The position numbers and the translations under genes are program-made. Shown here in pieces: positions 1-64,000 of a stretch of DNA of 64,000 bases. The notes under the pieces were generated by a model that did not search any database, had not been told where the DNA came from, and saw nothing but the letters and a program-made list of their open reading frames with translations. The stretch lies in assembly GCF_024700885.2 (NCBI RefSeq), contig NZ_CP117014.1. The stretch is one strand, 5' to 3'. Within the stretch, counting starts at the first letter, position 1. The number at the start of each line of letters is the position of its first letter. This DNA comes from Escherichia coli. GTDB lineage: Bacteria; Pseudomonadota; Gammaproteobacteria; Enterobacterales; Enterobacteriaceae.

Positions 1-42
1 GTGGTGGACGACGAGTGATGGGAAAAGACTGTAGTTGTTCAT
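1..42 (-). CDS. Partial ORF start (MNNYSLFPSLVVHH...) running off the left window edge
   Basis: ATG at 42-40 on minus strand preceded by AAGGAG (53-58); only 14 codons visible. By P1 synteny the gene after ref would be mat, unverified. Confidence 0.2.
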   Translation of the reverse strand, partial: MNNYSLFPSLVVHH

Positions 43-287
43 AGTGTAGTGACTCCTTGCTTTCGGAGCCGCCATCGACTGTTCCACGGTCTGGTGGCGG
101 CGCAATAAAGGCTGGAACACCGTGAGTCAACGGGGGCTTTTCAGCCACCTATATTGCACCGCCATAGGTATGACGGCGGCAATAATACGAAAAACTAAAC
201 AGTTTGTCTCAAAAAGTTGACCGGTGTGCCAATCGGTAGTGAATGTACATCGGAGAAATTTACAATTCAACTTAAAATGTTAGAAAA

Positions 288-866
288 CTAATTTATCGAT
301 TCAATCGCCATCTGATACAACGTCATTTCATCGGCATTGTGCCGTATGAAATCTGCTTTTCCGCCTATTTTTCCATCAGCATGAACAGGGACCAGCCAGG
401 GATATTGTTCTCGGACCTCGGCTGGCGCTGCGTACTGGTGGTGCCATTTACACAAAGGGAGGACATATTTATGCGCGTTCTCTGCCGTTCTCCCGAAGAT
501 ATGGTGCAGGGATACCACTGGGCTATGTTGCCCGTGAATATGGCAGGCAATGCAGGGGAGAGTACCTATAGCGGTCTGTATCCGGCGTTCATCGGCTGTG
601 AGTGATCTGCCTTTCAGGCCGCGTGACGTGCGTGTTTTTTTGGGCGGAGCGGATACAGCTTTATCTTTTCTCCGCTGTTCATATTGCTTTGCTTTTTCAT
701 TTTTCTTTTGCCGATATTCAGGCGATGCGGCCTTTTCTCTCGCTCGCTGCTGCTGGCGTTGAGCTTGTTGAAGGCGCTTTGCCCTTTGTTCCTCTCGCCA
801 GGCCGGGTCAGCCAATTTTTGCATGGCTTTTTGTCTCTGTTTCTCCCAATAACTCTGTTTCTGCAT
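288..866 (-). CDS. ref: Ref-like HNH endonuclease (recombination enhancement function)
   Basis: 192 aa; Cys/His motifs LPCIACHIHG, SLHHIFGRT, PLCKWHH, APAEVREQYPWLVPVHADG match my recollection of P1 Ref. Confidence 0.65.
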   Translation of the reverse strand: MQKQSYWEKQRQKAMQKLADPAWREEQRAKRLQQAQRQQQRAREKAASPEYRQKKNEKAKQYEQRRKDKAVSAPPKKTRTSRGLKGRSLTADERRIQTAIGTLPCIACHIHGQHSPVVSLHHIFGRTAENAHKYVLPLCKWHHQYAAPAEVREQYPWLVPVHADGKIGGKADFIRHNADEMTLYQMAIESIN

Positions 867-936
867 GATGGCAGTCTCTTACTTTTCAACGATTTTTCTA
901 TGATTGATCAAAACGGTTAGATATTCAAAATTGATT

Positions 937-944
937 TTCTAACA
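937..944 (+). promoter_or_regulatory. Operator-like motif TTCTAACA in the ref promoter region
   Basis: Lies within GTTAGA-N-ATTGATTTT-CTAACAC about 70 bp upstream of the ref start; same motif recurs at about 12 other promoters. Confidence 0.45.
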
Positions 945-1138
945 CAAAACATTAATATCATCACTGATAAATGTTTGGAGGACATGATGCTTATAGCTTT
1001 AAGTGCGATCCACCAGCCATCTGTGAATGAGATTGGCCTGTTCTATGTGTTGTTTTTCGGGGCGTTGGCGCTACTTGAGCTTGGTATTGAGCTTTTCGCA
1101 GTGCTTATGTTTTGCGTCACGATTTTGGGGAAATTTTG

Positions 1139-1750
1139 ATGGTGAAACGTGTTTTGAAAATTTACATCGCGGGGCCGATGACTGGTTATCCAGATTACAA
1201 CCGTGCTGCGTTTAATGCGAAAGCGAGCGAGCTGATGGCTGAAGGGCATATCGTTCTGAATCCAGCTGTGTTACCTGGTGGCCTTTGTCAGAGTGAATAC
1301 ATGGATATTTGCCTGGCAATGGTGCGTTCTGCTGATGCGATCTACTTGCTCAATCGATGGGAGGAATCGATTGGTGCTCGTGCAGAGCACGCGCTGGCTG
1401 AAAAGCTGGGGCTGACTGTAATTTATGAGTCACCAACCAACATTGAATGCCAGGTTGCTCCGCATATTTACCGGGAACTGGTCAATGCACTGCGTGATAT
1501 CGCTGCTGTATATCACGGCACAGAACAGCTTCGTGAGCGTTTAGCCCATACCATTTCCTATTACCTGTCTTTATCTCATGAGCACAAGCTCCGCCAGAAG
1601 GTAATGATCAAATTTATCATGAGGTTATCGAAATCCCTGGCAAACGCCGATCCAAAGAATCCATTACCGAAAGAGGCAATGAATTACCTGAAGTCCTGCA
1701 ACGTTGTTTCTGAAGATGGCGTTCTTTTGGTTAGAAGGAGTTCTGCGTGA
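1139..1750 (+). CDS. DUF4406-like (nucleoside 2-deoxyribosyltransferase-fold) protein with a C-terminal module shared with the 8866-10386 protein
   Basis: KIYIAGPMTGYPDYNRAAF...VLNPA motif; C-terminal PHIYRELVNALRDIA..GTEQLRERL recurs as PHVYRELVNRLHDTA..GTQQLRERI. ATG at 1139 chosen over the upstream alternative start at 1112. Confidence 0.5.
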   Translation: MVKRVLKIYIAGPMTGYPDYNRAAFNAKASELMAEGHIVLNPAVLPGGLCQSEYMDICLAMVRSADAIYLLNRWEESIGARAEHALAEKLGLTVIYESPTNIECQVAPHIYRELVNALRDIAAVYHGTEQLRERLAHTISYYLSLSHEHKLRQKVMIKFIMRLSKSLANADPKNPLPKEAMNYLKSCNVVSEDGVLLVRRSSA

Positions 1751-1779
1751 GCTGGCGGGGATGGGGAAGGGCAGAAATC

Positions 1780-2064
1780 ATGATACTCCGCCAGTGCGCC
1801 GGAACTATGACGGTCGAGAGTATTGGGAAGCTGATCGGTCGTACCGGTGATGCCGTCAGGACTAAAGCGCGGGAGTTGGGGATCAGCATGATTCTGAAAG
1901 GAGACTTTCATCCGTCAGCCAAATTCCGGCAGAGCGATATAGAACTGGCGCGGCAGCTTCATCAGTGTGGTGTTCCCCGCCGTGAGATCGCGGAAAAACT
2001 CGAAATGCCCCTGGGCATGATTAATCAGTACGTTTATTTCGAAAGGAGAGTACATGAAGTCTGA
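1780..2064 (+). CDS. Small putative DNA-binding (HTH) protein
   Basis: ORF; segment TVESIGKLIGRTGDAVRTKARELGI is HTH-like. Start taken at the internal ATG with an RBS. Confidence 0.4.
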   Translation: MILRQCAGTMTVESIGKLIGRTGDAVRTKARELGISMILKGDFHPSAKFRQSDIELARQLHQCGVPRREIAEKLEMPLGMINQYVYFERRVHEV

Positions 2065-2557
2065 AGGTTTAACGCCAGCACAACTGGCAGAGCGTAACGC
2101 TGAGTATGTAACGGAAATTTCCCGACTTGAGAAAGCGTGTGCTGCGCTGGCGGCGGAGAATGCGAGACTGAATGCGATATGTGAGGATCGCCGCACGTTC
2201 ATTATGAATGGCGTGCAGCTTGGCTTTATCAAGGTGCCAACAGTGGAAATAGATCCAGCTCTCGAAACAATTCGTCTCGCCCTATCACCACAAAAAACCA
2301 CTCCTGCGACCGACACTTTCCTGGATGAAGTGAAGACTGAAGCACGCAAGGAGGGCGCTTACTTTGTGGCGAACAGGATGCTGGCTGCTTGGGAAGCTGG
2401 TTTTATTGATGATACTGCGAAGAACGCCGCGGATATTGCCCGGATGATTCTTACCTCTACTGAGTTTATGGCTAATGCGCGGGAAGGCGATTTTGACCGC
2501 TCATTCTCTGATGGCGTTCTCGAAGATATCGCCGAACAGCTTAGAAAAGGAAGGTAA
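2054..2557 (+). CDS. Ead/Ea22-like coiled-coil protein (paralog family member)
   Basis: ACAALAAENARL motif and C-terminal similarity to 5775-6488 (FLDEVKTEARKEGAYF / FLAEIRAEARNEGVNY); RBS AAGGAGAG. Confidence 0.5.
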   Translation: MKSEGLTPAQLAERNAEYVTEISRLEKACAALAAENARLNAICEDRRTFIMNGVQLGFIKVPTVEIDPALETIRLALSPQKTTPATDTFLDEVKTEARKEGAYFVANRMLAAWEAGFIDDTAKNAADIARMILTSTEFMANAREGDFDRSFSDGVLEDIAEQLRKGR

Positions 2558-2560
2558 ACA

Positions 2561-2809
2561 GTGAGTAATACCGCACGACTACAGCTTGGTTTTTCACCGC
2601 TATCAAAAACCATCGTGTTGGCAAAAATGCGTGACTTAGGGGATGGAACAAAACGTCGTGTTGGCAATGATCGCGGTCGTGATGTAACCAACGAGGCCGC
2701 TCAACTCCTCTGGCATCTGGTCATGGCAGAAGGCGGTGAAATTAATTGGGAGCTGGATGATGGTTCTCGCATGGTATTGAAGGCAGAAAAGCAGGAACCA
2801 CCACAGTGA
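2561..2809 (+). CDS. Hypothetical small protein
   Basis: ORF with GTG start and RBS, translationally coupled to neighbours. Confidence 0.35.
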   Translation: MSNTARLQLGFSPLSKTIVLAKMRDLGDGTKRRVGNDRGRDVTNEAAQLLWHLVMAEGGEINWELDDGSRMVLKAEKQEPPQ

Positions 2810-3081
2810 ATATCGACACCACGATAACGCTCGATACGGCCCTAAATACCGGTCTGGCACTTCTTGGTTGGCTTTACATCATGTCCCGTACCTGGCGATG
2901 GCTGGGTTCCATTTTCCTAAAAGAGTGGAAAAAACGGCGCAAACAGGAACTACGCCAGAAGGCATTAGAAGCGTTCTATGACGCATTTGAACTTAGCCGC
3001 ATTGAACCAGGCACAACAGCCAGAATAGCGACAAAAGGCGACCTGATGATAGTGATGTTCAGACAGGAGAAAACCAAATGA
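2806..3081 (+). CDS. Hypothetical small membrane protein
   Basis: ORF with hydrophobic stretch LNTGLALLGWLYIM; overlapping start/stop coupling. Confidence 0.35.
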   Translation: MNIDTTITLDTALNTGLALLGWLYIMSRTWRWLGSIFLKEWKKRRKQELRQKALEAFYDAFELSRIEPGTTARIATKGDLMIVMFRQEKTK

Positions 3082-3302
3082 CAGAACAGACGATGACAAA
3101 TCGCGAACTTGTTGATGCCGCGATTGAACTTGCTGGCGATTTTTATTCCATGATGGGGTACACGCATCGCCCAGGCTTCAAATATTGGGAGTCTCCGCAC
3201 CCGCAAGAGCAACGGGTATTTCAAATGGCCTGCCGCGCTTTTGAAGTTATTCGCGGTTCTGATGTGATGGACGCGGTTGCTGATTTGGAGGATGAAGAGT
3301 GA
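3078..3302 (+). CDS. Hypothetical small acidic protein
   Basis: ORF with ATG and RBS AGGAGA; coupled to neighbours. Confidence 0.35.
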   Translation: MTEQTMTNRELVDAAIELAGDFYSMMGYTHRPGFKYWESPHPQEQRVFQMACRAFEVIRGSDVMDAVADLEDEE

Positions 3303-3610
3303 ACACAATTAAAGAAATGCCGGTAGAACGTGATGAATATGGCTGCTGGACACATCCGGAGTATGAGAAGTTTTGCGCAGGTCGTGAATATATTTCCACT
3401 GAGGAATTTGACGCCTGGATGAAGGAAAATAATCTTCAGTGGACTATTCGCAGTATGGATGAAGATGATTTTGATCTGGACGCAGCTGGTCCCGATATTG
3501 CCGCCTGGGAACCGGAGCGACCAGAGGGTGAAGGCTGGTTTGTTGGCTCTATTCATGACACTGAAGATGGTCCGGTTTGTATCTGGCTGCGTGAGAAGGT
3601 TGCCGCATGA
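3299..3610 (+). CDS. Hypothetical small acidic protein
   Basis: ORF with GTG start and RBS GGAGGA. Confidence 0.35.
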   Translation: MNTIKEMPVERDEYGCWTHPEYEKFCAGREYISTEEFDAWMKENNLQWTIRSMDEDDFDLDAAGPDIAAWEPERPEGEGWFVGSIHDTEDGPVCIWLREKVAA

Positions 3611-3767
3611 CCCAGGCTCTGCATGAAGTGAATTTATATAGCCGTATTGATGGTTCTGGCTATAGAAACTAGACACGGGCGCGGTTTTTAGCGGAAATCT
3701 GACGCTAATGCAGGTGAAGGGAGGGCAGCTTAAAGTCTGATCAAATCATTTACGCACTCAAAATCAC

Positions 3768-3796
3768 GTTAGAACATTGATTTTAGTTTTCTAACA
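3768..3796 (+). promoter_or_regulatory. Operator-like inverted repeat GTTAGAA-N14-TTCTAAC overlapping a putative promoter
   Basis: Perfect 7-bp inverted half-sites 45 bp upstream of the 3839 start; contains the recurrent TTCTAACA motif. Confidence 0.45.
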
Positions 3797-3838
3797 TATT
3801 ATTTTACCGATCGGAACAAAACAGAGTCGGTATGCATT

Positions 3839-4834
3839 ATGAGTGCAATAATCACCCCATATGTCGTAAATGAAACTGGTGTGGCTGTCTTTCCTGTAGA
3901 TAAGCCCACCAGCAATTACATCGGCGCAGGACGCCGTTTTCTTATATCCCCATTGCCGCGTGAACAGGCTGAAAACACCCCTGATGGTGTCGTTGACCTG
4001 AATTATTCACTGGTTGCCAACCAGTCACTGGCACCCTTTTTTCAAAGTGAGCGCGTATTTAACGCGTTAGGTGGTGAGGATTCTCTCGTTCACTGGGTTA
4101 GCACCAACATTCACGATTGCCAGGTGCATGATAAGCGCGATTGCAGCCACCAGCTAACCACCCATTTCTATAACGGTTCTGCCGTTCGCCTGTGCTGGAA
4201 GCATGATGCGGAATACATGATGAAGGGATACGGCAAGCTGGAAGACCAACTGTCACTGAATCGCGCCAACTGGATTATGAACTGGGCTGCCAGCGAGTTA
4301 AAACTTCCGCCAGATCGCGATCTGAGCATGGTTGAACTCACCTTTTGGGCCATTCGCCGGAATCTTAAAGACGAACTGCCTGATGAAGCTGGTCGCATTG
4401 CATTTTGTCAGCCAAAAACTGAAATCCCTACCGGCACTCTGAAAGAGTCGGATATTACTTGGGAGCATAGTACCCGCGAGCTGGTGGATATTTCCGCAGA
4501 GCAGATCGTCAATCTGTCCGTCGATGAAGATTCTGGCCTCCTATATATGCGCCGTCCAAAAACCTTACTCGGAAAAAGCCCGGCTTATCTCCGGTTTGTG
4601 GTGTCTCGCCCGTGTGTAGGCTGCGGCGGCAAGGTTAATCACCCATTCATGTACCGCGCCCGCTCGTTAAACGAACACGACCGCTGGACTGTTCCTCTTT
4701 GCGATGACTGCGCCAGAAGCGCAGAAAACGATGTCCGGGCATGGGAAAAAGCACATGGCATACGCCTTTACGTAGCCGCTAACCAGCTTTTCGACTTCGC
4801 CATTGAGCGCGGAGTGATCACGTTCAATAACTGA
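3839..4834 (+). CDS. DUF968-like / HNH-like Cys-His protein
   Basis: 331 aa; C-terminal CVGCGG...HPFMYRARSLNEHDRWTVPLCDDCAR resembles the Ref-type Cys/His cluster. Confidence 0.5.
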   Translation: MSAIITPYVVNETGVAVFPVDKPTSNYIGAGRRFLISPLPREQAENTPDGVVDLNYSLVANQSLAPFFQSERVFNALGGEDSLVHWVSTNIHDCQVHDKRDCSHQLTTHFYNGSAVRLCWKHDAEYMMKGYGKLEDQLSLNRANWIMNWAASELKLPPDRDLSMVELTFWAIRRNLKDELPDEAGRIAFCQPKTEIPTGTLKESDITWEHSTRELVDISAEQIVNLSVDEDSGLLYMRRPKTLLGKSPAYLRFVVSRPCVGCGGKVNHPFMYRARSLNEHDRWTVPLCDDCARSAENDVRAWEKAHGIRLYVAANQLFDFAIERGVITFNN

Positions 4835-4847
4835 TGGGAGCAATGCA

Positions 4848-5141
4848 ATGAGTCAAGGTAATGGTGACGGAGCTGCAAAGTGCAGAATCTCCACTTGTTT
4901 GATTAATGACAAAAAAATAGAACCGTGCGCGGCGTTGGCACAATCTCTGGAGAAGGATGCTGAATACACGACGCGGAAAGGTCTGCTGAAATACAAAATC
5001 TATAACCATGAATTAATTCATTCACAAGACCTGATCATGCTGCGGTCTGGTGAATTTTCTAAATCGCCTATTCGAGTTTCATTTTGCCCATTCTGTGGTG
5101 AAAGTCTGAAAACGTGGGAAGCGGAGGCAACCAGTGAATAA
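4848..5141 (+). CDS. Small Cys-rich protein with C-terminal zinc-ribbon-like CPFCGE
   Basis: ORF with ATG and RBS; CxxC pairs. Confidence 0.35.
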   Translation: MSQGNGDGAAKCRISTCLINDKKIEPCAALAQSLEKDAEYTTRKGLLKYKIYNHELIHSQDLIMLRSGEFSKSPIRVSFCPFCGESLKTWEAEATSE

Positions 5142-5778
5142 CCGCTTTTACATGATGTGCTTGCGTGAAACTGTGGGTAATAACGCCTCATTCCATTGCC
5201 ATAACGGCAATGGTTACAGTTCTGATATCGATCGCGCTCATATTTACACGCTGGAAGAAGCCCAAAAAGCCTGGAATTGTGGGCGAGATATCGATCAGCC
5301 TGTTTGTGCCGATAGTGTGGATGCAATGGCTGTGTGGCACGTTGATTGCCAGTACATCCCTACAGAAAGCCTGATTGAGTCAGATTGCACTGAGTATGTG
5401 GCCTACAAAAAAGGTAGCTGGAACGGCAACGATGTTTACTGGCTTCAACACGGTGGATTGCCAACAGATGACTTCAGTAAAGCGACCATCTTTAGCTTCG
5501 CCAACAAAAACGAACCAGGAATAGTTTGGTTGCCATTTTCCATTGCTGATGCAGCAAAGCGCCGGACGTTCAATATCAATAACTTTAACCGCAGAACAAT
5601 GGTTCAGGGCGCAGGTTTGGTCATGCCTGACTGGTTGAAAGAGCAGAACAGAAGAAAGAAGTCGCGAAGCGGGAAGGTGCGTTGGAATTGTCCGCATTGC
5701 GGAAAAATAACCTGGCAGTACAGCCCATATGATTTTGAAGGCTGTCGTGATTACAACTGTGAAGGATGGCGAGAATGA
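5134..5778 (+). CDS. Hypothetical protein with C-terminal zinc-ribbon-like motif
   Basis: 214-aa ORF; WNCPHCGK...CEGW near the C-terminus; start uncertain (GTG 5134 or ATG 5152). Confidence 0.35.
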   Translation: MNNRFYMMCLRETVGNNASFHCHNGNGYSSDIDRAHIYTLEEAQKAWNCGRDIDQPVCADSVDAMAVWHVDCQYIPTESLIESDCTEYVAYKKGSWNGNDVYWLQHGGLPTDDFSKATIFSFANKNEPGIVWLPFSIADAAKRRTFNINNFNRRTMVQGAGLVMPDWLKEQNRRKKSRSGKVRWNCPHCGKITWQYSPYDFEGCRDYNCEGWRE

Positions 5779-6488
5779 CAATTGACTATCAGGTACTGCG
5801 TGAGGCGGCAGAAAAGGCAACACCAGACGAATGGGTCGCATTTATTTCGACGGATACTGGTACTTATGCGGTGCACACGCCCGGTGATGAACGATGTGAA
5901 GACGTTATCAAATGGACCGGCTTTGATGGACAGAAAAATGCAGAGAACAACGCTCGTTATGTTGCCGCGTTCAACCCAAAGGTTGCACTGGAGCTTCTTG
6001 GTGAAATTAAGCGCCTGGAGGACACAAATATTGATGCTATGTGTCGAATTGCAGAGCTTGAGACTAATCTCGCGGCGCTGGCGGCGGAGAATGAACTGGC
6101 TCGTAAGGCAGTTCAGGCATTCTGCGATGTTGTTGGCGACAACACCGAGGTTATCGCTGAGGAGGTTGGGCGAGATGGCGTTCTGGTTATTTTGGAGGCC
6201 ATGAAGGCAACAGGAAATATGCCAGCCACCGATGCTTTTCTGGCTGAAATTCGTGCGGAAGCACGCAACGAGGGAGTTAACTATACCGCCAGCCGTCTTG
6301 CTGCTGCGTTCAATCACGGATTTATCAATAAGTCTTTGCGTGAAGTTTTCGACGTTACACGCATGATTTTGTCAGCGAAAGAAGAGTTGGCTAATGAAGC
6401 GCATCCGATTGATGGCCTGTCTGGTGAATATGCGGAGAAATCCCTTGAAGAATGGGCGGAACAGATTCGCAAAGGAGCTGACAAGTGA
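5775..6488 (+). CDS. Ead/Ea22-like protein (paralog of 7423-8178 N-terminus and 2054-2557 C-terminus)
   Basis: N-terminal MTIDYQVLREAAEKAT...AAFNPKVALELL matches 7423 ORF (MSKINYQALREAAEKAT...AAFNPKVALALL); LAALAAENE coiled coil. Confidence 0.5.
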   Translation: MTIDYQVLREAAEKATPDEWVAFISTDTGTYAVHTPGDERCEDVIKWTGFDGQKNAENNARYVAAFNPKVALELLGEIKRLEDTNIDAMCRIAELETNLAALAAENELARKAVQAFCDVVGDNTEVIAEEVGRDGVLVILEAMKATGNMPATDAFLAEIRAEARNEGVNYTASRLAAAFNHGFINKSLREVFDVTRMILSAKEELANEAHPIDGLSGEYAEKSLEEWAEQIRKGADK

Positions 6489-6895
6489 AGAAGATGATTT
6501 TTATCGCGGCATTGTTGGTGAATATCCAACAAGTGCATGCTTCAGCAGCTATTGTAGCCTCTACCGCCGCGACTACGGCTGCTGTAGCTGCTGCGAACTC
6601 TGCGAATATCGCAAACCAACAGGCACAGCGTGCTGCTAATGCATCAGCCAGCGTTCACTCAATCACCATTAAGAGCAGTAAGCAAAATCTGGGATTCATA
6701 ACGTGCGGCACGCGTTCTAATGAAGCTGTAGGTTCACTTGGATGTACGGTATATGGGGGTAGTGAGAATAGAGAAATTCCATGGAAAACGTGGCCCGGAT
6801 ACGTTCTTGGCTCGAAGCTCCCGGCCAGTTATGAAGTAAACGCCGTATCGTTTGATCACTATAACGGCGTGGCAACGGTCTATTTTGCATATTGA
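6485..6895 (+). CDS. Small secreted/periplasmic protein (signal peptide)
   Basis: N-terminal MKKMIFIAALLVNIQQVHA followed by an Ala/Thr-rich region; no lipobox cysteine. Confidence 0.4.
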   Translation: MKKMIFIAALLVNIQQVHASAAIVASTAATTAAVAAANSANIANQQAQRAANASASVHSITIKSSKQNLGFITCGTRSNEAVGSLGCTVYGGSENREIPWKTWPGYVLGSKLPASYEVNAVSFDHYNGVATVYFAY

Positions 6896-6902
6896 GGCCC
6901 GC

Positions 6903-7436
6903 ATGAAATTCTCCAAATTTTCTGAGTTGGTGAATCGTATTTTGTTGAATCGTATTTTGTCCAACAACCACAGCCATCGTCGCGATATGGATGTAACGAT
7001 CGTTGTTCATTCGCCTGGCAGCATTGGTTCAACACCCTCAGTTGAGGTTCAGTCAATTCACGCTGGTTTTGATTGGGATTCCGGGAAAGTGCTGATTTTC
7101 CCAGCACAGCCACTGACCACTCTAACACCAGAACAGATTACTGATATTACTGATAGTGTGCGCAAAGGTCAGTCCTGGCACGCATATCAGGAATACAAGA
7201 AGCATAAAGAGCAGTTGGAAAAATTATCGATTGAACTTGATACCGCAAAACAGCGCATTGCAGAGCTGGAGAGCAATCGCGCGGCGCTGGCGGCGGAGCA
7301 TGGTATTCAGATTGCAATAAATGAACTGCTTGCTCTGGCCCCGCGTCTGGATAAACGAGCGGTGGATGCACTCTCTGTGGCTGTGGAGCACCTGTGTAAA
7401 CTGATTAAGAAGGAGGCAGTCAGTGAGCAAAATTAA
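6903..7436 (+). CDS. Ead/Ea22-like coiled-coil protein
   Basis: ELESNRAALAAEHG motif; ATG at 6903 with RBS chosen over the upstream alternative start. Confidence 0.4.
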   Translation: MKFSKFSELVNRILLNRILSNNHSHRRDMDVTIVVHSPGSIGSTPSVEVQSIHAGFDWDSGKVLIFPAQPLTTLTPEQITDITDSVRKGQSWHAYQEYKKHKEQLEKLSIELDTAKQRIAELESNRAALAAEHGIQIAINELLALAPRLDKRAVDALSVAVEHLCKLIKKEAVSEQN

Positions 7437-8178
7437 TTACCAGGCACTGCGTGAGGCGGCAGAGAAAGCAACGTGGGGAGACTGGGACTCATATAAACCA
7501 CACCGTGGCGCACGTGGTTATAAGGTCCGACTAAGTGGTCAGGCCATTGCGCAACACGTTCTGAAAAACAACGCTGAATTTATTGCTGCCTTTAATCCAA
7601 AGGTTGCTTTGGCATTACTGGATGAACTGGAAAGAAACCAGCAATACATCAAACGCCGCGACCAGAAGAACGAGGATATTGCTCTTACGGTTGGGAAGCT
7701 GAGAGTTGAGCTTGAGGAAGTAAAACAACACGCTGAAGAATTATCCGAAACCAAGGCTGTTCGTAACCAATGGCGGCCAGATATTTGCCCAATAACCGGA
7801 CGTGCATTTTTCATGTGGATTGAGCATCCAACATTGGGAAATGTGCCGACATATGGTGGCCCATTAGATAGTTACACCATTCCAACAAAGGACGGTGACG
7901 GTGAGTTTTCATGTGAGCGTTACGATCATGATTTTGGCGGTTGGGTAGAAAGCGAATGTCTTGGGTTATATCTGATTGATGATAGAGAACAATGCAGGGT
8001 CTACGAACTGGAGGAGCGCGTTAAGGAACTGGATGCTCGGGAAATATCGCTCCCGGAACGTAGCAGCATGCTTCATCGAACAGATTTTCACGATGATTAC
8101 CAAACGGTAATGGCATACAAAGTTTCTGAAGTCATCGATGCAATCCGCGCTACTGGCATTCGCATCAAAGGAGAGTGA
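7423..8178 (+). CDS. Ead/Ea22-like protein
   Basis: GTG start with RBS AAGGAGG; N-terminal paralogy to 5775-6488. Confidence 0.45.
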   Translation: MSKINYQALREAAEKATWGDWDSYKPHRGARGYKVRLSGQAIAQHVLKNNAEFIAAFNPKVALALLDELERNQQYIKRRDQKNEDIALTVGKLRVELEEVKQHAEELSETKAVRNQWRPDICPITGRAFFMWIEHPTLGNVPTYGGPLDSYTIPTKDGDGEFSCERYDHDFGGWVESECLGLYLIDDREQCRVYELEERVKELDAREISLPERSSMLHRTDFHDDYQTVMAYKVSEVIDAIRATGIRIKGE

Positions 8179-8179
8179 G

Positions 8180-8590
8180 ATGAACGCTATAACCAAAGAA
8201 CGTATCAAATTATTCATTAAAAATCCGCTTGATAACGGACTTACTCGTGGCGAACAAATGGAACTGGCACGAATTGCTCTGGCATCGCTGGAAGCAGAGG
8301 CAGTTATGTTCTGTATATCAGGACAAAATGTAGATTCAGAAGAACATGTATCAACCAGCAAAGCGGTTGTTGATGCCTGGGTTGAAGAATGGAATCAGGT
8401 TGACGGAAGTCCTGGCGAACCACTGTACAAAACTATGCCACTCTACTATCACGCTGCCTTGCCAGCGCCGGTAGTGCCGGATGAAATGTATTGGCAGGAT
8501 GCGCCAGTTGAAGGCAGCAGCAAAGCGGCTGCATACGCTACAGGCTGGAACGCCTGCCGCGCCGCTATGCTTCATGGGAAAGGAGAGTGA
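8180..8590 (+). CDS. Hypothetical protein, N-terminal paralog of the 8866-10386 protein
   Basis: First 40 aa (MNAITKERIKLFIKNPLDNGLTRGEQMELARIALASLEA) nearly identical to 8866 ORF; about 90% DNA identity over roughly 120 bp. Confidence 0.45.
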   Translation: MNAITKERIKLFIKNPLDNGLTRGEQMELARIALASLEAEAVMFCISGQNVDSEEHVSTSKAVVDAWVEEWNQVDGSPGEPLYKTMPLYYHAALPAPVVPDEMYWQDAPVEGSSKAAAYATGWNACRAAMLHGKGE

Positions 8591-8591
8591 T

Positions 8592-8855
8592 ATGGCAACT
8601 TTAACAAAAAAAGAACGGGCATGGTTGAACGAATTACAGGACGTTCTTGATCGCTGTCCATCACCGAAAAAAATTGGTTTTTACACCATTGGCGATAAAA
8701 GCATTTACCTGTATGACCTGCGCCGCATGGATGAAATCATGGAGACTCTTGATAATCGTTCGTCGATGGATTGGTGTGTTGCTGTTCATGATATGAATGC
8801 AGGGTTTGATGAAAAGATTTTGTTCCCCTCATCAGTTGAAAGCACTGCGGGTTAA
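8592..8855 (+). CDS. Hypothetical small protein
   Basis: ORF starting MATLTKKERAWLNEL at an ATG directly after the previous stop. Confidence 0.35.
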   Translation: MATLTKKERAWLNELQDVLDRCPSPKKIGFYTIGDKSIYLYDLRRMDEIMETLDNRSSMDWCVAVHDMNAGFDEKILFPSSVESTAG

Positions 8856-8865
8856 GGAGTAACAC

Positions 8866-10386
8866 ATGACCACTATTACCAAAGAACGTATTGAATTGTT
8901 CATTAAAAATCCGCTTGAAAACGGGCTTACCCGTGGTGAACAAATGGAACTGGCACGGATTGCGCTGGCATCGCTGGAAGCAGATCCAGTTAAACGAGTT
9001 AACTCAGATCAGATGCGCCGAGTCTGCTTAGAAGCTAATCGCCATTTAGATAAATATGACGCGATGGCGAAAGAGGTAAATAAGTTGCTTGGACGCATCG
9101 CCCCGCCAGCGCCGGTAGTGCCGGAAGAAGCAACTCCGGAAAACGTAGAAATGCTCTCTGGCTATGTTTCCACGTACAAATTAACCGATAGCGAGCGCGA
9201 TATTGCTGCCGAAATATGGAACGCCTGCCGCACCGCCATGCTTCAGTCCGGAAACTTTCGGGAAAGCAAGAATTCGTCAACCAATAATTTTCGGGAAATC
9301 GCGGAAACGTCAACCAACTATCCGGTAATTCCTAGTGAGGTGTTGTCAGCAATCCTGAAGTTTGCCAGAGTTCGTGCCGATTTCGATGATTTTGACGGTG
9401 ACAGGCGAGGTATCGGTGATTGTCTGGATGAGGCCGAGCAAGAGCTTATCGTTACCATTAACAAATATGCCAGTCAGTTGGCAGCAGAACCGATAGCGAC
9501 TAATGACGTTCGAGAGCAAACAGCCGTTCCGCCAATACAGGCTGATGTCGCGCAAGCAATTGAAAATCTCAAGCAGAAGTTAGTGGAATGCAATCGCTAT
9601 AACTACTGCGCAGATGCAGTTAAAGGCGTAGAGGATGCCAGCCGCGTCTTGGCACTCCAAAATCAAAATATGTCAGCACCGGTAACGCCGGAGGCCATTG
9701 AAAACGCAATTGAATATATCCGCAGTATCGCTTTTCACATCGATGAAGACGATTACCACGGCAAGCATATTGCGTATTTCATGCGACAAGCATTGGCCTG
9801 GCTGGAAGGGCATTCATGCAGCGACGACAGGCTGGGTAAGGCCGACAATCAACCCGCATCTGGTAACCAGTCTGCCGAATCCAATCGCGGTAATGAGTGG
9901 ACCGGCAATCCTGATATTGATAACGCCATCATCATGCTCGACCGCATAGATACGGCGGAAAGTTGCGATGATGACCGTATTGAGGCCGTTAAGGCTGTGT
10001 TGCGTAGACTGGCAGGCAACTATCCGGATATTCCGGATAGTTCGGTGCCAGCGCCAGGAAAGGGCGTCACCGGTGAACGTATCCGCATTAAGCCGCATGT
10101 TTATCGCGAACTGGTTAACCGTCTCCACGATACAGCGATCAAGTGTGCTGGCACCCAGCAATTACGAGAAAGAATTAGCCGTGTTTTGGGCGACGTTATT
10201 ACACCAGATCATCATAAACAAGCCGAGAAAAGTGGCCTGGAAAGGTGTCGCCTTGAGGCGGCATTAAACATTAAGCCGGGGCATACGCTTGGCATTATTG
10301 ATGCACTATTGGTTCATAAGATGGCCAGGGCTTTATTGCCGCTGGTGGCTGAAAAGCATGAGGTGGACCATGCCAACGAAAGCTGA
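8866..10386 (+). CDS. Hypothetical 506-aa modular protein
   Basis: N-terminal module shared with 8180 ORF; C-terminal PHVYRELVNRLHDTAIKCAGTQQLRERI module shared with 1139-1750 protein; RBS AAGGAG. Confidence 0.45.
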   Translation: MTTITKERIELFIKNPLENGLTRGEQMELARIALASLEADPVKRVNSDQMRRVCLEANRHLDKYDAMAKEVNKLLGRIAPPAPVVPEEATPENVEMLSGYVSTYKLTDSERDIAAEIWNACRTAMLQSGNFRESKNSSTNNFREIAETSTNYPVIPSEVLSAILKFARVRADFDDFDGDRRGIGDCLDEAEQELIVTINKYASQLAAEPIATNDVREQTAVPPIQADVAQAIENLKQKLVECNRYNYCADAVKGVEDASRVLALQNQNMSAPVTPEAIENAIEYIRSIAFHIDEDDYHGKHIAYFMRQALAWLEGHSCSDDRLGKADNQPASGNQSAESNRGNEWTGNPDIDNAIIMLDRIDTAESCDDDRIEAVKAVLRRLAGNYPDIPDSSVPAPGKGVTGERIRIKPHVYRELVNRLHDTAIKCAGTQQLRERISRVLGDVITPDHHKQAEKSGLERCRLEAALNIKPGHTLGIIDALLVHKMARALLPLVAEKHEVDHANES

Positions 10387-10654
10387 ATTACAGGTGCGCG
10401 TAGATGAGCTTGAAAAAGAGAACGCGAGCCTCAAAAAAATGCTGTCGCGGGCGGAAAGGGAATTATCAGGCAAATTATTGCCAGAAGAACTGCCACCAGC
10501 AGATATACCTGATCGAGTGTCCTGGTGGATGAAGTATTTCCGTGCACCGTGGGAGGCGTTTTGGTGCTACGACCATCGCAGATGGTGTGATGAGCTTGAT
10601 AGCAGTTTCCCCTATTTTGCAGAAGGGAACTCTTGCCCTGAATGTAGGCGTTAA
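10370..10654 (+). CDS. Small Cys-motif protein (tandem paralog 1)
   Basis: Ends WCYDHRRWCDELDSSFPYFAEGNSCPECRR; paralogous to next ORF. Confidence 0.4.
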   Translation: MPTKAELQVRVDELEKENASLKKMLSRAERELSGKLLPEELPPADIPDRVSWWMKYFRAPWEAFWCYDHRRWCDELDSSFPYFAEGNSCPECRR

Positions 10655-10959
10655 TGATGACCGGCGAGCTTTATTTTAAAATGGCACGGGAGCGGCGTGT
10701 GCATCTGGATCGGATATTTCATCTCCAGAAGAGAGTAGAAGAACTGGAACGTCGTCTGAACTGTTATCCTGTTGATATGGTGTCTGCAATACCGCCGATT
10801 CCAATAGAAATGCAGATCCGCCTATGGATGGAAGAATATGGAATGCCGTGGGAGATATTTTTCTGCTTCGACCATAAACAGTGGGTAGATGAGCTGGATA
10901 ATAGTTTCCCATATTTCACAGAGAACACATGCCCAGTATGCAGGAAGAACGGAATATGA
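10654..10959 (+). CDS. Small Cys-motif protein (tandem paralog 2)
   Basis: Ends FCFDHKQWVDELDNSFPYFTENTCPVCRK. Confidence 0.4.
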   Translation: MMTGELYFKMARERRVHLDRIFHLQKRVEELERRLNCYPVDMVSAIPPIPIEMQIRLWMEEYGMPWEIFFCFDHKQWVDELDNSFPYFTENTCPVCRKNGI

Positions 10960-11480
10960 CAAAATTTGGAAAGCTGGAAGCTCATTTGCTAACTCGCAAC
11001 TACCGCCATGATATACACCCATATAGACAGTGGATCGATGAAAGCGAAGGAGTAGTTACATTCCCTCTCTACAGGTTTGATGGGATGTTGGCTGGGTATC
11101 AGACATATAGACCAGGTGCACCTAAGCAGCATAGCAATCCGAAGATGGCCCGGTATTTCACGCGATCACACGGCAGACAGTTACTTTGGGGAACCTATCT
11201 TCCTTTAAAAGATGGCCCAATATGGATAACTGAGTCTATTTTTAAGAGCGCAGCTGTACACAACGCGGGCGGCAATTCGTGGGCGCTGTTAGGTTCAACT
11301 TTCTCCGCAGGATTACGCCGTCAACTTGCGATGCTGCCGTATGACTTTCGCGTAATAGGTGACAATGATGCGGCTGGTGAATCACTTGTGAAGTCTTTCG
11401 GAAAAGGTTTTGTGGCCCCGGATCTTGACGAGCTACAACCACATGAAGTGTCTCATTTGATTTTTAGCCATAGCCAATAA
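10956..11480 (+). CDS. Stand-alone Toprim-domain protein
   Basis: ESIFKSAAVHNAG ... VIGDNDAAGE resembles the Toprim conserved Glu and DxD motifs; ATGA overlap with the previous stop. Confidence 0.45.
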   Translation: MTKFGKLEAHLLTRNYRHDIHPYRQWIDESEGVVTFPLYRFDGMLAGYQTYRPGAPKQHSNPKMARYFTRSHGRQLLWGTYLPLKDGPIWITESIFKSAAVHNAGGNSWALLGSTFSAGLRRQLAMLPYDFRVIGDNDAAGESLVKSFGKGFVAPDLDELQPHEVSHLIFSHSQ

Positions 11481-11690
11481 GCATCTCTCCCCTTTGAGGT
11501 CACAATTAGTGGCCTTAAACAATGTGTTTTCTACCTCGATTTAGCCTTTATTATCGTTTTGCATTTCTCTAATCCGGGCAACGAGGTTACGCTGATTCGT
11601 TGGTGATGAATAGTAGCAAAGCGCACAAAATCATCTGCGGTGGTTGATGTACGTAACGCGTTTGCACCAAATGTGTCTCTTTAATGTATA

Positions 11691-11706
11691 CTGTATAAAT
11701 GAACAG
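11691..11706 (+). promoter_or_regulatory. LexA (SOS) box upstream of humD
   Basis: CTGTATAAATGAACAG fits CTGT-N8-ACAG, 22 bp upstream of the humD ATG. Confidence 0.6.
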
Positions 11707-11727
11707 TATTATTGAGGTGAAAACGCT

Positions 11728-12117
11728 ATGGGCTTCCCTTCTCCTGCGGCGGACTATGTTGAAAGCCGAATTTCTCTTGATCAGCAACTAATCAGGCATC
11801 CATCAGCGACATACTTCATGCGGGCGGCAGACAGCCATCACCGTGAGGGAATATTGCAGGGTGCTTTGCTGGTGGTTGATTCTTCGCTTACTCCAGTTGA
11901 TGGTTCGCTGCTTGTGTGCGCTATGGAGGGAGAATATCGCGTAAAAAGATACCGGAAGTATCCGCGCCAGCACCTGGAGGATTTAAGCACCGGGAAGAAA
12001 GAGGCGTTACCAGTAGATGACGATGGTTACACGGGTAGTAATGCTGTTTTTGGTGTGATCACCCACATTATCAATGACGCCAGGGGCGGTGAATTTGATG
12101 ATAGTCCTGCTATATGA
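11728..12117 (+). CDS. humD: HumD (UmuD-prime homolog, S24 peptidase-like)
   Basis: 129 aa starting MGFPSPAADYVE; P1 synteny humD-phd-doc; LexA box upstream. Confidence 0.65.
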   Translation: MGFPSPAADYVESRISLDQQLIRHPSATYFMRAADSHHREGILQGALLVVDSSLTPVDGSLLVCAMEGEYRVKRYRKYPRQHLEDLSTGKKEALPVDDDGYTGSNAVFGVITHIINDARGGEFDDSPAI

Positions 12118-12251
12118 TTTGTTTTCAGAGAAACCATAGAGAGGCATGACTGGATCTATATCGCCCTGGCCATTTAAATGATTCCTCCCATTAGACGCGG
12201 TTACTCACTTGAAGATAAGATGAGGTTATAATTCTCTTTTTAGGTACGCGA

Positions 12252-12674
12252 ATGAGTTCGTCTGCTTTTGTCACTGTTGTCACTGGAGTAAGCGTTTTTG
12301 TCCTAGGTCGACTCATCATCAAGGGGGTTGAGTCTTACATTTCATTCAAGGAACAGTTGGGGGAAATATCGCATCTGTTATTGTCTAACCAAGCAAAGCT
12401 ATCGAATCCCCGCTCTGACTTAAAACAAGAAATCATCCATGATTTGAAAGATGCGGCAGCACAGTTACGGGTGAAGTACGAACTATTACCTTTCTATATC
12501 AAAATGTTACACATCGGTTTTCGCCTTGTTCCATCAGAAACTGAAATTCGTAAAGCGGCGCAAGAATTGAATCTGATAGCCTCGATACATGATGGTAAAA
12601 CCGGAGAGCTGCCATATGAGCACATAGCCAAGATTGGATTACTGCTCAGAATTCCAACCACTTATTCTGCTTAA
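12252..12674 (+). CDS. Moron: membrane-anchored protein inserted between humD and phd
   Basis: N-terminal TM helix FVTVVTGVSVFVLGRLII; own TATAAT at 12226-12231; AT-richer than flanks; P1 has humD directly followed by phd. Confidence 0.5.
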   Translation: MSSSAFVTVVTGVSVFVLGRLIIKGVESYISFKEQLGEISHLLLSNQAKLSNPRSDLKQEIIHDLKDAAAQLRVKYELLPFYIKMLHIGFRLVPSETEIRKAAQELNLIASIHDGKTGELPYEHIAKIGLLLRIPTTYSA

Positions 12675-12782
12675 TCCCAGCAATTGCAAGACTGCATCTC
12701 GAGGATTTAAGGCACCAAGAAGTGGTATTCAGCATCATTAAAACCTATAATTGCGTACACATAACGAGCACACGAGGTGTTT

Positions 12783-13004
12783 ATGCAATCCATTAACTTC
12801 CGTACCGCGCGCGGCAACCTTTCTGAAGTGCTCAACAATGTTGAAGCCGGGGAAGAGGTTGAAATCACCCGCAGAGGCCGTGAGCCAGCAGTAATTGTCA
12901 GCAAGGCTACTTTTGAAGCCTACAAAAAAGCGGCGCTGGATGCCGAATTTGCATCCCTGTTTGACACCCTGGACTCCACCAACAAGGAACTGGTTAACCG
13001 ATAA
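12783..13004 (+). CDS. phd: Phd antitoxin
   Basis: [73 protein letters not shown] matches my memory of P1 Phd across the full length. Confidence 0.85.
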
Positions 13005-13384
13005 TGAGGCATATATCACCGGAAGAACTTATTGCGCTTCATGATGCGAATATAAGCCGCTACGGCGGCCTGCCGGGAATGTCAGATCCGGGTAGGGCAG
13101 AGGCCATTATCGGGAGAGTTCAGGCCAGAGTTGCCTACGAAGAGATCACCGACCTTTTCGAAGTCTCCGCCACCTACCTGGTGGCTACGGCGAGAGGGCA
13201 TATATTCAATGATGCCAATAAGCGTACCGCGCTAAACAGTGCGCTGCTATTTCTACGCCGTAACGGTATACAGGTATATGATGATCCCGTGCTGGTGGAG
13301 CTTGCAGTGGGGGCTGCAACTGGTGAAATCCCCGTATCTTCAGTAGCGAAAAAACTACGTGAACTATATGGTTCCAATATTTGA
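13004..13384 (+). CDS. doc: Doc toxin (Fic-fold kinase)
   Basis: 126 aa with [10 protein letters not shown] Fic-type motif; near-identical to recalled P1 Doc; ATGA overlap with phd. Confidence 0.85.
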
Positions 13385-13385
13385 A

Positions 13386-13415
13386 AAGAAGCCCGCTCAA
13401 CCAGGCGGGCTTCTT
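13386..13415. terminator. Bidirectional rho-independent terminator between convergent doc and 13420 gene
   Basis: AAGAA-GCCCGC-tcaaccag-GCGGGC-TTCTT hairpin with flanking A/T runs. Confidence 0.55.
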
Positions 13416-13419
13416 ACTA

Positions 13420-14514
13420 TCACTCAATGATTTTTTCTGCTGTCAGCCAGCTAATTTCTTGCCTGTCTTTCGGCGGTTTTAGCATGTGGGCGTATTCAGC
13501 GACATTCTCCCACGGAATTGTTTTTGCCCACTCAACGATAGCATTGTGATCTGCAGTGAAGAGTGGAATGGTGTGCGATTTCAACCATTCTAATGTCGTG
13601 ACGCCATGTTTTTTGGCGTGGTGCTGCGCATGATGCCGGGCTATCACTCGTAATGGTATTGTCCATTCACTACCATCAGGCATCGAAAAGCGCATTGTCT
13701 TCGGCATATCTGATTCAAGAACAGCCTCCCTAATACCAGGGAACTCACCAAGAATCATACGACGATAGTCATCACTATTTCGCCCGCCATACCTTTCGGC
13801 AAAATGATCAAGATATTCTTGGGTAATAAATGGTGAATCCTCCGCACTCAGCTTAATGGCTTTATATACACCACTCGGATTATCTTCAGCTAAAGCACGT
13901 CCATGATGTGAATCATAAAAAAAGCCTATTTCCTCTGGTGACGGAATTGAAGTGAGCAATATGCGTGAATCACCACTAGTCATGCTTGCCCACACAATGC
14001 TGTATGCCCGATCGCTGATATGTGCGGAATCCACAATAATGAATAAAAGATGGTCGGCGTAGTGACCTGCAATGCTATCTTCATAGTTAAGGCGGAAGTT
14101 ACAAAAGCACATTCCCCAAAATTCATTGAACATCAGACCGCTATCACCGACCTTAAAATACTCAATGATAAAAGGTTGTTTTTTCAGCAATGCCTCCCAA
14201 CATTGCCACACATATGCAACAATTCCTCTTTTGCAAACATTTGATTTTGGATAAACAATTACTGTCCGGGAATCAGGATACATAATCGTATAAAGGGTAC
14301 TAATAACAGCAAGCACTTGCGGTCGTCCGATCCCATACGGAGTGGTGACAGTAGCTTTTGCATTATTGGGCTGTATAGCTTCAACAATTTGTTGTTGCTG
14401 GTGGCTTAAATCAATATCAAACAATTCTTTTGCTGCCAGTACCCAATTGTCTTTATATTTCTCCACCAGCGACAGCCAGCGCGGATCTTTATAAATATTG
14501 CTCTTAGTCGCCAT
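13420..14514 (-). CDS. Terminase large-subunit (PacB) paralog with degenerate Walker A/B motifs
   Basis: Aligns with PacB (19603-21111): DPRW, SHQQQQI, FYDSHH, SPF, EYGGR shared; Walker A GHGTGKS replaced by PYGIGRP, Walker B ILDEAS by IVDSAH; divergent shorter C-terminus. Start set at MATKSNIYKD (ATG 14514). Confidence 0.6.
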   Translation of the reverse strand: MATKSNIYKDPRWLSLVEKYKDNWVLAAKELFDIDLSHQQQQIVEAIQPNNAKATVTTPYGIGRPQVLAVISTLYTIMYPDSRTVIVYPKSNVCKRGIVAYVWQCWEALLKKQPFIIEYFKVGDSGLMFNEFWGMCFCNFRLNYEDSIAGHYADHLLFIIVDSAHISDRAYSIVWASMTSGDSRILLTSIPSPEEIGFFYDSHHGRALAEDNPSGVYKAIKLSAEDSPFITQEYLDHFAERYGGRNSDDYRRMILGEFPGIREAVLESDMPKTMRFSMPDGSEWTIPLRVIARHHAQHHAKKHGVTTLEWLKSHTIPLFTADHNAIVEWAKTIPWENVAEYAHMLKPPKDRQEISWLTAEKIIE

Positions 14515-15271
14515 CTGCCACTTCCTTAACTTCTTCTTTGGCCTGTTCTGCAATCGCCGCACGGCATTTCGCCCTGGCTGTAGCGATTGCTTCAGCTCGC
14601 ACATCGTCTGGAATCGTTGACGTGATATACATATCCAGTTCTTCGGCACGGAATACTGTTTGGTCCAGATATTCGCGTAGCATCCAGGTAAATTCGAAAT
14701 CACACGCGATAATCTCTGCGCTACCTTCTGCACCATTTGGGAAATGAATAAATGCCTGTTTAGCCAAACCGATAACACGACATGCGGTTGCCAAAACAGC
14801 GACAACTAGGTTTACATTTTCACACGCTACGGGCTGGTTAACGCCGGAGATTACTCCATTTAACTGTCGGTTATATGGAAGGTAGTTTGAGATGCGTTCT
14901 ACGCGCCATGTGCCAGTCAGGCTGCCATTTTTAAATATAATTGGTGTAACGGATAGCCCAAGCTCGCGTATAAGTCGTTGCGCTATAGCAGGATCATTAA
15001 ACAGGTCTAATGCTACACATTCGAAAGACTGCGCAAGGGCAAACAGTTCTTCCAGAGAGTAGTCTTTGCCCCTGGCGGTGATGTAACGACGAACGCCGCT
15101 GTCTGCATCACTCCATATAGCTACGCCATGCTCTTCATTCAGCTCTTCATTAAAGCCGAGATACGTCATGATAGTGCGTTCAATCGTGTCAAACGGCAGT
15201 GACATGTCGGCGTTAACAGCCACCAGCAGGCCATTACGCAAGCGGTATTGAATTGTTTTAGTGCTTTCCAT
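14504..15271 (-). CDS. Hypothetical 255-aa protein
   Basis: ORF tightly coupled within the six-gene minus-strand operon. Confidence 0.4.
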   Translation of the reverse strand: MESTKTIQYRLRNGLLVAVNADMSLPFDTIERTIMTYLGFNEELNEEHGVAIWSDADSGVRRYITARGKDYSLEELFALAQSFECVALDLFNDPAIAQRLIRELGLSVTPIIFKNGSLTGTWRVERISNYLPYNRQLNGVISGVNQPVACENVNLVVAVLATACRVIGLAKQAFIHFPNGAEGSAEIIACDFEFTWMLREYLDQTVFRAEELDMYITSTIPDDVRAEAIATARAKCRAAIAEQAKEEVKEVADGD

Positions 15272-15277
15272 GTCAAA

Positions 15278-15718
15278 TCACTCCACAACAAACCAGTCAC
15301 AGGCCAGCAGGTCGCCAACTGAAGGCACCCACGGAACAACTACACCTTGTGCATTTTTTAAGGCGAAATAAGCACCATACGGAACGAGGTCGCCGGGGAA
15401 ATATCCCTTAATGGCTTCCATTCGTGCCGGGTACTGTCCTTCAGGAACCAGCCAGCAGAATTGGTTTTCGCCGTTCCACCCGCGTCGAGCAACTTTCTTG
15501 CCTTCCTTCAGCCACATCAGCGCGTCTGAAAAGTCGGCTGCTTCAAGGTCGATTTCTTCTTGCTGGGTGGTGATGCCACCAGCAGAAATAGTTACGCTCC
15601 CGGTAAGATTAATCATCACGCCGTTGTCATCCGTAATGATGACCGTGGTTCCATTTTTTTTGTGAGCTTTGTATTTGGGACGGAACTTAAAAAGCTCTTT
15701 CGTTGCCATGTTATTCAT
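15278..15718 (-). CDS. DUF2829-like protein (Tad2-like candidate) with N-terminal extension
   Basis: C-terminal half FSDALMWLKEGKKVARRGWNG...VPWVPSVGDLLACDWFVVE fits my recollection of the DUF2829 signature. Confidence 0.45.
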   Translation of the reverse strand: MNNMATKELFKFRPKYKAHKKNGTTVIITDDNGVMINLTGSVTISAGGITTQQEEIDLEAADFSDALMWLKEGKKVARRGWNGENQFCWLVPEGQYPARMEAIKGYFPGDLVPYGAYFALKNAQGVVVPWVPSVGDLLACDWFVVE

Positions 15719-15732
15719 AGTCTTTTCTCTGC

Positions 15733-16227
15733 TTATAACTTTTCGTACTGAAGCGGTGAACGCTTAATTTCAAAGTGGCCTTCCGATGTGCTACCAAAGC
15801 CACCAGCACCACGCTCCGTTTCGTTGAGTTCCTCAACCTCGACTAGTGAGACTTGTTCAACACGCTCAAAAATTCCTTGCATGACAGCCATTCCAGGCTT
15901 GAGACAAACGCCTTCCCCGCCGGGATCAGTAATCAGTTTTGCCATGATTTCGCCGCGATAATCGGAGTCGATAATTCCTACGCAGTTAGCCAGGCGAGTA
16001 TGTTTTTTGCAGCCCAATCCTGATCGCGGATAGAGTTTCAGACACCAGCCGGGCGGGATCTCCATAGCCAGTCCGGTATACACCCACCAGCTTGAGGAAA
16101 TTGCACCATTGCTATCGACGCATGGTTTTATTTCAACAGCCTCAAAATCCATCGCCGCCGATCCGGAGGTGGCATAAGCTGGAAGTTTTGCTGCCGGATG
16201 TAGGCGTTTCACTTTTACGTAAATCAT
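15733..16227 (-). CDS. dut: dUTPase (trimeric dUTP diphosphatase)
   Basis: Motifs SAAMDF, PRSG, GIIDSDYRGEI and RGAGGFGSTS. Confidence 0.75.
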   Translation of the reverse strand: MIYVKVKRLHPAAKLPAYATSGSAAMDFEAVEIKPCVDSNGAISSSWWVYTGLAMEIPPGWCLKLYPRSGLGCKKHTRLANCVGIIDSDYRGEIMAKLITDPGGEGVCLKPGMAVMQGIFERVEQVSLVEVEELNETERGAGGFGSTSEGHFEIKRSPLQYEKL

Positions 16228-16706
16228 TGTTTTTTAGCTCTCTGCGTGAAGGTGTAAACCCGACGTTTGATATGTGGAACGGTAGGAACAGGAAGACAGG
16301 AACTTTCAATAACTCCTTGCTCATCCAGCGATCGCACCGCCCGCAAGAACTGCGACGTGTCGCCGCCAAACTGGCGGGCATAGGTGCTGCCGTTATGAAG
16401 TATTTGAGCTATTACCCGAGTTTTTGTCTGGCTGTCACGATATGCGAATAGCCGCACGGCCTCTTCTGGCGCAATCGCTAACTGATAGCCTTTCCCGGCA
16501 CGGTGTCGAATGAATCCATGCGCCAGTAGGTTTTTGAGTTCGTTACGAGTGCGAACAGATCCGTAACCCAGGAAGTGTGGATTGATAACGACTGGCTTAA
16601 ACCATTCCGTAGGTGCTTTAGCTAATAGAGCTAACAGCTTCCCGGATAATTCTGGATAGGAAGACGGGTAACAATTCAGAGATGGGTAATAAGTTTTCAC
16701 CGACAC
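16224..16706 (-). CDS. Hypothetical 160-aa protein
   Basis: ORF with 4-bp overlap to the downstream gene. Confidence 0.35.
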   Translation of the reverse strand: MSVKTYYPSLNCYPSSYPELSGKLLALLAKAPTEWFKPVVINPHFLGYGSVRTRNELKNLLAHGFIRHRAGKGYQLAIAPEEAVRLFAYRDSQTKTRVIAQILHNGSTYARQFGGDTSQFLRAVRSLDEQGVIESSCLPVPTVPHIKRRVYTFTQRAKKQ

Positions 16707-17041
16707 CCCCTTGCAGGATATCGACCGGCATTAGTATCCGGTGCAATAAAGCCGGTAGTGGGGCGAGTGAAAGCGAGATTAATCTTCTCGACCATAGTGC
16801 GATAATTTTCCTGATAGTGGGCCAGGAGTTTTTCGGCGGCAATGATGGTTACTTTCCGGACGTAGCTTTCTGCTTCCTCCAGATTTCGCCAGTTTTTTTC
16901 GAGGGTAAACACAGGGACGGCCTCAAGCCCGGTCATGATGCCGAACACAACGACAGCATGACTGTTCTTAACACCAGCGGCGAAGGTTACGGTGTAACCA
17001 TCCACCTTGAAGCGTCTTGATTCCGTGATTTGACTCTGCAA
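16697..17041 (-). CDS. Hypothetical 114-aa protein, first gene of the operon (P1 c8 position)
   Basis: ORF preceded on its upstream side by the TGTTAGAA operator-like motif at 17099-17106. Confidence 0.35.
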   Translation of the reverse strand: MQSQITESRRFKVDGYTVTFAAGVKNSHAVVVFGIMTGLEAVPVFTLEKNWRNLEEAESYVRKVTIIAAEKLLAHYQENYRTMVEKINLAFTRPTTGFIAPDTNAGRYPARGCR

Positions 17042-17098
17042 AGCACCCTCCTAAATAGGCGAGGGTACTTTACAGCAAAGGCGTTAATCTAAAAAGAT

Positions 17099-17106
17099 GT
17101 GTTAGA
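17099..17106 (-). promoter_or_regulatory. Operator-like motif (TGTTAGAA) upstream of the 17041-13420 operon
   Basis: Same motif family as 937-944 and others. Confidence 0.4.
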
Positions 17107-17114
17107 AATTTAAT

Positions 17115-18143
17115 TTACGAATCCATCAGGCGGCTATTAGCCCCCACAGACACGCCGCCACGGCGAAGATACCGCATAAGTGTTTCCGGTTTCTTCCAGG
17201 TTCCTTCCTGCATGATCTCCACCATAGACACCTGCTTTTCAGCCATATCAATAGCGGCCCCGACGCGTGCACTATGCCCGGTCCACGTCCGGTATCTTCC
17301 TTTGTTTGGCGTAGCATCTCTTTTATTCAGCAACACCCAGGCGTCGCTGAATATTTTCTCCATTGCAGGTGCAGTAAGGGGCGTTGTCGTGATCCTGGCC
17401 TTATTGCTACGGTGTATCGGCGGGAACAGCACTGCGTCAGGATGTTCGCGAAGCCCGGAAACATCCAGCCAGTCATTCAGCACAGCGGTAGTGCGACGGG
17501 AAAGCACCTTATCAAGCCCGGCGGCGGTCGTTATTGTCTTCGTGTGTGAAATATGTAGCGTGACAGTGTCACCTGTTTGATCCAGATCTCCTACACGAAT
17601 ACGCGAGATTTCCGACATACGCATCAGCGTATTGTATGCAACAAAGAGAAAAGCCCGGTTGCGCAGGTCCACCAGCCGTTCTGACCTGGACAACAGGACG
17701 TCGAGCAGTTTCAGATCGTCCCACCGAAGCGGTATAGCCTGGCCTGTTCGTTCGCCTTTTTCAGTTGCCGCTTCGCGCCGGATGCGCCGCATAGCCAGAG
17801 AAACACTTTTATCATCCGAAAGTGGCGGAAGGCCACAATGCGAAAGCAGCATATTCAGCATGGCGTAGTGCTTATCAATGGTGGTCGAAGCCAGATCGGC
17901 ATCATGCAGCTGAAGAAAATACTCGCGGGCCATTTCTGGTGAGATCGGAAACCAGGCAAGCTGGCGAGCGTGACACCAGCGCGCCCATGAATGAAACACC
18001 AACCGGAGGTCGCGCAGAGTATTCGGCGCATAAGCCCCCTGGTCATTCATGAACCGCATAAAGTTTTCTGCAGCCTCCTGGTACTCTTTGCCAATGTTGC
18101 GCAGAAAACCACCGGAGCTGCCAGAGATAATTAATTCACTCAT
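17115..18143 (-). CDS. dre: Cre-family tyrosine recombinase (Dre-like)
   Basis: 342 aa; AVSLAMRRIRRE, AYNTLMRMSEISRIRVGDL, WTGHSARVGAAIDMA parallel recalled Cre (AVSLVMRRIRKE, AYNTLLRIAEIARIRVKDI, WSGHSARVGAARDMA) at roughly 40% identity; adjacent rox-type site. Confidence 0.85.
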   Translation of the reverse strand: MSELIISGSSGGFLRNIGKEYQEAAENFMRFMNDQGAYAPNTLRDLRLVFHSWARWCHARQLAWFPISPEMAREYFLQLHDADLASTTIDKHYAMLNMLLSHCGLPPLSDDKSVSLAMRRIRREAATEKGERTGQAIPLRWDDLKLLDVLLSRSERLVDLRNRAFLFVAYNTLMRMSEISRIRVGDLDQTGDTVTLHISHTKTITTAAGLDKVLSRRTTAVLNDWLDVSGLREHPDAVLFPPIHRSNKARITTTPLTAPAMEKIFSDAWVLLNKRDATPNKGRYRTWTGHSARVGAAIDMAEKQVSMVEIMQEGTWKKPETLMRYLRRGGVSVGANSRLMDS

Positions 18144-18295
18144 GAAACTATTTAACCTCTATATACAGATAACGCTACGCGAAAAATATAAAAATGACAG
18201 GGTAGCTATAAGTTAATTTTCAAGATTCAAGCCTTTGATTCGAGGCGCGTATTTTCAGTGATGTCAATACTGATCATCTACCCATAATTATAGCC

Positions 18296-18327
18296 TAACT
18301 TTAAATAATGCCAATTATTTAAAGTTA
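18296..18327. other. rox-type recombination site (14-bp inverted arms, 4-bp spacer GCCA)
   Basis: TAACTTTAAATAAT-GCCA-ATTATTTAAAGTTA, perfect arms; arm begins ATAACTT-like as in loxP; 150 bp upstream of the recombinase start. Confidence 0.8.
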
Positions 18328-18426
18328 TAAAATGCCGATTTTTTTTAATCCATCATAGATTGATGATGACCAGTAACACGTTGCCTTCATGGTCTTTAAT
18401 TTGCGAAGTGTGGTTTCTACGGTTGG

Positions 18427-18521
18427 TTTTCTAAAATTGATGACAAAAAATCACAGTTCGATCCTTTACTCACTCTGTTATTCGACATAAATTTGTCATA
18501 GTAATTTTATGTTAGAAAACT
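18427..18521 (+). promoter_or_regulatory. Two operator-like motifs upstream of the 18538 gene
   Basis: TTTTCTAAAATTGATGAC at 18427-18444 and TGTTAGAAAACT at 18510-18521. Confidence 0.4.
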
Positions 18522-18537
18522 AAATCGAGTAGGAATA

Positions 18538-19575
18538 ATGAGTAAGAAGTCGATCGAGAAAGAGTACAAACGGTTCCTGCAAACCGCTGAACGGTGGAAA
18601 GAGCTGGTGGTCGCAAACTCTGTTTTCCATGATACCAGTTATGCTGGCGAGGAATTCCGCCATGTTGCATTAACGCATGACCAAAACATATTAGAAGAAG
18701 CTGAAAAATGTCTTGCTGAATGGAAAGCCTTCGTTGACATGTGCCGCGATGCCGACGGCAAAGCGTCGAACATTGTTGAGTCTGTATATTCTCCGATCCC
18801 ATTCATCATTGAGGACACCAATCAAAGCACGCATGTCGTTGTGCAAAGCGCTACAACAACACGTACATTTACACGTGAACAATTGCTAAAAAAATACGAC
18901 AAAATCATAAAGAAAAGCCTTAAAAATAGGGTTTTTTCTCAAATCGTAGGTGATCTTGAAGAAGAACAGCGCTTCTTTGAAGCTGAGCCTGAAGGCGAGA
19001 TCTACCGGGCGCGTAAAGAGGCATATACAGATGTTGTGCTGACAACAAACATCGAAGGCAGCAATGCCCTTTCTCGCTTTAGAGTTGGCGCACATGGTGC
19101 ATTGGTTTTCGCAAGACTACCGAAGACAACGATCCCCGTTGTCAATAATGTTGGTGAACGCCGGAGCATTACAATTTATTCTGGCGTCGAATCGGTACCT
19201 TGCAGCCTTCTCGGCGATTTTAACTTATATCGTGTTCGTGACCTGGAAAAACACCAGCCAAGCTATGTTGCGAAGTCGTACATCTTAAGGAACATCGATA
19301 TTCGCAATGAAAGCCTTAAGCAGAAATCCGCTAAGATGCTGGAGGATGCCGATCCGGCTATTCGCCATATCATTGAGCGTAAGATACGTACATCACGTGA
19401 AGCAATGGCAAGGCTGGATAAAATGGATCTGGAATTGTTAGACGTAATGATGGCCTCTGGAGACGACCTGACCGGCATTAAACTGAATGAAGCTCGTAAA
19501 AAATACGGCAAAGCAATCGAAGAACGTTACGGATACACATTCCCCCAAACGCAGTACGCCGCGAAGCTCTGGTAA
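18538..19575 (+). CDS. Hypothetical 345-aa protein, candidate immunity repressor (C1 position)
   Basis: Lies between pacB and the rox/recombinase, transcribed opposite to pac as c1 is in P1; two operator-like motifs upstream. No sequence match to C1 verified. Confidence 0.35.
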   Translation: MSKKSIEKEYKRFLQTAERWKELVVANSVFHDTSYAGEEFRHVALTHDQNILEEAEKCLAEWKAFVDMCRDADGKASNIVESVYSPIPFIIEDTNQSTHVVVQSATTTRTFTREQLLKKYDKIIKKSLKNRVFSQIVGDLEEEQRFFEAEPEGEIYRARKEAYTDVVLTTNIEGSNALSRFRVGAHGALVFARLPKTTIPVVNNVGERRSITIYSGVESVPCSLLGDFNLYRVRDLEKHQPSYVAKSYILRNIDIRNESLKQKSAKMLEDADPAIRHIIERKIRTSREAMARLDKMDLELLDVMMASGDDLTGIKLNEARKKYGKAIEERYGYTFPQTQYAAKLW

Positions 19576-19584
19576 TCACAACCG

Positions 19585-19604
19585 GCCCCGCATCGCGGGG
19601 CTTT
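19585..19604. terminator. Bidirectional terminator between convergent 18538 gene and pacB
   Basis: GCCCCGC-atc-GCGGGGC followed by TTT. Confidence 0.5.
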
Positions 19605-21111
19605 ATATATCCAGATCCGGCATTTCGATATCCGCCAGAACCTGATCTCGGAAAGTTGCCATTTCGGCACCAATATCTTCATTAGCAGGCACATAGTCCA
19701 CCAGCATAGTGAAGCAGTAGGTATCCCATCGGTCAGGCGATTTGATGTTTAGCTTTTGCCGCATGTGCTCTTTGCGCATCATCGCCATTTTCCCTTCTTC
19801 ATTCAGTAAAAAGGGGATTTTTGACGCTTGCTCTGCCGTTTTAGGGTCACTGTCTATCCGCATACGCCCTGACTTTATGGCATCACGCGCCATAATGTTT
19901 GCGTAGGCACGCTGATTAACAAATCGCTCCCTGTCTTTGTTCGCAAACATGGGTTTTCCCCACCGAATACGTACCGGGTTCGCACCACGACGCACCAACT
20001 GCGCACACGTATCAGAACCAAAACCATCAGCATCAACCGCGATTGTTATATTCGGGTATTTTTCCGGCGTACATTCGTTATATATGAAGTCAGCAAAGGC
20101 CAATGGGTCCATAGTGCCAGGCATCTCCATTACCTTAAAGTTAACAACGCGCCGCTTATCCCTGTGACCTGATACCTTGCAGATGTTGAGGACCGACTTA
20201 TCTCGCCCATTACCAACGTCAGCCGTTGCCACCCATCCCCAGTTTTTCTCCAACAACACCTTGCGGCGAGCAGAGCGATCGCATTCATCACGACCAAGCA
20301 AATAGCCGTTAATTTCTCGTGGGAACTGACCAAGCACCTTGACCATGTACTCAATAGAATCGCGCCCACCATATTCCAGAAGCTTCTCCTTGATGAATTG
20401 TGGTGTGACGAACGGTGATTCTTCCGAGTTAAGAACAATTGCTGTCCAGATCCCTTTCGGGTTGTCTGGGGTTTTTGCTCGAGAATGGTGCGAATCGTAG
20501 AAATAACCACTTGGCCTTGTTGGCTGGGATAGCATCAACATCCGGTTATCTTCTTCAGTAAGAGCACCGGTCATTACGCCGATCGCCTTATCAGATATAC
20601 CAGATGCTTCATCCAGAATTAGAAGCAAATGTGCCGCGTGTTCCCCCGCCAGCGCTTCTTCGTTGCCGAGTCGATAACCTTTGCAGAGAACTTCCCAAAT
20701 CCCCTTACGGGAGCGCTCATAAAACATGGTGTCAGAGAGGACAAAATAGGTCTGCAACCACCCATGACGCTTAACTGCATTCGCCCAATACTGTTTAACG
20801 TATTTGAATACGCCTGTTTTTACCTGGCCTATCTTGTTAGCAACAATGATGACACGGGCATCGGGGAACAGGATCATAAAAATCAACAGCAACATCGCGG
20901 TAAGGGACGACTTCCCCGTTCCGTGTCCGGACGTGACGGTCGTCCTACTCCCCGTTTCCTGCACTGACTGAATGATCTGCTGCTGCTGGTGGGAGGGGAA
21001 CATCCCAAAAATATCGACTACAGCCTGGGTAAAGTTGTAGCGGTATTTGATTACCATATCGCGCCAGCGTGGATCGCTGGTGACGCATTTAATCTTGCGC
21101 CCGCCAGCCAT
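19603..21111 (-). CDS. pacB: Terminase large subunit (PacB-like)
   Basis: 502 aa; Walker A SGHGTGKSS, Walker B LLLILDEAS; downstream of pacA with overlapping stop/start. Confidence 0.75.
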   Translation of the reverse strand: MAGGRKIKCVTSDPRWRDMVIKYRYNFTQAVVDIFGMFPSHQQQQIIQSVQETGSRTTVTSGHGTGKSSLTAMLLLIFMILFPDARVIIVANKIGQVKTGVFKYVKQYWANAVKRHGWLQTYFVLSDTMFYERSRKGIWEVLCKGYRLGNEEALAGEHAAHLLLILDEASGISDKAIGVMTGALTEEDNRMLMLSQPTRPSGYFYDSHHSRAKTPDNPKGIWTAIVLNSEESPFVTPQFIKEKLLEYGGRDSIEYMVKVLGQFPREINGYLLGRDECDRSARRKVLLEKNWGWVATADVGNGRDKSVLNICKVSGHRDKRRVVNFKVMEMPGTMDPLAFADFIYNECTPEKYPNITIAVDADGFGSDTCAQLVRRGANPVRIRWGKPMFANKDRERFVNQRAYANIMARDAIKSGRMRIDSDPKTAEQASKIPFLLNEEGKMAMMRKEHMRQKLNIKSPDRWDTYCFTMLVDYVPANEDIGAEMATFRDQVLADIEMPDLDI

Positions 21112-22475
21112 TAATCATCCTCCGGCGGTTCTATCGCGATATCATCATCTCCGGCGTCATACCCTGCATCAGATGCATCATAATCACCGTAAATTTCAGC
21201 CGTTGCCGAAGGGTCAATATCCAGCTCTTCGTCGTTGGCCTCGAATTCTCCAGCTTTACGCTCGCCATTGCGGTCGTAATCTCCGCACCCCAATTCTTCA
21301 ACAATGGTTGCCACATCCGCCCGGCGCTCTGCCAGCCATTGCGGATGGTTAGCCTGAAGCGTTGCAAACTCCCTTGCCTCTTTGTCCAGCTGTTCATCAT
21401 CAACATCATTGACGTCAGAAACAGGTGGTTCGAGAAGAGTGATAGCTTTCGCCGCGCGCGCCGCGAGGATAGCCGGGACGCTGACACCCTGGCGCTCGAT
21501 GTATTCAGCAACACCGATATCATCCAGTTCCTCGCGCTCACGCATACGTATAGCGGCGGCGATAACTCTGGCTGCGCGTGCGTCAGCGCCAATGCGATAT
21601 TCAATCTCTTTGCCACGCTGTTCGGCCTGTAGGCGTGCTAATTCGAGTTTTTCTCTGGCCTCAGCCTCTTTGAATGCTTGCTGGCGAGCGCTCTGACGAA
21701 GCTTTTCATCCCCCTGTCGCAGCTTTTGTTCGGACTGATATATAGCTGCCAACCTACTGATAAAATCATTCATGTAGTAGGCCGCGTCACTGATTAGACC
21801 GAGAAGGCGCTGCCCAGGGTGCATTCCTTCTGGCTCTTTATCGCCCAAGGCGTCTATTTCCGCCTGTAGACGTTCGGCCTCCTGATCAACAATGCTTTGA
21901 TACTGAAGTGCGCGCTCTTGCGCCATTTGAATTGCTAACCGCAGGTGTTCTTCTGCGCCGTTCTTCATCATATCGCGAGCCACATTCGTAGTTGGCAATG
22001 TGGCACGCTGCACAGCACCGTCAGGGATCATTGCAGAAGATCCCTCAATTTTTGGGGCGTTTTTATCTTCTTCGGGGATCATTTTCGCCATTTTTTCGCG
22101 CAATGATCTCCTGACAGATTCTTTTATCTCATTGTTATTATTTGAATTATTTTCATGATCCGAAGTTTTCTTTCTCGGCATACTTCGGAAAGAACCTGCG
22201 CCCTGCGAATTGTCAATTTCTGTAAATTTTGTTTTTTCTGCACCCTCTTCCAGCTTTTTTGTTGCTCTTCCCGCCCGTTTTTTTTCAGGTGATTTGGTGC
22301 TTTTTTTTGTTGTCTTTACCTGCGACCGCACCTCATTTTTTTTCATATTGAGATGCTTTCTGGCTGTATTGAAGCTAAGGCCATGCTCCTCACAGTATTC
22401 CTTTACAGTGATCCCTTTTTCTTCACGCAACGCTATAAAGCGGGCGCGGTGCTCCTCCCAATTAACCAGACTCAT
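21111..22475 (-). CDS. pacA: Terminase small subunit (PacA-like)
   Basis: 454 aa, N-terminal HTH-like and Lys/Glu-rich region; position immediately upstream of pacB; GATC cluster inside. Confidence 0.6.
   Translation of the reverse strand: MSLVNWEEHRARFIALREEKGITVKEYCEEHGLSFNTARKHLNMKKNEVRSQVKTTKKSTKSPEKKRAGRATKKLEEGAEKTKFTEIDNSQGAGSFRSMPRKKTSDHENNSNNNNEIKESVRRSLREKMAKMIPEEDKNAPKIEGSSAMIPDGAVQRATLPTTNVARDMMKNGAEEHLRLAIQMAQERALQYQSIVDQEAERLQAEIDALGDKEPEGMHPGQRLLGLISDAAYYMNDFISRLAAIYQSEQKLRQGDEKLRQSARQQAFKEAEAREKLELARLQAEQRGKEIEYRIGADARAARVIAAAIRMREREELDDIGVAEYIERQGVSVPAILAARAAKAITLLEPPVSDVNDVDDEQLDKEAREFATLQANHPQWLAERRADVATIVEELGCGDYDRNGERKAGEFEANDEELDIDPSATAEIYGDYDASDAGYDAGDDDIAIEPPEDD
22026..22160. 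other. Candidate pac site (cluster of Dam GATC hexamers inside pacA)
   Basis: Five GATC sites within 135 bp (22026, 22039, 22077, 22105, 22157), far above chance; P1 pac is a cluster of TGATC(A/G) elements inside pacA. Confidence 0.35.
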
Positions 22476-22864
22476 AAAGCAACACCACGCTTTTTAACGG
22501 CGGCATTCCACAGCTTATTCGCCATGTCCACCAGCTCTCGTTGCTCTTTTCGCGCCTGTTCGACTGATTTCCTGCTACAGTTTTTAACCAGTAAACTGCC
22601 ATATTCAGGGGTTCGCCCACGCACCTTGAACTGATATCCGTTCAGGCCATGCAACCAGTATTTTCGTGGGTAAACACGATCATCAAGCTCACAGATTGCC
22701 CTGCTTGAACGAACAAAATGACGAATGATGTTAGTTACACTTACTCGTGAAACATGGAGATGAGGGTATTTTTCTTTGGCGAGAGTGGTAATTTCAGTGA
22801 CTGTCAGATAGCAGTCAGCCCTGATCATGATATCCGCAATTTCTGCGCTGCTGATTTGTTCCAT
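22472..22864 (-). CDS. Hypothetical 130-aa protein, positional analog of late-promoter activator Lpa
   Basis: Immediately upstream of pacA as lpa is in P1; operator-like motif TATTAGAA at 22941-22955 upstream. Confidence 0.3.
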   Translation of the reverse strand: MEQISSAEIADIMIRADCYLTVTEITTLAKEKYPHLHVSRVSVTNIIRHFVRSSRAICELDDRVYPRKYWLHGLNGYQFKVRGRTPEYGSLLVKNCSRKSVEQARKEQRELVDMANKLWNAAVKKRGVAL

Positions 22865-22972
22865 TAATCCCCCGGGCAGGAAATGACCGAGGGGATGATA
22901 ATGAGAATGTTAAAACTGTATAGACTGGTAAAAAGATGAATGTATTAGAAAATTAATACTAAATATCTAATG

Positions 22973-23365
22973 CTACCAGCTAGACAAACGAACAACATGT
23001 TTCACTTTTGCGATCCACTGTCCGCGATAACTATTGATTACGGCCTGTGCCAGCTTCAAATTGGCTTCAAAATCAGCCTTACTACCATCAGACTCCACCA
23101 GCATTCCTCCATCTATTTCTGGTAAACATAGATAATCCTGCTCAACCTGCAGCGGCATTGATGGCTCTCTGAATGGGGTTACTTGCTCTGCTTTCCAGCG
23201 AAATCTAACCCTTATCCCCCTGGTGGTCATTACTAGATAGCCTGTTATAGTGCTTTTATGGCCCACATCAGTACGCGTGGCATTGCATGACTCGATCTTA
23301 CAGTTAGCGATAGACCACTCCATATTGGTGGCCTGTTGAGTGCTTAATTTGGTAGTCCCGTACAT
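22973..23365 (-). CDS. Hypothetical 130-aa protein
   Basis: ORF coupled with the upstream 191-aa gene. Confidence 0.3.
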   Translation of the reverse strand: MYGTTKLSTQQATNMEWSIANCKIESCNATRTDVGHKSTITGYLVMTTRGIRVRFRWKAEQVTPFREPSMPLQVEQDYLCLPEIDGGMLVESDGSKADFEANLKLAQAVINSYRGQWIAKVKHVVRLSSW

Positions 23366-23940
23366 CAGAAAGCCTCCCAGTCAGTCGCGATAATATCCAC
23401 ACCAGTTGCAAACCAGTCTGTCTGCGCCTGTAAATCCCCATTCATCATTACCAGGCGAGGCATCACCATCACATCGCACCCTTCCACAATATCGAATGCC
23501 TCTTCCGGCAAGAATTCGAAGAGCTTTTCTTTGCTGCCAATACTGCCACGGAACATCGATATATAGCTCCCTTTGGGCCATGATGTCCGCCGGGCATCAA
23601 GCCCTTTCATCATCCAGTAAAAAGCCGAGGAAAAAGGGATATTCTTTTTGCCAATGATTACATTATTCGCTTCTGTGTATTTCAGGAACTTAACTAACCT
23701 TACCATTGACTCGGATAACGCAACGTATGGCTCATGATTGATTGCTGACACGCTTACACCGTGCAATCCAACGCTTACCACTGTCATATCGCCGCTCTGT
23801 GCGGTTTCGATATTGACGCCTTTGCGAACTAATGAGGCGTAAATTTCCTCTCGCTTTTGGGTCCAGCGTTCACGCTTCCCTATGAAGTCACTCAAAATGA
23901 GATCTTCTTCTGTATATGCGTTATCGTTCGCCATTAACAT
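23365..23940 (-). CDS. Hypothetical 191-aa protein with a possible DUF2829-like C-terminal region
   Basis: FYWMMKGLDARRTSWPKGSYISMF ... TDWFATGVDIIATDWEAF loosely parallels the 15278 ORF pattern. Confidence 0.3.
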   Translation of the reverse strand: MLMANDNAYTEEDLILSDFIGKRERWTQKREEIYASLVRKGVNIETAQSGDMTVVSVGLHGVSVSAINHEPYVALSESMVRLVKFLKYTEANNVIIGKKNIPFSSAFYWMMKGLDARRTSWPKGSYISMFRGSIGSKEKLFEFLPEEAFDIVEGCDVMVMPRLVMMNGDLQAQTDWFATGVDIIATDWEAF

Positions 23941-24392
23941 AACGTTTCCTTTTTTACACGCGCGACTATCCCCCGGAAGTACCGGTAGTGATGTCGTAAC
24001 TTCGTATTAATTAAGGGGTACAGCCTGAGCGGCTATATGATGAATTGAAAGGAGTTGTGGCGGTGGTGCCTCCACCTGCCAGGTTAGCCACTCCTGGCGA
24101 CGTCACTTATCAGAACGTAGTGAATGAAAATGGCTTCGTCACGAGCGCATAGCCGCAATTACCACAACGGAAACGGCGCTCACGCTAATTAAACGCCTTT
24201 TCCTGTTGTGCGCCGTGCTCTTCCGGCTGTCACACCGAATCGCCAGGATGGTGAATCCGCAGTCCGACGCTATGAACGGGGCTTGCACATTCCGGCTACC
24301 TGGTGTGCCCATGCAGTGTTAGTAAAAGGTACCTAACAGCTACACCAGACCGCTAACGACGCATGTGCCATACGCCGTGTTACAACCAAATG

Positions 24393-24468
24393 TGGTGGCC
24401 CCTACCGGACTTGAACCGGTGACCGTGCGATTATGAGTCGCCCGCTCTAACCACTGAGCTAAAGGGCC
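24393..24468 (-). tRNA. tRNA with CAT anticodon, most like tRNA-Ile2 (lysidine, reads AUA)
   Basis: GGCCCTTTAGCTCAGTGGTTAGAGCGGGCGACTCATAATCGCACGGTCACCGGTTCAAGTCCGGTAGGGGCCACCA; cloverleaf folds; closely resembles E. coli ileX as recalled. Confidence 0.75.
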
Positions 24469-24897
24469 AGATTACTGTTAATTACGCTTACGCTTTTTGC
24501 CAGAACCGCGTAAGGCTTTTGCCGCTTGCTCTACCCCGTATGCAACCACCAGCAGAAACAATAATGTCCACTCCGGGTTTTTATCGGCAAACGCCCAAAA
24601 ATCCATCACTTGCAGCCACCTTTTAAGACAAAACGCCATTGCTGTTAGGTTGCGGTGCCGGGCGCCTCCCGGTGACGTTAACCAGTTAACAATTAACGCC
24701 GGATCACTTATGGATTCTCGTTACGCCAGTAAAAAGACCACCTTTACTGTTTTAACTGTTCCGCGTGCGCTTAGCCGCATTCACCGCAATGGTAAGAGCA
24801 TTTGGCTGACTGGGCGGCGATGACGCCTGTACGCATTTGGTGATCCGGTTCTGCTTCCGGCATTCGCTTAATTAGCCAAATACCCTTAATGTTGCAC

Positions 24898-24984
24898 TGG
24901 CGGAGAGTAATGGAATCGAACCATCATCGCTTGCGCAATGGGACGGTTTTCAAGACCGCTTGAGCACCATGCTCCCTACTCTCC
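24898..24984 (-). tRNA. tRNA-Ser (anticodon TGA) with long variable arm
   Basis: GGAGAGT...GGTCTTGAAAACC...GGTTCGATTCC...CTCTCCGCCA; 87 nt. Confidence 0.7.
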
Positions 24985-25438
24985 CGTTATTGTGGCGACC
25001 GGTGCTGATCTCCGGCTTGCGGTTATTTCAGACTCTCACGGGCGTTTAATTGCCCCGCCGAACAGCTCTTTTCCGCAATAGCTGCAATGTCTTTCGCGCA
25101 TCAGCCTGCGCATTCACCACAATGTTGAGAACACTGGTTGTCACGCTGCAACGCAACATTTATTCGTAGATTGGGATATGACCCCGTTACGCCAGTGTTC
25201 TCAACGTTGTAGTGCCGGTTACGGTTCCGGCCAGACCTCTTCCTCAACGGGGTGTTCTCCATACGGACTACCGTTTATTGGTCGTTCCTGCGGTTTATGT
25301 TGTGAAGCCAGATGCTTATCTTCTGGTTGCTTCAAAGAGCTGCACTTCATCACAACGGTAAGAGCATTTATGGCTCGCATCGCGGGAAAAAGCCCACGGT
25401 AGAGAGTCGAACTCTACAAATGCTCTTACCTGTTGTGT

Positions 25439-25514
25439 TGGTGCCGGTTAACGGGATCGAACCGCTGACCATTCGCTTACAAAGCGACTGCTCTACCAAC
25501 TGAGCTAAACCGGC
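25439..25514 (-). tRNA. tRNA-Thr (anticodon TGT)
   Basis: GCCGGTTTAGCTCAGTTGGTAGAGCAGTCGCTTTGTAAGCGA...GGTTCGATCCC...AACCGGCACCA. Confidence 0.7.
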
Positions 25515-25518
25515 AATT

Positions 25519-25605
25519 TGGTGGGGAGTGATGGAGTCGAACCACCCGAGTCGCAATGACAGTAGATTTACAGTCTACCCCGCTACCCCTACGGACTAAC
25601 TCCCC
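25519..25605 (-). tRNA. tRNA-Tyr (anticodon GTA) with long variable arm
   Basis: GGGGAGTTAGTCC...AGACTGTAAATCT...GGTTCGACTCC...CTCCCCACCA. Confidence 0.7.
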
Positions 25606-25610
25606 TAAAT

Positions 25611-25687
25611 TGGCGATGGTGGGTGGATTCGAACCACCTACCGAAAGCTTAGAAGGCTGCTGTTCTATCCTACTGAGCTACACCATC
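25611..25687 (-). tRNA. tRNA-Arg (anticodon TCT, reads AGA)
   Basis: GATGGTGTAGCTCAGTAGGATAGAACAGCAGCCTTCTAAGCTTT...GGTTCGAATCC...CACCATCGCCA; anticodon loop CTTCTAA like argU; stem slightly degenerate. Confidence 0.6.
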
Positions 25688-26191
25688 ACTTGCCGGGTAC
25701 GTCTCCGGCGAGGGCTTCCACCTCCGTATGCTTTTCGGCGCACCGCGCCCTGGCTGCAATTCGGTAACAGGGGATGCACAACCCTGGCTTCCAGCGTGAT
25801 TAGCGCCTTCAGCATGACGGGATATACCCGTTACAAGAAGTTCTCCCAGGATGCCATTAAGCAATGGCTGTTACGCGGGAAGGACGCAACAGGTAAGGGC
25901 GCTGACCAGAAAGACCTGACCCTTCTCATTCATCTGGTTAATCACACCAGCGCCCTTGCCTGTTATGCCTCCCCGTTCCCTAATACACAGACGGGGACAC
26001 TCTGCGGTCGATTTTTTTGACGGGGGACGACTCATACCCCGTGGCGTCTGGCTTCTTAGGCCGCTACCATCATCAGATCATCGTTTGCATTTACTTTAAT
26101 GGTCAGTTTCTAAACCGCCGCAAAGTCGCTAACCATGACGAAAACCCTAAAAAAGCCCACCCGAAGATGGGCAAATACGCTACATCTCACA

Positions 26192-26270
26192 CAAGAAAGA
26201 AGCCGACTGCCTGAGCTGGATTCACTTTCAAATGCCCGCTGAAAGGGATCACAAGTCGGCTTCTTTCTTG
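26192..26270. ncRNA. Long perfect hairpin (17-bp stems, about 45-nt loop), candidate structured RNA
   Basis: CAAGAAAGAAGCCGACT ... AGTCGGCTTCTTTCTTG in a 1.2-kb ORF-poor region next to the tRNA array. Confidence 0.3.
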
Positions 26271-26756
26271 ATGCGGCACTCTCTCCGCCCGTCACCGCTC
26301 TGTCTCGGTTGTCGCGTTTGCCACGCCAGCCGTAACGAGGTTTAAAGTCTTTACACGTTTCCATCACTCGACTGCCGTCTGTGGCTGTTCGTTGCAGCGG
26401 GGGTGCCTCCCCCTGGGGATATCCCCGGCCTTACCCCATTCTTTCAAGACACAATGCAAGGCCACATCCGCATAGGTGCATTACCGCAACATTAAGGAGA
26501 CTCAGGGCAAAAGGTAACCGCCACAAAAATCCCTATGCCTCCTTAATGTTGAAGATGTGCATTGATGATTAGATGCAGCATGTACCGTTACTCTCTGCCG
26601 GACCATCATCAATGAACACCTTAAAAAGACCTTCCGTGGCTCAACATGTATTGTCGTTTACTCCGCAAAGTGCTCTCTCTGAAACCACTTTCCGCACTAA
26701 ACCTGCTGAACTTTGGCCTGCACGGTGCCAAAGCGTGCTCTTGCATTACTATACAT

Positions 26757-26920
26757 TTCTAACACTTTAATTTGTTAAATGCTGGTGGGCGAACAATAAC
26801 CAATAAGTGACTATCAAGCCCAGCAAGCGAAACGTGGGTACCGCCCACCAGCAAGGAAAATTCTATGTTAAGTTATCTTCACAATCAATACATTCGAATT
26901 GTGATTTTAGATTTCTAACA
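26757..26920. promoter_or_regulatory. Two operator-like motifs flanking an 11-bp perfect inverted repeat
   Basis: TTCTAACA at 26757-26764 and 26913-26920; GCTGGTGGGCG ... CGCCCACCAGC between them. Confidence 0.35.
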
Positions 26921-26922
26921 CA

Positions 26923-28131
26923 TTATTTCCCATAAAGATCTTCTACACCCCCATTCTTCTTATCCCATTCGTTCGCCCATACCCGGCAAGCGTCAATGAT
27001 TTCCTGACGACGATCTCCTTGCATGAACGGGATGCTTTCATGGAAACAGCTTGGAATGCAGGCCACACTGAATACAGTATCAAACTCCGTCTGCTTGATT
27101 GCCTCCAGCGTCTCCGGACGCATTTTTAATTCATCGATTGGCGCATCCTTAGAGTCCATAATCCGGCGATATAAGCGCGGAAAATCCGTCTCCAGATACG
27201 CCATAATTTTATCTGCGAGACATTCGTCTATGTCGGTATTCCAGTCCTTTTCGAAGCCCGGCAGGCGATAGTAAAGCGGCGTTCCCCATACCGATGGGAT
27301 CACATCCATCGTTAACAGGCGATTGGTTCTGATTTGTTGATGGTAATTAGCCGTCAGCAGTGCTTCGCCACGCTGCCCAGTTTCCGCAACCAGGCCGTGC
27401 GGATACTCATGGATGTAGGCAATGGCATCCCTTCCATCATACATAAGTGGAAATGTCTCTGGTCTTTGTCCCATGCCACAAGCACGGTTCAGATCGTGAC
27501 CAAGCTGTGAGCACTCTCGCTTTAATGTTTCGATAATGCTCTGCGCTGTAGCCAACTTTTTACGCAGTGTGACGCCTTCGCCTTGATAATCAATGCATTG
27601 CTGATTGAGCTTGGTTAAACGCTCTTTTAGTTCCCGGCGCTCTCTTTTCAGCGTGCGGTTATCCTTCTCCGCAACATCCAGCCGCTTTGTCAGGCTTGGC
27701 GGATAGTCTTTTTTGTAACGGTTCAAATCGGCTTCGGCAGATTTACGCAGTGTATTTGCCTGTTCAAGACGCGCTTCCAGATTGCCGATCTCATTACGCA
27801 TATTCGCGGCAAATTGATTAACTGCATCACCCAGGCTTTCAACTGTCGCTGATACGCCTGTGACTTGTGAAAAACGGATCAAGCCATCATTAACTGCTTG
27901 TTGGTATTCCTCAAACTGATCCACCAGCTTATTGTAATCAACTGCCCCATCATCAAGCAGCTTGTTGATTTCCGCCACCAGGTTATCTGTAGTGGCAATG
28001 ACACTCTCGTGCAGTCGCTTTGACAGGTCATCACCCGGATTCCGTTTCTGTATAAGAGCGATTTGTGTGCGCAGCGTTTCAATTGCTGTCGAGATAATTT
28101 CCAGATTAGAAGTATCAGTGTGTTGACTCAT
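26923..28131 (-). CDS. Hypothetical 402-aa protein: N-terminal coiled coil plus unrecognised C-terminal domain
   Basis: ORF with operator-like motif (28162-28169) in its promoter; no motif I can assign to a known family. Confidence 0.5.
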   Translation of the reverse strand: MSQHTDTSNLEIISTAIETLRTQIALIQKRNPGDDLSKRLHESVIATTDNLVAEINKLLDDGAVDYNKLVDQFEEYQQAVNDGLIRFSQVTGVSATVESLGDAVNQFAANMRNEIGNLEARLEQANTLRKSAEADLNRYKKDYPPSLTKRLDVAEKDNRTLKRERRELKERLTKLNQQCIDYQGEGVTLRKKLATAQSIIETLKRECSQLGHDLNRACGMGQRPETFPLMYDGRDAIAYIHEYPHGLVAETGQRGEALLTANYHQQIRTNRLLTMDVIPSVWGTPLYYRLPGFEKDWNTDIDECLADKIMAYLETDFPRLYRRIMDSKDAPIDELKMRPETLEAIKQTEFDTVFSVACIPSCFHESIPFMQGDRRQEIIDACRVWANEWDKKNGGVEDLYGK

Positions 28132-28212
28132 TGCTATTCCCGTTACTTTGTTAAATTATTTTTCTAACATATTTTATTAGTTTGATGACAGTATCGAAAG
28201 ATGCAATAAACA

Positions 28213-28238
28213 AAAAACCCGCTAATTGGCGGGTTTTT
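28213..28238. terminator. Rho-independent terminator separating the 104-aa gene from the 402-aa gene
   Basis: AAAAACCCGC-taattg-GCGGGTTTTT. Confidence 0.6.
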
Positions 28239-28244
28239 ATGCAA

Positions 28245-28559
28245 TTACTGTGTTGCAGCCTGATAAATAAGATACGCGATAAATACAGGTACGATGGCCC
28301 ATTGCAGCAATGAAAGTAGCCTCATTACTGTTATTGGGGTAACTCCATCCACGTATTGTTTCTCTGACATTTTCCCGAACCAACTAACCGACAACAGTGC
28401 CGAGTTTTCCCCCAATTCCAGCTCTCTGAGAGCTTCACGGATTAACGGCGCTGTCACAGCCTTAACCGGTGTGCTCAACGTGATACTCCGCGTCCTCCCC
28501 GCATCGTCAGCGAACGCCAGACTCACATAATATTTTTTGCTCAATGTACAAACTCCCAA
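28245..28559 (-). CDS. Small protein with C-terminal transmembrane helix
   Basis: C-terminal LLSLLQWAIVPVFIAYLIY; start uncertain, may be the shorter MSEKQYV form. Confidence 0.35.
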   Translation of the reverse strand: MGVCTLSKKYYVSLAFADDAGRTRSITLSTPVKAVTAPLIREALRELELGENSALLSVSWFGKMSEKQYVDGVTPITVMRLLSLLQWAIVPVFIAYLIYQAATQ

Positions 28560-28741
28560 TCATCAGCGCTTGCACTTTCCGGGGTTATGTGAACCTTATC
28601 GCCAGTAACAATATTGCGAGCTTCAAAACTTCCATTGATACGTTTCGAGATCTCAATACATAGAGCCTGCTGCCATGAGCGACGACGAGCGATAGCATTA
28701 GTTCCTGCAGGGATAAGTTCTGCCACGTTAAGTAACCGCAA
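28541..28741 (-). CDS. Hypothetical 66-aa protein
   Basis: ORF immediately downstream of the VRR-NUC gene; short overlap with the next ORF. Confidence 0.3.
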   Translation of the reverse strand: MRLLNVAELIPAGTNAIARRRSWQQALCIEISKRINGSFEARNIVTGDKVHITPESASADDWEFVH

Positions 28742-28755
28742 AACGATTTCTCCGT

Positions 28756-29250
28756 TTAATCAAGACAAACATACTCCGTGATAGCTTTTATGGCTTCAGC
28801 GGCACTGCGCGCCTCAAAGCAGTAGTAACCGGCTTCTGTGAGGCGAGTCATCCAGACGAGTTGTTCGGGAGTCAGGCGATTTCTCCCATGTTTCATCTCA
28901 ATGCGCATTCCGTGGTATCCCCCACAAGCAAGGTCTATAGAAAGATCGGGATATCCCTTCTTTTGGCCCTCTGCCACCATTTTTATTGCCGTCCTTATGC
29001 CTCGCAGGCCACCGTTTGGAGTGGCGTGAGTATGCTCATACACATAACGCATATTGCGATACATCCAGTCCAGGACGCGAACCTGCTCGTAATGCTCATG
29101 GTTCCTTTTGATTAGATCTGGGTTTTTCTCCAGTTCTCTAAGAGCTGCGGCATGTGGGGATGTTTCAGAATATTCACTGCGACGCCTTCTCTTTCGCGCT
29201 ATTTTTCTAACACACCCATTGATAGTAAATATGCGAAATAATAACAACAA
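28756..29250 (-). CDS. VRR-NUC domain nuclease (PD-(D/E)xK fold); true start probably internal
   Basis: GYPDLSIDLACGGYHGMRIEMKHG...LTPEQLVWMTRLTEAG fits the VRR-NUC pattern; operator-like motif at 29205-29212 lies inside the longest ORF, so the real start is likely Met63/Met67 (about 29064). Confidence 0.55.
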   Translation of the reverse strand: MLLLFRIFTINGCVRKIARKRRRRSEYSETSPHAAALRELEKNPDLIKRNHEHYEQVRVLDWMYRNMRYVYEHTHATPNGGLRGIRTAIKMVAEGQKKGYPDLSIDLACGGYHGMRIEMKHGRNRLTPEQLVWMTRLTEAGYYCFEARSAAEAIKAITEYVCLD

Positions 29251-29386
29251 CGTTAGATTTGTAAAACAAGAGAGATACTACTCAAGGATGGTCTATATGC
29301 AACAGGTCGGATTTGCTTTTAGAGTAAAGAGTGACCTTAATCAACAAGGAGGGTAAATCGCATGGCATTTACCCAACCTGTTATTT

Positions 29387-29647
29387 TTAAAGGGTTATTT
29401 TATCCTGTTCGGATAATTCTTTGATTGTCTTGTCGATTGCGATCAACCAACCTTCATAGGTTAAATCATCAACAAGTTCTACCAACTTATCATCGGTGTG
29501 AGGAAAGTATATCCAGCTCCAGTTCGCAGGGTTTTCTGCTTTTCGCAGCGTAAAAACCTTCTTGTATCGGTGGAACTCAAGGATATACCCCTTCGATATG
29601 GAATATTCCTTTAGGTCTTCGACCGTAAACCTACGATTCTTTCGCAT
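29387..29647 (-). CDS. Small protein, positional analog of P1 Lxc/Bof
   Basis: 86 aa, directly downstream of the ulx-like and darB-like genes as in P1; no sequence match verified. Confidence 0.35.
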   Translation of the reverse strand: MRKNRRFTVEDLKEYSISKGYILEFHRYKKVFTLRKAENPANWSWIYFPHTDDKLVELVDDLTYEGWLIAIDKTIKELSEQDKITL

Positions 29648-29649
29648 GG

Positions 29650-30084
29650 CTACCCCATAATTCGATATTTCTCTATAGACTCGTCGTAACTTGTGTACAC
29701 GTATGGCTCTGTATCATCGGCATAAGGTGCGACTTCCAGAGCATGAACAGGATTGTATACCGCGTCATTTTCCAGGCGATCGCTCGAATACAGATGCCCA
29801 GCCAAAACCGTAAGCGCCGGGCGACTCATTTTGTAGATCTCTGCCACATCACTATCTACAACTTGTCCAAATGATATGTCGCCGCGCTCCAGCAATAACG
29901 TTTTAAGCGCAGGCCACCACGGCCCATAAAGGTGATAAAGCTGTGGATCTCGTTTCAGCCTTTCCACCATGCCATTCAGATATGCATCCAGAAACGCCTC
30001 TTCACTCCTGCCATTGAGCGCCTGCGGCAAAATGTCCTCAAGGTAGGATTCCGTCGGTTTTACAGTGTCAATTAATGTCGTCAT
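29650..30084 (-). CDS. Hypothetical 144-aa protein, positional analog of P1 Ulx
   Basis: Immediately downstream of darB-like gene. Confidence 0.3.
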   Translation of the reverse strand: MTTLIDTVKPTESYLEDILPQALNGRSEEAFLDAYLNGMVERLKRDPQLYHLYGPWWPALKTLLLERGDISFGQVVDSDVAEIYKMSRPALTVLAGHLYSSDRLENDAVYNPVHALEVAPYADDTEPYVYTSYDESIEKYRIMG

Positions 30085-30120
30085 TCAAATTCGGCCCCAG
30101 TTGGGGCCGCTCCTTATCTG

Positions 30121-33100
30121 TTAGGCCGCATCGGCGATTATTTTACGCAGTTCATCTACCGAGTAACGCGTAGATACCATCCATGCAGGACGGTCAAAGT
30201 TCACATCAGCAACCGGGTTTGCTTCAAAATTCCAGAAACGTCCGCCAATCTTCTTAATCGCGTCTTTGGCGTTCCGTATTGTCGAGGAACCTGGTTGGTC
30301 GGCAATGAGATAAACCGCGCCAACGTCCTCGCTGACGCTCCACCAGCGCCCGCGAACACGCGCCTTAGCGCGAATCGGCTTATCATTAACCACAATGATA
30401 TAGTCATCATTCGCCGCTTCATCAGCTCTGGCTTCAGCCACTGCCGCCTGCTCTTCTCTTTTGCTTTCAGCCTGCTCAAGCCTTTCCGCGATCTCTGATT
30501 CAGTGGCCCCGCCGTTTTTCAGCGATACATAGTCCTGCCACGTTGCCGATTTGAGCGTATCCGGCAACTCATTCACATAGTCGCCGTCTTTCAACTCACG
30601 GGCGCGGCGGGTAGCCATTTCTACCAGGCGATTAACAGAAACAGCATCAGCAAAATCGTCCTTACTAATGTGTTTTTCATCAAATGCATTGATGACAGCC
30701 CCCACCTTAATCCACTGTGCTGCCGGTGATTCCAGGGGGTTATCAGCCTGAACAATGGCGAGTTTCGCTCCATCTACCCCATTATTCGCCAGCTGTTCCA
30801 ATGCCGCCCATCCATCTGCATCACTGAGTGATTTATATTGCTCAAACAATGCATCGCGCCAGGCCACCAGCGCAGAACGTGTTTTTTCGATCTTCGCCTT
30901 AATTTTCGCGATCTTGACCTGATTAAACATCCGTTCAATATCATCGATATTGCTAAAGGCTTTCATCCTGCCCTGGAATAAACGGTATGCCAGCACGGTC
31001 CTCCAGAATGATTCCAGACCTTCTCCGGACGGTTTGCGGAACAAGCTAAGAATATCTTCAGAAGTGACTTTATTAAGCGAACGACCTGACAGACCACGCC
31101 CAGCCATCCAGTTTTCGAACTCATGGGCAACATCATCCATCGTTGCCTGTGCGCCCCATGCCTGCATTCCCTGGGTGTAATCATACCCATACAATGCCTG
31201 GAGGAATCCCTCGCCGTCCACGATATTCAGCGGGTTATCACTGGCTTGTATTTTTGCCACTTCACGCTTCAGCGCCTCGTCGTTGCCATCAGGATATATC
31301 CATCGCTCAGGTGCTATATCCGATGCTCGCCCGATTTTTTGGCCTATCACGCCATCATAGGCCGATGACAGCGCGATCTGACCATCATCTGTGCGATATG
31401 CCCAGTATTTAATAGCTGACCCACCGCCCCATGCATTACCAGGTTTACCAGCAATAACATTCATTACCCCATTGCGAATAGCATCATAGAACTGATCGCG
31501 AGTAAGTATTGTTGATAGCTGGTGGCACTGAACACCACGCGCAGCCGTTGCGCGCGATTCAGCTACCCCCTCTTCAAAAGTTACCGCTTCAATCACAGAG
31601 TCAAACGGCAATGTAACGATTGACCCCGGTGCTCGAGCGTAACGACTTGCTCTATCCAGCCAGGCGATACGGCAGAGGTATTGTGCTTTTTCACCGTCAA
31701 TTTTTTCCACCCGGACAATCGCTGTTGTTTCGCGATCATCAATGACTGCACGGTAATAACTACCTTTATGCAACAGGATATTCTTGTCAGTGCGCATATA
31801 TTCCTGTGGGTTCTGAATAACATCGATACTGATATCCAGCACACCAGACTTAATAGCGCGCTCCACCTCACCACGAGAGCGTTTCATTATGGTATCCGCG
31901 TCTTTTGCCCTGGTGATCGCAAACCGCAGCACCCGCGCACGTTTTCTGTAGCTACTCAACTGCTCAAGCGCGTATTTTTGCCCATTCCTGTTCGTACCCG
32001 CTTTTATCAGGTCGTCAAGATTGCGCTGGTAATACTCTATCTGTTCCATCGCGCTTTTCAGTTCTGTCTCCATCATGCCGATATCTTTTCCGGCGGCGTT
32101 TGCCGCTTTCAGGTAGATATCGAGAGCATTGTTGGCCTCGCGCTGTGCTTTCAGTTTCAGACGTTCTTCACGCTCTTGCGCCTGGCGAGCCATGATTGCG
32201 CGGCGTTCTTCCGGGTTTGCCGCCAGCATAATGGCGCGTTCATCAGCATCATCCGCATCACCATTGGCGATCTCTGACATGTCGGATGTCATCACCATCT
32301 TGATCCAGTCTTTCTTACGTTTCAGCGTATCCAGACGGAAGTCGTCGAATGTGCCTTTGCCACAATAGTAGTGAACATTGACCTTTTCTTGCGGTGAACC
32401 TACGCGCGCACCGCGCCCATTTCGTTGGTCGATACTGGCTGGTGTCCAGGGTAGTGTCAGGTGGTGGATATCGGTTGTCCCGATGTGCAGGTTAATACCT
32501 ACTTCAGCCTTCTTGTTACAGATTATGATGCGCGTGCGACCTTCGTTATAGTCGGCGGCAATACCTTCCATGCCCTCAAGGCCAGCATCATTTTTAGCGG
32601 AGAGATAATCCTCATATTGGGCAAGTTTGCTGTAGTAGGTTTCCCATGCCCCTTCTTTGTATTCACCGTTTTTGTTTGGAGTAGGTTCGGTCGGCTTATT
32701 CACCTTCTTCAGCTTGATGCCACCAGCCTGGCTAACTGTCGTCGCATTGATAATGCCAATCTCCTGCTCCGGCATTTGCAGTGCACTGGCGATAATACGG
32801 CGCAGCTTCTGGTGCTGGGCTTTTTCATCAATAAAGACGATCTGCTTACCGTTCTTCAGACCTTCACGAAGATTTTCGATCAGCGCGGCATACTTCGGCG
32901 GGATGGGGTGCGACACCTGCTGCATATCAATGCCGGCAGCCGCAATGGCCTTCAGTATTTCAGCTTCCAGTTCAATGCTGGCACGTATTTCAACATGCGT
33001 CGGATGTTCACTAAAAGCGGTCTTCACTACCTTGCTGGTACGCGTACTGACCAGCCCGCCAGCGCCGTCTTCCTCGGCCTCATCAACATCATCTGCCACT

Positions 33101-36100
33101 TTACCGCCAGCTACTTTTGGCAAGGCATCAGCAATAGCTTTTACCTGGTCTGCAAGCTCAACGGGGAACTGGAATGTAATCGCACTGGCATACAGATCCG
33201 GGTCTATAGCAACCTTATCCATGTCACGGATGATGGAGAAGATGAAATCATCCGGTTTGTCGTTAGTGATATGCCCGTTTTCATCGACTGTCAGCTCATC
33301 ATTGCGACTTAACTCCTGAGCACGCTTACGAAGCTCTTCATAAGCAGTCTCCTGCTCCCCTGTCATCGGGATCTGCAAGGTGTTCTCGATGATGTCGGGA
33401 ATTTTAACCGTCGCTCCGACATCTGCAGCAGTCTTCAGAGTGGTCCAACGATGGAAAATACCACGCAGGCCGTCAAGGTTCTGGAAGCCCACCAGCCCCT
33501 GCTTCTCTTCCACTTCCCCGGAAATTTTCTGGACCTGAACTGTGGCTGTTTTGCCAAACACACGAACGAAATCATCAGGCGTAATGATGCCCATGCGCAT
33601 CCACTCTTCCTGCGGAATGACAGTAGACAGCATGTTGAAGGCATCAATCGGACTGTTCACCAGCGGTGTTGCCGTCAGCATGACTACACCACGCCCGTTG
33701 TTGCGTTTCATCATGTACGCAGCTTTTACAGCCATGTCGCGGGCCATCTTGGATACTGCCGGGTTAGGCAAATATGCCAGTTGTCCCGCTTCACGCCCGG
33801 CATTAAAGGAGTTGCGGTAGTTATGCCCCTCGTCGGCAATCACGCTATCGAAGTTCATATCCTCAAAGTACGGGATATTCTGCTTCTTCGTTGTACCGGT
33901 ATTCGCGGCCTGATCCTTAATCTTGTTCTTCTTCTGCGCATCACGGTGTTTACCGGACGCCAGGTCAAGACGCCCCATTTCCACAGCATTAAAGACAGCT
34001 TGCTGTGAGTTCTCCTCGATGGTTTTTTCTCGTAGCGGGATAGACGCGAATTGTTCTTTTGTCATGATGACCGTTCGCCAATTTGACGACGGGATCATGT
34101 TCATGCGCTGAACGATAACGGCGCTGGCGGACTCTTTCACAACATTTCTGGTAAGAGGCTGCCCGTTACTGTCGAGGCGTGGTTCGCCATTTTCATCAAG
34201 CACCGGCGCGGTCAGAATATTTCCGCTGTCATCACGAACTTCATCCAAACCGATAAACATCATATTGGCGAAGGCATCAGCACTGTAGAAACTCTGTGCC
34301 TCGTGATACCAGTTCTGATAAACCGCCTTCGGAACAACAATACACGTGCGTTTAGTGCGACCTGTTTCGAAGTTATACGCCTCAAGCGCAAGCGCGGTCG
34401 TGGTTTTACCCAGCCCGGTACCAAATCCCATGATGCCGCGCCCATCTTCTGACAAGCTACGAACTTCTTCATTCTGATAAGTCAGAGGAATGCGCTTTCC
34501 ACTAATCCCTTCCAGGCCAAGCGGTGCGTTAGAGTGCGTGAACGGAATGAAGCCATTGAATGCGTCGTTATAGTCACGGGCTATCTGATCCGCCTGCGGG
34601 TGGGTGCGTAACCAGTCGTTAAAGCTAACTTCCAGTTGAGCAATTTTATCCAAGTACTCGTTAGCGTTCTGCCCACGCGGTTTAACACCGTTCAGGTAGT
34701 TTTCTAACTGGTTCAGGAAGCCGTCTTTATTGTTGGCCTTCTTGAACTCATTCCCGTTTTTGCCGTTTACGGTTCGTAGTTGATAGCCGGTAAATACCCC
34801 GTCCTTACCTTCGTAATCGTCCGGAGATACCAGAATGCCATCGACGACCTTCAGATCAGGTTCAGTGTACTTAAACTCGTCATAGCCCTGCTCTGCCAGG
34901 AACTCTTTTATCAAGCGGCGATCCAGCCAGCGGGCATTCAGATTAACGGTGACTTTATTTAGTGGCGTGAAAATGCGTTTCTCTTCGATTTTCGCCAACT
35001 GACGCTCAAAGTTCGCTTTCTGCTCACCTGTTGACGCATCACGCCAGCCCACCAGCAGTGCTGTTTTGGTTGCAACATCGCCGCTGGTGGCGCGGTCCAT
35101 CGGCAGCAGACAGCCATACCCATCAATAGCGATATCATCAAATTTCGCCAGGTATTCAAGGACCGCGTCGTCGTCCTCTGGCAGTTCACCAGCAAACGCC
35201 TCACGAAAGTCGCCCAGCGTTATAGGATTAAGGGCTACATCACTAAAAAGATGTGCTATCACTTGTTCAGGACGCGTAAAGTCAATACCGGCAGCACCAT
35301 CCGTTACATCAAGTCGCCCTGCCAGAAGGTCAGAAGTGGAACCATCCTGTTTCACATTGCCAGTGAACGTCATCCAGTTTTTAGCGCCAGCTTCAGCAAG
35401 CCCATTCAGCTTAATCGCGTGCGGTGGTCCATACTTCGCAACTTCTGCTGCCGCCAGGCGGGATGCATCTGCCAGTTTGTCATCAACGTTCACCCCCAGG
35501 TTACGCAAATCAAGTGCCTTGTTGATCAACTGACCTATCAGTGCACCGCGCATAACGCGCTCCCTGTCTTTTTCTCGCTGCTTGCCAGCAAAGCGAATCA
35601 TTGCTGCCACTTCATCACTGACAACCGATGGATAGTCGGACGCGATCGCCGATATCTGGTCCCATGACAAAGCCAGAATCCCGTTTGTTGACTGGAACGC
35701 GATCTGCAGATCGCCAAACGTCGAAACACCATATCGACTTACATCAAGCGCGGAGGATTTGGTTGTCGTGTCCTTAACCCATTTCAGACCATCAAACTCA
35801 TGCCAGATACCGCCTACAAGGCGTTTATCGCCCACTTTCGCGCCCTGCCATGCCTGAGTAGTTACGCCGAGCAAATCCCAATTGATGCGACTATCAAAGC
35901 GACGAGATAGCGCGGTTTTCATCGACTCATTGGATACACGACCGTCTTTTTTCACCACCAGGGTATTGCGGAAGCTGGTACGTTCCATGTCGCCGTAAAC
36001 AAATCGCTTCCCTTCGGTTGTAAACCATTTCCCTTTGAGGAAGGTATCCCAAAGGACGTTTGCCGATTTGAGCGTCGAATCATCCGTATCGGGGATCATC

Positions 36101-36957
36101 ACCAGGAAGGCTTCCGGGTGTTTACGCAATACCCATACGTCCACCACGGTATCTGTACCTGATTCACTGAACGTACCGGAAGGCATACGATGCGCGCCCA
36201 AAAATTCCGCTTTACGGCTGACTTTATCGCGCAATTTTTTGTATTTCGTACCATCAGTCATGCCATTCGGCACCACCAATACGATAAGCCCACCAGGTTT
36301 AACCTTGTCGATCGTGCGCAGCACAAAGTAATTGCCAACGTTCTTCTCGTTTGCATATGCCGGATCAAGCCCTGCAACGCCGGAACGGCCTTCGCCAAAC
36401 GGTACGTTACCAACAGCGTGGTCATACATTGCGTCTTTCGCCGCCAGCGCCTCAAACGCCCCGATATTCACATCGTCTTCCGGGTGCAAAAGCTGGTTTA
36501 TTCGACCGGAAATCGGAGACAGCTCGGCGCTGGTCATTATCATTCCCTGCCGTTTTGTCTCCTGGAAAATACCCGTGCCAGCTGATGGTTCCAGTACGTG
36601 ACCGCCATCAATACCGTAGTCAGCAAACAGCTCCCATATACCTTCAGCCATAAACTGTGGCGTGTAGTATTCGTATTGGCTGCCCTCACCATCTGTCAGG
36701 CCGCCTTCACCGGTATACCCAGCAAGAATCTGACGTTGTTCGTCAGTTAATTTCGCCCCATCGAAGCCGGGCGGAAGGGAATTAAGAAGATTTACTGCGG
36801 CATTGTTTGCTGCCCGGCGTGTTTTCTGAATACTGACGCCATCGGCTTTCCTGACGCCAAAGGTCGCAACAGCACGTAATTTATGCAACCGACTAACAAT
36901 TTCAATCAGTTCGCCTAAGCTGGAGGCTTCACTGATTGAATGAAGTAGTTTGTCCAA
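30121..36957 (-). CDS. darB: DarB-like virion anti-restriction protein (N6-adenine methyltransferase plus helicase)
   Basis: 2278 aa (P1 DarB about 2255 aa as recalled); methyltransferase motifs LEPSAGTGIF and NVPFG; helicase Walker A GFGTGLGKTT and VIADEGHNYRN. Confidence 0.75.
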   Translation of the reverse strand: MDKLLHSISEASSLGELIEIVSRLHKLRAVATFGVRKADGVSIQKTRRAANNAAVNLLNSLPPGFDGAKLTDEQRQILAGYTGEGGLTDGEGSQYEYYTPQFMAEGIWELFADYGIDGGHVLEPSAGTGIFQETKRQGMIMTSAELSPISGRINQLLHPEDDVNIGAFEALAAKDAMYDHAVGNVPFGEGRSGVAGLDPAYANEKNVGNYFVLRTIDKVKPGGLIVLVVPNGMTDGTKYKKLRDKVSRKAEFLGAHRMPSGTFSESGTDTVVDVWVLRKHPEAFLVMIPDTDDSTLKSANVLWDTFLKGKWFTTEGKRFVYGDMERTSFRNTLVVKKDGRVSNESMKTALSRRFDSRINWDLLGVTTQAWQGAKVGDKRLVGGIWHEFDGLKWVKDTTTKSSALDVSRYGVSTFGDLQIAFQSTNGILALSWDQISAIASDYPSVVSDEVAAMIRFAGKQREKDRERVMRGALIGQLINKALDLRNLGVNVDDKLADASRLAAAEVAKYGPPHAIKLNGLAEAGAKNWMTFTGNVKQDGSTSDLLAGRLDVTDGAAGIDFTRPEQVIAHLFSDVALNPITLGDFREAFAGELPEDDDAVLEYLAKFDDIAIDGYGCLLPMDRATSGDVATKTALLVGWRDASTGEQKANFERQLAKIEEKRIFTPLNKVTVNLNARWLDRRLIKEFLAEQGYDEFKYTEPDLKVVDGILVSPDDYEGKDGVFTGYQLRTVNGKNGNEFKKANNKDGFLNQLENYLNGVKPRGQNANEYLDKIAQLEVSFNDWLRTHPQADQIARDYNDAFNGFIPFTHSNAPLGLEGISGKRIPLTYQNEEVRSLSEDGRGIMGFGTGLGKTTTALALEAYNFETGRTKRTCIVVPKAVYQNWYHEAQSFYSADAFANMMFIGLDEVRDDSGNILTAPVLDENGEPRLDSNGQPLTRNVVKESASAVIVQRMNMIPSSNWRTVIMTKEQFASIPLREKTIEENSQQAVFNAVEMGRLDLASGKHRDAQKKNKIKDQAANTGTTKKQNIPYFEDMNFDSVIADEGHNYRNSFNAGREAGQLAYLPNPAVSKMARDMAVKAAYMMKRNNGRGVVMLTATPLVNSPIDAFNMLSTVIPQEEWMRMGIITPDDFVRVFGKTATVQVQKISGEVEEKQGLVGFQNLDGLRGIFHRWTTLKTAADVGATVKIPDIIENTLQIPMTGEQETAYEELRKRAQELSRNDELTVDENGHITNDKPDDFIFSIIRDMDKVAIDPDLYASAITFQFPVELADQVKAIADALPKVAGGKVADDVDEAEEDGAGGLVSTRTSKVVKTAFSEHPTHVEIRASIELEAEILKAIAAAGIDMQQVSHPIPPKYAALIENLREGLKNGKQIVFIDEKAQHQKLRRIIASALQMPEQEIGIINATTVSQAGGIKLKKVNKPTEPTPNKNGEYKEGAWETYYSKLAQYEDYLSAKNDAGLEGMEGIAADYNEGRTRIIICNKKAEVGINLHIGTTDIHHLTLPWTPASIDQRNGRGARVGSPQEKVNVHYYCGKGTFDDFRLDTLKRKKDWIKMVMTSDMSEIANGDADDADERAIMLAANPEERRAIMARQAQEREERLKLKAQREANNALDIYLKAANAAGKDIGMMETELKSAMEQIEYYQRNLDDLIKAGTNRNGQKYALEQLSSYRKRARVLRFAITRAKDADTIMKRSRGEVERAIKSGVLDISIDVIQNPQEYMRTDKNILLHKGSYYRAVIDDRETTAIVRVEKIDGEKAQYLCRIAWLDRASRYARAPGSIVTLPFDSVIEAVTFEEGVAESRATAARGVQCHQLSTILTRDQFYDAIRNGVMNVIAGKPGNAWGGGSAIKYWAYRTDDGQIALSSAYDGVIGQKIGRASDIAPERWIYPDGNDEALKREVAKIQASDNPLNIVDGEGFLQALYGYDYTQGMQAWGAQATMDDVAHEFENWMAGRGLSGRSLNKVTSEDILSLFRKPSGEGLESFWRTVLAYRLFQGRMKAFSNIDDIERMFNQVKIAKIKAKIEKTRSALVAWRDALFEQYKSLSDADGWAALEQLANNGVDGAKLAIVQADNPLESPAAQWIKVGAVINAFDEKHISKDDFADAVSVNRLVEMATRRARELKDGDYVNELPDTLKSATWQDYVSLKNGGATESEIAERLEQAESKREEQAAVAEARADEAANDDYIIVVNDKPIRAKARVRGRWWSVSEDVGAVYLIADQPGSSTIRNAKDAIKKIGGRFWNFEANPVADVNFDRPAWMVSTRYSVDELRKIIADAA

Positions 36958-37108
36958 AGGATTTCCCCCTCTAAACCGTAAAAAATTCCGCTATGCGGTA
37001 CGGTTGAGAGGGTATGGAGAATGTTATTTTCAGGGGGACGATACTACCGTCAAAATCACATACTCCCCATAGTTTGCCTACTTATTAACCCATGACCGGG
37101 AGAAAAAT

Positions 37109-37594
37109 ATGGCAAACATTGAACCTCGCTGGCTAATTGAAGCCCGTAAGCACATTGGCTTGACTGAAATAAAAGGCGCTAAACACAACCCTGAAATCGT
37201 TCAGTTCTGGCGCGACATCAAGCGCGGCGGAATTAAAGACGATGAAACGCCGTGGTGCGCAGCATTTGTCGGTGCAATGCTGGAACGTGTAGGCATTCGC
37301 TCAACAAGATTTGAGTCGGCAAAATCCTATCTGGATTGGGGCGAGAAATTAGATACACCGGCATACGGATGTATCGTTGTATTTACCCGCGTAGGCGGTG
37401 GGCACGTAGGCTTCGTTGTCGGACGCCGCGCCAATGGCGATCTGCTTGTCCTGGGTGGGAACCAGGGGGATGCGGTTAATATTCGCGCATTCCCAACATC
37501 AAGAGTGTCTGGCTATCGCTGGCCTGCTGGCGAACCACGCAATACCGCCCTGTTACCAGTCGGAGACGCAGCAACCTCAACTAATGAGGCATGA
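37109..37594 (+). CDS. CHAP/NlpC-P60-like peptidoglycan hydrolase (candidate endolysin)
   Basis: Cys in ETPWCAAFVGA and His in GGGHVGFVVG typical of the TIGR02594-type family; occupies the lyz region relative to P1. Confidence 0.5.
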   Translation: MANIEPRWLIEARKHIGLTEIKGAKHNPEIVQFWRDIKRGGIKDDETPWCAAFVGAMLERVGIRSTRFESAKSYLDWGEKLDTPAYGCIVVFTRVGGGHVGFVVGRRANGDLLVLGGNQGDAVNIRAFPTSRVSGYRWPAGEPRNTALLPVGDAATSTNEA

Positions 37595-37622
37595 AAAAAG
37601 CCCCGGCCAGGCCGGGGCATCA
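37594..37622. terminator. Rho-independent terminator after the hydrolase gene
   Basis: AAAAAAGCCCCGGCC-a-GGCCGGGGC. Confidence 0.55.
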
Positions 37623-37823
37623 CGCTTCAAGTCACGATCCAATCATTACCGACTATATCAGCCGTCGATAAATCAACTTCCCGGATCTGGAGTCCATTAA
37701 TACAAAACCATCCGGTAGTAGAGTAATTATCAGGCCAGGCCCATACACCAACACTCCATGCTTTACGGCGGCACACTTCAGCCTGTCCTTCCCTGATTTT
37801 TTTTACCGCCTGCATGATGTCCA

Positions 37824-38531
37824 TCACTCACCTCCCCAACCGATCACCTGGAATTGCCCCATTTTGGGGTGATACCAGCGTTTTCCTCGGTGTTCAGCCT
37901 CCGACATCATCCGGTTAAAAGCATTCATGAAGGGAGATAAGGCCACGATGGAACGACGCGACAATACCCCCTCTGGAGTCAAAAACTCATGTGTATCGGT
38001 GGGAATCCGGTAAGCGTTGACAAGGTTTCGGCATTTGGCTTCAGTCAGGCCGCATTTCGCCGCCAGCTGGCGGTAGCCAATGTAGCCTTCCGGAATATTG
38101 CCTTTCTTTATTTGCTCGACGGTTTCAGCGACCTGGCTAACCTTTGACTCAACAGCATGAATCAGCTTTTGCTGCTGAACTGCATTCGCAGCCATTGCAG
38201 CGATCATCTCTATTTCGGTCAACGGCTGGCGTACTTGTTCTTCCAGTTCGCGCCAGCGGTCCACCAGCCGGGCGGTGAATTCGGGAGAGAGCTGCGCGAC
38301 GACAATGATGCTGTCTCGTTTGCCTTGCTCGCCTTCGAAGACGTAAGCCTCAACGCCACGACGCAATCCTAAGTTATTGATTTTTTCGAAAACAGCCATT
38401 GGCGGTTTTCGGATAATGCTTCGAGCAACCATACGCTCAATACTACGTTTAACGTCAGAGTGTTGGCTTCCCACCAGCTCCGCAATCTCAATGCTGGTCA
38501 TTGATAGTTTTTCGAGAATGCAGATACCCAT
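37824..38531 (-). CDS. Rha-family phage regulatory protein
   Basis: N-terminal MTSIEIAELVGSQHSDVKRSIERM resembles the Rha domain. Confidence 0.45.
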   Translation of the reverse strand: MGICILEKLSMTSIEIAELVGSQHSDVKRSIERMVARSIIRKPPMAVFEKINNLGLRRGVEAYVFEGEQGKRDSIIVVAQLSPEFTARLVDRWRELEEQVRQPLTEIEMIAAMAANAVQQQKLIHAVESKVSQVAETVEQIKKGNIPEGYIGYRQLAAKCGLTEAKCRNLVNAYRIPTDTHEFLTPEGVLSRRSIVALSPFMNAFNRMMSEAEHRGKRWYHPKMGQFQVIGWGGE

Positions 38532-38755
38532 CAGTGTGCCTCCGCAATTCCGGGATTGGTAATATTGCGATACCAGGGATTAGTGTTTGGTTGTGGGGAA
38601 GTAGAGAAACGACCAGTAAGAACACCATGCTGATCAGGGATCAGAGAACGGGCTTCTTTTTCGGTTGCGGCAATTGCGAAGTGATCGCAGCGTTTTTGCA
38701 GGGAGTGGAAACGCCAGATGAATTCTGGACGTGAGCAAGGATTGGCATTAACCAT
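38531..38755 (-). CDS. Hypothetical 74-aa protein
   Basis: ORF coupled to Rha-like gene. Confidence 0.3.
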   Translation of the reverse strand: MVNANPCSRPEFIWRFHSLQKRCDHFAIAATEKEARSLIPDQHGVLTGRFSTSPQPNTNPWYRNITNPGIAEAH

Positions 38756-39168
38756 AGTTACGGCCTCACTAACAGGTTTAACAACCTGCCACCCGCTGTC
38801 AAACAGGTGGCAGGACGTGACAGGGTTGACAGACTGGCGTTAGTGAAACCAGCAGGCCGAAGCCTCCCCATCACGCCCCACCATAATTCGGGCGTAACGC
38901 GGTTTACGGACACAAAAATACCGCAATATCGGAAATCTGCGGTTGTCCGCACTAACATTCAGGCTGTCAAACCCGGTCGCAGAATTTGCTACGACGGCAT
39001 GAATATAAGCCTGAAAACATGGAAGATCAACTAAAAATTTCAGCAATGGATGACTTCAGTCGATGATGCAGATCATACATTCCGTTTTAGAAACAGCAAA
39101 TTAATTTTCTAACATAAATAATCGGCCGAGCATTTTCCGATCATTGGGATGTTTTGTAGACACACAGG

Positions 39169-40131
39169 TCATCCCCTAAATCCCGCAGGGATTGACCAAT
39201 CCTCACGGTCAAATTCAGACCGATAGCCACGCTGTTTCATCAGGTCAAAGGCTTCACCAATGGTTGCACACCCCTGGGAGCCAGAATAATCCATTGAGAA
39301 ATCTAGGGCACTGGATTGTTTAGGCTTATTCACTGCGGTAGCGGCACTACGTATCCATGCAAATTTTTTTGCCAGCTTTTCAGCGGTACGATACAGAGCC
39401 TGCCGTTTTGCGTGCCCCTCGTCTGAACGACGCTTTGCAGCTCTCGCTTTTGCCGCCGCCAGGCAGTGGTTGGTATGTTCTTCCCTGATTACTGGTTTTT
39501 TATCCAGTACCCCGTTATCCGTTTGAGAACTATCTGCAGGTGAAGCCTTTGGCTGAACCGCGCATGATCTTTCTCTTCTTTTGGCTATAGAGTGACTCTT
39601 ATTTTCTATTGGCTGTTCATTTTGAACATGGGGGGACTTGTTCAATTTGAACAGGGGGTTCCCAGTTTCAAAAAAATAACGAACCTTTGAAATCAACTGC
39701 TTAACCAGTTTTGTGGCGTTGGCAAATTTGATGCCCTGCTTACCCCCTATCTCCATTGCTACATGAATGAAGTGGAGAAATTGTGTCGTAAACCGATATA
39801 CGTTACACACCTGGGCATTGTTATTCGCTACCTGATGTTGCTTAACAAGCATTCCGCACTTCGTCGCTTCAGCAAATGCCCGGCGCACAGTAGAAATACT
39901 GCGTCCTGTAATCTCGGACATATCAGCATATGAGCGACGGATCATGTATTCATCGGTAGACCCTGCCAGGTTGGCGAACTCGGCAATAATGGCGCTATGT
40001 GAAGGGGAAAGAAGACCGCTATGACGAGCAAAAAAACTCAACTGATGACCTTTGATTTTTTTGTGGTATTCAGTGTTGTTTTTATACTCAGAAGTGTTGA
40101 AAGTTACTGAAACTGAATTTAAAATACTCAC
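39169..40131 (-). CDS. Putative replication initiator (RepL-like) with internal palindromic repeats
   Basis: HTH-like MSEITGRSISTVRRAFAEATKCGML; two tandem palindromes inside the coding sequence; operator-like motif upstream. Confidence 0.4.
   Translation of the reverse strand: MSILNSVSVTFNTSEYKNNTEYHKKIKGHQLSFFARHSGLLSPSHSAIIAEFANLAGSTDEYMIRRSYADMSEITGRSISTVRRAFAEATKCGMLVKQHQVANNNAQVCNVYRFTTQFLHFIHVAMEIGGKQGIKFANATKLVKQLISKVRYFFETGNPLFKLNKSPHVQNEQPIENKSHSIAKRRERSCAVQPKASPADSSQTDNGVLDKKPVIREEHTNHCLAAAKARAAKRRSDEGHAKRQALYRTAEKLAKKFAWIRSAATAVNKPKQSSALDFSMDYSGSQGCATIGEAFDLMKQRGYRSEFDREDWSIPAGFRG
39614..39657. repeat. Two tandem palindromic sites TGTTCA-N3-TGAACA inside the RepL-like gene (candidate internal origin)
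   Basis: TGTTCATTTTGAACATGGGGGG and TGTTCAATTTGAACAGGGGG about 24 bp apart. Confidence 0.4.
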
Positions 40132-40304
40132 CAGATAGTTCCGTGAAAAAATCTATCTACCGTATAAATCTATGGCAGTGGATTTATACACCCAAAAAGC
40201 CGCTTCTCAGCGGCTTTTGCTTTTTTGGCAGTCGCTACCGGAGCAGTGACCGCGATCCTACTCGATCCCATCCACCAGGATCAACAGTGTATATAAATAC
40301 ACTA

Positions 40305-40312
40305 TGTTAGAA
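40305..40312 (-). promoter_or_regulatory. Operator-like motif upstream of the RepL-like operon
   Basis: TGTTAGAA about 175 bp upstream of the 40131 start. Confidence 0.35.
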
Positions 40313-40331
40313 ATTTAACTTAACAAGGCGA

Positions 40332-41330
40332 TTACCCCCTTCTGGAAACGAAGAGTAACGGGGTAGTGTTTTTGTTCTCCTTCGGTGATAACTCTGGTTC
40401 TTTCTTGCCTGATACCGGTAAGCCATAAGTAGCATTTGCCCCAAGAGATTCAAGCATCGCAGCCACTATGCGGGCATCATCTTCAGACTGCATACGGCAG
40501 AGCGCCCGGCGCTGTTCTGCGCTGATAAAAACAGGCATTTCCTGGATAGCTTCACGCAAAATCCGGCGGCATTGCTTTGCATTTTCCCCCTGGCTTTCCA
40601 TCATCGCTGTTTGAGCGCGCAGCTTATCTCGAAGCTGTATGTTTTCCACTTCAAGGAGCATCAATTCTGATTCCAGGGCTTCACGATGTGCAGATTCGAG
40701 CATGGCTTGCTGATTTTTCATTGCTGAAAAGTGGTGAACCAGATCCGTAGCAGCGTTATCGGTAAAACCTTGTTCGATAAGTGCTGCATGAATAGCCGCA
40801 TCGCGCTCTTCTGCTGATTCAAGCATCAGGCTTTTCTTGTCGAGGCTGATATAGTTAGGCACAGTTACGTAATCAAAGCCGTGGAAAGACTTTACCAGGG
40901 ATACCGATGAATCTGGACCAGATGTAGCCCACGACCAACCACCAGCACCAGAATTAATCATGCCCTGAACAATACGCCCGGTGTCTGTATTCAGTATTTC
41001 CTGCGTATGAGTAACAATGCCGTTGTCGTCAATCGAAATGTCGATAGTCCTGTTTGACGGCACGTTCTCCAATACAACAGGCTTCCCATCTACCATCACA
41101 ACAGAGACTTCCGGCAAGTTCAGGCTTTTCGTTTTGTTATAGTGCATCGCCCGGCGACCATGACCGTAATAACCATACATCTCACCCAGCGCGATACGCT
41201 CTTTTGTTTCTGGCGAGTTGAATGTGTCTCGTACCGACTGAATGACGTAATTTCGGTTGTTCTGCGGTGTGTGTTTGCGGATTTTCTCTACCAGGGAGAA
41301 GCGATCCGTAACAGTATTCAGTGATTGCAT
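40332..41330 (-). CDS. Putative prohead protease/scaffold (Pro-like)
   Basis: 332 aa with C-terminal coiled coil; directly downstream of the portal candidate. Confidence 0.4.
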   Translation of the reverse strand: MQSLNTVTDRFSLVEKIRKHTPQNNRNYVIQSVRDTFNSPETKERIALGEMYGYYGHGRRAMHYNKTKSLNLPEVSVVMVDGKPVVLENVPSNRTIDISIDDNGIVTHTQEILNTDTGRIVQGMINSGAGGWSWATSGPDSSVSLVKSFHGFDYVTVPNYISLDKKSLMLESAEERDAAIHAALIEQGFTDNAATDLVHHFSAMKNQQAMLESAHREALESELMLLEVENIQLRDKLRAQTAMMESQGENAKQCRRILREAIQEMPVFISAEQRRALCRMQSEDDARIVAAMLESLGANATYGLPVSGKKEPELSPKENKNTTPLLFVSRRG

Positions 41331-41343
41331 TATTTCCCTCCGG

Positions 41344-43026
41344 TTAATTGCTCATCACAAATTTTGCAAAGTTTATTAACTGTTCTGGCGTCCAGTTTTC
41401 CGGATCGTCACCGGACGACAACGGCGCGGATTCGTACATACCATGCTCGTTGTTTTGCTCTGATTCATTCGCCTTAAACTCTTTGATCATGGTGTTGAGA
41501 GTGTCATCGTCGATGTGCAACTGCTCAGTGAACAGATAACGCATAAACGCGTCGCTACCAGCCAGTTTCGGGTTGTTCTGGATCTGGTCCATAATTTGGG
41601 AGATGACAGCAACAAAGTTGGCGCGTGCATCCAGTTCTCGGTTTTCCTCTTCCTGGATAGCTGTGTTCATTGAGTTGAATTGCACGTCATAAGGGCGGTT
41701 TGTTTCGGTGTAAACCTTGCCGTATTTATAAGCGAGGTGAATGTCCAGAAGCCGATAAATAGTTCGCTGGGCGGCCTGTCTGATCCAGTTCGCACGCAAT
41801 GCAGCCTGGATAGCAGTTTGCTGCCAGCCGCCTTCTCCAAGCCCTCCGCTCATCTGATCAGCCCAGCCAAGCATTGTTGCGTCAATGCCGAGGCTTGCAG
41901 CAAGCTGCCGGAGGTGAAACATAACGTCTTCGATACCACTGATATCTGCGGGTATGGATTGCGTATCAATGGTGATGCCGTTCTTCCCGTCTCCCATAAC
42001 AGGTATCAGATGGTTAAGCACAGTCGGAATAGCGTTGGCATTAATCGACCTTTGCGCCACCAGGTCACTATGACGCTTCAATGCCTGGCTGACGCCACGC
42101 GTATAGTTCGCCGCATTAACCGGGTCCAGTGTGTTCGTCGTAAGAGCAATCAGGCGGTCAATTTTGGCTGCATTATTTCGCGTTGATTTCAGCGCGGCGA
42201 GCGAAGCACATAAATTAAGGTAAGGTTCATAGCTGTATTCCAGGAATGAAGTTCCGTAATTCTGCGTCTCCATTAACGGCTTATCAGCCTGATCACTTAA
42301 CAGTGAGTACCCTTTTGTGCCGTAGCTAACCGGAATAACTTTATGCTGTGGCGTCCAATAGGGATTTTTCATGGAAACCAGATTCCACGGTTCGGTTATT
42401 ACTCTGCGCAAACTATGCGTATCCAGAATGTAATCACCACTGAAACCTACCAGCTGGCTACCACGATAAAACTCCTGGACGAAGTGTGGCAGAGTGTAAT
42501 AACTGGACTCAATGCCTGTTATCCCCCTGCCCTGTTCAGCATAAGGTCGGACATAAGACACCCCAAAGATCGCCATAATCATGGCCCATGAAGGAAGTCC
42601 GTCATTAATCACCGTCCCCAAATCAGCGGTTAACTCTTCACATCTACTTACTGCCTCGGCATCGGAACCATCCTTTGGCGAAAGGATGAATGCTTGTCCG
42701 GTTTTTTTTGAAGGCGCAAGCGCATGTGCAATGTGAATATTTAAAGCCGTCGAGATAGTCGGGCTTTTAGCCATCGTTTCCAGGATGTTGTACTTTTGCA
42801 GGCGGTCGCCGGGCAGTTCTGCCGAAATTGATACTGTATCTGCCGCGCTTGTCATGCCATCGCTATTGCCACCCAGTATCCCCGGACGTAAAGCGGACAG
42901 ACCAGAACGCGCAACGACACTATGACCGCTCGTAAAAACGACCGGATCGGCAGGCGTGACATCGCCACTGTTGAAGGCTTTCTTCAATGCCGACAGAAAG
43001 CCTTTGTTTTTGTCTTTCGTTGCCAT
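41344..43026 (-). CDS. Putative portal protein (Prt-like)
   Basis: 560 aa; size and position next to protease gene and the dar cluster. Confidence 0.4.
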   Translation of the reverse strand: MATKDKNKGFLSALKKAFNSGDVTPADPVVFTSGHSVVARSGLSALRPGILGGNSDGMTSAADTVSISAELPGDRLQKYNILETMAKSPTISTALNIHIAHALAPSKKTGQAFILSPKDGSDAEAVSRCEELTADLGTVINDGLPSWAMIMAIFGVSYVRPYAEQGRGITGIESSYYTLPHFVQEFYRGSQLVGFSGDYILDTHSLRRVITEPWNLVSMKNPYWTPQHKVIPVSYGTKGYSLLSDQADKPLMETQNYGTSFLEYSYEPYLNLCASLAALKSTRNNAAKIDRLIALTTNTLDPVNAANYTRGVSQALKRHSDLVAQRSINANAIPTVLNHLIPVMGDGKNGITIDTQSIPADISGIEDVMFHLRQLAASLGIDATMLGWADQMSGGLGEGGWQQTAIQAALRANWIRQAAQRTIYRLLDIHLAYKYGKVYTETNRPYDVQFNSMNTAIQEEENRELDARANFVAVISQIMDQIQNNPKLAGSDAFMRYLFTEQLHIDDDTLNTMIKEFKANESEQNNEHGMYESAPLSSGDDPENWTPEQLINFAKFVMSN

Positions 43027-43209
43027 GAGTCACCGCGAAATGTTTTCAGTTTGCGGCAGCATAATCAGTATGTGATTTTTGATGATGGATCTTTTCAACT
43101 AGAAATATTGGCTGGCCCCTCTCGTAACAAAGTGAAGAATAAAACTTGAATATGCACATTGTGCGCATTAAGATTGAAAAAGTTGACCACTTTGCTGCGG
43201 AGAAATCCC

Positions 43210-43512
43210 ATGAAAAGCTCTTTAATTAATTCCAAATTACACCAACTTGCTATCAAAAATCGAGTTCCTGCATGGTCGGTTTACATGCATATCAGCCGCG
43301 CATGTCTGAGCAATGAAAACATTTACAATCTGCAAATTCTAAGCCGGGAAGGCAGGACTTTGTTTAGCGTTGCAGAGGATTCCTATAAGGCCTGGGATAT
43401 GCTGGATGACGCGTTAAGCCAATACGCGCAAACAGAAGAATGCCAAAAAGAATGGGCCAGGTACTGTGATGAAGGGATGCCATGCTGCGGTCTATTCGGC
43501 GCAGCTCTGTGA
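43210..43512 (+). CDS. Hypothetical small protein
   Basis: ORF; ATG at 43210 with GGAG upstream. Confidence 0.3.
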   Translation: MKSSLINSKLHQLAIKNRVPAWSVYMHISRACLSNENIYNLQILSREGRTLFSVAEDSYKAWDMLDDALSQYAQTEECQKEWARYCDEGMPCCGLFGAAL

Positions 43513-43524
43513 ATCGATTCAACG

Positions 43525-43788
43525 ATGATATACTTCGTTGCGAATCACAGCATTGGCAAAGGGCATATTGTGAAACAACTCCCACCAAACACCCCGGAAA
43601 CTATAATTGAAATCCGCCAGCGAATGGGGCTAACGCAAACGGAGTTAGCCCACAAAATGGGGTATCAACTCCGGGCTTGGCAATTCAAAGAAGATAGAAA
43701 TAAACCGAGACGCCTTATGGCTGGTGAATTTGAGTACCTGTTATTGCTTGCTGGAGAGCATCCTGAATTTATTCTTACACCACGCTAA
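43525..43788 (+). CDS. XRE-type HTH regulator (Hxr-like)
   Basis: IRQRMGLTQTELAHKMG helix-turn-helix; same position relative to ddrB as hxr in P1. Confidence 0.5.
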   Translation: MIYFVANHSIGKGHIVKQLPPNTPETIIEIRQRMGLTQTELAHKMGYQLRAWQFKEDRNKPRRLMAGEFEYLLLLAGEHPEFILTPR

Positions 43789-43792
43789 AAAA

Positions 43793-43808
43793 ACCCGCCT
43801 GACGGCGG
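43793..43808. terminator. Bidirectional terminator between convergent hxr-like and 43823 gene
   Basis: AAAAAAACCCGCC-tgac-GGCGGGATT. Confidence 0.55.
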
Positions 43809-43822
43809 GATTATCAATCATA

Positions 43823-44116
43823 TCAATTCACATCAATGTCTTGATATGATTCGCCAGTATCGTCTTCGTCGTCAGGATCTCCTTCCACCTCTGGCCACTC
43901 AACCTCCCAGCCAACAGTTTCCAGGCTCCGCAGAACAAACACCCCATCGGCATGAATGGTATTCACGATCCCCATTGCGGAATTTGAGTTGATAAAGCGT
44001 AAATCTTGCGCAATATTTTCTTCCGAAATATCGCCTTCAAATATACGCAATGTGCCGTCATCAGAGCATTCAACAATCCCTCTAATCCCAGCGGGACTCA
44101 CAATGCTATACTTCAT
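43823..44116 (-). CDS. Small acidic protein (IddB-like position)
   Basis: 97 aa, acidic C-terminus; overlaps the stop region of the upstream 1013-aa gene. Confidence 0.3.
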   Translation of the reverse strand: MKYSIVSPAGIRGIVECSDDGTLRIFEGDISEENIAQDLRFINSNSAMGIVNTIHADGVFVLRSLETVGWEVEWPEVEGDPDDEDDTGESYQDIDVN

Positions 44117-47100
44117 TTTGCAACTCCTTCATACATCCCAAGAAAAATTCCAGCACGCCGTCATTGTTTAATACAGAGTTAGTCGCCTGCTCCGGATCGG
44201 CATACATCTGCAAGGCCATAGAAAAAATCTCAGTCGCCCTGCAATTGCTTAATGCAGGTGGCTTTGATATAAATCTGCCGCTGACAGAACTTACCGTATT
44301 TTCCATATAAATTTTAGACATATATCCATGACTTAGGTCGGTTCGCACCAAATACTCAGCACTGCCACGGCTACCAATATTATGATAAGAAACTTTACCG
44401 TTAGTTTTTGATTTAATGAAGGCTTTGGCCCTCTCCAATAGATGGGGATTTGAATGTTCTATATGGTGACCTATTTCATGCCATAATACACGCTCGTGAT
44501 CACTATTAGCATCAATTGTTATATTCCCATTTCGACTTGCAAAAGCACGAACATTGTTCTTGTGGTTAATATTTTTTAATGTAGATAAAGTCCCTCCTGA
44601 AATAATATAGGCTTTTTCAATCGTCTCGCGAATACTGTATGCTTTACGGGAGAAAGTTTCATTATCGTGACCACTTAACTGCTCTGCTTCATCAGAAATA
44701 GCAATCCCACGACTCCATTCCTTAGACTGGTCATGTGACACATTTGACGATTCAAGAATCATGTCAAATGCGGCTCTGACTTTTTTATGTACTACATTTT
44801 CAAGCGCATTAGGATAGGCTTTTTGTCCACGTGTTAATGAAGCTATTTCATATAGTTCTGCTTGCAAGTCTTCCGGTATGTCCAGATTAAAAACAAGCAT
44901 TTTTTTCAGATCATATCCAATCCCATGATCATTCTGGTGCAAAACCTCAGCAAGGTAGTCAGTGAGTTTTTCCTTATTTGACCTAACTTTATTGATTTGT
45001 TCTATAGTAAAGTCAACACGCTCCTTGATTCCGTAATATGAGGAATGCTCTGCTAATTCCACTATCTCCTTAAGCCTGACAAGTGTCTCAATATACGCAT
45101 CAGCGATCTCCTCTGCCGTTAGTTCAGAGCTAACTCCGACACTGGCTGTTATTTTCCTACCAGCCGCCATAATATCGTCGATATTATGCAAGCTCTTTTT
45201 GAATAACTTCAAAGTATTTTGGATTATGCACACCATCTCTTCTGCGCTTCCAGCTTTATTCATTTCCTTTCTAAATCTTAAAGCTGTTTTCTCTGCAATA
45301 GACGCTGGAGATTTTAAATAGTTACCTAACCAAACAAGACAACCATTGCGCAATTCATCAATACTAAAGTCATCAGGAATATGTTTTGCTGCATTATGTA
45401 AAACACGTATAAATTGTTCAGCGGGCACGCCTTCTTCTGATATGTTGCAAAACGTTTCAATATCACAATCAATATTTCTTTCATCTGCGAGCGAAGGAGC
45501 TTCATCTCCTTTTTCAATCGCGTCACGCAGTGCGTTAGCATAAAAATTGCTGCGTTGATAAGACAATAACATCGTTGTTAACACAGCGTCGCTGTATCCA
45601 TAACGTTTAGCCCACTCCTTAATCTCATTAACGGTGACATTGCGAATATAAAAACCAAGTTCCAAAAATACATTGCGCTTTATTTTTTTTGCGGACTCCT
45701 TAATTTTTTCTGACACCTTCACGATTCGGATCAAGTCCTCCACGCTGGTCGCATCAGCAATTAGCTTTGAAATGTATGGTTCGACATCTCCTGAAACCGA
45801 TTCAAACATGGCGAAATTAAGCCCTTTACCTTCGCCATACTCAGCCTCAATTTCATCAGAAACGGCAGATAAAATGCTACGCAGATCGACATCTCCGCCG
45901 CCGAACATATCGCCTAACGCTTGTTGCTGGTGAATAAGTTCATCGTTAATTTTTTGCGCCAGTTTCTTGAAAGCTGCCCCCATTCGCTTAGCGCTTCGGT
46001 TGTTGGCAACAATAAACAGAGCAAGCGCTTCTGCTTCCGGAGTGCTATCTCCAAACAATCCACGCTGTGCGATCACCTCTTCTACTGCCTGACCGTTATC
46101 TTTTGCTTCACGAACAAGGTTAATTGCTTCCTGTAGCGCGGCAATAGCCTGTTTATCCAGACCATTCAATTGCTCTATACCGTCTACCAGTCCGGTTACC
46201 GTGTCATGGTGAACATCACCTGAAAGCGACTGCATTTGCGCAAAATCGCTGGCTGCCGTATTTAATGCGGTAAGAATGTTACGCATTTCCGGATCTGGCT
46301 CTTCCGCCACCAGCCGAACAAGCCTTTCATCCTTGTACGCTTTGGCAAAAATTGCATTCTGGATGCGGTCGATAAGTTGTTTCGTTGGACGCCCATCGGC
46401 AGTAAGCAAACCTGCCGTCGCCGTATCACCTATTTCGCGCAAAAACGCACGAATAAACGCATCATTGGACCGCGCCAGTAGATTTCCATCATCTGAAGGA
46501 TTAAATAGCGCCATGACGCTCTCAGTGAGAAATTGCGCATCCGCATACGCTTTTTCACTTGCAGCCATCTCTTGCAGATCGCTGATGTTTGAATCGCGGG
46601 CAAATTGTGCGCGGTCTACATCTGTGAGTCTTTCTCGCACCAATACGGGCATAGACATTTGTGAAATGTCGTCAGGATTCAGACCAAACTCTTTTGCATG
46701 ATCGATCAGGTACTGGCGATATTCATCCGCCTGCCCTTGCTCATAGGCACGCCAGATACCCATGCTCCTTCCGTTGCCGGATTCAACAACGTTGTCCGGA
46801 CCAACTATCGGCGCTCCGTGGCTGCTCATGCCGGAATCCGTTAATTGTGCCGGGCGTAAATTGGAGGCAATACGGTTAACCTGGAGTTTGCTTGATAGCC
46901 GTGTACGGTCACGTGGCTGGAGTTCTTCCGGGAAGGCCGGATTAATCGTACCGTCAAGGTTGTTCGAAATGATCAGACTGCTGGCATCAACGACCTTAAA
47001 AGCCGTCTTTACCTCTGCCCCTTTACTGGTGACTACGTAACTACTGCGCCCCTGGCGTGTTTCTCGCCTCTCTAATGAAGAAACCAGCGCAATAACACTG

Positions 47101-47147
47101 TTAATGTCTGCTGCTTCGGATAGCGCGGAAGTAACTGACTTGTTCAA
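44106..47147 (-). CDS. Large virion/anti-restriction-cluster protein (DdrB-like position) with HExxH motif
   Basis: 1013 aa; LWHEIGHHIEH zinc-metallopeptidase-like motif near C-terminus; position in the dar operon. Confidence 0.45.
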   Translation of the reverse strand: MNKSVTSALSEAADINSVIALVSSLERRETRQGRSSYVVTSKGAEVKTAFKVVDASSLIISNNLDGTINPAFPEELQPRDRTRLSSKLQVNRIASNLRPAQLTDSGMSSHGAPIVGPDNVVESGNGRSMGIWRAYEQGQADEYRQYLIDHAKEFGLNPDDISQMSMPVLVRERLTDVDRAQFARDSNISDLQEMAASEKAYADAQFLTESVMALFNPSDDGNLLARSNDAFIRAFLREIGDTATAGLLTADGRPTKQLIDRIQNAIFAKAYKDERLVRLVAEEPDPEMRNILTALNTAASDFAQMQSLSGDVHHDTVTGLVDGIEQLNGLDKQAIAALQEAINLVREAKDNGQAVEEVIAQRGLFGDSTPEAEALALFIVANNRSAKRMGAAFKKLAQKINDELIHQQQALGDMFGGGDVDLRSILSAVSDEIEAEYGEGKGLNFAMFESVSGDVEPYISKLIADATSVEDLIRIVKVSEKIKESAKKIKRNVFLELGFYIRNVTVNEIKEWAKRYGYSDAVLTTMLLSYQRSNFYANALRDAIEKGDEAPSLADERNIDCDIETFCNISEEGVPAEQFIRVLHNAAKHIPDDFSIDELRNGCLVWLGNYLKSPASIAEKTALRFRKEMNKAGSAEEMVCIIQNTLKLFKKSLHNIDDIMAAGRKITASVGVSSELTAEEIADAYIETLVRLKEIVELAEHSSYYGIKERVDFTIEQINKVRSNKEKLTDYLAEVLHQNDHGIGYDLKKMLVFNLDIPEDLQAELYEIASLTRGQKAYPNALENVVHKKVRAAFDMILESSNVSHDQSKEWSRGIAISDEAEQLSGHDNETFSRKAYSIRETIEKAYIISGGTLSTLKNINHKNNVRAFASRNGNITIDANSDHERVLWHEIGHHIEHSNPHLLERAKAFIKSKTNGKVSYHNIGSRGSAEYLVRTDLSHGYMSKIYMENTVSSVSGRFISKPPALSNCRATEIFSMALQMYADPEQATNSVLNNDGVLEFFLGCMKELQNEV

Positions 47148-47240
47148 AATACACTCCCCTTACATAGAAAGCAGGAAGTGTAAAAAGTGTGTGATTTATG
47201 GACTTACAGGAAAGTGAAAGGGGCATTTCAGCCCCTTTGA

Positions 47241-47609
47241 TTACCCTGCATAACCGTTGGCTTTCACCCAGCTTATGGTCTGCTCTTTTGCCTGTTCCAA
47301 CGTAAGGAACTCGCCAACATAGTTTGAGATCCCACGCAGCGCATCAATAAATTCCATTTGTGTGGACTTTGTGAACACACCGCCCAGGAAGTCAGTCACT
47401 ATCTTAGGAACTTCATCTACAACAGGATCAGTCTGTTGTTGCGGTTCCGCTGCCGGTTGCGCGGCAGTCCCCAAGCCCAATTTCAGCATCACATCAACAA
47501 TCTGCTTACCAATGGTGACGCGTTGCAATACTGGCGCCGTTTTCTGCGCCTGCATTAGATCTGATAGCTCTTTACCTAATTTCAGGCGGTCTAAAACAGA
47601 GATGGTCAT
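47241..47609 (-). CDS. Small protein (DdrA-like position)
   Basis: 122 aa; located between DarA-like and DdrB-like genes. Confidence 0.35.
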   Translation of the reverse strand: MTISVLDRLKLGKELSDLMQAQKTAPVLQRVTIGKQIVDVMLKLGLGTAAQPAAEPQQQTDPVVDEVPKIVTDFLGGVFTKSTQMEFIDALRGISNYVGEFLTLEQAKEQTISWVKANGYAG

Positions 47610-49534
47610 TAAGCACCTCCCTGCTGAATTTCAGCCAGAATGTTGATCAGGTAGTCAACTGCTGCACCAACAGTGGCTTCGTTCTCGTCGTATCGACCTG
47701 CGCTGATTAGAGCGTTTGCTGCTTCCTGCACATGATCAAGTTCAGCACTGATGACCGTCAGATCGCGGGATGTAAACTGCTCCGGCACGGATTTCAGGTA
47801 CTCCAGTGCTTTATCTGCCTCCTGATCAGCTTCACTTGCTGATTCACCAGCTTCTTCTGGCTCCGGCTCCTGTTCTGGTGCTGGTTGTGGTTGTGATTCC
47901 GGCTCAACCACATGCTCTGCTTTTACTTCGCTTGAATGATTTTGAAGGGCGTTATACACGTCCATAATGAAAAGGTTCTCCCCATCACCAAGTGGATACG
48001 CCACGTTTGGAAACGCTTTGCGGAAAAGAATTTTCACTTGCGCCTTGAATGTTTTCAGGTCACTGCCAAACAGGTCTACATAGCCATCAATATGTTTCGA
48101 CATGCTGGACACAACCAATTGGCCTGCAAAATCTTTCAGCTCATCTTCATCAGGAAGATAGAGCAACTCGTACTGGCTGACTTCTTCATCTGTCAGTTTA
48201 CGGTCATACGTAATGATACCGTGACGAGCATATTCGTAATACTGATCAGCCTGGTCAGGACGATCAAGCACGGCTTTATTTCCATCCGGCACAGCACCAA
48301 CACCAGCCGGGCGAGATTGAAGTGCATAGTGGTATTTACCTACATCCTGGCTCTCTGGTTGTGATACTGGGTTCGTCTCGGGGTCTGTCTGTGGTGGTTC
48401 GGGGTCTTCCTGCTGGCCTGGTAACACATCAACTTTATATTTATCTGCGTTATGCTCTCGGTAGGCTTTAAGTAATTTGGTTGCAGCATCTGCCAAACTG
48501 CCTCCTTTGACAGCACTGGCATCAATACTGAATTTACCTTCAGGTGCTACTATCGTAACGAAATTGTCACTGCCGGACGTGATATAATTAACTTCAGCGC
48601 CATTATCCAGCACTGTTTTTCCGTCAATGGCAAGATTATGTTTTACATGTCGCAGCTGGTCACTAAACGCTCGTTCCTTCGTTTTTTCACCTTTAGCAGA
48701 CAACAATTTATCGCGTTTTTCTTGTAATTCCTCGTTGATGGCTTTCTGGGCATCAAGTTTTTTTTGCATCTCCGTAAGAGCAGCACGCTTTTCAGTCAGC
48801 CCACGTTGCGCAACGTCCACCTGATCAATCATTATTGACCGTTCTTCTGCCAGTTTATCTGCTTCATTGAGATAACTCTCAATATCTGCCTTCATTTTGT
48901 CCTGGCGCTCTTTTGCTTTCTTAAATTTTTCGCTGTTACGCTCAATCAAATTAGATAGCGCCTGGCATACCTGGCTTAAAGAAACATCTCTCCCACCAAT
49001 CGGGGCGACAACGTGAGTTACGTTACGCTTATTAAGTAAAAACTGAAATGCAACAAGCTCGTCGTTACTCTTTATTTTTGCCCCGTCAGCTGTTGGAGAG
49101 TGGAAAATTATGCTTGTACTCTGCCCGTCAGTAAGTGGTATCTGCGCGGTCAAAACAGGGATATTAGCTACCCGACGTACACGACCGATAATCGCACCAC
49201 CAATACAATTACGTCCATTTTCATCGGTCCCGGCTTCATCAGTCCCTGCCATAATATTCGTACCATTCAGGCCACGATTCAGCGCACGGACGAAAGCTCG
49301 CATTGTTTGGGCTAACCGAATTCTGGTTGTAGTTATGGACTCAAACATAGCTTCGTCAGACACAACCAGAATTTCATTGCCCATATAGGCAAGCTCAATA
49401 TCTTCTAAGGTCGCCGCCTCAAAAATCAGGTCATCTTCGCTTAATTCTTCTGAAGACCAGCGACTTGGCACATAGCCGGGGATCGTATCAGCAAAAGTAG
49501 ACTGAATATTAATTCGTAAAGGATTGTTAATCAT
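47609..49534 (-). CDS. DarA-like internal head/anti-restriction protein
   Basis: About 641 aa from ATG 49534 (GGAGG RBS); P1 DarA about 639 aa as recalled; coiled-coil centre, acidic Pro/Glu-rich linker. Confidence 0.45.
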   Translation of the reverse strand: MINNPLRINIQSTFADTIPGYVPSRWSSEELSEDDLIFEAATLEDIELAYMGNEILVVSDEAMFESITTTRIRLAQTMRAFVRALNRGLNGTNIMAGTDEAGTDENGRNCIGGAIIGRVRRVANIPVLTAQIPLTDGQSTSIIFHSPTADGAKIKSNDELVAFQFLLNKRNVTHVVAPIGGRDVSLSQVCQALSNLIERNSEKFKKAKERQDKMKADIESYLNEADKLAEERSIMIDQVDVAQRGLTEKRAALTEMQKKLDAQKAINEELQEKRDKLLSAKGEKTKERAFSDQLRHVKHNLAIDGKTVLDNGAEVNYITSGSDNFVTIVAPEGKFSIDASAVKGGSLADAATKLLKAYREHNADKYKVDVLPGQQEDPEPPQTDPETNPVSQPESQDVGKYHYALQSRPAGVGAVPDGNKAVLDRPDQADQYYEYARHGIITYDRKLTDEEVSQYELLYLPDEDELKDFAGQLVVSSMSKHIDGYVDLFGSDLKTFKAQVKILFRKAFPNVAYPLGDGENLFIMDVYNALQNHSSEVKAEHVVEPESQPQPAPEQEPEPEEAGESASEADQEADKALEYLKSVPEQFTSRDLTVISAELDHVQEAANALISAGRYDENEATVGAAVDYLINILAEIQQGGA

Positions 49535-50147
49535 GCTCATCCTCCAGGCGCGCGATTTCTTCTTTAAGAGCACGTGTCTTAGCTACTTCCTGAGACAAGG
49601 CAGCTTTAACGTTACCCGTATCTTGCATTACTTTGTCTGACTTGCTCTGGAGTTTAGACAGTTTGTCGTTAGCATTAGCGATATCTTCACGGAGTGCATC
49701 ACGTGATTCTTTCGCTTCAGCTAATTTCTGAGCGTTAGATTTAACTCCCTGCCGCTTCTTATTTCCGTCATCAATATTTTTTGCTGCACGAGCAAGTTTT
49801 CGAGCTAATGACTTCTGGAAAGAAGTTGCTCCGCGATTAAATAAAGCCGCAAGAGATTGCCCCAAAGCCGACATTGTTTTTACTGGCTTGAACGGTACTG
49901 TTTTACCATTCAGTTTGATCCCAGATATATCACCGGTATCGTTAACCTGAACTTCCATTGTCTGTTCATCAATACCAATAAGGGTAAATGTGCGCGTCAT
50001 GATCCCATCTTTCTTCCTGCCATTACTTGCAGGGATCACCCTCGCTATCTTGTAACCACCTTTGCTGATTTCTTTGACGAGTTTTGCCAGCCCCTTTTCG
50101 TTTAACTCATCATAATTAAGAAGAACATAATTATTCTTATTTGACAT
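49527..50147 (-). CDS. Hdf-like protein
   Basis: 206 aa from ATG 50147 (AAGGAG RBS); coiled-coil; position between lydB-like and darA-like. Confidence 0.35.
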   Translation of the reverse strand: MSNKNNYVLLNYDELNEKGLAKLVKEISKGGYKIARVIPASNGRKKDGIMTRTFTLIGIDEQTMEVQVNDTGDISGIKLNGKTVPFKPVKTMSALGQSLAALFNRGATSFQKSLARKLARAAKNIDDGNKKRQGVKSNAQKLAEAKESRDALREDIANANDKLSKLQSKSDKVMQDTGNVKAALSQEVAKTRALKEEIARLEDEHD

Positions 50148-50583
50148 CCCAGTCTCCTTCACGCTTTTCGATCGTAAACTGGCGCTCTATGCAGTCATTG
50201 ATAGGGAAAATGCGATAAAGCGGATTCAGTCGGCAGTTACCGTTAGTCAATGTGACTTTCAGATCCCACTTCGTTGGCTCAAGATATTTCGTATCGATGA
50301 GCAAATACTCTTCTCTCTCACCGCGTTTTGAGGCGTCAACTGGTCGCGTTTTCCCTGAAATAACCACAGATGGATTTTTCAGGTCTTGCAACCAATATTC
50401 GATTTGAGCATTGCTGACCCAGCTTCGCTTAACACGTAGCGAAACAGGAAATGCTATAGCGGATTCTTTCACTACAGCGTCACCAATACTCAAAATCTCA
50501 ACACTCTTGCGACGAAAAATGAAACGGTCAATGATGGCAACAAATGCCATGATAAAAATGAAATAATTTCCAAAGTTACCCAT
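50137..50583 (-). CDS. LydB-like (antiholin position)
   Basis: 148 aa with N-terminal hydrophobic segment; directly after the holin candidate. Confidence 0.35.
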   Translation of the reverse strand: MGNFGNYFIFIMAFVAIIDRFIFRRKSVEILSIGDAVVKESAIAFPVSLRVKRSWVSNAQIEYWLQDLKNPSVVISGKTRPVDASKRGEREEYLLIDTKYLEPTKWDLKVTLTNGNCRLNPLYRIFPINDCIERQFTIEKREGDWDVK

Positions 50584-50909
50584 TATTTCTCTCCACCTTT
50601 TCCCCCATTCGCTATTACGCTTAAGAGATTCAAGACGTAACTAGCTCTGGACTTCAAGCCCTGTAAAATTTCACTACCGTTGTTACTGGCAATCAGAACA
50701 ACGCAGAAAATGATACCTTCAGGCCATTCTTGGCTAACCGCCACCCCATACCCCGCAAGCCCGGCTGTTACCGCAGTAAACAATTCACTCGCAAGATTGA
50801 GCAGGGACGCAGAAATGCGCCCGTCTCTAACTCCGAGAAGGAATACGCCGGTTCCACTTAGTAGGGATGTTATGACTACTACAGCCAGATTTTCATAATC
50901 TGCAAACAT
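50583..50909 (-). CDS. Holin candidate (LydA-like)
   Basis: 108 aa with multiple hydrophobic helices; first gene of the operon next to the invertase. Confidence 0.45.
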   Translation of the reverse strand: MFADYENLAVVVITSLLSGTGVFLLGVRDGRISASLLNLASELFTAVTAGLAGYGVAVSQEWPEGIIFCVVLIASNNGSEILQGLKSRASYVLNLLSVIANGGKGGEK

Positions 50910-51012
50910 ACCCCTCCAGAAATAACATCTAATGCGCCACTAACTTAGTCAGTTTGTTATTTCCTTACAGGACATCTTCTAGGATCGTATCCTTAGCATA
51001 CAAGGGAGACAT

Positions 51013-51048
51013 ATGCTTATTGGATACATTCGCATATCAACAAATGAT
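51013..51048 (+). pseudogene. Relic of a second invertase 5-prime end (MLIGYIRISTND...) in inverted orientation
   Basis: About 80% identical to the first 36 bp of the intact invertase gene (51698-51663) but frame diverges immediately. Confidence 0.5.
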
Positions 51049-51125
51049 GATGCGCCGCGCGATAAATGCACTCTATCTTGTGCGATAAATGGCATCCACG
51101 CGGCGTTTCATTATTTGAAAAAGAA

Positions 51126-51698
51126 TTACATTTCAGGTTGCGTTATGACAGTCCCAACAGGGTGATAGCGGTAGATCGTTGACAGTCCAATATCATAGAT
51201 AATTGCCAGCCGCTTTCTGTCATACCCTTTCTGGAGCAATCTTGCGATCTGCTCATGCTGCTCCTTCGTCAGTTTCGGGCGACGTCCTCCAACTCTTCCT
51301 TGTGCTCGCGCAGCAGCCAGTCCTGCCAGCGTGCGCTCAACTATCAGTTCACGCTCCATTTCTGCCAGTGCACCCATCATATGAAAAAAGAACCTTCCCA
51401 TCGGAGTGCTGGTATCGATTGAATCCGTCAGACTGCGAAAATTGACACCTTTTGCGCGTAACTCTTCTGTGAGAGCAATGAGGTGTTTCATTCTTCTACC
51501 CAACCGATCCAGCTTCCAGACCACCAATGTATCCCCTCTTTTAAGGCACTTTAAAGCGCGTTTCAGGCCTGGTCGTTCCGACTTGGTTCCGCTCATTTTG
51601 TCCTCAAAAATCTGTTCACATCCTGCGCACATTAATGCATTGCGTTGCAAATCTGTGTTTTGGTCATTTGTTGACACACGTATGTAGCCAATCAGCAT
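51126..51698 (-). CDS. cin: Serine DNA invertase (Cin/Gin/Hin family)
   Basis: MLIGYIRVSTNDQNTDLQ...LVVWKLDRLGR...C-terminal HTH (GLSTIYRY); about 190 aa from ATG at 51698; adjacent invertible segment. Confidence 0.85.
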   Translation of the reverse strand: MLIGYIRVSTNDQNTDLQRNALMCAGCEQIFEDKMSGTKSERPGLKRALKCLKRGDTLVVWKLDRLGRRMKHLIALTEELRAKGVNFRSLTDSIDTSTPMGRFFFHMMGALAEMERELIVERTLAGLAAARAQGRVGGRRPKLTKEQHEQIARLLQKGYDRKRLAIIYDIGLSTIYRYHPVGTVITQPEM

Positions 51699-51742
51699 TA
51701 AAAATACTCCCTTTTGAGTGGTTAAAGTACTGAGATAATGTG

Positions 51743-51768
51743 GGGAGGATTTGAGAGATAAACGTTGG
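51743..51768. repeat. Left crossover site (cix/gix-like) of the invertible segment
   Basis: Reverse complement TTCTCCCAAACC-AA-CGTTTATCTCTC; inner half-site identical to the right site. Confidence 0.65.
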
Positions 51769-51769
51769 T

Positions 51770-52123
51770 TTGGGAGAAGCGGCAAAACGGAATGTGGGCA
51801 CAGGAGATAATCAGATACCGGATATGGGAGCATTCGCTTCTGGTTCGGGATGGTTCAGGCTACCAGGTGGATATATTGTTCAGTTTGGCACTTTTTCAGG
51901 AAACACGACCCGCTTTATCAGTGGACACTTCCCTATACCATTCCCTAATCGGCCGATGGTTTCAGTCAGTGTTATGTCTGATGCCGTTCAGTCAGACCCG
52001 TCGAATCCTGCCCCGCATGTTTTGTCTGTAAATTTTGAACATATCAGTAATTCAGCGTGGCGTGTGGCAACCAGTGATATCTCACAGCAATACAGATTCA
52101 GTTATATTTCGATAGGATGGTAG
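51770..52123 (+). CDS. Alternative tail-fibre C-terminal exon (Sv-prime), currently silent
   Basis: Starts directly at the left crossover site; no own ATG; would fuse in frame to ...YLGLGE of the fibre after inversion. Confidence 0.6.
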
Positions 52124-52566
52124 AAATGCAGAAATATATTTTCAGTGCCGATAAAAATGCGTTTTTCCCTGTGGAGCTTAAAATCGCTTATCAGGAATCC
52201 GGCGAATGGCCCGATGATGGAATCGAAATTGACGACACTGTTGCTGCCGAATTTATGAAGGAAGCACCAGAAGGAAAATACAGAGGTGTCATCGACGGAA
52301 TGCCTGCATGGATTGATATTCCACCGCCAACTCATGAGGAACAAATTGCCGCAGCCGAACTGAAAAAGCAGCAATTGATTAATCAGGTCAACGAATACAT
52401 AAACAGTAAGCAATGGCCTGGTAAAGCGGCGATTGGTCGCCTGAAAGGTGAGGAACTGGTGCAATATAATTTGTGGCTGGATTATCTGGACGCACTGGAA
52501 CTGGTCGATACTTCCAGTGCGCCAGATATTGAATGGCCTACGCCTCCGGCAGTTCAGGCCAGATGA
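52117..52566 (+). CDS. Alternative tail-fibre assembly chaperone (U-prime)
   Basis: 149 aa; C-terminal [23 protein letters not shown] parallels the other Tfa ([25 protein letters not shown]). Confidence 0.65.
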
Positions 52567-53131
52567 CATCAGGCGCGGTGCTGGTATCTGTTGCCTCCAC
52601 CGCGTCAATGTAATCCAGCACAGCGTTAAGTCGGGTGGTTTCTGCCTGCGTCAGCTTCCGCCCGGCCCGTAATTTCAGCTGAATCAGACTGATGGAAGCC
52701 ATTGCAGCATCAATCAGCGACTGGCGCTTTACTTCTGCCGCGTCTAGTGCGGCGCTATGCTGTGCCTCGGTATCCGTCACCCATTTCTCACCATCCCATT
52801 TATCGTATGGCGTTAACGGTGAAAGCGTGACATAACCGTCTTTGATGGCACCGATATAATCCACTGTAACAGCTGCGCCATTTTCTGTTGAGTAAACAGT
52901 CTCATTGCGATGGTCTTCTTCATGGCTCCATCCCTTACCCGTAAATACTGCCACTCTTCCCGGAATGTATTCGCCCGGGTCAATACCAGTGGAACAGGCG
53001 GGCATACTTACGCCAGTATTAATATATTCATCAGACCAGCCAGTATATTCATACGTAACTGCCTCATAATAAAAACAACGCATATTACCCGGTACTGTAG
53101 CCAGCCCATTTTCATCAAAAACAGGTTTCAT
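52538..53131 (-). CDS. Tail-fibre assembly chaperone (U), expressed orientation
   Basis: 197 aa; MKPVFDENG...Tfa-type sequence; directly downstream of the fibre gene. Confidence 0.7.
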   Translation of the reverse strand: MKPVFDENGLATVPGNMRCFYYEAVTYEYTGWSDEYINTGVSMPACSTGIDPGEYIPGRVAVFTGKGWSHEEDHRNETVYSTENGAAVTVDYIGAIKDGYVTLSPLTPYDKWDGEKWVTDTEAQHSAALDAAEVKRQSLIDAAMASISLIQLKLRAGRKLTQAETTRLNAVLDYIDAVEATDTSTAPDVIWPELPEA

Positions 53132-55740
53132 TATGCAGCCCTCACAATATAATTAAAGGCGATGTTACGTGGACGGTTTTCATTAGCTGTTGGCACGACA
53201 CGAGAGGCGTCGAATCCAAGGTCATCGGTTTTGCCTATATCAGTTGTGTTATTCGGCATTCTCGCTGATCGTGTTCCTGCATCGTAAAAAGCCCCTCTGA
53301 TTGCATCAAAAGACATACCGATCCCGCCATCTGCGAATCCCTCAATATTTCTTATTGCATCCCCCTGTGAAGATAATAATTGTCGCCCGGCATCCACTCC
53401 ACGTCCGTCATCCCAGCCACGAATAAATTCACCGCGTAAATCAGGCAATTTATTTGTCGGATAAACCTTTGCCAGTTCCGGGTATTCTTCAGCAGAAAAA
53501 GCCGCACCGTTGCATTTCAGCCAGCCTGTTGGCGGAGTGGCGGAAGGCCACGGAACAGGCACACCAACGGGTAATGCCGAACCTTCTCCCAAACCAAGGT
53601 AATTGAGGACATCTTTTATACTGCCCTTAGCGATAATAGCGCGACCAATAGCTGTAAGGGTTGTCAGCGCTGCGCGGTCTGCTCCGGTAAAATAAGGCAA
53701 CCGATCTGCTGCAGTGGCAAGTCCTGCCAGAGCAGTGAGCGTGGCATCTGCCGGTTGTTTTCCGTTTGCCAGATCGTATGCAGCCTTGACAGCTTTCGGT
53801 GTAGCGGCCAGCACTTCAGACGTGCTGTTAGTGGCACTACTGAGCTGAGTGATGCCTTTCGCTGTCAATGAAGCTGTTGGCACACCAGTGATCTGATTCC
53901 AGGGATGTATATGATTGGATGGTGCCTTTCCGGCTGCTAGATCGTATGCAGCTTTAACCGCTTTTGGAGTTGCAGCTAATGTTTCAGAAGTGCTGTTGGT
54001 GTCGCTACTGAGCTGAACTATCCCTTTTTGTGTCGTGGTTGCATCCTGGGCTGTGTACTTCCCGTTAGCCAGGTCATATGCAGCCTTGACAGCTTTCGGT
54101 GTAGCGGCCAGCACTTCAGACGTGCTGTTAGTGGCACTACTGAGCTGAGTGATGCCTTTCGCTGTCAATGAAGCTGTTGGCACACCAGTGATCTGATTCC
54201 AGGGATGTATATGATTGGATGGTGCCTTTCCGGCTGCTAGATCGTATGCAGCTTTAACCGCTTTTGGAGTTGCAGCTAATGTTTCAGAAGTGCTGTTGGT
54301 GTCGCTACTGAGCTGAACTATCCCTTTTTGTGTCGTGGTTGCATCCTGGGCTGTGTACTTCCCGTTAGCCAGGTCATATGCAGCCTTGACAGCTTTCGGT
54401 GTAGCGGCCAGCACTTCAGACGTGCTGTTAGTGGCACTACTGAGCTGAGTGATGCCTTTCGCTGTCAATGAAGCTGTTGGCACACCAGTGATCTGATTCC
54501 AGGGATGTATATGATTGGATGGTGCCTTTCCGGCTGCTAGATCGTATGCAGCTTTAACCGCTTTTGGAGTTGCAGCTAATGTTTCAGAAGTGCTGTTGGT
54601 GTCGCTACTGAGCTGAACTATCCCTTTTTGTGTCGTGGTTGCATCCTGGGCTGTGTACTTCCCGTTAGCCAGGTCATATGCAGCCTTGACAGCTTTCGGT
54701 GTAGCGGCCAGCACTTCAGACGTGCTGTTAGTGGCACTACTGAGCTGAGTGATGCCTTTCGCTGTCAATGAAGCTGTTGGCACACCAGTGATCTGATTCC
54801 AGGGATGTATATGATTGGATGGTGCCTTTCCGGCTGCTAGATCGTATGCAGCTTTAACCGCTTTTGGAGTTGCAGCTAATGTTTCAGAAGTGCTGTTGGT
54901 GTCGCTACTGAGCTGAACTATCCCTTTTTGTGTCGTGGTTGCATCCTGGGCTGTGTACTTCCCGTTAGCCAGGTCATATGCAGCCTTGACAGCTTTCGGT
55001 GTAGCGGCCAGCACTTCAGACGTGCTGTTAGTGGCACTACTGAGCTGAGTGATGCCTTTCGCTGTCAATGAAGCTGTTGGCACACCAGTGATCTGATTCC
55101 AGGGATGTATATGATTGGATGGTGCCTTTCCGGCTGCTAGATCGTATGCAGCCTTGACAGCTTTCGGTGTAGCCGCTTTTCTTTCTTCTGTACTGCTTAT
55201 TTCATTAGAGAATTCGACACCAACAGCCCGGTTAACCCGGTATTTAAGCACAATCATTTCTTTAGTCACAGCCGTTGCGCCGCTAGGCACGATAACTCGA
55301 CATAATTCAATTTGATTCTGCCCAATAGTATTGTCCGTACGCGCGTAAATTCTTGCAGCACTGACAGAAGATGCGCTATCTACCTGTGTCGTTTTTACAC
55401 CATGTTCAAAATTGGCTTCCAGCACAATAATGTTGGTAGCCCCTGCCTTTACCGAGACAGTCACATCTTCTATTTGCTGAACGGATATCTGAACATTATT
55501 TACATCTACTGAAGCAGCCCCTTTACCTTCGGAGTTTTCAGAAGTTATGCGGACACTCAACCCTGTGCCGGGAACCGGTTCAAATCCACAGTAAAAGCCA
55601 GGCAAAACAATATTTTTTAGTTTTCTGTTAAGAGCCAGACTACTATAGAGTTCGAAATATTGAACATCAGCAAGCAACGACTGTGAGACACCAGAGGATA
55701 GTGTCATTATGTTGTTCGTTTTATCAGCCCCCATAATCAA
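53131..55740 (-). CDS. Tail fibre protein S with tandem-repeat shaft and invertible C-terminus
   Basis: 869 aa; repeated ATPKAVKAAYDLA units; C-terminal GEFIRGWDDGRGVD...NIAFNYIVRAA; right crossover site inside the gene. Confidence 0.8.
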   Translation of the reverse strand: MIMGADKTNNIMTLSSGVSQSLLADVQYFELYSSLALNRKLKNIVLPGFYCGFEPVPGTGLSVRITSENSEGKGAASVDVNNVQISVQQIEDVTVSVKAGATNIIVLEANFEHGVKTTQVDSASSVSAARIYARTDNTIGQNQIELCRVIVPSGATAVTKEMIVLKYRVNRAVGVEFSNEISSTEERKAATPKAVKAAYDLAAGKAPSNHIHPWNQITGVPTASLTAKGITQLSSATNSTSEVLAATPKAVKAAYDLANGKYTAQDATTTQKGIVQLSSDTNSTSETLAATPKAVKAAYDLAAGKAPSNHIHPWNQITGVPTASLTAKGITQLSSATNSTSEVLAATPKAVKAAYDLANGKYTAQDATTTQKGIVQLSSDTNSTSETLAATPKAVKAAYDLAAGKAPSNHIHPWNQITGVPTASLTAKGITQLSSATNSTSEVLAATPKAVKAAYDLANGKYTAQDATTTQKGIVQLSSDTNSTSETLAATPKAVKAAYDLAAGKAPSNHIHPWNQITGVPTASLTAKGITQLSSATNSTSEVLAATPKAVKAAYDLANGKYTAQDATTTQKGIVQLSSDTNSTSETLAATPKAVKAAYDLAAGKAPSNHIHPWNQITGVPTASLTAKGITQLSSATNSTSEVLAATPKAVKAAYDLANGKQPADATLTALAGLATAADRLPYFTGADRAALTTLTAIGRAIIAKGSIKDVLNYLGLGEGSALPVGVPVPWPSATPPTGWLKCNGAAFSAEEYPELAKVYPTNKLPDLRGEFIRGWDDGRGVDAGRQLLSSQGDAIRNIEGFADGGIGMSFDAIRGAFYDAGTRSARMPNNTTDIGKTDDLGFDASRVVPTANENRPRNIAFNYIVRAA
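53584..53609. repeat. Right crossover site (cix/gix-like) inside the tail-fibre gene
   Basis: TTCTCCCAAACC-AA-GGTAATTGAGGA, inverted relative to the left site; segment between sites about 1.84 kb. Confidence 0.65.
53761..55160. repeat. About 4.6 copies of a 300-bp tandem repeat inside the tail-fibre gene (copies 2-5 perfect)
   Basis: Identical text recurs at 54061, 54361, 54661, 54961; first copy at 53761 slightly divergent; encodes a 100-aa unit. Confidence 0.85.
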
Positions 55741-56183
55741 CCCTCAACTTGCTCGATTGTCATGAGAATACTGTAACGTTTACCTTTATAGAGGGTATCT
55801 TGCTGGGTGCAAAGCACACCAAAAGCCTGTTCCTCAGCATCAACAAGCACAAGCGTGTTAAAGTCGTAAGGCGTGTTATCCGGCATTCTTTCTTGAGGGA
55901 AGGCTGCATTGATCGTGATAATCCCATCCACGCTGGACAATATCAGATCGGACACAGCAAACTGTTGAGCGCCACTCAATTTAAAATCGAGCGGAATGTC
56001 CGCTATATTCCAGCCTCCTGCACCATTAGCAGTTACCAGACTAGATTTGCACCAATACGCCTTAGAGATAACAAAACGCGCACCTTTGCCGATCGCCGAC
56101 TCTGCGCGGCGTGAATAATAGTAGGAAAGTAATTGCGCCTTATACAGGCGGTTACCATCTCTTGCCTTTAAATTTTCAGCCAT
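55737..56183 (-). CDS. Tail-fibre-associated protein (gene R position)
   Basis: 148 aa; 4-bp overlap with the fibre gene start. Confidence 0.4.
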   Translation of the reverse strand: MAENLKARDGNRLYKAQLLSYYYSRRAESAIGKGARFVISKAYWCKSSLVTANGAGGWNIADIPLDFKLSGAQQFAVSDLILSSVDGIITINAAFPQERMPDNTPYDFNTLVLVDAEEQAFGVLCTQQDTLYKGKRYSILMTIEQVEG

Positions 56184-56277
56184 ACGAACATAGCCCCTTC
56201 ATAAGCAATGAACCAAAGGAGAGTATGCTCAGTTTGTGATTTCCGTTGTTCTTCCCCCAAATGCGGGGGAAGAATTA

Positions 56278-57123
56278 TTAAACAGATTGAAGGTGGTAAT
56301 CCAAAGGCCACGCATCGAGTGGGGTTACATCAAGATGTAATTGCTTTTCTGCCGTTCGGTTCGGTATGGCATTAAGAGAAATATTGTCTGCCTGGCAGGA
56401 GGTATCACTACGGGATAGCATATCAGCCATACTCTCAGTAACATAAACACCTTCAATTACCGAAACATCCGTAGACAGGTAATTTAATATTTCTGCCACT
56501 TCAGGGAATACAGCACTAAGCCGAAACGAGACGCCATCAAAAACAATATGCAATGGCAACAAAGGGGCTATTACTGTTTCGAAGTCAGATAACAATTTCT
56601 GCACAGCGGCTTCTTTATCCTGCTCTCCATATGAGCGATATAGCTTGTTCTGATCAACAACGACCAGCCCCCTTGATGTCAGGAAGAGCTCACCGAATTG
56701 AGCCTGTGCCGTAGGTATTTCTATTTCGGTCGCAAAATATGAACCATAGGGGTGTTTTTCTATATTTACAGGTGCATACAGCGGTTCCCAACTAACAGGA
56801 ATACAACCGAATTCACGCCAGAATGTCTGCTCAATAGGCAAGATAGTACCTTTAAAGTGCACTTCATCTAAACGCTGCGCCAGAAGCATTGGCCTACGGG
56901 CATTATCTTTTTCAGTGATAACGAAAAAACGCCCGTATTCAGCAATGCGGGCATCCATATCCTCACTGTCCATAGTGAAGAAGGATTTTCTGTTACTTAT
57001 TCTTGTTAATATTGGTTCTACTGCCTCATTCCAGACATCCTGTAAAGCGTCTATAAATGCACTCCAGAGATGTGAATCCTGTTTTACTTTAGTTAATCGT
57101 TCCTTAAGCCAATTATCTTTCAT
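56278..57123 (-). CDS. Baseplate protein (gene 16 position)
   Basis: 281 aa in the baseplate cluster. Confidence 0.4.
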   Translation of the reverse strand: MKDNWLKERLTKVKQDSHLWSAFIDALQDVWNEAVEPILTRISNRKSFFTMDSEDMDARIAEYGRFFVITEKDNARRPMLLAQRLDEVHFKGTILPIEQTFWREFGCIPVSWEPLYAPVNIEKHPYGSYFATEIEIPTAQAQFGELFLTSRGLVVVDQNKLYRSYGEQDKEAAVQKLLSDFETVIAPLLPLHIVFDGVSFRLSAVFPEVAEILNYLSTDVSVIEGVYVTESMADMLSRSDTSCQADNISLNAIPNRTAEKQLHLDVTPLDAWPLDYHLQSV

Positions 57124-57133
57124 GCTAACCTCA

Positions 57134-58564
57134 TTACGGGTAAGAAATGCTGAACGTTGAAGATTTTACGTTAAGATAAATGAAGTCATTAAAGTAAACA
57201 GCATCTTTCATATTTTGTATTGTTATGTCGTAAGACAGAAACATATCCAGAGACTCTATTACTCGCCAAATATCTTTAACTTTTACCTGTGCATAACATT
57301 GCTGGGAATCATCATCACTCTGTAGTAATAAACTGAATGATGACGAATCACGGCCAAAATTATCTTCCAACGCTGCTTTAATAGCATTTTGAGCATCGTC
57401 TATCAGAACATTTTTACGTGCAATACCTATAAATTTTATAGTAAATGGCTGTTCATTTGTATCTACATACTCGAACCGCTTGTTCAACTCATTTGGAACA
57501 TTCTCTAGAGCTTTCAGTATTTCTGATTTTAGCTGAGCCTGGCTTACACCCGGCTTATGTCCGCAAAAGAAAATTTTGTTGATGTTTCGAACGTCAAACC
57601 CAGTTATTTTCTCTTGTAACGCTTCGCCCCAAACGTTCAACCATGAAGTTCCATGAACAACATTCTGAATGAATTGGCGATAATCACCGCCCCATACCAC
57701 TTGTTCATCGTATGCAACATAATACTGAGCACGATTTCGAGTTTCTTCTGTAGTTTCCATACCACTACCACCGGTAATGATCGAATCAGTTTTAAACTCT
57801 AGTGACTCCGCATATTGAGCGATATTTCCAGCCGGTTCTAACTTTTGTCCTTCAGCCAAAGTATAGTCGCCAAGGCTAGCCATAACATCGATTCGAACCT
57901 GACAGCCTGCTGGAGGCATCATACCCATAGAACCATCACCAAACTTGACTCCAAGTTGTTCTGTAGGTTTATATGCCAATGAATAGTGCTTACTCTTGTC
58001 TCTGGACATTCTAAATAATGGGTTATATGTCCATTTTTCTTCTACTCCATCTGTAATAACATAAACATCCAGGCTAGAGACTTCTTTTGTTAACTCTCTG
58101 GAAAGCAACAATGTCAGAAATAAAGTTTCCTTCTCAATATCAAATGTAATGCTAACAGCTTCATGCTGTTTAGTTTCTACGCCAGAAACAGTTCCTCCAG
58201 CAGGAATTACAACACTGTTAATAATTGCCAAAGGTGTTTGGTCATTGGCAAGCAATTCAGCCCCGGCTGGTAACGTAATATCCCGATCAGTTTTATTGGT
58301 TATAGACGTTGTTCCGTATGAAGCACTAACAAATCGCCCTACGTAGCTACGGTCTTCAGCAACCGCTAAAATACTTGAGCGACGCGTTGCCGTTGAAATA
58401 AGTCCCTCAGTGAGGCCGCGGCTTGCAAATGTACGGGCAATATAAATAAGCTGCGCTCCGAATATAGCGTGCATCTGCACAAACTGACTATTTACAAATC
58501 GTGACCACCATGTGTTTTCGTTTAACTTGGCGTTAAATTTGTCCAGTAATTCTGTAATCGTCAC
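57134..58564 (-). CDS. Baseplate protein (BplA / gpJ-like)
   Basis: 476 aa; position and size. Confidence 0.45.
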   Translation of the reverse strand: MTITELLDKFNAKLNENTWWSRFVNSQFVQMHAIFGAQLIYIARTFASRGLTEGLISTATRRSSILAVAEDRSYVGRFVSASYGTTSITNKTDRDITLPAGAELLANDQTPLAIINSVVIPAGGTVSGVETKQHEAVSITFDIEKETLFLTLLLSRELTKEVSSLDVYVITDGVEEKWTYNPLFRMSRDKSKHYSLAYKPTEQLGVKFGDGSMGMMPPAGCQVRIDVMASLGDYTLAEGQKLEPAGNIAQYAESLEFKTDSIITGGSGMETTEETRNRAQYYVAYDEQVVWGGDYRQFIQNVVHGTSWLNVWGEALQEKITGFDVRNINKIFFCGHKPGVSQAQLKSEILKALENVPNELNKRFEYVDTNEQPFTIKFIGIARKNVLIDDAQNAIKAALEDNFGRDSSSFSLLLQSDDDSQQCYAQVKVKDIWRVIESLDMFLSYDITIQNMKDAVYFNDFIYLNVKSSTFSISYP

Positions 58565-58935
58565 GCGCCCACCCCACTTGATTTCTGCATAACAATATCC
58601 ATGCTCCCACCTTTCGCATAAAAACTAATTAATAAAGAATCTTCAGAAATTGATGTGCAACGAATCCCCTGCACATCCAAACCTGGCAAGTCTTGTCGTA
58701 GTTTTTTCATCATTCTCCCTTCAATAGCCACTTCAACTATGTGCGAAGTTTCAGAGCCGAATGGTTCATGCTTAAATTCTTCCATTGGACTCCCCCAAGA
58801 GGGTAAACCATAAACACTCCCTTCAGGGGTTCGTAGCCACTCGTCAAGTCGGGCCATCCATGCTGCGGTACTTCCTTCTGCAATAATGACACCGCTCTCA
58901 TTCGTTTGAAGTCTTGCGTCTATTTCGTAAAGCAT
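58561..58935 (-). CDS. Small baseplate protein (PmgA position)
   Basis: 124 aa; 4-bp overlap with the downstream gene. Confidence 0.4.
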   Translation of the reverse strand: MLYEIDARLQTNESGVIIAEGSTAAWMARLDEWLRTPEGSVYGLPSWGSPMEEFKHEPFGSETSHIVEVAIEGRMMKKLRQDLPGLDVQGIRCTSISEDSLLISFYAKGGSMDIVMQKSSGVGA

Positions 58936-58940
58936 CAGTA

Positions 58941-61900
58941 TTAATCCTCAAGCAGAGCATCCAGCGACTGGTCATTAATAGTTGTGCTCGCACGTGGTCG
59001 CGGCTGCGGCTGCGATGTTTTGACAACATTATCCGGATCGCCTTTTGTATTGTTCTTGTTCACATTCAGCAGATCGTTCAGGATAGAGCAGATGTTATCC
59101 AGCGCCTTCAACATAGCAGGATCGTTATTTATAGTGTCAGTAGTTAATGGTTGTCTTATTCCGCTTCGTGCGAGATCGGTTACAGTAGGGAGTTGTGGCG
59201 GCATAGCAAGAAAAGGTTCTTGCACAGCTGAAGCAGAGCCAAATATGGCGTTATTGGCACCAGTTGCTATTCCCCTAATGCTATTAGCGGTTTGTTGAAT
59301 CCCCCCATTCAGCCAGTCTCCAACATTTCTTGTTAATGGGCTAATAGCTCGCGCAATCGCACTATTCTGCCCAGTAGACTGCATTACAAGATCGTTCAAT
59401 ATCCCTGTACTATCAATCCCCCCAACAAGTCGTGAAAGGTTATCGCCAACGGCAGGAATTACTGCGGTTCCTGTCTGTTTAAGCCCTGACACCGTGGAAT
59501 CAAATAGCGAACCAAAGAAGCTCTTATCCTCACCTGTAACCACCTTGTAGCCGTTGTCATAAATCTGCACATCACTTGGTGCCGTGATAGTTCGTTTTCC
59601 AGAGGTAACTACTGGCGCAGCTCCCGCCATAGCCTGGCTGATTGCTAGAGCCTGCTCCTGCTGTGGAGTTTTCGGAGTAGAAGGGGATACTTGATCTCCC
59701 GGAAGTAGATCAATGATTTCTGTATCGTGATTAACAGTGCGTTTTTGTTGTATGGCTGTTGCGATATCAGCCACTTGAGAAGCTTTTTTAAATCCAAAAG
59801 ATTTACCGGTTAAGCCGGATATCTTTTCAGTAAGAGCCTGATCCATTCCTTTCGCTTTTTCGGAAAGCGAAGATATAGAACCAAACGAAGTAGCCAACGC
59901 AAAATCCTTTACCAGGTCCAGACTTGTTCCAGCAAGGCTGGTAGCCGCGCCGCCAAATAAATTACTTGCACCACTGATTCCGCTTTCATTTATTGCGATT
60001 AACCGCTCAAGCAAACTCGATGGAGAGCCGGTATTAACATCAGCGTTCTCTGGATTAATCGGTTGTGGTTGGTTACCTGTTTTTTGTGGCTTTTTGACTG
60101 CCTGGGCATGTTGTGCAACCTCAATTGGCTGTTGTGTTGCTGTCGGAACGGCATTCAAAACTGGTTGAGCTGGAGATTTTCCATTAGCATATTTTACCTT
60201 GCGACCAACACTATATTGCGAATCGCGGGCAATTAGCTGACCACCATTTTCTTTCTGAATTTTATTAATCCGCGCCAAGGTTTCGTCAGAGAATTGCCCC
60301 TCCCATCGACCAGTGTTTGTGTTAAATGCTCCAAGTGCGTTCTTAATGAACTCATTATTAACTGCCGGATTTCCGCCTTCTTTCGTCGCAATTGCACGAA
60401 CTAATTGCGTCATAACCTCTGGTTTGCTGACATCTATTTTTTCATTAGGCGATACACCAAGATATTTACTGACGTTATCAATATATTGGTTAGTATTGTT
60501 CTCATTTGGCGGTGCCCATTTTGAAATGATGCTGGATACCGTCTGTAACTTCTGATATCCCGCTGCGGCACTGGTGCCGTTGTAATAGCTGGAAACCTGG
60601 TTTGCCAGTGCCCTGATCCCTTCTTCAGGTGTGTTAAATCGCGCAAAACGTTGTTCACCTTTTGCATTTGGCGATTCCAGCGTCGCCCCTTCCTGGTTGG
60701 CAAAAACAAGATTGCCGAGATTATTATTTCGGTAATTGCGGTTTTTAGCGTTGCTGCCGCCAATATTCAGATCCGCTGCAATGGTGTTGTTGGCAGGTGC
60801 ACTAAATTCAGTTGGAGAAGTATACCCGTGCTCACCAACTCCATCCTCGCCATTACGCCCACCTTGTAATTGTTCACCTAGAGAATGAATCGCATCGACA
60901 GTTTTTTTGGTGCCGTCTTCAACAGCTTTTTTTACTTGTTTCGTGTTTTCGTCAGTGGATAAAAATGTATCCTTAAGGCTACCAAAAACAGATTTGGTGA
61001 TATCTACCGCGCCGTTAACACCACGAGCAATATCTCCGGTATCAAAATTCTGAAGTTTTTCACCTGCTCTTTCAAATCCTAGCGCAGAAATTCCTTTCCC
61101 TATCAAGTTCGTTGCGCCCGACACCAAGCCCCCCATATCGAGCACATTAGCTGTTGCGTAAGCCGTTTTTTGCTGTTCGGATACAGCATTATCGTCACTT
61201 AATCCAAAGGCTGCCTTTTGCGCCTCTGTATCTGTGTAACCATCTATGGCGTCATATCCAGCCATTGCCAGCGAACCGATGATAGGGACCGCTCTTGCCG
61301 CTGTGGATGCTGCTGATTTAACACCTATTTTTGCAGCACTTTTGAGGGCTACAGATTCAGTTTTTTTCTTTGCAATGGCTTCGCCGGTTTTAATGGTGGC
61401 ATCTTCAGCCACAACACCAGCTGACTTCACGGCCTTAGCAGTATTTTTTGTTTCCTTTGCAATCCCCTTTGATGTATCGCTGATAGTGCTTACATCTTTG
61501 GGTTTGCTGATCTTATTTTTAACTACTTTTGCTGCTCCGACACCAGTGCCAGCCGCAGCGCTACCGGCAGCAACTTTTTCGCCAGCGGAGAGTGCTTTTT
61601 TCCCAAGATTGCGTCCTTTCCTTTTCGATTTGTTCCGTTTATTTTTTCCCGTCTGATCACCAATATTGATTTTATTTCTTCTGCTTGCTCGATTTTTCCA
61701 GAGATCACTTAAGCCGAACTTATTTCCAGAAGACACTGATTTCCGAAGCTTAACTATCTCGTCAGAAACATTTTCCAGACCATCAATTATTTCGTTGTCA
61801 TTGGTCTGAAGGATTTTGGTTTGCTCTTCTACTGCTTGTGCGGATTTTGTCTCAACAGCGTTATTGAACGCTTTTGCAGATGTTGCTTTTTGAGAATTCA

Positions 61901-62810
61901 CCGCCGCCGGATAAGTAATTACTGGTGATATTGCTTTCGAGGTTGATGTTTCTTTTTTCCCCTTTTCTACCCATTCTTTAAGAGATTCTGCTTTACCTGT
62001 GATCTCTTTAGTTATATCGTACATGCCACGAGCCGCCATCCAGAACGGCCCACCAGCACCGACACCAGCTGCATTTGTTAAAGACTCTTCACTGGAAGAC
62101 CGATTGCCATCTACCCCCATAATGGAACCTAGCTTTCTGAGAAAGCCAGCTTGTAATTTTGCGTCGGCTTTACGTGCGTTCTGCAATTCTTTTTTTCTGG
62201 CTACATCCTCATTGCTTTTTTGGGATACAAAACGTCCATTACTATCCCGCAGCGGGCCTTTTAGACTTTGGGGGGATTGTGGTTCAAGAGGGGCTGAATT
62301 AGCAGCTACCGGTATAAAACCGTCCGATTTTCGGATGGTCTGACGTGATTGCACGGAGCGAACACTTTCTGGTGTGTTCGTTGCAACGATAGAGCGGTCC
62401 ACGGTTTGGTTTATCGGTGCCCTCTCCTTTTTAGCAGGGAGACGTTTTTTATATGGGTTAGTTTGGACATCTCTAACGCTATCAGATGTACTTTGCTCGT
62501 ACTCTTTACGCCTGCGTGATAGTCTGTTGCTAACTCTGCCTTGCCTTTCGTCCTGTTGAGTTATGGTGCTTGCCCCAGAAAGAATGGCGTCTTTTACCTC
62601 AGCAAGAGCTTTAAGTTCGTTTGTGCTCGCTTCCTGAATAGCGTCAATTATTGCGATACGGTCTTTATTCTCTTTCAAAATAACCTCTCTTTTACCAGCG
62701 CGATCAACGTTTCCCGGCTTGAGCTTTGTATTTTTCTTCCAGGGCTTTTGACATATGGAGTGCTCGCCATTGCGGTAATTGTTCAGCGTCACTAACGGGC
62801 TGATATCCAT
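58941..62810 (-). CDS. Tail tape-measure/injection protein (Sit-like)
   Basis: 1289 aa, Lys/Ala/Gly-rich with repetitive low-complexity stretches; position upstream of baseplate genes. Confidence 0.55.
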   Translation of the reverse strand: MDISPLVTLNNYRNGEHSICQKPWKKNTKLKPGNVDRAGKREVILKENKDRIAIIDAIQEASTNELKALAEVKDAILSGASTITQQDERQGRVSNRLSRRRKEYEQSTSDSVRDVQTNPYKKRLPAKKERAPINQTVDRSIVATNTPESVRSVQSRQTIRKSDGFIPVAANSAPLEPQSPQSLKGPLRDSNGRFVSQKSNEDVARKKELQNARKADAKLQAGFLRKLGSIMGVDGNRSSSEESLTNAAGVGAGGPFWMAARGMYDITKEITGKAESLKEWVEKGKKETSTSKAISPVITYPAAVNSQKATSAKAFNNAVETKSAQAVEEQTKILQTNDNEIIDGLENVSDEIVKLRKSVSSGNKFGLSDLWKNRASRRNKINIGDQTGKNKRNKSKRKGRNLGKKALSAGEKVAAGSAAAGTGVGAAKVVKNKISKPKDVSTISDTSKGIAKETKNTAKAVKSAGVVAEDATIKTGEAIAKKKTESVALKSAAKIGVKSAASTAARAVPIIGSLAMAGYDAIDGYTDTEAQKAAFGLSDDNAVSEQQKTAYATANVLDMGGLVSGATNLIGKGISALGFERAGEKLQNFDTGDIARGVNGAVDITKSVFGSLKDTFLSTDENTKQVKKAVEDGTKKTVDAIHSLGEQLQGGRNGEDGVGEHGYTSPTEFSAPANNTIAADLNIGGSNAKNRNYRNNNLGNLVFANQEGATLESPNAKGEQRFARFNTPEEGIRALANQVSSYYNGTSAAAGYQKLQTVSSIISKWAPPNENNTNQYIDNVSKYLGVSPNEKIDVSKPEVMTQLVRAIATKEGGNPAVNNEFIKNALGAFNTNTGRWEGQFSDETLARINKIQKENGGQLIARDSQYSVGRKVKYANGKSPAQPVLNAVPTATQQPIEVAQHAQAVKKPQKTGNQPQPINPENADVNTGSPSSLLERLIAINESGISGASNLFGGAATSLAGTSLDLVKDFALATSFGSISSLSEKAKGMDQALTEKISGLTGKSFGFKKASQVADIATAIQQKRTVNHDTEIIDLLPGDQVSPSTPKTPQQEQALAISQAMAGAAPVVTSGKRTITAPSDVQIYDNGYKVVTGEDKSFFGSLFDSTVSGLKQTGTAVIPAVGDNLSRLVGGIDSTGILNDLVMQSTGQNSAIARAISPLTRNVGDWLNGGIQQTANSIRGIATGANNAIFGSASAVQEPFLAMPPQLPTVTDLARSGIRQPLTTDTINNDPAMLKALDNICSILNDLLNVNKNNTKGDPDNVVKTSQPQPRPRASTTINDQSLDALLED

Positions 62811-62824
62811 ACAGAGTCAGGTTG

Positions 62825-63646
62825 TTAATAATGGTTAGCCATCCATTCAGATCTAATTGATGGGATAAACTCTCTATTGAGAAAGGGGACGTACAGTGTG
62901 GTTGTCACATCTGCACCCTCCTTAGCGTTTTTGCAATGTTGCGGAGGCAGGATCAGTCGGCTTGAGCCTCTCTCAATAGACATTTTCAGGCCGTGACGTA
63001 GGTCTTTTTGCATAAGCTGTATGCGAGCCACAAGCGGAGTAAATTCGGTTTCAAGCGCCATGCTTTCAATGATGTCAAAGCGTCGGTTAGCGGCCTGCGT
63101 GAAGTCCTCCGGATCGTCTTCAAGCGCCGTGCATAAAGCGAGTTCAGCAATTCGCATCCGTGCTACGCCAGCACTGTATTCGGGACTTTTCATATCAGGA
63201 AGTGACGCTCGCATTCGTTCAAGGAGTTCCGCACCTTTCCCGGTTAATGGTTTAAGTATCCAGTCAGTTGGTACTCCATTTACTGGTACGTTGGTTTTCA
63301 CGTAAGGAGGTACAGTGAGTATTTCTACTGTTTGGGCCAGGTCGCTCAGGTTAATATCTGCATGATGCGTATTACCGCAGTGACTGCACTCATAGGAGTA
63401 GGTCATTACTGCATCGGGGCGCGAATTAACAAATATCCACCAAAGGGCAGTTCTGCGATCCTGGACTGTCCAGTAAGCACTGTCGTTAATTTCACCATCC
63501 TGCATAGAGTTAAGGTACTCTGTAGTAGTTGCCTCATCTTCTGCCGGGTTCAGGTCAGAATATTTCAGCGCATCCTTCACGGTAGGGGCGTGGAACTGAA
63601 TTTCTGTCTCAGGACGGGAAGGCAATGGGAATTTTGGAATGTTCAA
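62825..63646 (-). CDS. Hypothetical tail-morphogenesis protein (PmgB position)
   Basis: 273 aa with CSHCG motif; directly upstream of sit-like gene. Confidence 0.35.
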   Translation of the reverse strand: MNIPKFPLPSRPETEIQFHAPTVKDALKYSDLNPAEDEATTTEYLNSMQDGEINDSAYWTVQDRRTALWWIFVNSRPDAVMTYSYECSHCGNTHHADINLSDLAQTVEILTVPPYVKTNVPVNGVPTDWILKPLTGKGAELLERMRASLPDMKSPEYSAGVARMRIAELALCTALEDDPEDFTQAANRRFDIIESMALETEFTPLVARIQLMQKDLRHGLKMSIERGSSRLILPPQHCKNAKEGADVTTTLYVPFLNREFIPSIRSEWMANHY

Positions 63647-63732
63647 GTATTCCTCCGATAAGCAGATGTCTGTTTATTCGTTGGAGGATAGGTAGTGTGT
63701 GAAATTGGGTGGAGCTTTGTAATTCTTCTTTT

Positions 63733-63941
63733 TTATCCACAGGATAGATCCAATATATAGATCCTGATTAGATCCATATAGTACCAAATAGATCCCGTAG
63801 CTCTTCAGGCCGCGCCACATAAGGCTTTAACCACTATTCAGATGTGTGCTGGAGGGAGAACGATGTGTGCTGACGGGAAAAATATGTGTGCTGGAGGGTT
63901 TTACATGTGTGCTGACGGGATGTAGGATGTGTGCTGACGGG
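63733..63941. other. Plasmid-type replication origin (oriR-like): DnaA box, GATC heptamer cluster, five iterons
   Basis: TTATCCACA at 63733-63741; AGATCC repeats at 63746-63795; five 21-bp-spaced iterons (G/C/T)ATGTGTGCTG(G/A)(A/C)GGG at 63841, 63862, 63883, 63904, 63926. Confidence 0.75.
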
Positions 63942-64000
63942 AAAAAAAGCCGGATATCCACTGTCGTAAACTTTATTCACAACATGACGGTAACTTATTG

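Follow-up and report, generated by a model that had tools for sequence, protein, structure and literature searches.

Few phage enzymes are as conserved or as well studied as the large terminases, which are also a main target of bacterial pattern-recognition immunity. Pseudoenzymes often serve as regulators of the active enzymes to which they are paralogous, ring-shaped packaging ATPases are poisoned by inactive subunits, and SaPI/PICI satellite proteins bind or replace the small terminase of their helper. The literature that we searched neither describes a catalytically dead large-terminase paralog nor offers an example of a pseudoenzyme among phage large terminases. One paper notes a P1-like plasmid with two unknown ORFs that break up isaA and take the place of isaB; isaA itself is non-essential in P1, and the paralog described below lies in a region that P1 can do without (PMC10695390).

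The DNA analysed here is a 64,000-nucleotide stretch of an Escherichia coli contig (NZ_CP117014.1), which we call the window and in which all coordinates are given. On its minus strand, positions 13420–14514 translate as a complete coding sequence of 364 amino acids plus stop that is paralogous to the phage's own large terminase and matches PHROG 5902 over its full length (E 8.6e-165). The identical RefSeq coding sequence on plasmid NZ_CP074704.1 (WP_000201932.1) is called “hypothetical protein”, and proteins of this kind appear in databases as “hypothetical protein”, “terminase large subunit” or “DNA packaging protein”. The surroundings match Escherichia phage D6, which is a phage-plasmid related to P1, at 96.7% identity, and many E. 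coli and Salmonella plasmids of ~90 kb each at 97–100%. Two minus-strand genes served as comparators: the functional large terminase PacB (19603–21111, 502 aa; PHROG 2 terminase large subunit, E 8e-40), whose Walker A, Walker B and nuclease domain are all intact and whose family profile matches Sf6 gp2, nuclease domain included, and PacA, of the terminase small subunit type (21111–22475; PHROG 1711 terminase, E 2.8e-184). A 506-aa ORF at 8866–10386 was also tried as PacB and discarded, as it is unrelated to the paralog. The pacA-pacB module (19603–22475) lies apart from the paralog, which is not adjacent to a small-subunit gene and instead follows isaA and a Tad2-like gene.

BLASTP aligns residues 7–259 of the paralog with residues 10–264 of the window PacB (96 identities in 258, 37%; E 6e-57), in agreement with a sequence-only reading of this DNA that had matched its N-terminal ~250 residues to PacB. 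At the Walker A position (residues 58–66; 14317–14343, minus strand) PacB SGHGTGKSS aligns with TPYGIGRPQ (in wider context, TSGHGTGKSS with TTPYGIGRPQ), where lysine has become arginine and Ser/Thr has become proline; the replacement of GHGTGKS by PYGIGRP and the loss of the Walker A lysine were thus read correctly from the letters alone, and in fact lysine, serine and threonine are all absent from the loop of the window protein. At the Walker B position (residues 157–165; 14020–14046, minus strand) a gapless alignment pairs PacB LLILDEASG with LFIIVDSAH (in wider context, LLLILDEASG with LLFIIVDSAH), so that the Mg-binding Asp corresponds to Val and the catalytic Glu to Asp. The earlier pairing of ILDEAS with IVDSAH is therefore one residue out of register, and the Walker B loss that it was meant to show stands. 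A regular-expression scan of the whole paralog found no GK[ST], [AG]xxxxGK, DE or hhhhD[DE]; no canonical motif lies elsewhere in the protein, and the idea that intact Walker residues might be found at shifted positions therefore fails. The C (coupling) motif, assigned in PacB by position only, is mostly SQPT in PacBs (Thr in at least 90%) vs SIPS, SAPS, SAPP or SKPS, with a one-residue insertion, in the paralogs.

An AlphaFold2 model of the whole paralog has a pLDDT of 94.8 and a pTM of 0.89, and the best PDB matches found by Foldseek for its ATPase-like domain are the Sf6 gp2, T4 gp17 and P74-26 terminases (TM 0.63–0.65, normalised to the isolated ATPase domain), that is, an ASCE-type fold homologous to TerL. 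From its PacB identity and these matches we define residues 1–259 (13738–14514, minus strand) as a PacB-like terminase ATPase domain that is catalytically degenerate. The remainder, residues 260–364 plus stop (13420–13737, minus strand), had been described as an unrelated tail of roughly 150 residues in place of the nuclease region. That it is unrelated was confirmed by profile-profile comparison with the PacB nuclease domain (probability 0.06%), which gave no indication of an RNase H-like nuclease, and its length is corrected to ~105 residues. The combined evidence supports the view that the paralog is a PacB copy that appears to keep the ATPase fold, that lacks the Walker A lysine and the Walker B acidic pair, and in which a foreign domain has replaced the nuclease. 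Such a protein would be a pseudoenzyme that has lost canonical ATP binding and hydrolysis, and it is predicted from its sequence to have no ATPase activity.

The tail belongs to an unnamed family whose members are usually free-standing phage proteins of ~100 aa. An exhaustive phmmer search with residues 256–364 gave 225 representative clusters at E ≤ 1e-3, most of them free-standing, and PHROG 17928, whose C-terminal part corresponds to this family, is matched at E 2e-13. The family members define a domain of roughly 90 aa with nearly invariant P32, A37, A41, T60, F64, W74, A75, W80 and W101, of which the tail is a member; the family is strongly acidic (median pI 4.4), has no Pfam entry and has no fold match in the PDB. 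Free-standing members are encoded among series of small genes that share one strand, as is typical of accessory or early regions in phages. When the window allele is compared with a 64%-identical allele, nucleotide identity rises from ~50–65% to 93–100% at the domain boundary (about nt 780), and the tail has therefore been swapped as a module by recombination.

The paralog is not confined to this window. By tblastn against PLSDB, a full-length homolog is present in ~162 of 759 PacB-containing P1/D6-like plasmids (~21%), 33 of them at ≥95% identity, 10 at 60–80% and the remainder near 51%, and all 13 full-length paralog records listed have a second match in the same record, which we took as PacB. 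The copy had been called unusual, and it is so in that the literature we searched does not describe one; it is no one-off, being carried by about one-fifth of the P1/D6-like plasmids in PLSDB. Among 5426 complete E. coli genomes, 35 have the window allele, in every case on a plasmid. A word-indexed protein search was insensitive, finding seven matches for the paralog and, for P0019, only the query itself. Disruption of the ORF in close relatives was looked for in the related plasmids and phages that were fetched and translated, and the gene is intact in these with two exceptions. The 813R1 copy is truncated, and the poorly assembled plasmid NZ_CP031917.1 has a shortened coding sequence, which was not counted as a disruption because the same assembly has several other frameshifted genes.

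D6 itself has no paralog, and the 1.19-kb segment at 13342–14530 is replaced there by 313 bp bearing pdcA. The ~51%-identity versions belong to P1-type elements and occupy a different genome site, between ssb and the hxr-ddrB-ddrA-darA operon, where the paralog again lies directly 3′ of an isaA homolog with the two genes overlapping. P1 itself also has none, and the equivalent slot is occupied by IS1 and isaB. We considered whether P1 isaB could be a paralog remnant and rejected this, as tblastn in P1 finds pacB only. The domain architecture varies as well. A Citrobacter P1-like plasmid encodes a tail-less relative of 263 aa that adjoins a Ref nuclease gene, P0007 has a tail-less version of 266 aa, and in Klebsiella michiganensis the order is swapped, with the tail domain ahead of the ATPase-like domain in a gene that is cut by a Tn3-type transposase. 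Since tail-less and tail-first versions both exist, the dead ATPase-like domain is the constant functional unit.

Conservation among relatives was also examined across seven paralog lineages, six of which were aligned with 21 PacBs, the seventh (Citrobacter) being placed by a separate alignment. SGHGTGK[ST] and [DE]E[AG]S are present in every one of the 21 PacBs, even at 23% identity, and nearly all have S-x-P-T as C-motif; none of the seven paralog lineages retains the catalytic motifs. The paralogs have TTPxGIG followed by variable residues, with the exception of the swapped-order Klebsiella protein, which has GSGTGTTT, and in P0004 and P0005 a Lys-Thr pair has moved by one residue (GIGQKT). 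At the position of the Walker B Asp no paralog has an acidic residue (V/T/A/M/V/I/P), and at that of the C-motif Thr all have Ser or Pro; some lineages are acidic at the catalytic-Glu position, and a conserved PacB Arg has become Glu in the five D6-type lineages. The PacBs have 53 columns with conservation of 90% or more, and 23 of these are retained in five or all six of the aligned paralogs (for example QQ, GxFYDSHH and LGxFP), a pattern consistent with structural or interaction surfaces having been preserved without catalysis. The seven lineages form one clade (neighbor-joining bootstrap 97/100) whose sister group is made up of the enterobacterial and Vibrio PacBs, which indicates one ancient duplication. 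Between paralog alleles, NG86 dN/dS values are 0.010/0.095 and 0.011/0.100 (~0.10), with both domains alike. The paralog is under purifying selection, and the catalytic loss is common to the entire monophyletic clade.

The charge of the protein has also changed. The ATPase-like domain has a pI of 5.7–6.8 in five of the six aligned lineages vs ~8–9.5 for enterobacterial PacBs, and five basic residues conserved in PacB are lost from it; the acidic shift and the lost basic positions thus argue against a role in binding or translocating DNA, and the acidic tail family counts against DNA binding as well. A role as a domesticated DNA-binding module, which the sequence-only reading had entertained, is therefore disfavoured. 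The paralogs are 33–38% identical to every enterobacterial PacB lineage, including the PacB of their own element, and these identities show no sign of co-evolution with a particular PacB.

The paralog is the last of a series of minus-strand genes that runs from a cre-like recombinase gene through two small ORFs, dut, a DUF2829 gene and an isaA-like gene; its plus-strand neighbours upstream are humD, phd and doc. The DUF2829 gene (15278–15718, minus strand; Pfam PF11195, E 9.5e-23) is Tad2-like, lies directly upstream of isaA in the same operon, and is named “Thoeris anti-defense Tad2 family protein” by RefSeq in a related plasmid. According to a preprint (10.1101/2025.09.12.675607), 93% of the phage-plasmids in the D6 group and 56% of those in the P1 group carry Tad2. 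The isaA-like gene (14504–15271, minus strand; 255 aa, pI 4.7; PHROG 2326) corresponds to the one annotated in D6 as “similar to P1 gene isaA”. The paralog's ATG (14512–14514) lies inside the final codons of isaA, whose stop is at 14504–14506, for an overlap of 11 nt, and a good Shine-Dalgarno sequence, AAGGAAG (14521–14527, minus strand), can be read 6 nt 5′ of it; the paralog is translationally coupled to isaA. An 11-bp GC-rich hairpin (AAGAAGCCCGC / GCGGGCTTCTT) followed by a T-run (13386–13415, minus strand) lies 5 nt past the paralog stop, between the convergent paralog and doc genes, and serves as the operon terminator. A scan for sigma-70-like promoters on the gene's strand from 13.2 to 18.6 kb found a sole strong site, 5′ of cre, and with the terminator after the paralog this makes the genes from cre to the paralog look like one operon. 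No P1 C1 operator consensus occurs within the window. In P1 the homologous slot lies 3′ of the C1-repressed ssb promoters, and early expression of the paralog in P1-like elements is thereby suggested.

The isaA-then-paralog overlap is present in the D6-like and P1-like contexts inspected, and IsaA is restricted to P1/D6-type phages. Pfam, NCBIfam and PADLOC give no domain for IsaA, which has no similarity to any solved structure. We considered and rejected the possibility that isaA and the paralog form a second set of small and large terminase genes, as IsaA resembles neither PacA nor any solved structure. In SJ46, which has no paralog, ssb is followed by a protein whose C-terminal half was likened by the D6 annotators to a DUF2829 protein, and then by isaA.

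What could such a protein do? We tentatively favour an explanation, possible rather than probable in our estimation, in which it is a non-catalytic structural mimic of the PacB ATPase domain that acts by binding and is directed at packaging. A packaging role takes first place in our ranking because the usual target of a pseudoenzyme is its active paralog and because PacB is present alongside the paralog wherever this was checked. The mode of action is probably binding and not the packaging of DNA: the paralog may compete for the partners of PacB, namely PacA, neighbouring PacB subunits of the packaging ring, or the portal. By such competition, or by being incorporated beside PacB, it could modulate or poison packaging by P1-family terminases. 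The terminase affected might be the phage's own, as a control of timing or fidelity, or that of a co-resident or superinfecting relative, and the translationally coupled IsaA could be the paralog's partner. Both these binding partners and the effect on packaging are what we infer from the paralog's relationship to PacB.

A number of other observations on the locus and its distribution weigh against a packaging role. The paralog is accessory, being carried by about 21% of the elements, and the corresponding P1 region is non-essential. It is not beside pacA-pacB and lies in accessory and anti-defence neighbourhoods instead. Its likely early expression in P1-like elements sits poorly with the late function of terminase, its distance to all enterobacterial PacB lineages is nearly equal, and a dominant-negative inhibitor of its own terminase would be costly to the phage.

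The second explanation, which we regard as doubtful, is that of an anti-defence decoy: the dead ATPase-like domain would imitate a terminase surface that host immunity senses (for example, Avs-type STAND NTPases), and the early-made paralog, perhaps in concert with IsaA and the tail domain, would occupy the sensor or cause it to assemble wrongly, leaving it inactive. It is ranked second because the evidence from neighbourhood and evolutionary tempo all points there. The paralog sits among known anti-defence genes, with the Tad2-like (anti-Thoeris) gene, frequent in both groups of phage-plasmid, two genes upstream in its own operon, and in P1-like elements with the Dar anti-restriction operon adjacent on the side away from ssb. 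Its distribution is patchy, recombination has swapped the tail precisely where the two domains meet, and the N-terminal domains of the paralogs, 43–76% identical to one another, diverge more than most aligned PacBs (the closer enterobacterial and Photobacterium-type ones) do from the window PacB (57–99%). The acidic tail family, found among small early-type genes, includes one fusion with a Lar-like restriction-alleviation domain and one free-standing gene beside NAMPT and NMNAT-Nudix genes, and probable early expression from the C1-controlled ssb promoter in P1-like elements would also suit a decoy. Against it, Pfam, NCBIfam and PADLOC gave no match for the paralog, including none to characterised anti-defence or defence families, and the anti-Avs proteins known from the literature (a DNA ligase and a Smf-like protein) are unrelated to it. 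In the published Avs3-terminase structure the sensor reportedly contacts the ATPase and nuclease active sites, which are exactly those missing from the paralog; a terminase look-alike might equally trigger a sensor, and the neighbourhood evidence is circumstantial. The more specific version, in which an inert terminase look-alike made early from an anti-defence operon blinds Avs-type receptors, with the tail or IsaA preventing their activation, seems to us rather unlikely.

It is also conceivable, and in our judgement decidedly unlikely, that the ATPase-like domain is a scaffold only and that the tail does the work, on a host or phage replication or recombination factor, with no link to packaging or to terminase recognition. 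The genes that accompany the tail give this explanation its substance: a DnaB-type helicase gene precedes the free-standing tail-domain gene in Cronobacter phage JK004, and the same pairing occurs in Salmonella P1-like plasmids; in Xanthomonas phages the tail domain ends a coiled-coil protein encoded upstream of recombinase, exonuclease and SSB genes; the P1-like cassette comes after ssb; and the Citrobacter and Klebsiella relatives adjoin genes for Ref-type RecA-dependent nucleases. However, the dead ATPase-like domain persists by itself in the tail-less Citrobacter and P0007 proteins, purifying selection is equal on the N-terminal domain and the tail, and fusion in both orders suggests that the two act jointly.

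Retention of enzymatic function, through a non-canonical nucleotide site or some other activity instead of Walker chemistry, appears very improbable. The P-loop glycines G61 and G63 and a QQ motif of the adenine-recognition type are conserved, and the acidic residue at the catalytic-Glu position in some lineages and the shifted Lys-Thr pair of P0004 and P0005 could be taken as traces of such a site. However, the positions of the Lys (R/Q/H/E), Ser/Thr (P/K/T/A) and Asp (V/T/A/M/I/P) vary by lineage, which is the pattern of relaxed constraint and not that of a new active site, and the loop of the window protein, as noted above, has none of the three residues Lys, Ser and Thr. That the gene is a decaying duplicate without function is barely credible, in that its missing catalytic motifs and its dispensability (it is absent from D6 and P1) are outweighed by a dN/dS of ~0.1, full-length matches in ~160 plasmids, its presence in 35 of the 5426 complete E. 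coli genomes, the intact translated copies, the confident AlphaFold2 model, and an old monophyletic clade whose members reach as low as 48% identity in the N-terminal domain.

If the paralog is indeed a packaging-directed mimic of PacB, it offers a handle on how phages regulate or sabotage a packaging motor by means of an inactive subunit; alternatively, it offers one on how they evade recognition of a protein they cannot dispense with, and a decoy, if true, would be the first case of a phage beating pattern recognition with an inert mimic of the pattern itself. In either case a selected and conserved paralog is present in the anti-defence neighbourhoods of about one-fifth of E. coli and Salmonella P1/D6 phage-plasmids, a widespread family of small phage domains (225 clusters), unnamed and with no solved fold, has been defined, and isaA, a long-unexplained gene of P1, gains in the paralog its first proposed partner.

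Among known systems, the nearest is the large terminase PacB of P1 and D6 itself (TerL; compare Sf6 gp2, T4 gp17 and P74-26 TerL), with which the paralog has a homologous ATPase fold at 37% identity over ~255 residues and shares the N-terminal helices, the QQ motif, GxFYDSHH and the lid region. Unlike PacB, it lacks the Walker A Lys/Ser, the Walker B Asp-Glu, the C-motif Thr and the nuclease domain, and it is acidic, accessory and away from pacA, whereas PacB is basic and essential. With pseudoenzymes as a general class it has in common an active homologue, the loss of catalytic residues throughout a clade, and purifying selection. Its likeness to the Tad2 and Dar anti-defence genes of P1/D6 phage-plasmids consists in a shared operon or adjacency and in a patchy, mosaic distribution, whereas neither its sequence nor its fold resembles that of any characterised anti-defence protein. 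Interference by SaPI/PICI satellites resembles the role that we tentatively favour in the idea that a protein which binds components of the terminase can divert packaging or stop it; those proteins, however, are encoded by satellites and target or imitate the small subunit, whereas the paralog is a copy of the large-subunit ATPase domain carried by a phage-plasmid that has a terminase of its own.

The paralog and its terminator lie on a 1.19 kb segment (window 13342–14530) that stands in place of 6643–6955 of phage D6 (L001), where the counterpart is 313 bp long and carries pdcA; the break points of this exchange fall within doc and within isaA, in each case in the 3' end of the gene. The phd-doc toxin-antitoxin pair (12777–13384, plus strand) is convergent with the paralog and is missing from some sister plasmids that carry the paralog cassette (the 74%-coverage matches). 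A 506-aa ORF (8866–10386, plus strand) has mosaic matches to several PHROGs of unknown function (phrog_60, 14306, 21459) and no relationship to terminase.

A longer, TTG-started frame of the paralog would encode 461 aa (13420–14805, minus strand) and overlap isaA in another frame, and an extended start of this kind is used in one metagenome record, the 438-aa P0002, which is named "Terminase large subunit". The start at the ATG (14514) is instead backed by alignments of the homologs and by the ribosome-binding site.

Upstream of the paralog on the same strand are dut (15733–16227), then a Tad2-like gene (DUF2829; 15278–15718; PF11195, E = 9.5e-23) in the same operon as the paralog, and then an isaA-like gene (14504–15271). 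The Tad2-like product of this phage-plasmid is probably an anti-Thoeris sponge homolog. The isaA-like product is acidic (pI 4.7), and neither domain nor structure searches with it returned a match. Its gene occurs only in P1/D6-type phages, where it is the constant partner 5' of the paralog and is also found without the paralog (in D6, SJ46, RCS47 and P1). Among the promoter-like minus-strand sites of the gene string that runs from cre to the paralog, the only strong one is a near-consensus sigma-70 promoter (TTGGCA, 16 nt, TATAAT) at 18287–18314, upstream of the cre-like recombinase gene.

Relatives of the dead ATPase-like domain occur in other arrangements. On a Klebsiella michiganensis contig (L019, 8001–8741 and 8738–10384), one protein has the tail domain at its N-terminus followed by a PacB-like ATPase-type domain whose Walker A reads GSGTGTTT. 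Insertion of a Tn3-family transposase gene, which runs on the opposite strand, has cut this protein short, and genes for a Ref-type RecA-dependent nuclease and AbiH lie nearby. A tail-less, 263-aa member of the dead-paralog clade on a Citrobacter freundii plasmid (NZ_CP114569.1; L020, 3974–4765) has TTPSGIGCKH and FICPNANS at the motif positions; its gene overlaps a Ref family nuclease gene at the latter's stop codon, with mat downstream.

Tail-domain genes are also free-standing in other P1-like elements. In both Cronobacter phage JK004 (gene 35; L006, 4001–4297), where one small gene intervenes, and a Salmonella plasmid (match H221), the gene for a replicative helicase of DnaB type lies upstream of the tail-domain gene. 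Nucleotide-metabolism genes surround another free-standing tail-domain gene, on a metagenome contig (L016, 5001–5294). Two genes downstream of it are those for NMNAT-Nudix and NAMPT; NAD-salvage pairs of this type have been reported as countering NAD-depleting defence.

Follow-up and report, generated by a model that had tools for sequence, protein, structure and literature searches.

A Tad2-family protein with an N-terminal deletion scar on a D6-like phage-plasmid of Escherichia coli, best read as a signal sponge

On the minus strand of the stretch of Escherichia coli DNA analysed here (64,000 nucleotides, hereafter the window), a complete coding sequence of the ORF list (15278-15718; 146 aa, ATG to stop, stop codon at 15278-15280) combines a C-terminal part that resembles DUF2829 proteins with an N-terminal part of no evident family, and thereby raises the question of what such a protein may do for the element that encodes it. 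This element is a D6-like phage-plasmid of the P1 family, the region being 97.5% identical to Escherichia phage D6 (a P1 relative with a Dre/rox recombination system), and it holds an exact match to the rox site (18296-18327). D6-like phage-plasmids are frequently encountered in clinical E. coli, Shigella and Salmonella.

The 441-nt gene encodes exactly the protein of RefSeq WP_001061875.1 (its name there is "DUF2829 domain-containing protein") and shares 100% DNA identity with a gene of E. coli plasmid p702_18_3 (NZ_CP074704.1, 95 kb, non-mobilizable) that bears the same protein accession; the orthologue of phage D6 (orf114, 146 aa, 98.6% identical to the window protein) goes by the same name in RefSeq. 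Moreover, in a 2025 preprint survey that relied on tools for detecting anti-defence genes, 93% of D6-like phage-plasmids had Tad2. Since the core identification is already known from this RefSeq annotation and survey, the Tad2/DUF2829 identity of the gene is public both at annotation level and in the literature, and the details that are new are incremental: the allele arose by an in-frame deletion, the domain that it lost is Dec-like, and the locus is polymorphic and has undergone further local deletions.

Tad2 domains of the window

The Pfam search assigned residues 62-145 (15284-15535, minus strand) to PF11195 (model positions 2-73 of 73, E=9.5e-23), a family formerly named DUF2829 and at present called "Thoeris anti-defense 2-like domain". 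A previous sequence-only reading of this DNA had recognised a DUF2829 pattern in the C-terminal part of the protein and had proposed an HMM search against Pfam as its check; both motifs that it quoted are in place (ALMWLKEGKKVARRGW at residues 66-81 and VPWVPSVGDLLACDW at residues 128-142), far beyond chance, and the search is clearly positive over nearly the whole model. In line with this assignment, a phmmer search of the 146-aa protein against all PDB chains returned only Tad2 proteins, with ModTad2 (9EIB, E=8e-21, 46% identity) and Tad2 8V3E (E=1.1e-20) as the best matches, followed by weaker ones to HgmTad2/AcrIIA7 (8KBI, E=3.7e-11; 9KZR, E=1.2e-10), SPO1 Tad2 (8SME, E=1.4e-9) and SptTad2 (8WJD, E=7.8e-9). 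The single-sequence AF2 model of the protein itself was unusable (pLDDT 37), and the fold was therefore read from the alignment-based model of a 225-aa relative (98% identical over residues 21-146), in which the mean pLDDT is 87.5 and that of the Tad2 domain 90-97. Taken together, the family HMM, the fold (on the close relative), the pocket residues (see below) and the nature of a small mobile-element protein characterise the 146-aa product, as judged from its sequence, as a member of the Tad2 family.

The six-frame HMM scan of the window revealed two Tad2 domains (in 15278-15718 and in 23365-23940) and no others. The second, which the sequence-only reading had listed as a weaker look-alike, belongs to a genuine if divergent DUF2829 protein (191 aa, encoded at 23365-23940 on the minus strand), whose Tad2-like domain covers residues 103-190 (23371-23634; PF11195 E=4.4e-9) and leaves the N-terminal 100 aa outside. 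This protein has a full-length match to PHROG 7362, carries SWP in place of GWN in the aligned pocket loop, and is represented among phage records by D6 only (10 homologous clusters were found in all). Searched against PDB sequences it returned only chance-level matches to malate dehydrogenase, being too divergent for such a comparison.

The deletion allele and its full-length relatives

The N-terminal 60 aa had been set down in the sequence-only reading as extra and unassigned; extra they are, in that neither Pfam nor NCBIfam holds a family that matches them, but they do not form a separate additional domain and are instead the leftover of a larger region after an in-frame deletion. (Pfam matches of the linker described below to EF-P OB and KOW, with E=0.075 to 1, were taken as noise.) The close homologues of the protein, encoded on contigs of approximately 90 kb, mostly measure 216-233 aa and match it at 98-99% identity in residues 21-146. 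Compared with these, the window protein consists of long-form residues 1-20 (MNNMATKELFKFLPKYKAHK) fused straight to ...KNGTTVIITDDNG...: residues 1-20 (MNNMATKELFKFRPKYKAHK; 15659-15718, minus strand), situated upstream of the deletion in the alignments to the 225- and 233-aa alleles and in the translation, comprise a conserved leader and the start of an OB-fold, and residues 21-57 (KNGTTVIITDDNGVMINLTGSVTISAGGITTQQEEID; 15548-15658, minus strand) correspond to the beta-rich linker found between OB-fold and Tad2 in the full-length alleles. This linker is modelled as beta-strands (pLDDT ~62) in the AF2 prediction for the 225-aa relative, and in the phmmer alignment to 6E3C it is weakly aligned to the start of the Dec stalk (INLTGSVTISAG vs ITLTGAVTGSAS), a stalk that is trimeric.

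At the nucleotide level, the 441-nt gene equals the first 62 nt plus the last 381 nt of a 678-nt allele, with a 2-nt overlap, which amounts to an in-frame deletion of 237 bp. At the junction (15654-15661, minus strand; compared with L004:6001-6678 and L002:6001-6702), two A5 runs that overlap by two nucleotides (AA) have merged into an A8 run. A junction-spanning query (one aligned piece denoting the deletion allele, two pieces 237 bp apart denoting the long form) assigned the deletion allele to at least 19 of the listed 60 plasmids, whose hosts are E. coli, Shigella dysenteriae and Salmonella enterica, and the long form to 41. Since 19 of these 60 plasmids carry it, the deletion is a real inherited allele and no assembly artefact.

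The deleted part comprises 79 residues, which together with the retained leader make up one domain. In full-length alleles (e.g. P0001, P0010 and J46_0048 of SJ46) the order is a Dec-related OB-fold, the beta-rich linker and then Tad2. The N-terminal domain had no family match when 37 homologues were searched against Pfam. Its relation to Dec of phage L (PDB 6E3C, a capsid decoration protein) emerged from a phmmer search with the N-terminal 138 aa (E=0.0057) and from a profile built on 42 homologues (E=2.5e-5), in which the motif KPEVGGYL...YGELLYMSKTAFEANYT is aligned; in the AF2 model of the 225-aa relative the N-domain reaches pLDDT 90-97. The full-length alleles share the OB-fold motif KH.P..GGY.V.YEDGY.S.SP..AFE.GY, and an HMM of the domain finds none in any frame of the 64-kb window. 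In a search of 1.84 billion representative proteins the OB-fold was present in 1,777 clusters (E<=1e-3); among the 147 representatives analysed, 36 were stand-alone (<=115 aa) and 4 tandem, and a further 8 clusters had a C-terminal Tad2. The OB-fold often occurs as a stand-alone phage protein of approximately 90 aa. In the Methods of Hadary et al. (10.1101/2025.08.24.671296), Tad2 proteins that also contained "PF21825 or PDB 6E3C" were removed from the analysis, and since 6E3C-containing Tad2 proteins were among those excluded, the class of Dec-Tad2 fusions had been seen before and left out of that screen.

The locus is polymorphic beyond the presence or absence of the OB-fold. The allele alignment (A2) shows at least 3 different insertion/pocket cassettes, one of which turns GWNG into EWKG, and other deletion derivatives occur at the same place, namely P0028, a dut-Tad2 fusion ORF, and P0078 (117 aa), which must be inactive because half of its Tad2 domain is removed. 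Extending the argument to the lost domain, we consider it conceivable, and still rather doubtful, that the OB-fold is itself a counter-defence module, acting either as a second signal-binding sponge or as an anchor that holds the sponge at the capsid or at some target in the host. A sponge role would accord with the published pattern in which Tad2 is frequently fused to another sponge (Acb4, Sequestin/PF21825). As to the capsid, the proteomics paper on virions of P1 itself reports P1 to be without a decoration protein, which gives no support for a capsid-decoration role of the full-length alleles. Were the OB-fold such a module, P1/D6 phage-plasmids would have, between dut and isaA, a hotspot of counter-defence that is modular and evolves fast, with OB-fold variants and at least 3 Tad2 pocket cassettes being shuffled there, and the window allele would represent a natural domain-deletion experiment.

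An allele born of a deletion at a short A-run invites the explanation that it is a decaying remnant, i.e. that the deletion crippled a two-domain protein whose 146-aa product is non-functional or misfolded and merely not yet lost. The half-destroyed Tad2 domain of P0078 and the retention of the full-length gene in most of the listed plasmids would fit such a course of events; what speaks against it is that the Tad2 domain of the window protein is complete from model position 2 to 73, that D6 and at least 19 plasmids belonging to three genera preserve the reading frame, and that bare Tad2 domains of 87-89 aa are fully active without any N-terminal partner (10.1101/2025.08.24.671296). Furthermore, the short alleles of the window and of D6 are separated by 9 synonymous and 2 non-synonymous changes (R13L and E72D; dN/dS ~0.06), a single comparison based on 11 differences, the majority of which crowd at the 3' end, where a recombination tract may account for them. 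Small as these numbers are, the substitution pattern is that expected for a gene still under selection, and we regard decay as an unlikely explanation of the allele.

Predicted pocket, ligands and neighbouring genes

The ligand pocket of the family is known from solved structures. In SPO1 Tad2 (Yirmiya et al.) W25 and W73 make van der Waals contacts, N26 and D79 polar ones, S76 coordinates a water, and T78, I63 and T65 contact the adenine; the equivalents in HgmTad2 (Li et al.) are W21/N22/G23, W87, S90, T92 and D93, and the W21A/N22A and S90A/T92A/D93A mutants lose binding. In HMMER alignments of the window protein to these two proteins (8SME and 8KBI), the core pocket positions are all conserved (W81, N82, G83, W130, S133 and D136). 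They lie in two segments: W81-N82-G83 (15470-15478, minus strand) in the beta1-beta2 loop of the predicted pocket, equivalent to W25/N26 of SPO1 Tad2 and W21/N22/G23 of HgmTad2, and W130-V-P-S133-V-G135-D136 (15311-15331, minus strand), aligned with W73, S76, T78 and D79 of SPO1 Tad2. The adenine side of the window protein is made of L120, N122, Q124, V128 and G135, with T78 changed to G, T65 to N, D67 to Q and H71 to V with respect to SPO1 Tad2, and these residues are identical to those of an active homologue, Tad2_68. Because the adenine-side residues differ from those of SPO1 Tad2, we infer the ligand specificity from Tad2_68 only.

Tad2_68 was one of the 84 proteins of the sponge screen by Hadary et al. 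(bioRxiv 10.1101/2025.08.24.671296), the scores of which are given in Table S2. It scored y/y/y against type II Thoeris, was positive against type I Thoeris in the plaque-assay column (the 96-well transformation having failed) and was negative against type IV Thoeris, two CBASS and two Pycsar systems. The controls of the same table are positive for type I only (SPO1 Tad2) and for type II and Pycsar (MoTad2), and since these control rows match published behaviour, our reading of the columns is confirmed. The screen also contained several Tad2 homologues that were inactive against every system tested, so that membership in the family is no guarantee of function. With regard to the N-terminal tail, stand-alone Tad2 domains (87-89 aa) suffice for full activity, and the 151-aa HgmTad2 control, with an N-terminal extension of ~47 residues, was still active, so that a tail as such is not disqualifying; the 57-residue tail of the window protein, with its beta-rich segment that is maybe prone to self-association, could nonetheless disturb the assembly of a tetramer.

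Taken together, these observations make a Tad2-type signal sponge the best-supported reading of 15278-15718. More specifically, the protein is probably a homotetrameric sponge for ADPR-derived signals made by TIR proteins, encoded on a D6-like phage-plasmid. The C-terminal 85-90 residues would adopt the Tad2 fold and assemble into a homotetramer, with two pockets at the protomer interfaces, lined by W81/N82/G83 together with L120, N122, Q124, V128, W130, S133, G135 and D136. These pockets would sequester ADP-ribose-derived signals of bacterial TIR proteins, the likeliest ligands being 3'cADPR (1''-3' gcADPR) from type I and/or His-ADPR from type II Thoeris systems, so that the Thoeris effectors (ThsA) would stay unactivated and infection, establishment or induction of the phage-plasmid could proceed in Enterobacteriaceae that carry Thoeris. 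The N-terminal 57 residues, as the remnant of the 237-bp deletion, would contribute no functional domain of their own. The present analysis establishes domain membership, the deletion, the conserved pocket, how far the allele has spread and how well it is conserved, and also the fold, the latter on the relative with 98% identity in residues 21-146; the anti-Thoeris activity of the 68%-identical homologue is published; the tetramer, the ligand, the timing of expression and the phenotype in vivo we infer.

[quoted passage not shown] The family offers precedents for each, as cGG and cGAMP are bound by HgmTad2 and SptTad2, cUMP and cCMP by MoTad2 (the closest solved structure, to which the beta2-beta5 region of the window protein is similar in length) and N7-cADPR by Tad2_71. 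The residues with which HgmTad2 holds cyclic dinucleotides are, however, unconserved in the window protein (V91 stands opposite R31, N85 is aligned to a gap, and the insertion is ~17 residues shorter), and Tad2_68, whose insertion is almost the same in sequence, scored negative against type IV Thoeris and against the two systems each of CBASS and Pycsar, which renders this possibility improbable and leaves the Thoeris signals of types I and II as the preferred ligands.

The gene lies in a string that runs dre-orf117-orf116-dut-tad2-isaA (ORF list, D6 annotation) and begins with dre, encoding the tyrosine recombinase Dre (17115-18143, minus strand). Directly upstream of the Tad2 gene, across a 14-nt gap, is the dUTP diphosphatase gene dut (15733-16227, minus strand; NCBIfam NF001862, 121.5 bits at a cut-off of 103; D6 annotation), and directly downstream, across a 6-nt gap, an isaA-like gene of PHROG 2326 (14504-15271, minus strand; noted in D6 as 'similar to P1 gene isaA'). 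The same order is kept in L002 and L004, where the long alleles occupy the slot of the short one. The dut and Tad2 genes are probably co-transcribed. Upstream of dre and overlapping rox, the promoter scan found the only strong sigma-70-like match nearby (TTGGCA-16 nt-TATAAT, 11/12, a consensus match only; 18287-18314, minus strand), which is a candidate promoter of the dre-to-isaA string. A search for the P1 C1 operator as a sign of repressor control over the string, the consensus of which operator we take to be ATTGCTCTAATAAATTT, gave 0 matches with up to 3 mismatches; the consensus is possibly wrong, or C1 of D6 prefers another sequence.

This neighbourhood bears on the view that the protein is a small toxin, or an accessory of the adjacent dUTPase in nucleotide metabolism, and plays no part in immune evasion. 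A relative of the second DUF2829 protein of the window (55% identical) is named 'MW1434 family type I TA system toxin' by NCBI, DUF2829 genes adjoin dUTPase genes in the unrelated Bacillus phages JL and Shanette, and P0028 joins dut and Tad2 in one frame. That fusion is nevertheless explained by another local deletion, the NCBIfam scan of both DUF2829 proteins and six neighbouring genes matched the dUTPase only (neither DUF2829 protein at E<=0.01), a biochemical link between Tad2 and dUTP is not known, and all characterised members of the family are signal sponges, which makes a toxin or dUTPase factor very improbable. To our knowledge, E. coli, Salmonella and Shigella carry CRISPR-Cas of type I and not of type II, so that an anti-CRISPR of the AcrIIA7 type, directed against type II CRISPR-Cas9, would be without a target in the known hosts. 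The similarity to AcrIIA7/HgmTad2 reported above, with PDB entries named as type II CRISPR-Cas inhibitor, thus scarcely lends credence to such a role, the more so as Yirmiya et al. state that Cas9 binding was never shown for the DUF2829 anti-CRISPR and argue that the family is anti-Thoeris. On this evidence, both the MW1434-family toxin and the AcrIIA7 anti-CRISPR readings of the window gene were rejected.

Were the predicted sponge active, D6-like phage-plasmids would carry a ready-made inhibitor of TIR/Thoeris signalling, which would help to explain their establishment across many host lineages, and the protein would provide a Gram-negative, temperate example for a family studied mostly via Bacillus phages and metagenomic genes. 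What the present analysis adds is modest: the N-terminus is a deletion scar, the usual allele is a Dec-like OB-fold followed by Tad2, and the locus is polymorphic, with several pocket variants.

Comparison with characterised Tad2 proteins

The nearest characterised relative is Tad2_68 (IMGVR_UViG_3300014659_000001, 87 aa; 10.1101/2025.08.24.671296), which is 68% identical over window residues 61-142, has the same type of insertion (VP.G.YPARMEA.KG) and is identical in the pocket residues (W, N, G, L, N, Q, V, W, S, G and D). It is a bare domain from a metagenomic virus, whereas the window protein has a 57-residue N-terminal tail. ModTad2/MoTad2, from a Myroides odoratus prophage (9EIB, 8V3E), differs from the window protein in several residues neighbouring the pocket (...LKTVDNDIATWTPSVSD vs ...LKNAQGVVVPWVPSVGD); MoTad2 does not inhibit type I Thoeris and also binds cUMP and cCMP, and neither trait can be taken for granted in the window protein.

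The founding member, SPO1 Tad2 (gp34.65; 8SME/8SMF/8SMG), has the same fold, is likewise a small phage-encoded protein, and sequesters 1''-3' gcADPR; its W25, N26, W73, S76 and D79 are conserved in the window protein, but the overall similarity is lower (E=1.4e-9), T78, T65, D67 and H71 are replaced, and the host of SPO1 is Gram-positive. HgmTad2/AcrIIA7 (8KBI, 9KZR) shares with the window protein the combination of Tad2 and an N-terminal extension (151-158 aa) and is active against type I Thoeris. It differs by a beta2-beta5 insertion of 35-41 residues (with R31, S47, F70 and N85) that forms a second pocket for cyclic dinucleotides; the window protein lacks both this insertion and its key residues, and the second pocket that SptTad2 has in common with HgmTad2 is not conserved in it. 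Judged by sequence, the window protein is not a member of the HgmTad2-type cyclic-dinucleotide subclass.

Closest in genomic position are the full-length alleles of P1/D6 phage-plasmids, which occupy the same slot between dut and isaA and begin with the same first 20 residues, but have the Dec-like OB-fold that is gone from the window protein. The published sponge-sponge fusions Acb4-Tad2 and Tad2-Sequestin/PF21825 (bioRxiv 10.1101/2025.07.12.664507) present Tad2 as a module fused to small phage domains. Homologues of the window protein include PF21825 fusions, while the window protein itself is without a second recognisable domain, and the partner in its full-length relatives is a Dec-like OB-fold, as opposed to the known sponges (Acb4, Sequestin) of the published fusions. 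In comparison to the characterised Tad2 proteins, the one described here is thus set apart by its residence on a temperate phage-plasmid of Enterobacteriaceae, by its N-terminal deletion scar and by its origin in a fusion class that the published screen excluded.

Alleles and deletion derivatives of the Tad2 gene

Among the alleles of the Tad2 gene (alignment A2; 15278-15718 (-) of the window versus the long alleles L002:6001-6702 and L004:6001-6678 of related loci), we recognised at least three cassette types in the region comprising the Tad2 insertion and the ligand pocket: the one carried by the window allele (VPEGQYPARMEAIKGYFPGD), the one present in the 233-aa form (VPDKQGASRLTPIKHAANGELEINFDSP), and that of the 216-aa form, in which the pocket loop GWNG is replaced by EWKG and ...VPWVPSVGD by ...SVWLPSVDD. 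Since both the flanking EIDLEAADFSDALMWLK and the C-terminus are nearly invariant across these types (alignment A2), the sequence pattern suggests that cassettes are shuffled at this gene, and that the types possibly differ in ligand specificity.

Additional deletion derivatives were found at the same locus (window 15278-16227). In the first of them (P0028, 241 aa), the dUTPase (up to ...ERGAGG) is fused in frame with the linker and Tad2 domain (ITTQQEEIDL...). In the second (P0078, 117 aa), the OB-fold runs straight into the Tad2 domain at its middle, so that the pocket loop is destroyed; the third (P0005, 158 aa) is a shorter form that starts inside the OB-fold. The locus appears to be deletion-prone.

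The Dec-like OB-fold family

The Dec-like OB-fold belongs to a large family (1,777 clusters at E<=1e-3) that is without a Pfam entry and is typified by the motif LP.Y.CHK.V.A.KI ... KH.P..GGY.V.YEDGY.S.SPAKAFE.GY (proteins P0121-P0267 from outside the window, alignment A4). The domain often stands alone, as a protein of about 90 aa, and is sometimes found in tandem and sometimes fused to Tad2 or other domains. The only role known within this family is capsid binding by Dec of phage L.

Other features of the window

Beyond the isaA-like gene, whose end it overlaps, lies a 364-aa ORF (13420-14805 (-), probable start near 14514) that is found in some D6-like plasmids (locus L004, NZ_CP074704.1). 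The stretch resembling phage D6 stops near position 14531, short of this ORF. No NCBIfam family matched it, and its orthologue in L004 had no match in precomputed Pfam. An exact 32-bp rox site is located at 18296-18327 (+) (TAACTTTAAATAATGCCAATTATTTAAAGTTA) and is overlapped by a sigma-70-like promoter match (18287-18314 (-), 11/12) directed into dre. Further along, five tRNA genes (Met-CAT, Ser-TGA, Thr-TGT, Tyr-GTA and Arg-TCT) are clustered at 24393-25687 (-), the first of which falls within a segment common to P1/P7-like phages that carries an annotated tRNA gene there. The very large ORF at 30121-36957 (-) (2,278 aa) may, as a guess from its size and context, be the counterpart of the anti-restriction protein of DarB type that P1-like phages carry.

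DUF2829 genes and their neighbourhoods

The second DUF2829 protein (23365-23940 (-)) has SWP as its pocket loop and an N-terminal stretch of 100 aa without an assigned family. Its gene is paired back to back with a 130-aa ORF (22973-23365 (-), PHROG 7004), and lpa and pacA lie downstream of the two. The search for this protein yielded only 10 protein clusters, with D6 as the sole match among phage records, and a 55%-identical relative is labelled by NCBI as 'MW1434 family type I TA system toxin'. As for the first DUF2829 gene, it adjoins a dUTPase gene (15733-16227 (-)), and the same adjacency is encountered in the unrelated Bacillus phages JL (KC595512.2) and Shanette (KC595513.2) (matches H36-H39), which may be either a coincidence or the mark of a common early-gene neighbourhood.

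Follow-up and report, generated by a model that had tools for sequence, protein, structure and literature searches.

A Dre/rox site-specific recombination module in a D6-like phage-plasmid

The window—the whole stretch of 64,000 nt analyzed here, with positions counted from its first letter—contains a tyrosine recombinase gene, a short palindromic site just upstream of it and, on the other side of that site, a divergently oriented prophage repressor gene followed by terminase genes. The features considered in this study, including several candidate sites, are located as follows.

17115-18143, minus strand: dre, encoding the Cre-family tyrosine recombinase Dre of 342 amino acids (ATG open reading frame, starting at 18143)
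18287-18314, minus strand: hypothetical sigma-70 promoter-like site directed toward dre, with an 11/12 match to the consensus
18296-18327, plus strand: rox, the 32-bp Dre target, with arms at 18296-18309 and 18314-18327 and an asymmetric spacer, GCCA, at 18310-18313
18295-18328, plus strand: rox read in a loxP-style 13+8+13 register, xTAACTTTAAATA / ATGCCAAT / TATTTAAAGTTAx
18423-18437 (minus strand) and 18509-18523 (plus strand): two inverted copies of the 15-nt sequence ATGTTAGAAAACTAA between rox and c1, candidate D6-type C1 operators
18538-19575, plus strand: c1, the D6-type prophage repressor gene (open reading frame, D6 annotation and phrog_1678 at E = 4.9e-170)
19603-21111, minus strand: pacB, terminase gene (open reading frame and D6 annotation)
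21111-22475, minus strand: pacA, terminase gene (open reading frame and D6 annotation)
22026-22160, within pacA: candidate Dam-controlled pac site, where GATC sites are clustered most densely in the window, 3.7-3.85 kb from rox

The locus as originally delimited (17115-18327) runs exactly from the dre stop codon to the last base of rox. The site sits in the dre-c1 intergenic region, just upstream of dre and adjoining the pacB/pacA side of the map, with gaps of 152 nt to the dre ATG and 210 nt to the ATG of c1.

The recombinase is Dre. A BLASTP comparison with the protein of phage D6 (AAV84949.1, in AY753669) returned 342/342 identical amino acids, and tblastn with the window recombinase gave 100% identity to both AY753669 and MF356679; identity to P1 Cre amounts to 41.3%, over residues 23-341. 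Two Pfam domains were recognized—the SAM-like N-terminal domain Phage_int_SAM_1 (PF02899) at residues 26-97 and the catalytic domain Phage_integrase (PF00589) at residues 157-327—together with all of the catalytic residues R175, K202, H290, R293, W316 and Y325, among which R175, H290, R293, W316 and Y325 are those given for Dre in PMC4777119. This R-K-H-R-W-Y set within a two-domain layout is that of a Cre-like (simple) tyrosine recombinase. The best matches in a search of the PDB were all Cre chains (E = 5e-69, aligned over the whole length), with no Dre structure among the matches, and NCBIfam yielded just sub-threshold XerC/XerD-type matches, no dedicated Cre/Dre model having fired. The initial annotation, which had described the recombinase as clearly Cre-family yet divergent and as Dre-type, is borne out on both points, by the Cre structures heading the PDB search and by the distance of the protein from Cre set against its identity to Dre. 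At the nucleotide level, dre differs from the D6 gene at 31 positions, 29 of them third and 2 first codon positions, and every one of these changes is synonymous; such a ratio of 31 synonymous to 0 non-synonymous changes points to strong purifying selection.

The target site reads TAACTTTAAATAAT GCCA ATTATTTAAAGTTA, with 14-nt arms that are 100% complementary. Published wild-type rox, 5'-TAACTTTAAATAATGCCAATTATTTAAAGTTA-3' (PMC4777119; likewise printed in PMC3082901), matches positions 18296-18327 as an exact string, the misc_recomb feature 'rox' of the D6 record AY753669 is identical to the window site, and both of the native flanking bases quoted as (A)...(G) in PMC3082901 are matched as well. 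Among perfect palindromes with spacers of up to 10 nt, rox is the longest in the 64 kb, the runners-up having arms of 11 nt, and arms of at least 14 nt appeared in none of 20 composition-preserving block shuffles. A rox pattern with the spacer left free finds one match at up to three mismatches in the window, against 0.00 expected. The palindrome is thus no chance feature, being the longest in the window, absent from the shuffles and the only match to the pattern. Further rox half-sites at up to two mismatches were found nowhere in the 64-kb window; the locus carries a minimal palindromic site—a single 14+4+14 unit with an asymmetric centre and without accessory arm sites. The perfect 14+4+14 palindrome first reported for this locus was exact in its coordinates and in the complementarity of its arms, and the arms agree base for base with the sequence of PMC4777119. 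One remark in the initial annotation, namely that the arms begin ATAACTT like those of loxP and differ in the middle, has to be amended: the central difference stands, but the 14-nt arm itself begins TAACTT, and a loxP-like ATAACTT is formed on the c1 side alone (through the complement of T18328), the flank on the dre side being C18295.

When rox is set in the 13+8+13 register, only three central bases (CGT in loxP, TAA in rox) separate its arm, xTAACTTTAAATA, from that of loxP, ATAACTTCGTATA, and the same three-base central difference between rox and loxP arms was described in PMC4957104. Mutagenesis of rox indicated that the initial base(s) of the inverted repeats are part of the crossover region, and that mutations in the first arm bases beside the 4-bp spacer control compatibility (PMC4777119). 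The register of 13+8+13, with ATGCCAAT as the crossover region, is probably the functional one behind the formal 14+4+14 description.

To place the module in its genomic setting, we compared the window with phage D6. The D6 genome (91,159 bp) is numbered in its record from the centre of rox as base 1, and the window crosses that point: positions 14531-18311 correspond to D6 87379-91159, and positions 18312-24608 to D6 1-6281. Matches to D6, at 92-98% identity and in the same order, cover about 78% of the window and are broken by replaced segments. Both share an identical Dre, an identical rox with its flanks, an equal distance from rox to the dre ATG and the gene order dut-orf3-orf2-dre-rox-c1-pacB-pacA; they differ in the ~22% of the window that has no D6 counterpart, in the 31 synonymous changes in dre and in the nucleotide sequence of the dre/rox locus, which is 96.8% identical. 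The dre-c1 intergenic region shows 12 differences from D6, with 0 inside rox. Plasmids of 87-97 kb from E. coli, Salmonella and Shigella come closest to the window, without any identical record among them, and what marks a D6-like phage-plasmid—collinearity with D6 and a plasmid of ~90 kb—was found here. Judged by its sequence, the window belongs to the D6 lineage of P1-like phage-plasmids as a mosaic relative and is not D6 itself, and the original assignment to that lineage rather than to P1 agrees with the collinearity across the rox junction and with the absence of loxP, for which no match at up to three mismatches was obtained in the 64-kb window. The segments without a D6 counterpart (2173-2803, 5138-9537, 10649-11658, 13375-14530, 43079-45801 and 51699-55153) are mosaic replacements that include the tail-fibre region, and an open reading frame of 1013 amino acids (44106-47147, minus strand) extends into one of them.

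Of 5,426 complete E. coli genomes, 123 (~2.3%) carry the same locus, with 122 of its 125 placements on plasmids and 3 on the chromosome, and it also occurs in 143 plasmids of PLSDB. Dre/rox was noted earlier in E. coli strains (PMC4957104), and D6-like plasmid prophages have been described in Salmonella (PMC6799933).

Taken together, these results make it almost certain that a D6-like phage-plasmid of E. coli carries here its natural module for Dre/rox site-specific recombination, and the identification of Dre/rox is firm because it rests on sequence identity; no observation contradicted it. The feature itself is already known and was correctly identified from the start; Dre/rox of Escherichia phage D6 was reportedly described by Sauer and McDermott in 2004. 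Two other accounts of its identity have only a negligible probability in our judgment. In favor of a Cre/loxP module like that of P1, or of a divergent Cre paired with a variant lox site, one could cite the near full-length alignment with Cre and the motif TAACTT...ATA that the arms share with loxP, but neither the Cre protein nor the loxP site of P1 is present: identity is 41.3% to Cre against 100% to Dre, the site is rox, loxP is missing at up to three mismatches, and cross-reaction of Dre with loxP or of Cre with rox was absent in published work (PMC3082901). The wide use of Dre/rox in genetic engineering, together with a protein identical to laboratory Dre, might instead suggest an engineered cassette or vector contamination of the assembly. 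Here, however, a lone rox stands in its native position and flanks within 64 kb of D6-like collinear DNA, with neither flanking vector sequence nor a directly repeated rox pair; laboratory constructs derive from the D6 gene, and dre here departs from it at 31 synonymous positions; the locus, moreover, recurs in the 143 PLSDB plasmids and the 123 complete E. coli genomes.

It is also very unlikely that Dre acts mainly as an integrase into a chromosomal site, with rox as attP, instead of serving resolution or cyclization. The 3 chromosomal placements among 125 and the label 'integrase' in the PHROG and NCBI annotations could be read in that sense; these labels, however, are generic family names, and the other 122 placements are on plasmids of ~90 kb. 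Moreover, the site is a simple symmetric core of the Cre type, with neither arm-type sites nor an excisionase nearby, and both D6 and P1 are kept as plasmids.

For the natural Dre/rox module, a broader view of the recombinase and its site was obtained through a protein search, which yielded 36 viral-contig loci; four plasmid loci and one Pantoea locus were added. The sites accompanying these homologues are listed below with the amino acid identity to Dre (L numbers are our locus labels).

21 of 33 viral loci, at least 70% identity: rox exact
9 of 33 viral loci, at least 70% identity: a single T-to-C change (T24C) in the c1-proximal arm, ATTATCTAAAGTTA
L023, 99% identity: spacer CCCC
L033, 89% identity: TAACTTTAAATAAC TCCA ATTATCTAAAGTTA, with changes in spacer and arms
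L041 (90% identity) and L042 (94% identity), plasmids: rox exact
L037 and L043, 70% identity: arms unchanged, spacer GCTA
L039 and L040, 56% identity: a 14+6+14 site, ATAACTTTATATAA TGTCAG TTATATAAAGTTAT
L047, Pantoea agglomerans plasmid: imperfect pox-like site

The 14+6+14 site of the relatives with 56% identity is intermediate between rox and loxP. Since the arms are the same in relatives with as little as 70% protein identity, whereas the spacers vary, these sequences indicate that the rox arms are far more conserved than the protein and that it is the centre that varies. The distance between site and start codon is likewise stable: all Dre-like relatives of at least 70% identity have the site 152-154 nt upstream of the recombinase ATG, and in L039 and L040 its nearest edge is ~150 nt upstream, with a greater distance at the Pantoea locus.

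The two inverted copies of ATGTTAGAAAACTAA between rox and c1 belong to a dispersed set. Eight copies with up to two mismatches occur in the window, against 0.18 expected; these 15-nt sites start at 277, 3783, 18423, 18509, 26907, 28156, 39101 and 40304, and a weaker copy occupies 17099-17113. The consensus of the P1 C1 operator found no match in the window at up to three mismatches. The dispersed ATGTTAGAAAACTAA copies are probably D6-type C1 operators, which, if so, would imply an immunity distinct from that of P1. Elsewhere in the window, Rfam recognized a C4 antisense RNA (68.8 bits) and an a1/b1 target element (55.2 bits) at 38803-39008 on the minus strand; the pair represents an immI region for antirepressor control of the P1 type, and the C4 antisense RNA locus has one copy of ATGTTAGAAAACTAA just upstream of it. 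In addition, ARAGORN and Rfam located five tRNA genes at 24393-25687 on the minus strand (Met, Ser-UGA, Thr, Tyr and Arg). The homologous region of the D6 record lists three only (Ser, Thr and Asn), on the plus strand, a mismatch that may reflect either a difference in content or a problem of strand or identity in the D6 annotation.

A further aspect of the locus concerns the promoter-like site that overlaps rox. Its -35 element, TTGGCA (18314-18309), spans the rox spacer, its -10 element, TATAAT (18292-18287), lies 3 nt outside rox, and the 16-nt spacer between them consists of the dre-proximal rox arm plus GGC. This is the only match of at least 11/12 to the sigma-70 consensus on either strand of the 64 kb, and about one would be expected anywhere by chance; it is the position and orientation of the match, not its mere occurrence, that stand out. 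All Dre-like lineages, from 100% down to 70% amino acid identity, keep the TATAAT although both flanks diverge; it is missing beside the site in the relatives with 56% identity and at the Pantoea locus. For P1, the annotation places no cre promoter inside lox, nor was a promoter-like match directed toward cre found across lox. We tentatively suggest—as a possibility that we hold to be less probable than its opposite—that rox may double as the dre promoter, with rox-bound Dre shutting off its own transcription. Such autorepression would be plausible because Dre bound at rox would cover both the -35 element and the promoter spacer. A literature search on promoter activity of rox or autoregulation of Dre, with a scope that stopped short of the original Dre and D6 genome papers, gave nothing relevant. 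If the suggestion is correct, the recombinase would be kept low in the lysogen and dre expression would be tied to site occupancy; the rox spacer would be constrained by promoter function in addition to strand exchange, and the natural spacers GCTA, CCCC and TCCA would alter heterospecificity and expression alike.

The 152-nt dre leader (18144-18295, minus strand) contains blocks that are kept even in the relative with 56% identity and at the Pantoea locus, e.g., TTTTTCGCGTAGCG and TATAGAG. About 25 nt downstream of TATAAT lies TATTGACA, which is kept in lineages of at least 89% amino acid identity and has no convincing -10 partner; the conserved TTGACA at this place was rejected as a promoter, no acceptable -10 element being present at a distance of 16-18 nt. 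Similarly, TAACTTATAGCTA at ~18204-18216 was considered as a Dre half-site within the leader and dismissed, as it is not conserved in a lineage of ~90% amino acid identity and fails the arm search at two mismatches.

With regard to function, efficient rox × rox recombination was demonstrated in E. coli and in mammalian cells, and Dre recombines rox and not loxP, VloxP or SloxP (PMC3082901). By identity with this published pair, the Dre and rox of the window are predicted to recombine rox with rox and to be inactive on loxP. By the same identity with the characterized system, each rox arm is bound by one Dre monomer and two rox sites synapse in a tetramer, within which Tyr325 cleaves and rejoins first one pair of strands and then the other, by way of a Holliday junction; the direction of rox is set by its asymmetric centre, and accessory sites or host factors are not needed. 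Two natural roles are the most likely for this reaction. Dimers of the low-copy plasmid prophage would be resolved, allowing faithful partition, and injected, terminally redundant linear DNA would be cyclized whenever rox falls within the redundancy. The site may indeed lie inside the terminal redundancy, because it is only ~3.7-3.9 kb from the probable pac.

The evidence for such a pac site comes from the terminase genes. Within pacA, the GATC cluster at 22026-22160 packs 5 sites into 150 nt, where the mean is 0.56, and may represent a Dam-controlled pac; an array of TGATCA/G hexamers of the P1 pac type is absent from pacA, where the hexamers are unclustered and a plain GATC cluster is found instead. 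The position of pacA and pacB directly beyond c1 gives a layout consistent with the presumed roles. By analogy with Cre/lox of P1, it is a reasonable inference that dre/rox would serve as a locus for dimer resolution and circularization. A literature search, with the original Dre and D6 genome papers outside its scope, turned up no experiment that addressed dimer resolution or cyclization directly in D6 or its relatives; a D6-like plasmid prophage of Salmonella is stated to use this recombinase and site for multimer resolution, a role assigned by homology (PMC6799933).

As a tool orthogonal to Cre/loxP, Dre/rox is standard in genome engineering, and D6 and its relatives have already been described; finding the module in a D6-like phage-plasmid adds nothing fundamental. 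What the module does provide is a firm mark of the window as a P1-like phage-plasmid of the D6 lineage, and it fixes the conventional origin of the map. The openings that it offers are two only: the hypothesis of a promoter within rox, which is testable, and the natural variants of rox, catalogued alongside Dre homologues with 56-100% identity, which may be of interest for the design of heterospecific sites. Like both of these, the prevalence figure of ~2.3% among complete E. coli genomes is a by-product of modest value.

Compared with Cre/loxP of P1, the module shows the same family, fold and catalytic residues, a site built of simple inverted arms around an asymmetric centre and located between c1/pac and the recombinase gene, and a matching layout of pac-pacB-c1-site-recombinase. 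The distance of ~4 kb to the putative pac resembles that in P1, where pac is 4.0 kb from lox, and the same roles in cyclization and dimer resolution are presumed for both systems. The two differ, however, in protein sequence (41% identity) and in formal site architecture, which is 13+8+13 in loxP and 14+4+14 in rox. In P1, moreover, lox is separated from cre by cra and from c1 by coi/imcAB, whereas the dre-rox (152 nt) and rox-c1 (210 nt) gaps of the window are short and contain none of these genes. Cre/loxP and Dre/rox are, in addition, heterospecific, without cross-recombination (PMC3082901). Among the relatives, the Pantoea agglomerans plasmid has its pox-like site without a TATAAT after it. 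Panto of Pantoea sp. aB is reported to be 52% identical to Dre, and its pox arms are one base off those of rox; Dre and Panto each recombine both rox and pox sites, and rox does not recombine with pox because the spacers of the two sites differ (PMC4957104).

Follow-up and report, generated by a model that had tools for sequence, protein, structure and literature searches.

A conserved GATC array within pacA as the probable pac site of a D6-like, P1-related plasmid prophage

Where does a D6-like relative of phage P1, carried in Escherichia coli as a plasmid prophage, begin to package its DNA? The pac site of P1 is the textbook case of methylation-gated packaging and serves as the handle of P1 phagemids in DNA delivery. 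What is said below of the P1 pac hexamers, of their methylation and of IHF is background from PMC10028697, which also describes the same P1 sites as binding pacase and imposing methylation control, and reports that phage yield falls in a graded way when such sites are recoded in P1. The 64-kb stretch of DNA analysed here (the window) holds five GATC sites in 135 bp inside its small-terminase gene, and a first-pass annotation had pointed to this cluster as a P1-like pac site and as the likely cut site. Coordinates and count are exact, and the open reading frame concerned is 99% identical in DNA to pacA of Escherichia phage D6. We consider it likely that the five sites are the core of the pac site at which PacA/PacB headful packaging of this D6-like plasmid prophage starts. 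The feature is a variant of P1-type pac, altered in its repeat and simpler in layout, and not a new kind of mechanism. As to the cut, the cluster is better described as a terminase recognition array that probably contains it.

D6 is a distant relative of P1 with a plasmid prophage lifestyle, and the region around the array is 99% identical to its DNA across lpa, pacA and pacB. By its sequence, the window is a D6-like, P1-related plasmid prophage. It is a mosaic relative of D6, not D6 itself, since several segments have no long BLAST match to that phage. The relevant features are these:

2164-2803, 5138-9537, 43079-45801 and 51048-55153: segments without a long match in BLAST against D6.
22472-22864, minus strand: lpa (Pfam BPP1_LPA, E 5e-57).
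21111-22475, minus strand: pacA, small (recognition) subunit of a P1-type pacase, 454 aa (open reading frame, D6 identity, PHROG 1711).
19603-21111, minus strand: pacB, large terminase (nuclease) subunit (open reading frame, D6 pacB annotation, PHROG 2, weak Terminase_6N match).

Similarity to D6 ends at 63702, and the replicon of the window differs from that of D6 at that position. A P1-type plasmid origin lies at 63740-63945; its four TAGATCC heptamers (63747-63794), every one of which includes a GATC, make up the tightest four-GATC cluster of the window and are followed by five 19-bp iterons, GATGTGTGCTGRMGGGA. The closest plasmid for this origin region is NZ_CP035876, at 100% identity.

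PacA matches PHROG 1711 ('terminase') with E 2.8e-184, and PacB matches PHROG 2 (terminase large subunit) with E 8e-40. The two genes are adjacent, as in P1, and the start of pacB overlaps the stop of pacA. At the other end of pacA the start codon overlaps the lpa stop (ATGA, 22472-22475), whereas P1 has an intergenic region with the late promoter LPpac between lpa and pacA; in the window element, expression of pacA may be coupled to lpa. PacA is colinear with its P1 counterpart over the full length, differing from it in being 57 aa longer and in sharing only 21% identity. It consists of an N-terminal helix-turn-helix region (aa 1-45, with a weak HTH_23 match, under the Pfam cut-off, at aa 7-42), a Lys/Asn-rich linker (~aa 46-160) and a conserved C-terminal part. 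The linker is poorly conserved, and it is the DNA coding for it that contains the GATC array.

In D6, pacB is followed by c1, rox and dre, a gene order that parallels pacA-pacB-c1-lox-cre of P1. The window has the same pacA-pacB-c1-rox-dre order as D6, with rox ~3.7 kb from the array. A recombination site thus lies a few kb downstream in the direction of packaging, a feature shared with P1, in which the corresponding recombinase target is lox (~4 kb downstream for lox or rox). The D6 genome annotation includes an adenine methylase similar to P1 dmt, located outside the window, and no methylase gene is found within the 64 kb; host Dam would also serve for methylation of the array.

The array and its component sites are as follows (gene positions count from the first nucleotide of pacA):

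22026-22160: GATC array, the proposed pac recognition array (pacA nt 316-450 of 1365), with five GATC sites that are invariant in the D6-group lineages.
22155-22162, plus strand: site 1, motif ATGATCCG, backward relative to pacA; nt 316, encoding Asp-His, phase 0.
22102-22111, plus strand: site 2, motif AATGATCTCC; nt 368, phase 1.
22075-22084, minus strand: site 3, AAATGATCCC on the gene strand; nt 396, encoding Met-Ile-Pro, phase 2.
22039-22042: site 4, GGGATCTT here and GGGATCAT or AGATCAT in relatives; nt 434, phase 1.
22024-22032, minus strand: site 5, AATGATCCC on the gene strand; nt 447, encoding Met-Ile-Pro, phase 2.
22410-22413: a sixth GATC, in the sequence GTGATCCC on the plus strand; nt 63, conserved in the D6 group.

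The five GATC tetramers start at 22026, 22039, 22077, 22105 and 22157 (pacA nt 447, 434, 396, 368 and 316). Followed along the gene, the repeats at 316, 368 and 434 point backward and those at 396 and 447 forward, and successive sites are 52, 28, 38 and 13 bp apart, centre to centre. The layout is that of a lone upstream site 1 and two inverted pairs, sites 2/3 (28 bp centre to centre) and the tight pair 4/5 (13 bp apart); site 5 also repeats site 3 in the same orientation, at a distance of 51 bp. The repeat consensus is asymmetric, approximately (A)ATGATCC(C), with one ATGATCT and one AAGATCC among the five. None of the five matches the P1 hexamer TGATC(A/G) on either strand, and a cluster of such P1-type TGATCR hexamers is found nowhere in the 64-kb window. 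The sixth GATC lies inside conserved Gly-Ile-Thr codons of the helix-turn-helix region, and its membership of pac is therefore uncertain.

Taken by count alone, the cluster of GATC sites is not significant (P ~0.27). (What this means operationally is that GATC is not enriched in the window as a whole, with 240 sites observed against 248 expected, and that random placement of 240 sites produces a cluster of five in at most 135 bp somewhere in ~27% of trials.) Yet five GATC sites are nowhere packed more closely, either in the window or in the 91-kb genome of D6, whose next independent cluster extends over 331 bp. The longer motif ATGATCY has 18 copies in the 64 kb, which is the expected number, and four of these fall within a 137-bp stretch at the array; the probability of such a four-in-137-bp cluster under random placement is 8e-5, for a motif picked post hoc from the same data.

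Comparison across the PacA family is more informative. A tblastn search with PacA matched 139 plasmid records, at identities from 100% down to ~28%, and IMG/VR contributed 74 further pacA loci; the Salmonella plasmid pSa1423-90k (L009) was left out of the comparison, its pacA being fragmented. Among phage records, D6 was the sole match at E 1e-5, and P1 was added by accession (NC_005856). Eleven clade representatives were compared: P1, a P1 relative, Pantoea, Serratia, Citrobacter, Leclercia, Enterobacter, one unassigned clade and three D6-group lineages. Between pacA nt 140 and 480, GATC is enriched 2-12-fold over the rest of the gene in all 11 and is the commonest palindromic 4-mer in 10 of them. 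A GATC cluster in the linker-coding DNA is present in every representative, including P1, whose pac has been mapped there: the P1 annotation places the IHF site and the primary cleavage positions at pacA nt 256-268 and 276-285, and the 4+3 hexamers lie at nt 195-232 and 325-351, so that pac occupies ~nt 195-351 of 1194. Since the IHF site, the cuts and the hexamers of P1 all fall in this same linker, the D6-like array is, as judged by sequence comparison, the positional counterpart of the mapped P1 site. Like P1 pac, it falls in the first third of pacA, past the helix-turn-helix region and in the part that codes for the linker, and consists of several repeats each holding a Dam GATC.

A further possible likeness concerns the interval between the first two sites:

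22109-22156: spacer between sites 1 and 2, 48 bp, 77% A+T, with a conserved ATAACA core; candidate bending and cleavage zone.
22125-22137, minus strand: IHF-like box TAACAATGAGATA, within this spacer at pacA nt 339-351.
22108-22117: predicted cleavage zone, placed by transferring the geometry of P1, where cuts fall 8-17 nt 3' of the IHF box.

The IHF-like box is identical to the annotated P1 site, AAACAAAGAGTTA, at 10 of 13 positions, and in both elements the box lies 20-27 bp downstream of a GATC site. A pattern fitted post hoc, after the data had been seen, WAACARNRRGWTA, describes the box at the equivalent place in P1, in the 70%-identical P1 relative, in all D6-group lineages and in the Enterobacter clade; in each of these pacA genes this is the only match at one mismatch or fewer, and there is one exact match in the 64-kb window. 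The general IHF consensus WATCAANNNNTTR has no match at one mismatch or fewer in the D6-group linker, the box itself deviating at two positions. Because the pattern is post hoc and the general consensus is not fitted, the box is a plausible rather than an established IHF site, resting on its likeness to that of P1.

The same transfer of geometry gives a cut at about 22108-22117 as the best guess. The hexamer TGTCAG, in which the primary P1 cuts are annotated, occurs at 22111-22116 on the minus strand, 8 nt downstream of the IHF-like box, and the alignment of P1 with the window from the left GATC to TGTCAG beats 99% of shuffles. As a conserved cleavage motif TGTCAG was rejected, being found in P1, in the lineage of the window and in one other clade and absent from the other D6-group lineages; it is a hint of where cleavage occurs. 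An alternative cut at ~22093 (approximately gene nt 383) is suggested by the coinciding midpoints of the 316/447 and 368/396 pairs, a nested dyad that was noticed post hoc and whose symmetry is broken by site 4.

In one draft IMG genome (2537562191), a contig end (L047) and a contig start (L036) fall inside the array at the equivalent of window 22147-22156 (pacA nt 320-329), immediately beyond site 1, and the two contigs share 10 nt, ATGAAAATAA. The break may reflect faulty assembly of the A+T-rich spacer, or it may be the trace of a physical DNA end. As evidence of a DNA end it was set aside, since it was seen once, the contigs overlap by 10 nt, and only ~1 in 35 D6-type contigs breaks there.

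The likeness to P1 does not extend to the form of the array. In P1 the repeat is TGATC(A/G), against the asymmetric ATGATCC(C) here, and the hexamers form tight clusters of four and three on either side of a ~90-bp central spacer, against a single dispersed array of five sites in mixed orientation over 135 bp, for which a 1+4 or a 2+3 partition is possible. An upstream arm is present in P1 and absent from the D6-like array. Both arms are said, from work of Sternberg and Coulby in 1987, to be needed for efficient cutting of P1 pac; the D6 group having no upstream arm, the P1 mechanism may not carry over to it unchanged.

In fact, every clade except the D6 group has a second, upstream GATC cluster at ~nt 150-255 of pacA, and no upstream hexamer arm is found in D6-group pacA. 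The P1-like phage-plasmids of Pantoea, Serratia, Citrobacter, Leclercia and Enterobacter share with the D6 group the gene, the linker and its enrichment in GATC, and differ from it in keeping this left-hand cluster, which in Pantoea consists of seven TGATCA at 12-bp spacing. (In L012 and related Pantoea-type loci the seven copies lie at pacA nt 154-237, six of them at an exact 12-bp period, and encode a repeated Asp-His/Asp-Gln peptide, a left arm far more regular than that of P1.) No characterisation of the GATC sites of these other pacA lineages was found in the literature searched. The Enterobacter clade, which at 56% identity is the closest outgroup, has both clusters, the left one at nt 157-181. 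It resembles the D6 group in its ATGATCC/GGGATCAT repeat, in a 28-bp inverted pair and in the IHF-like box.

Also upstream of the array is a conserved direct repeat, AAATTKACA / CTKACAAA, with 11-bp spacing (window 22210-22229, minus strand; pacA nt 247-266), which is common to the D6 group and the Enterobacter clade and absent from more distant clades. This repeat may be another element of pac at which a protein binds.

The most serious doubt about the array as pac arises here: because all other clades are bipartite, with the left cluster 100-200 bp upstream, the array might be the right half of pac only, joined to a GATC-less left arm further upstream, with the cut between the two and outside 22026-22160. 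The Enterobacter clade, in which a left cluster accompanies the loss of site 1, speaks for such an arrangement, as do the invariant blocks AATTTACA and TGACAA at gene nt 248-266; the direct repeat at 22210-22229 or the GATC at 22410 would then be the candidate left arm. Against this, the IHF-like box lies inside the array, its P1 counterpart being next to the cut; the conserved upstream blocks are unlike the ATGATCC repeat, and their repeat is not found in the more distant clades. We regard the half-site arrangement, and these left-arm candidates jointly with it, as unlikely, and prefer the array as the core of pac.

Of comparably low probability is the proposal that the array is functional as a Dam/SeqA element, timing expression of pacA and pacB or sequestering the region, with pac situated elsewhere. 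Dam-site clusters do regulate or sequester in other settings, the origin-like cluster at 63747-63794 of this window being an example of the kind. A search for an internal promoter found no sigma-70-like sites between 21700 and 22900 on either strand, and neither the D6 genome nor the window offers an alternative dense cluster of GATC or TGATCR. The positional match to the mapped P1 site and the shared IHF-type box favour pac. The two roles are also compatible, in that the P1 sites both bind pacase and impose methylation control.

Evidence that the array functions as DNA comes from comparison within the D6 group. This conservation test comprises three deep lineages only, related by 72-75% identity in DNA and 68-74% in protein. 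In all three, GATC occurs at exactly nt 316, 368, 396, 434 and 447 while flanking bases vary; the other pacA GATCs (nt 589, 634, 681, 1032, 1086, 1147, 1180 and 1261) are lineage-specific. All five GATCs are invariant, against 45 of 342 linker 4-mers (13%; naive P ~4e-5). Nine invariant runs of at least 6 nt occur in the linker and four of them contain a GATC site (CGGATCA, GATCATT, AAATGATCCC and AATGATCCC). CGGATCA, at site 1, is invariant in the D6 group, and the site is absent from the Enterobacter clade; the 10-nt run at site 3 is invariant in all D6-group lineages and the Enterobacter clade, and site 5 has a 9-nt run invariant in the D6 group. As a positive control, P1 was compared with its relative of 70% protein identity: six of the seven defined pac hexamers stand out as conserved islands, on a background of 19% identical 4-mers.

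The peptides encoded at sites 1 to 5 are Asp-His, Arg/Gly-Ser, Met-Ile, Gly/Arg-Ser and Met-Ile, in phases 0, 1, 2, 1 and 2, and sites 2 and 4 retain GATC through replacements of Arg and Gly by one another. Three phases, two orientations and the survival of GATC through these changes argue that the constraint, as read from the sequences, acts on the DNA and not on a peptide motif. That the cluster is a by-product of encoding Met-Ile-Pro (twice), Asp-His and Gly/Arg-Ser with GATC, devoid of function at the level of DNA, is highly improbable: the D6 group does conserve Met-Ile-Pro and Asp-His at the amino-acid level, and the cluster statistic for the window is not significant, but unrelated peptides share the DNA motif, synonymous third positions are invariant in all five GATCs as against ~37% of third positions across the linker, and clades whose linkers cannot be aligned all carry GATC clusters there.

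Single D6-type contigs from IMG/VR lack one site (nt 368 in L027, nt 396 in L042), and P1-type sequences (L088 and L059) likewise lack single hexamers. Loss of one site seems to be tolerated, unless the missing sites are sequencing errors.

Invariance within the D6 group, the presence of a linker GATC cluster in all 11 clade representatives and the IHF-like box inside the array thus bear out the first-pass identification of a P1-like pac site. The form of the array differs from that of P1 pac, the repeats being of ATGATCC type rather than TGATC(A/G) and the layout other than 4+3 bipartite.

The change of repeat has a possible correlate in PacA. The putative recognition helix reads ARKHL in the D6 and Enterobacter clades and ARR(E/Q/Y)(L/F) in the clades that use TGATCA; the ATGATCC-type repeat is restricted to the D6 and Enterobacter clades, the same two that have Lys-His in this helix. 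As a pattern in sequences this is a single co-occurrence and falls short of proof of co-evolution. We tentatively propose, with rather less confidence than attaches to the location of pac, that D6 pac is a compact and re-specified site, comprising one asymmetric ATGATCC(C) array with inverted pairs and no distal arm, recognised by a PacA with a changed helix. If this is true, the D6 pac/pacase would be heterospecific with pac/pacase of P1, forming an orthogonal pair as Dre/rox does with Cre/lox, and the two-arm geometry of P1 would not be essential.

Initiation of packaging can be pictured by analogy with P1, for which cleavage and methylation control are established; for the D6-like array, which is known here from its sequence, both are predicted. 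PacA would bind the repeats through its N-terminal helix-turn-helix region, and the host bending protein IHF would bind the A+T-rich spacer between sites 1 and 2, both steps being transferred from P1. PacB would cut nearby, most likely at ~22108-22117, and packaging would run toward pacB, c1 and rox, ~3.7 kb away. This would place rox in the terminal redundancy of the first headful, where it could be used for recircularising the DNA. Each repeat holds a Dam site, so that adenine methylation probably gates cleavage as it does in P1, from which the Dam dependence of the array is inferred.

A working analogy, and no more than that, is provided by cosB of phage λ, at which the helix-turn-helix small terminase gpNu1 binds several R-sites, and the bend introduced by IHF (at I1) adjoins the nicking site. 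A helix-turn-helix small subunit acting on repeats together with an IHF-induced bend would be common to both systems. On the other hand, λ makes a precise cut at cos with cohesive ends and its repeats have no Dam sites, whereas in D6 and P1 headful packaging starts from pac, and the repeats are located within the terminase gene. The GenBank records of D6 have no annotated pac feature, and full-text literature searches found no description of a D6 pac site, although an earlier mention in print is possible.

D6-like phage-plasmids are common in E. coli and Salmonella, as the 139 plasmid records matching PacA indicate, and locating their pac would help to predict what these elements package and transduce. 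The D6-like site would add a second packaging signal, probably orthogonal to that of P1, for the design of phagemids. It would also provide a natural experiment in the joint change of specificity of a terminase and of a recognition site that lies within the terminase's own gene.
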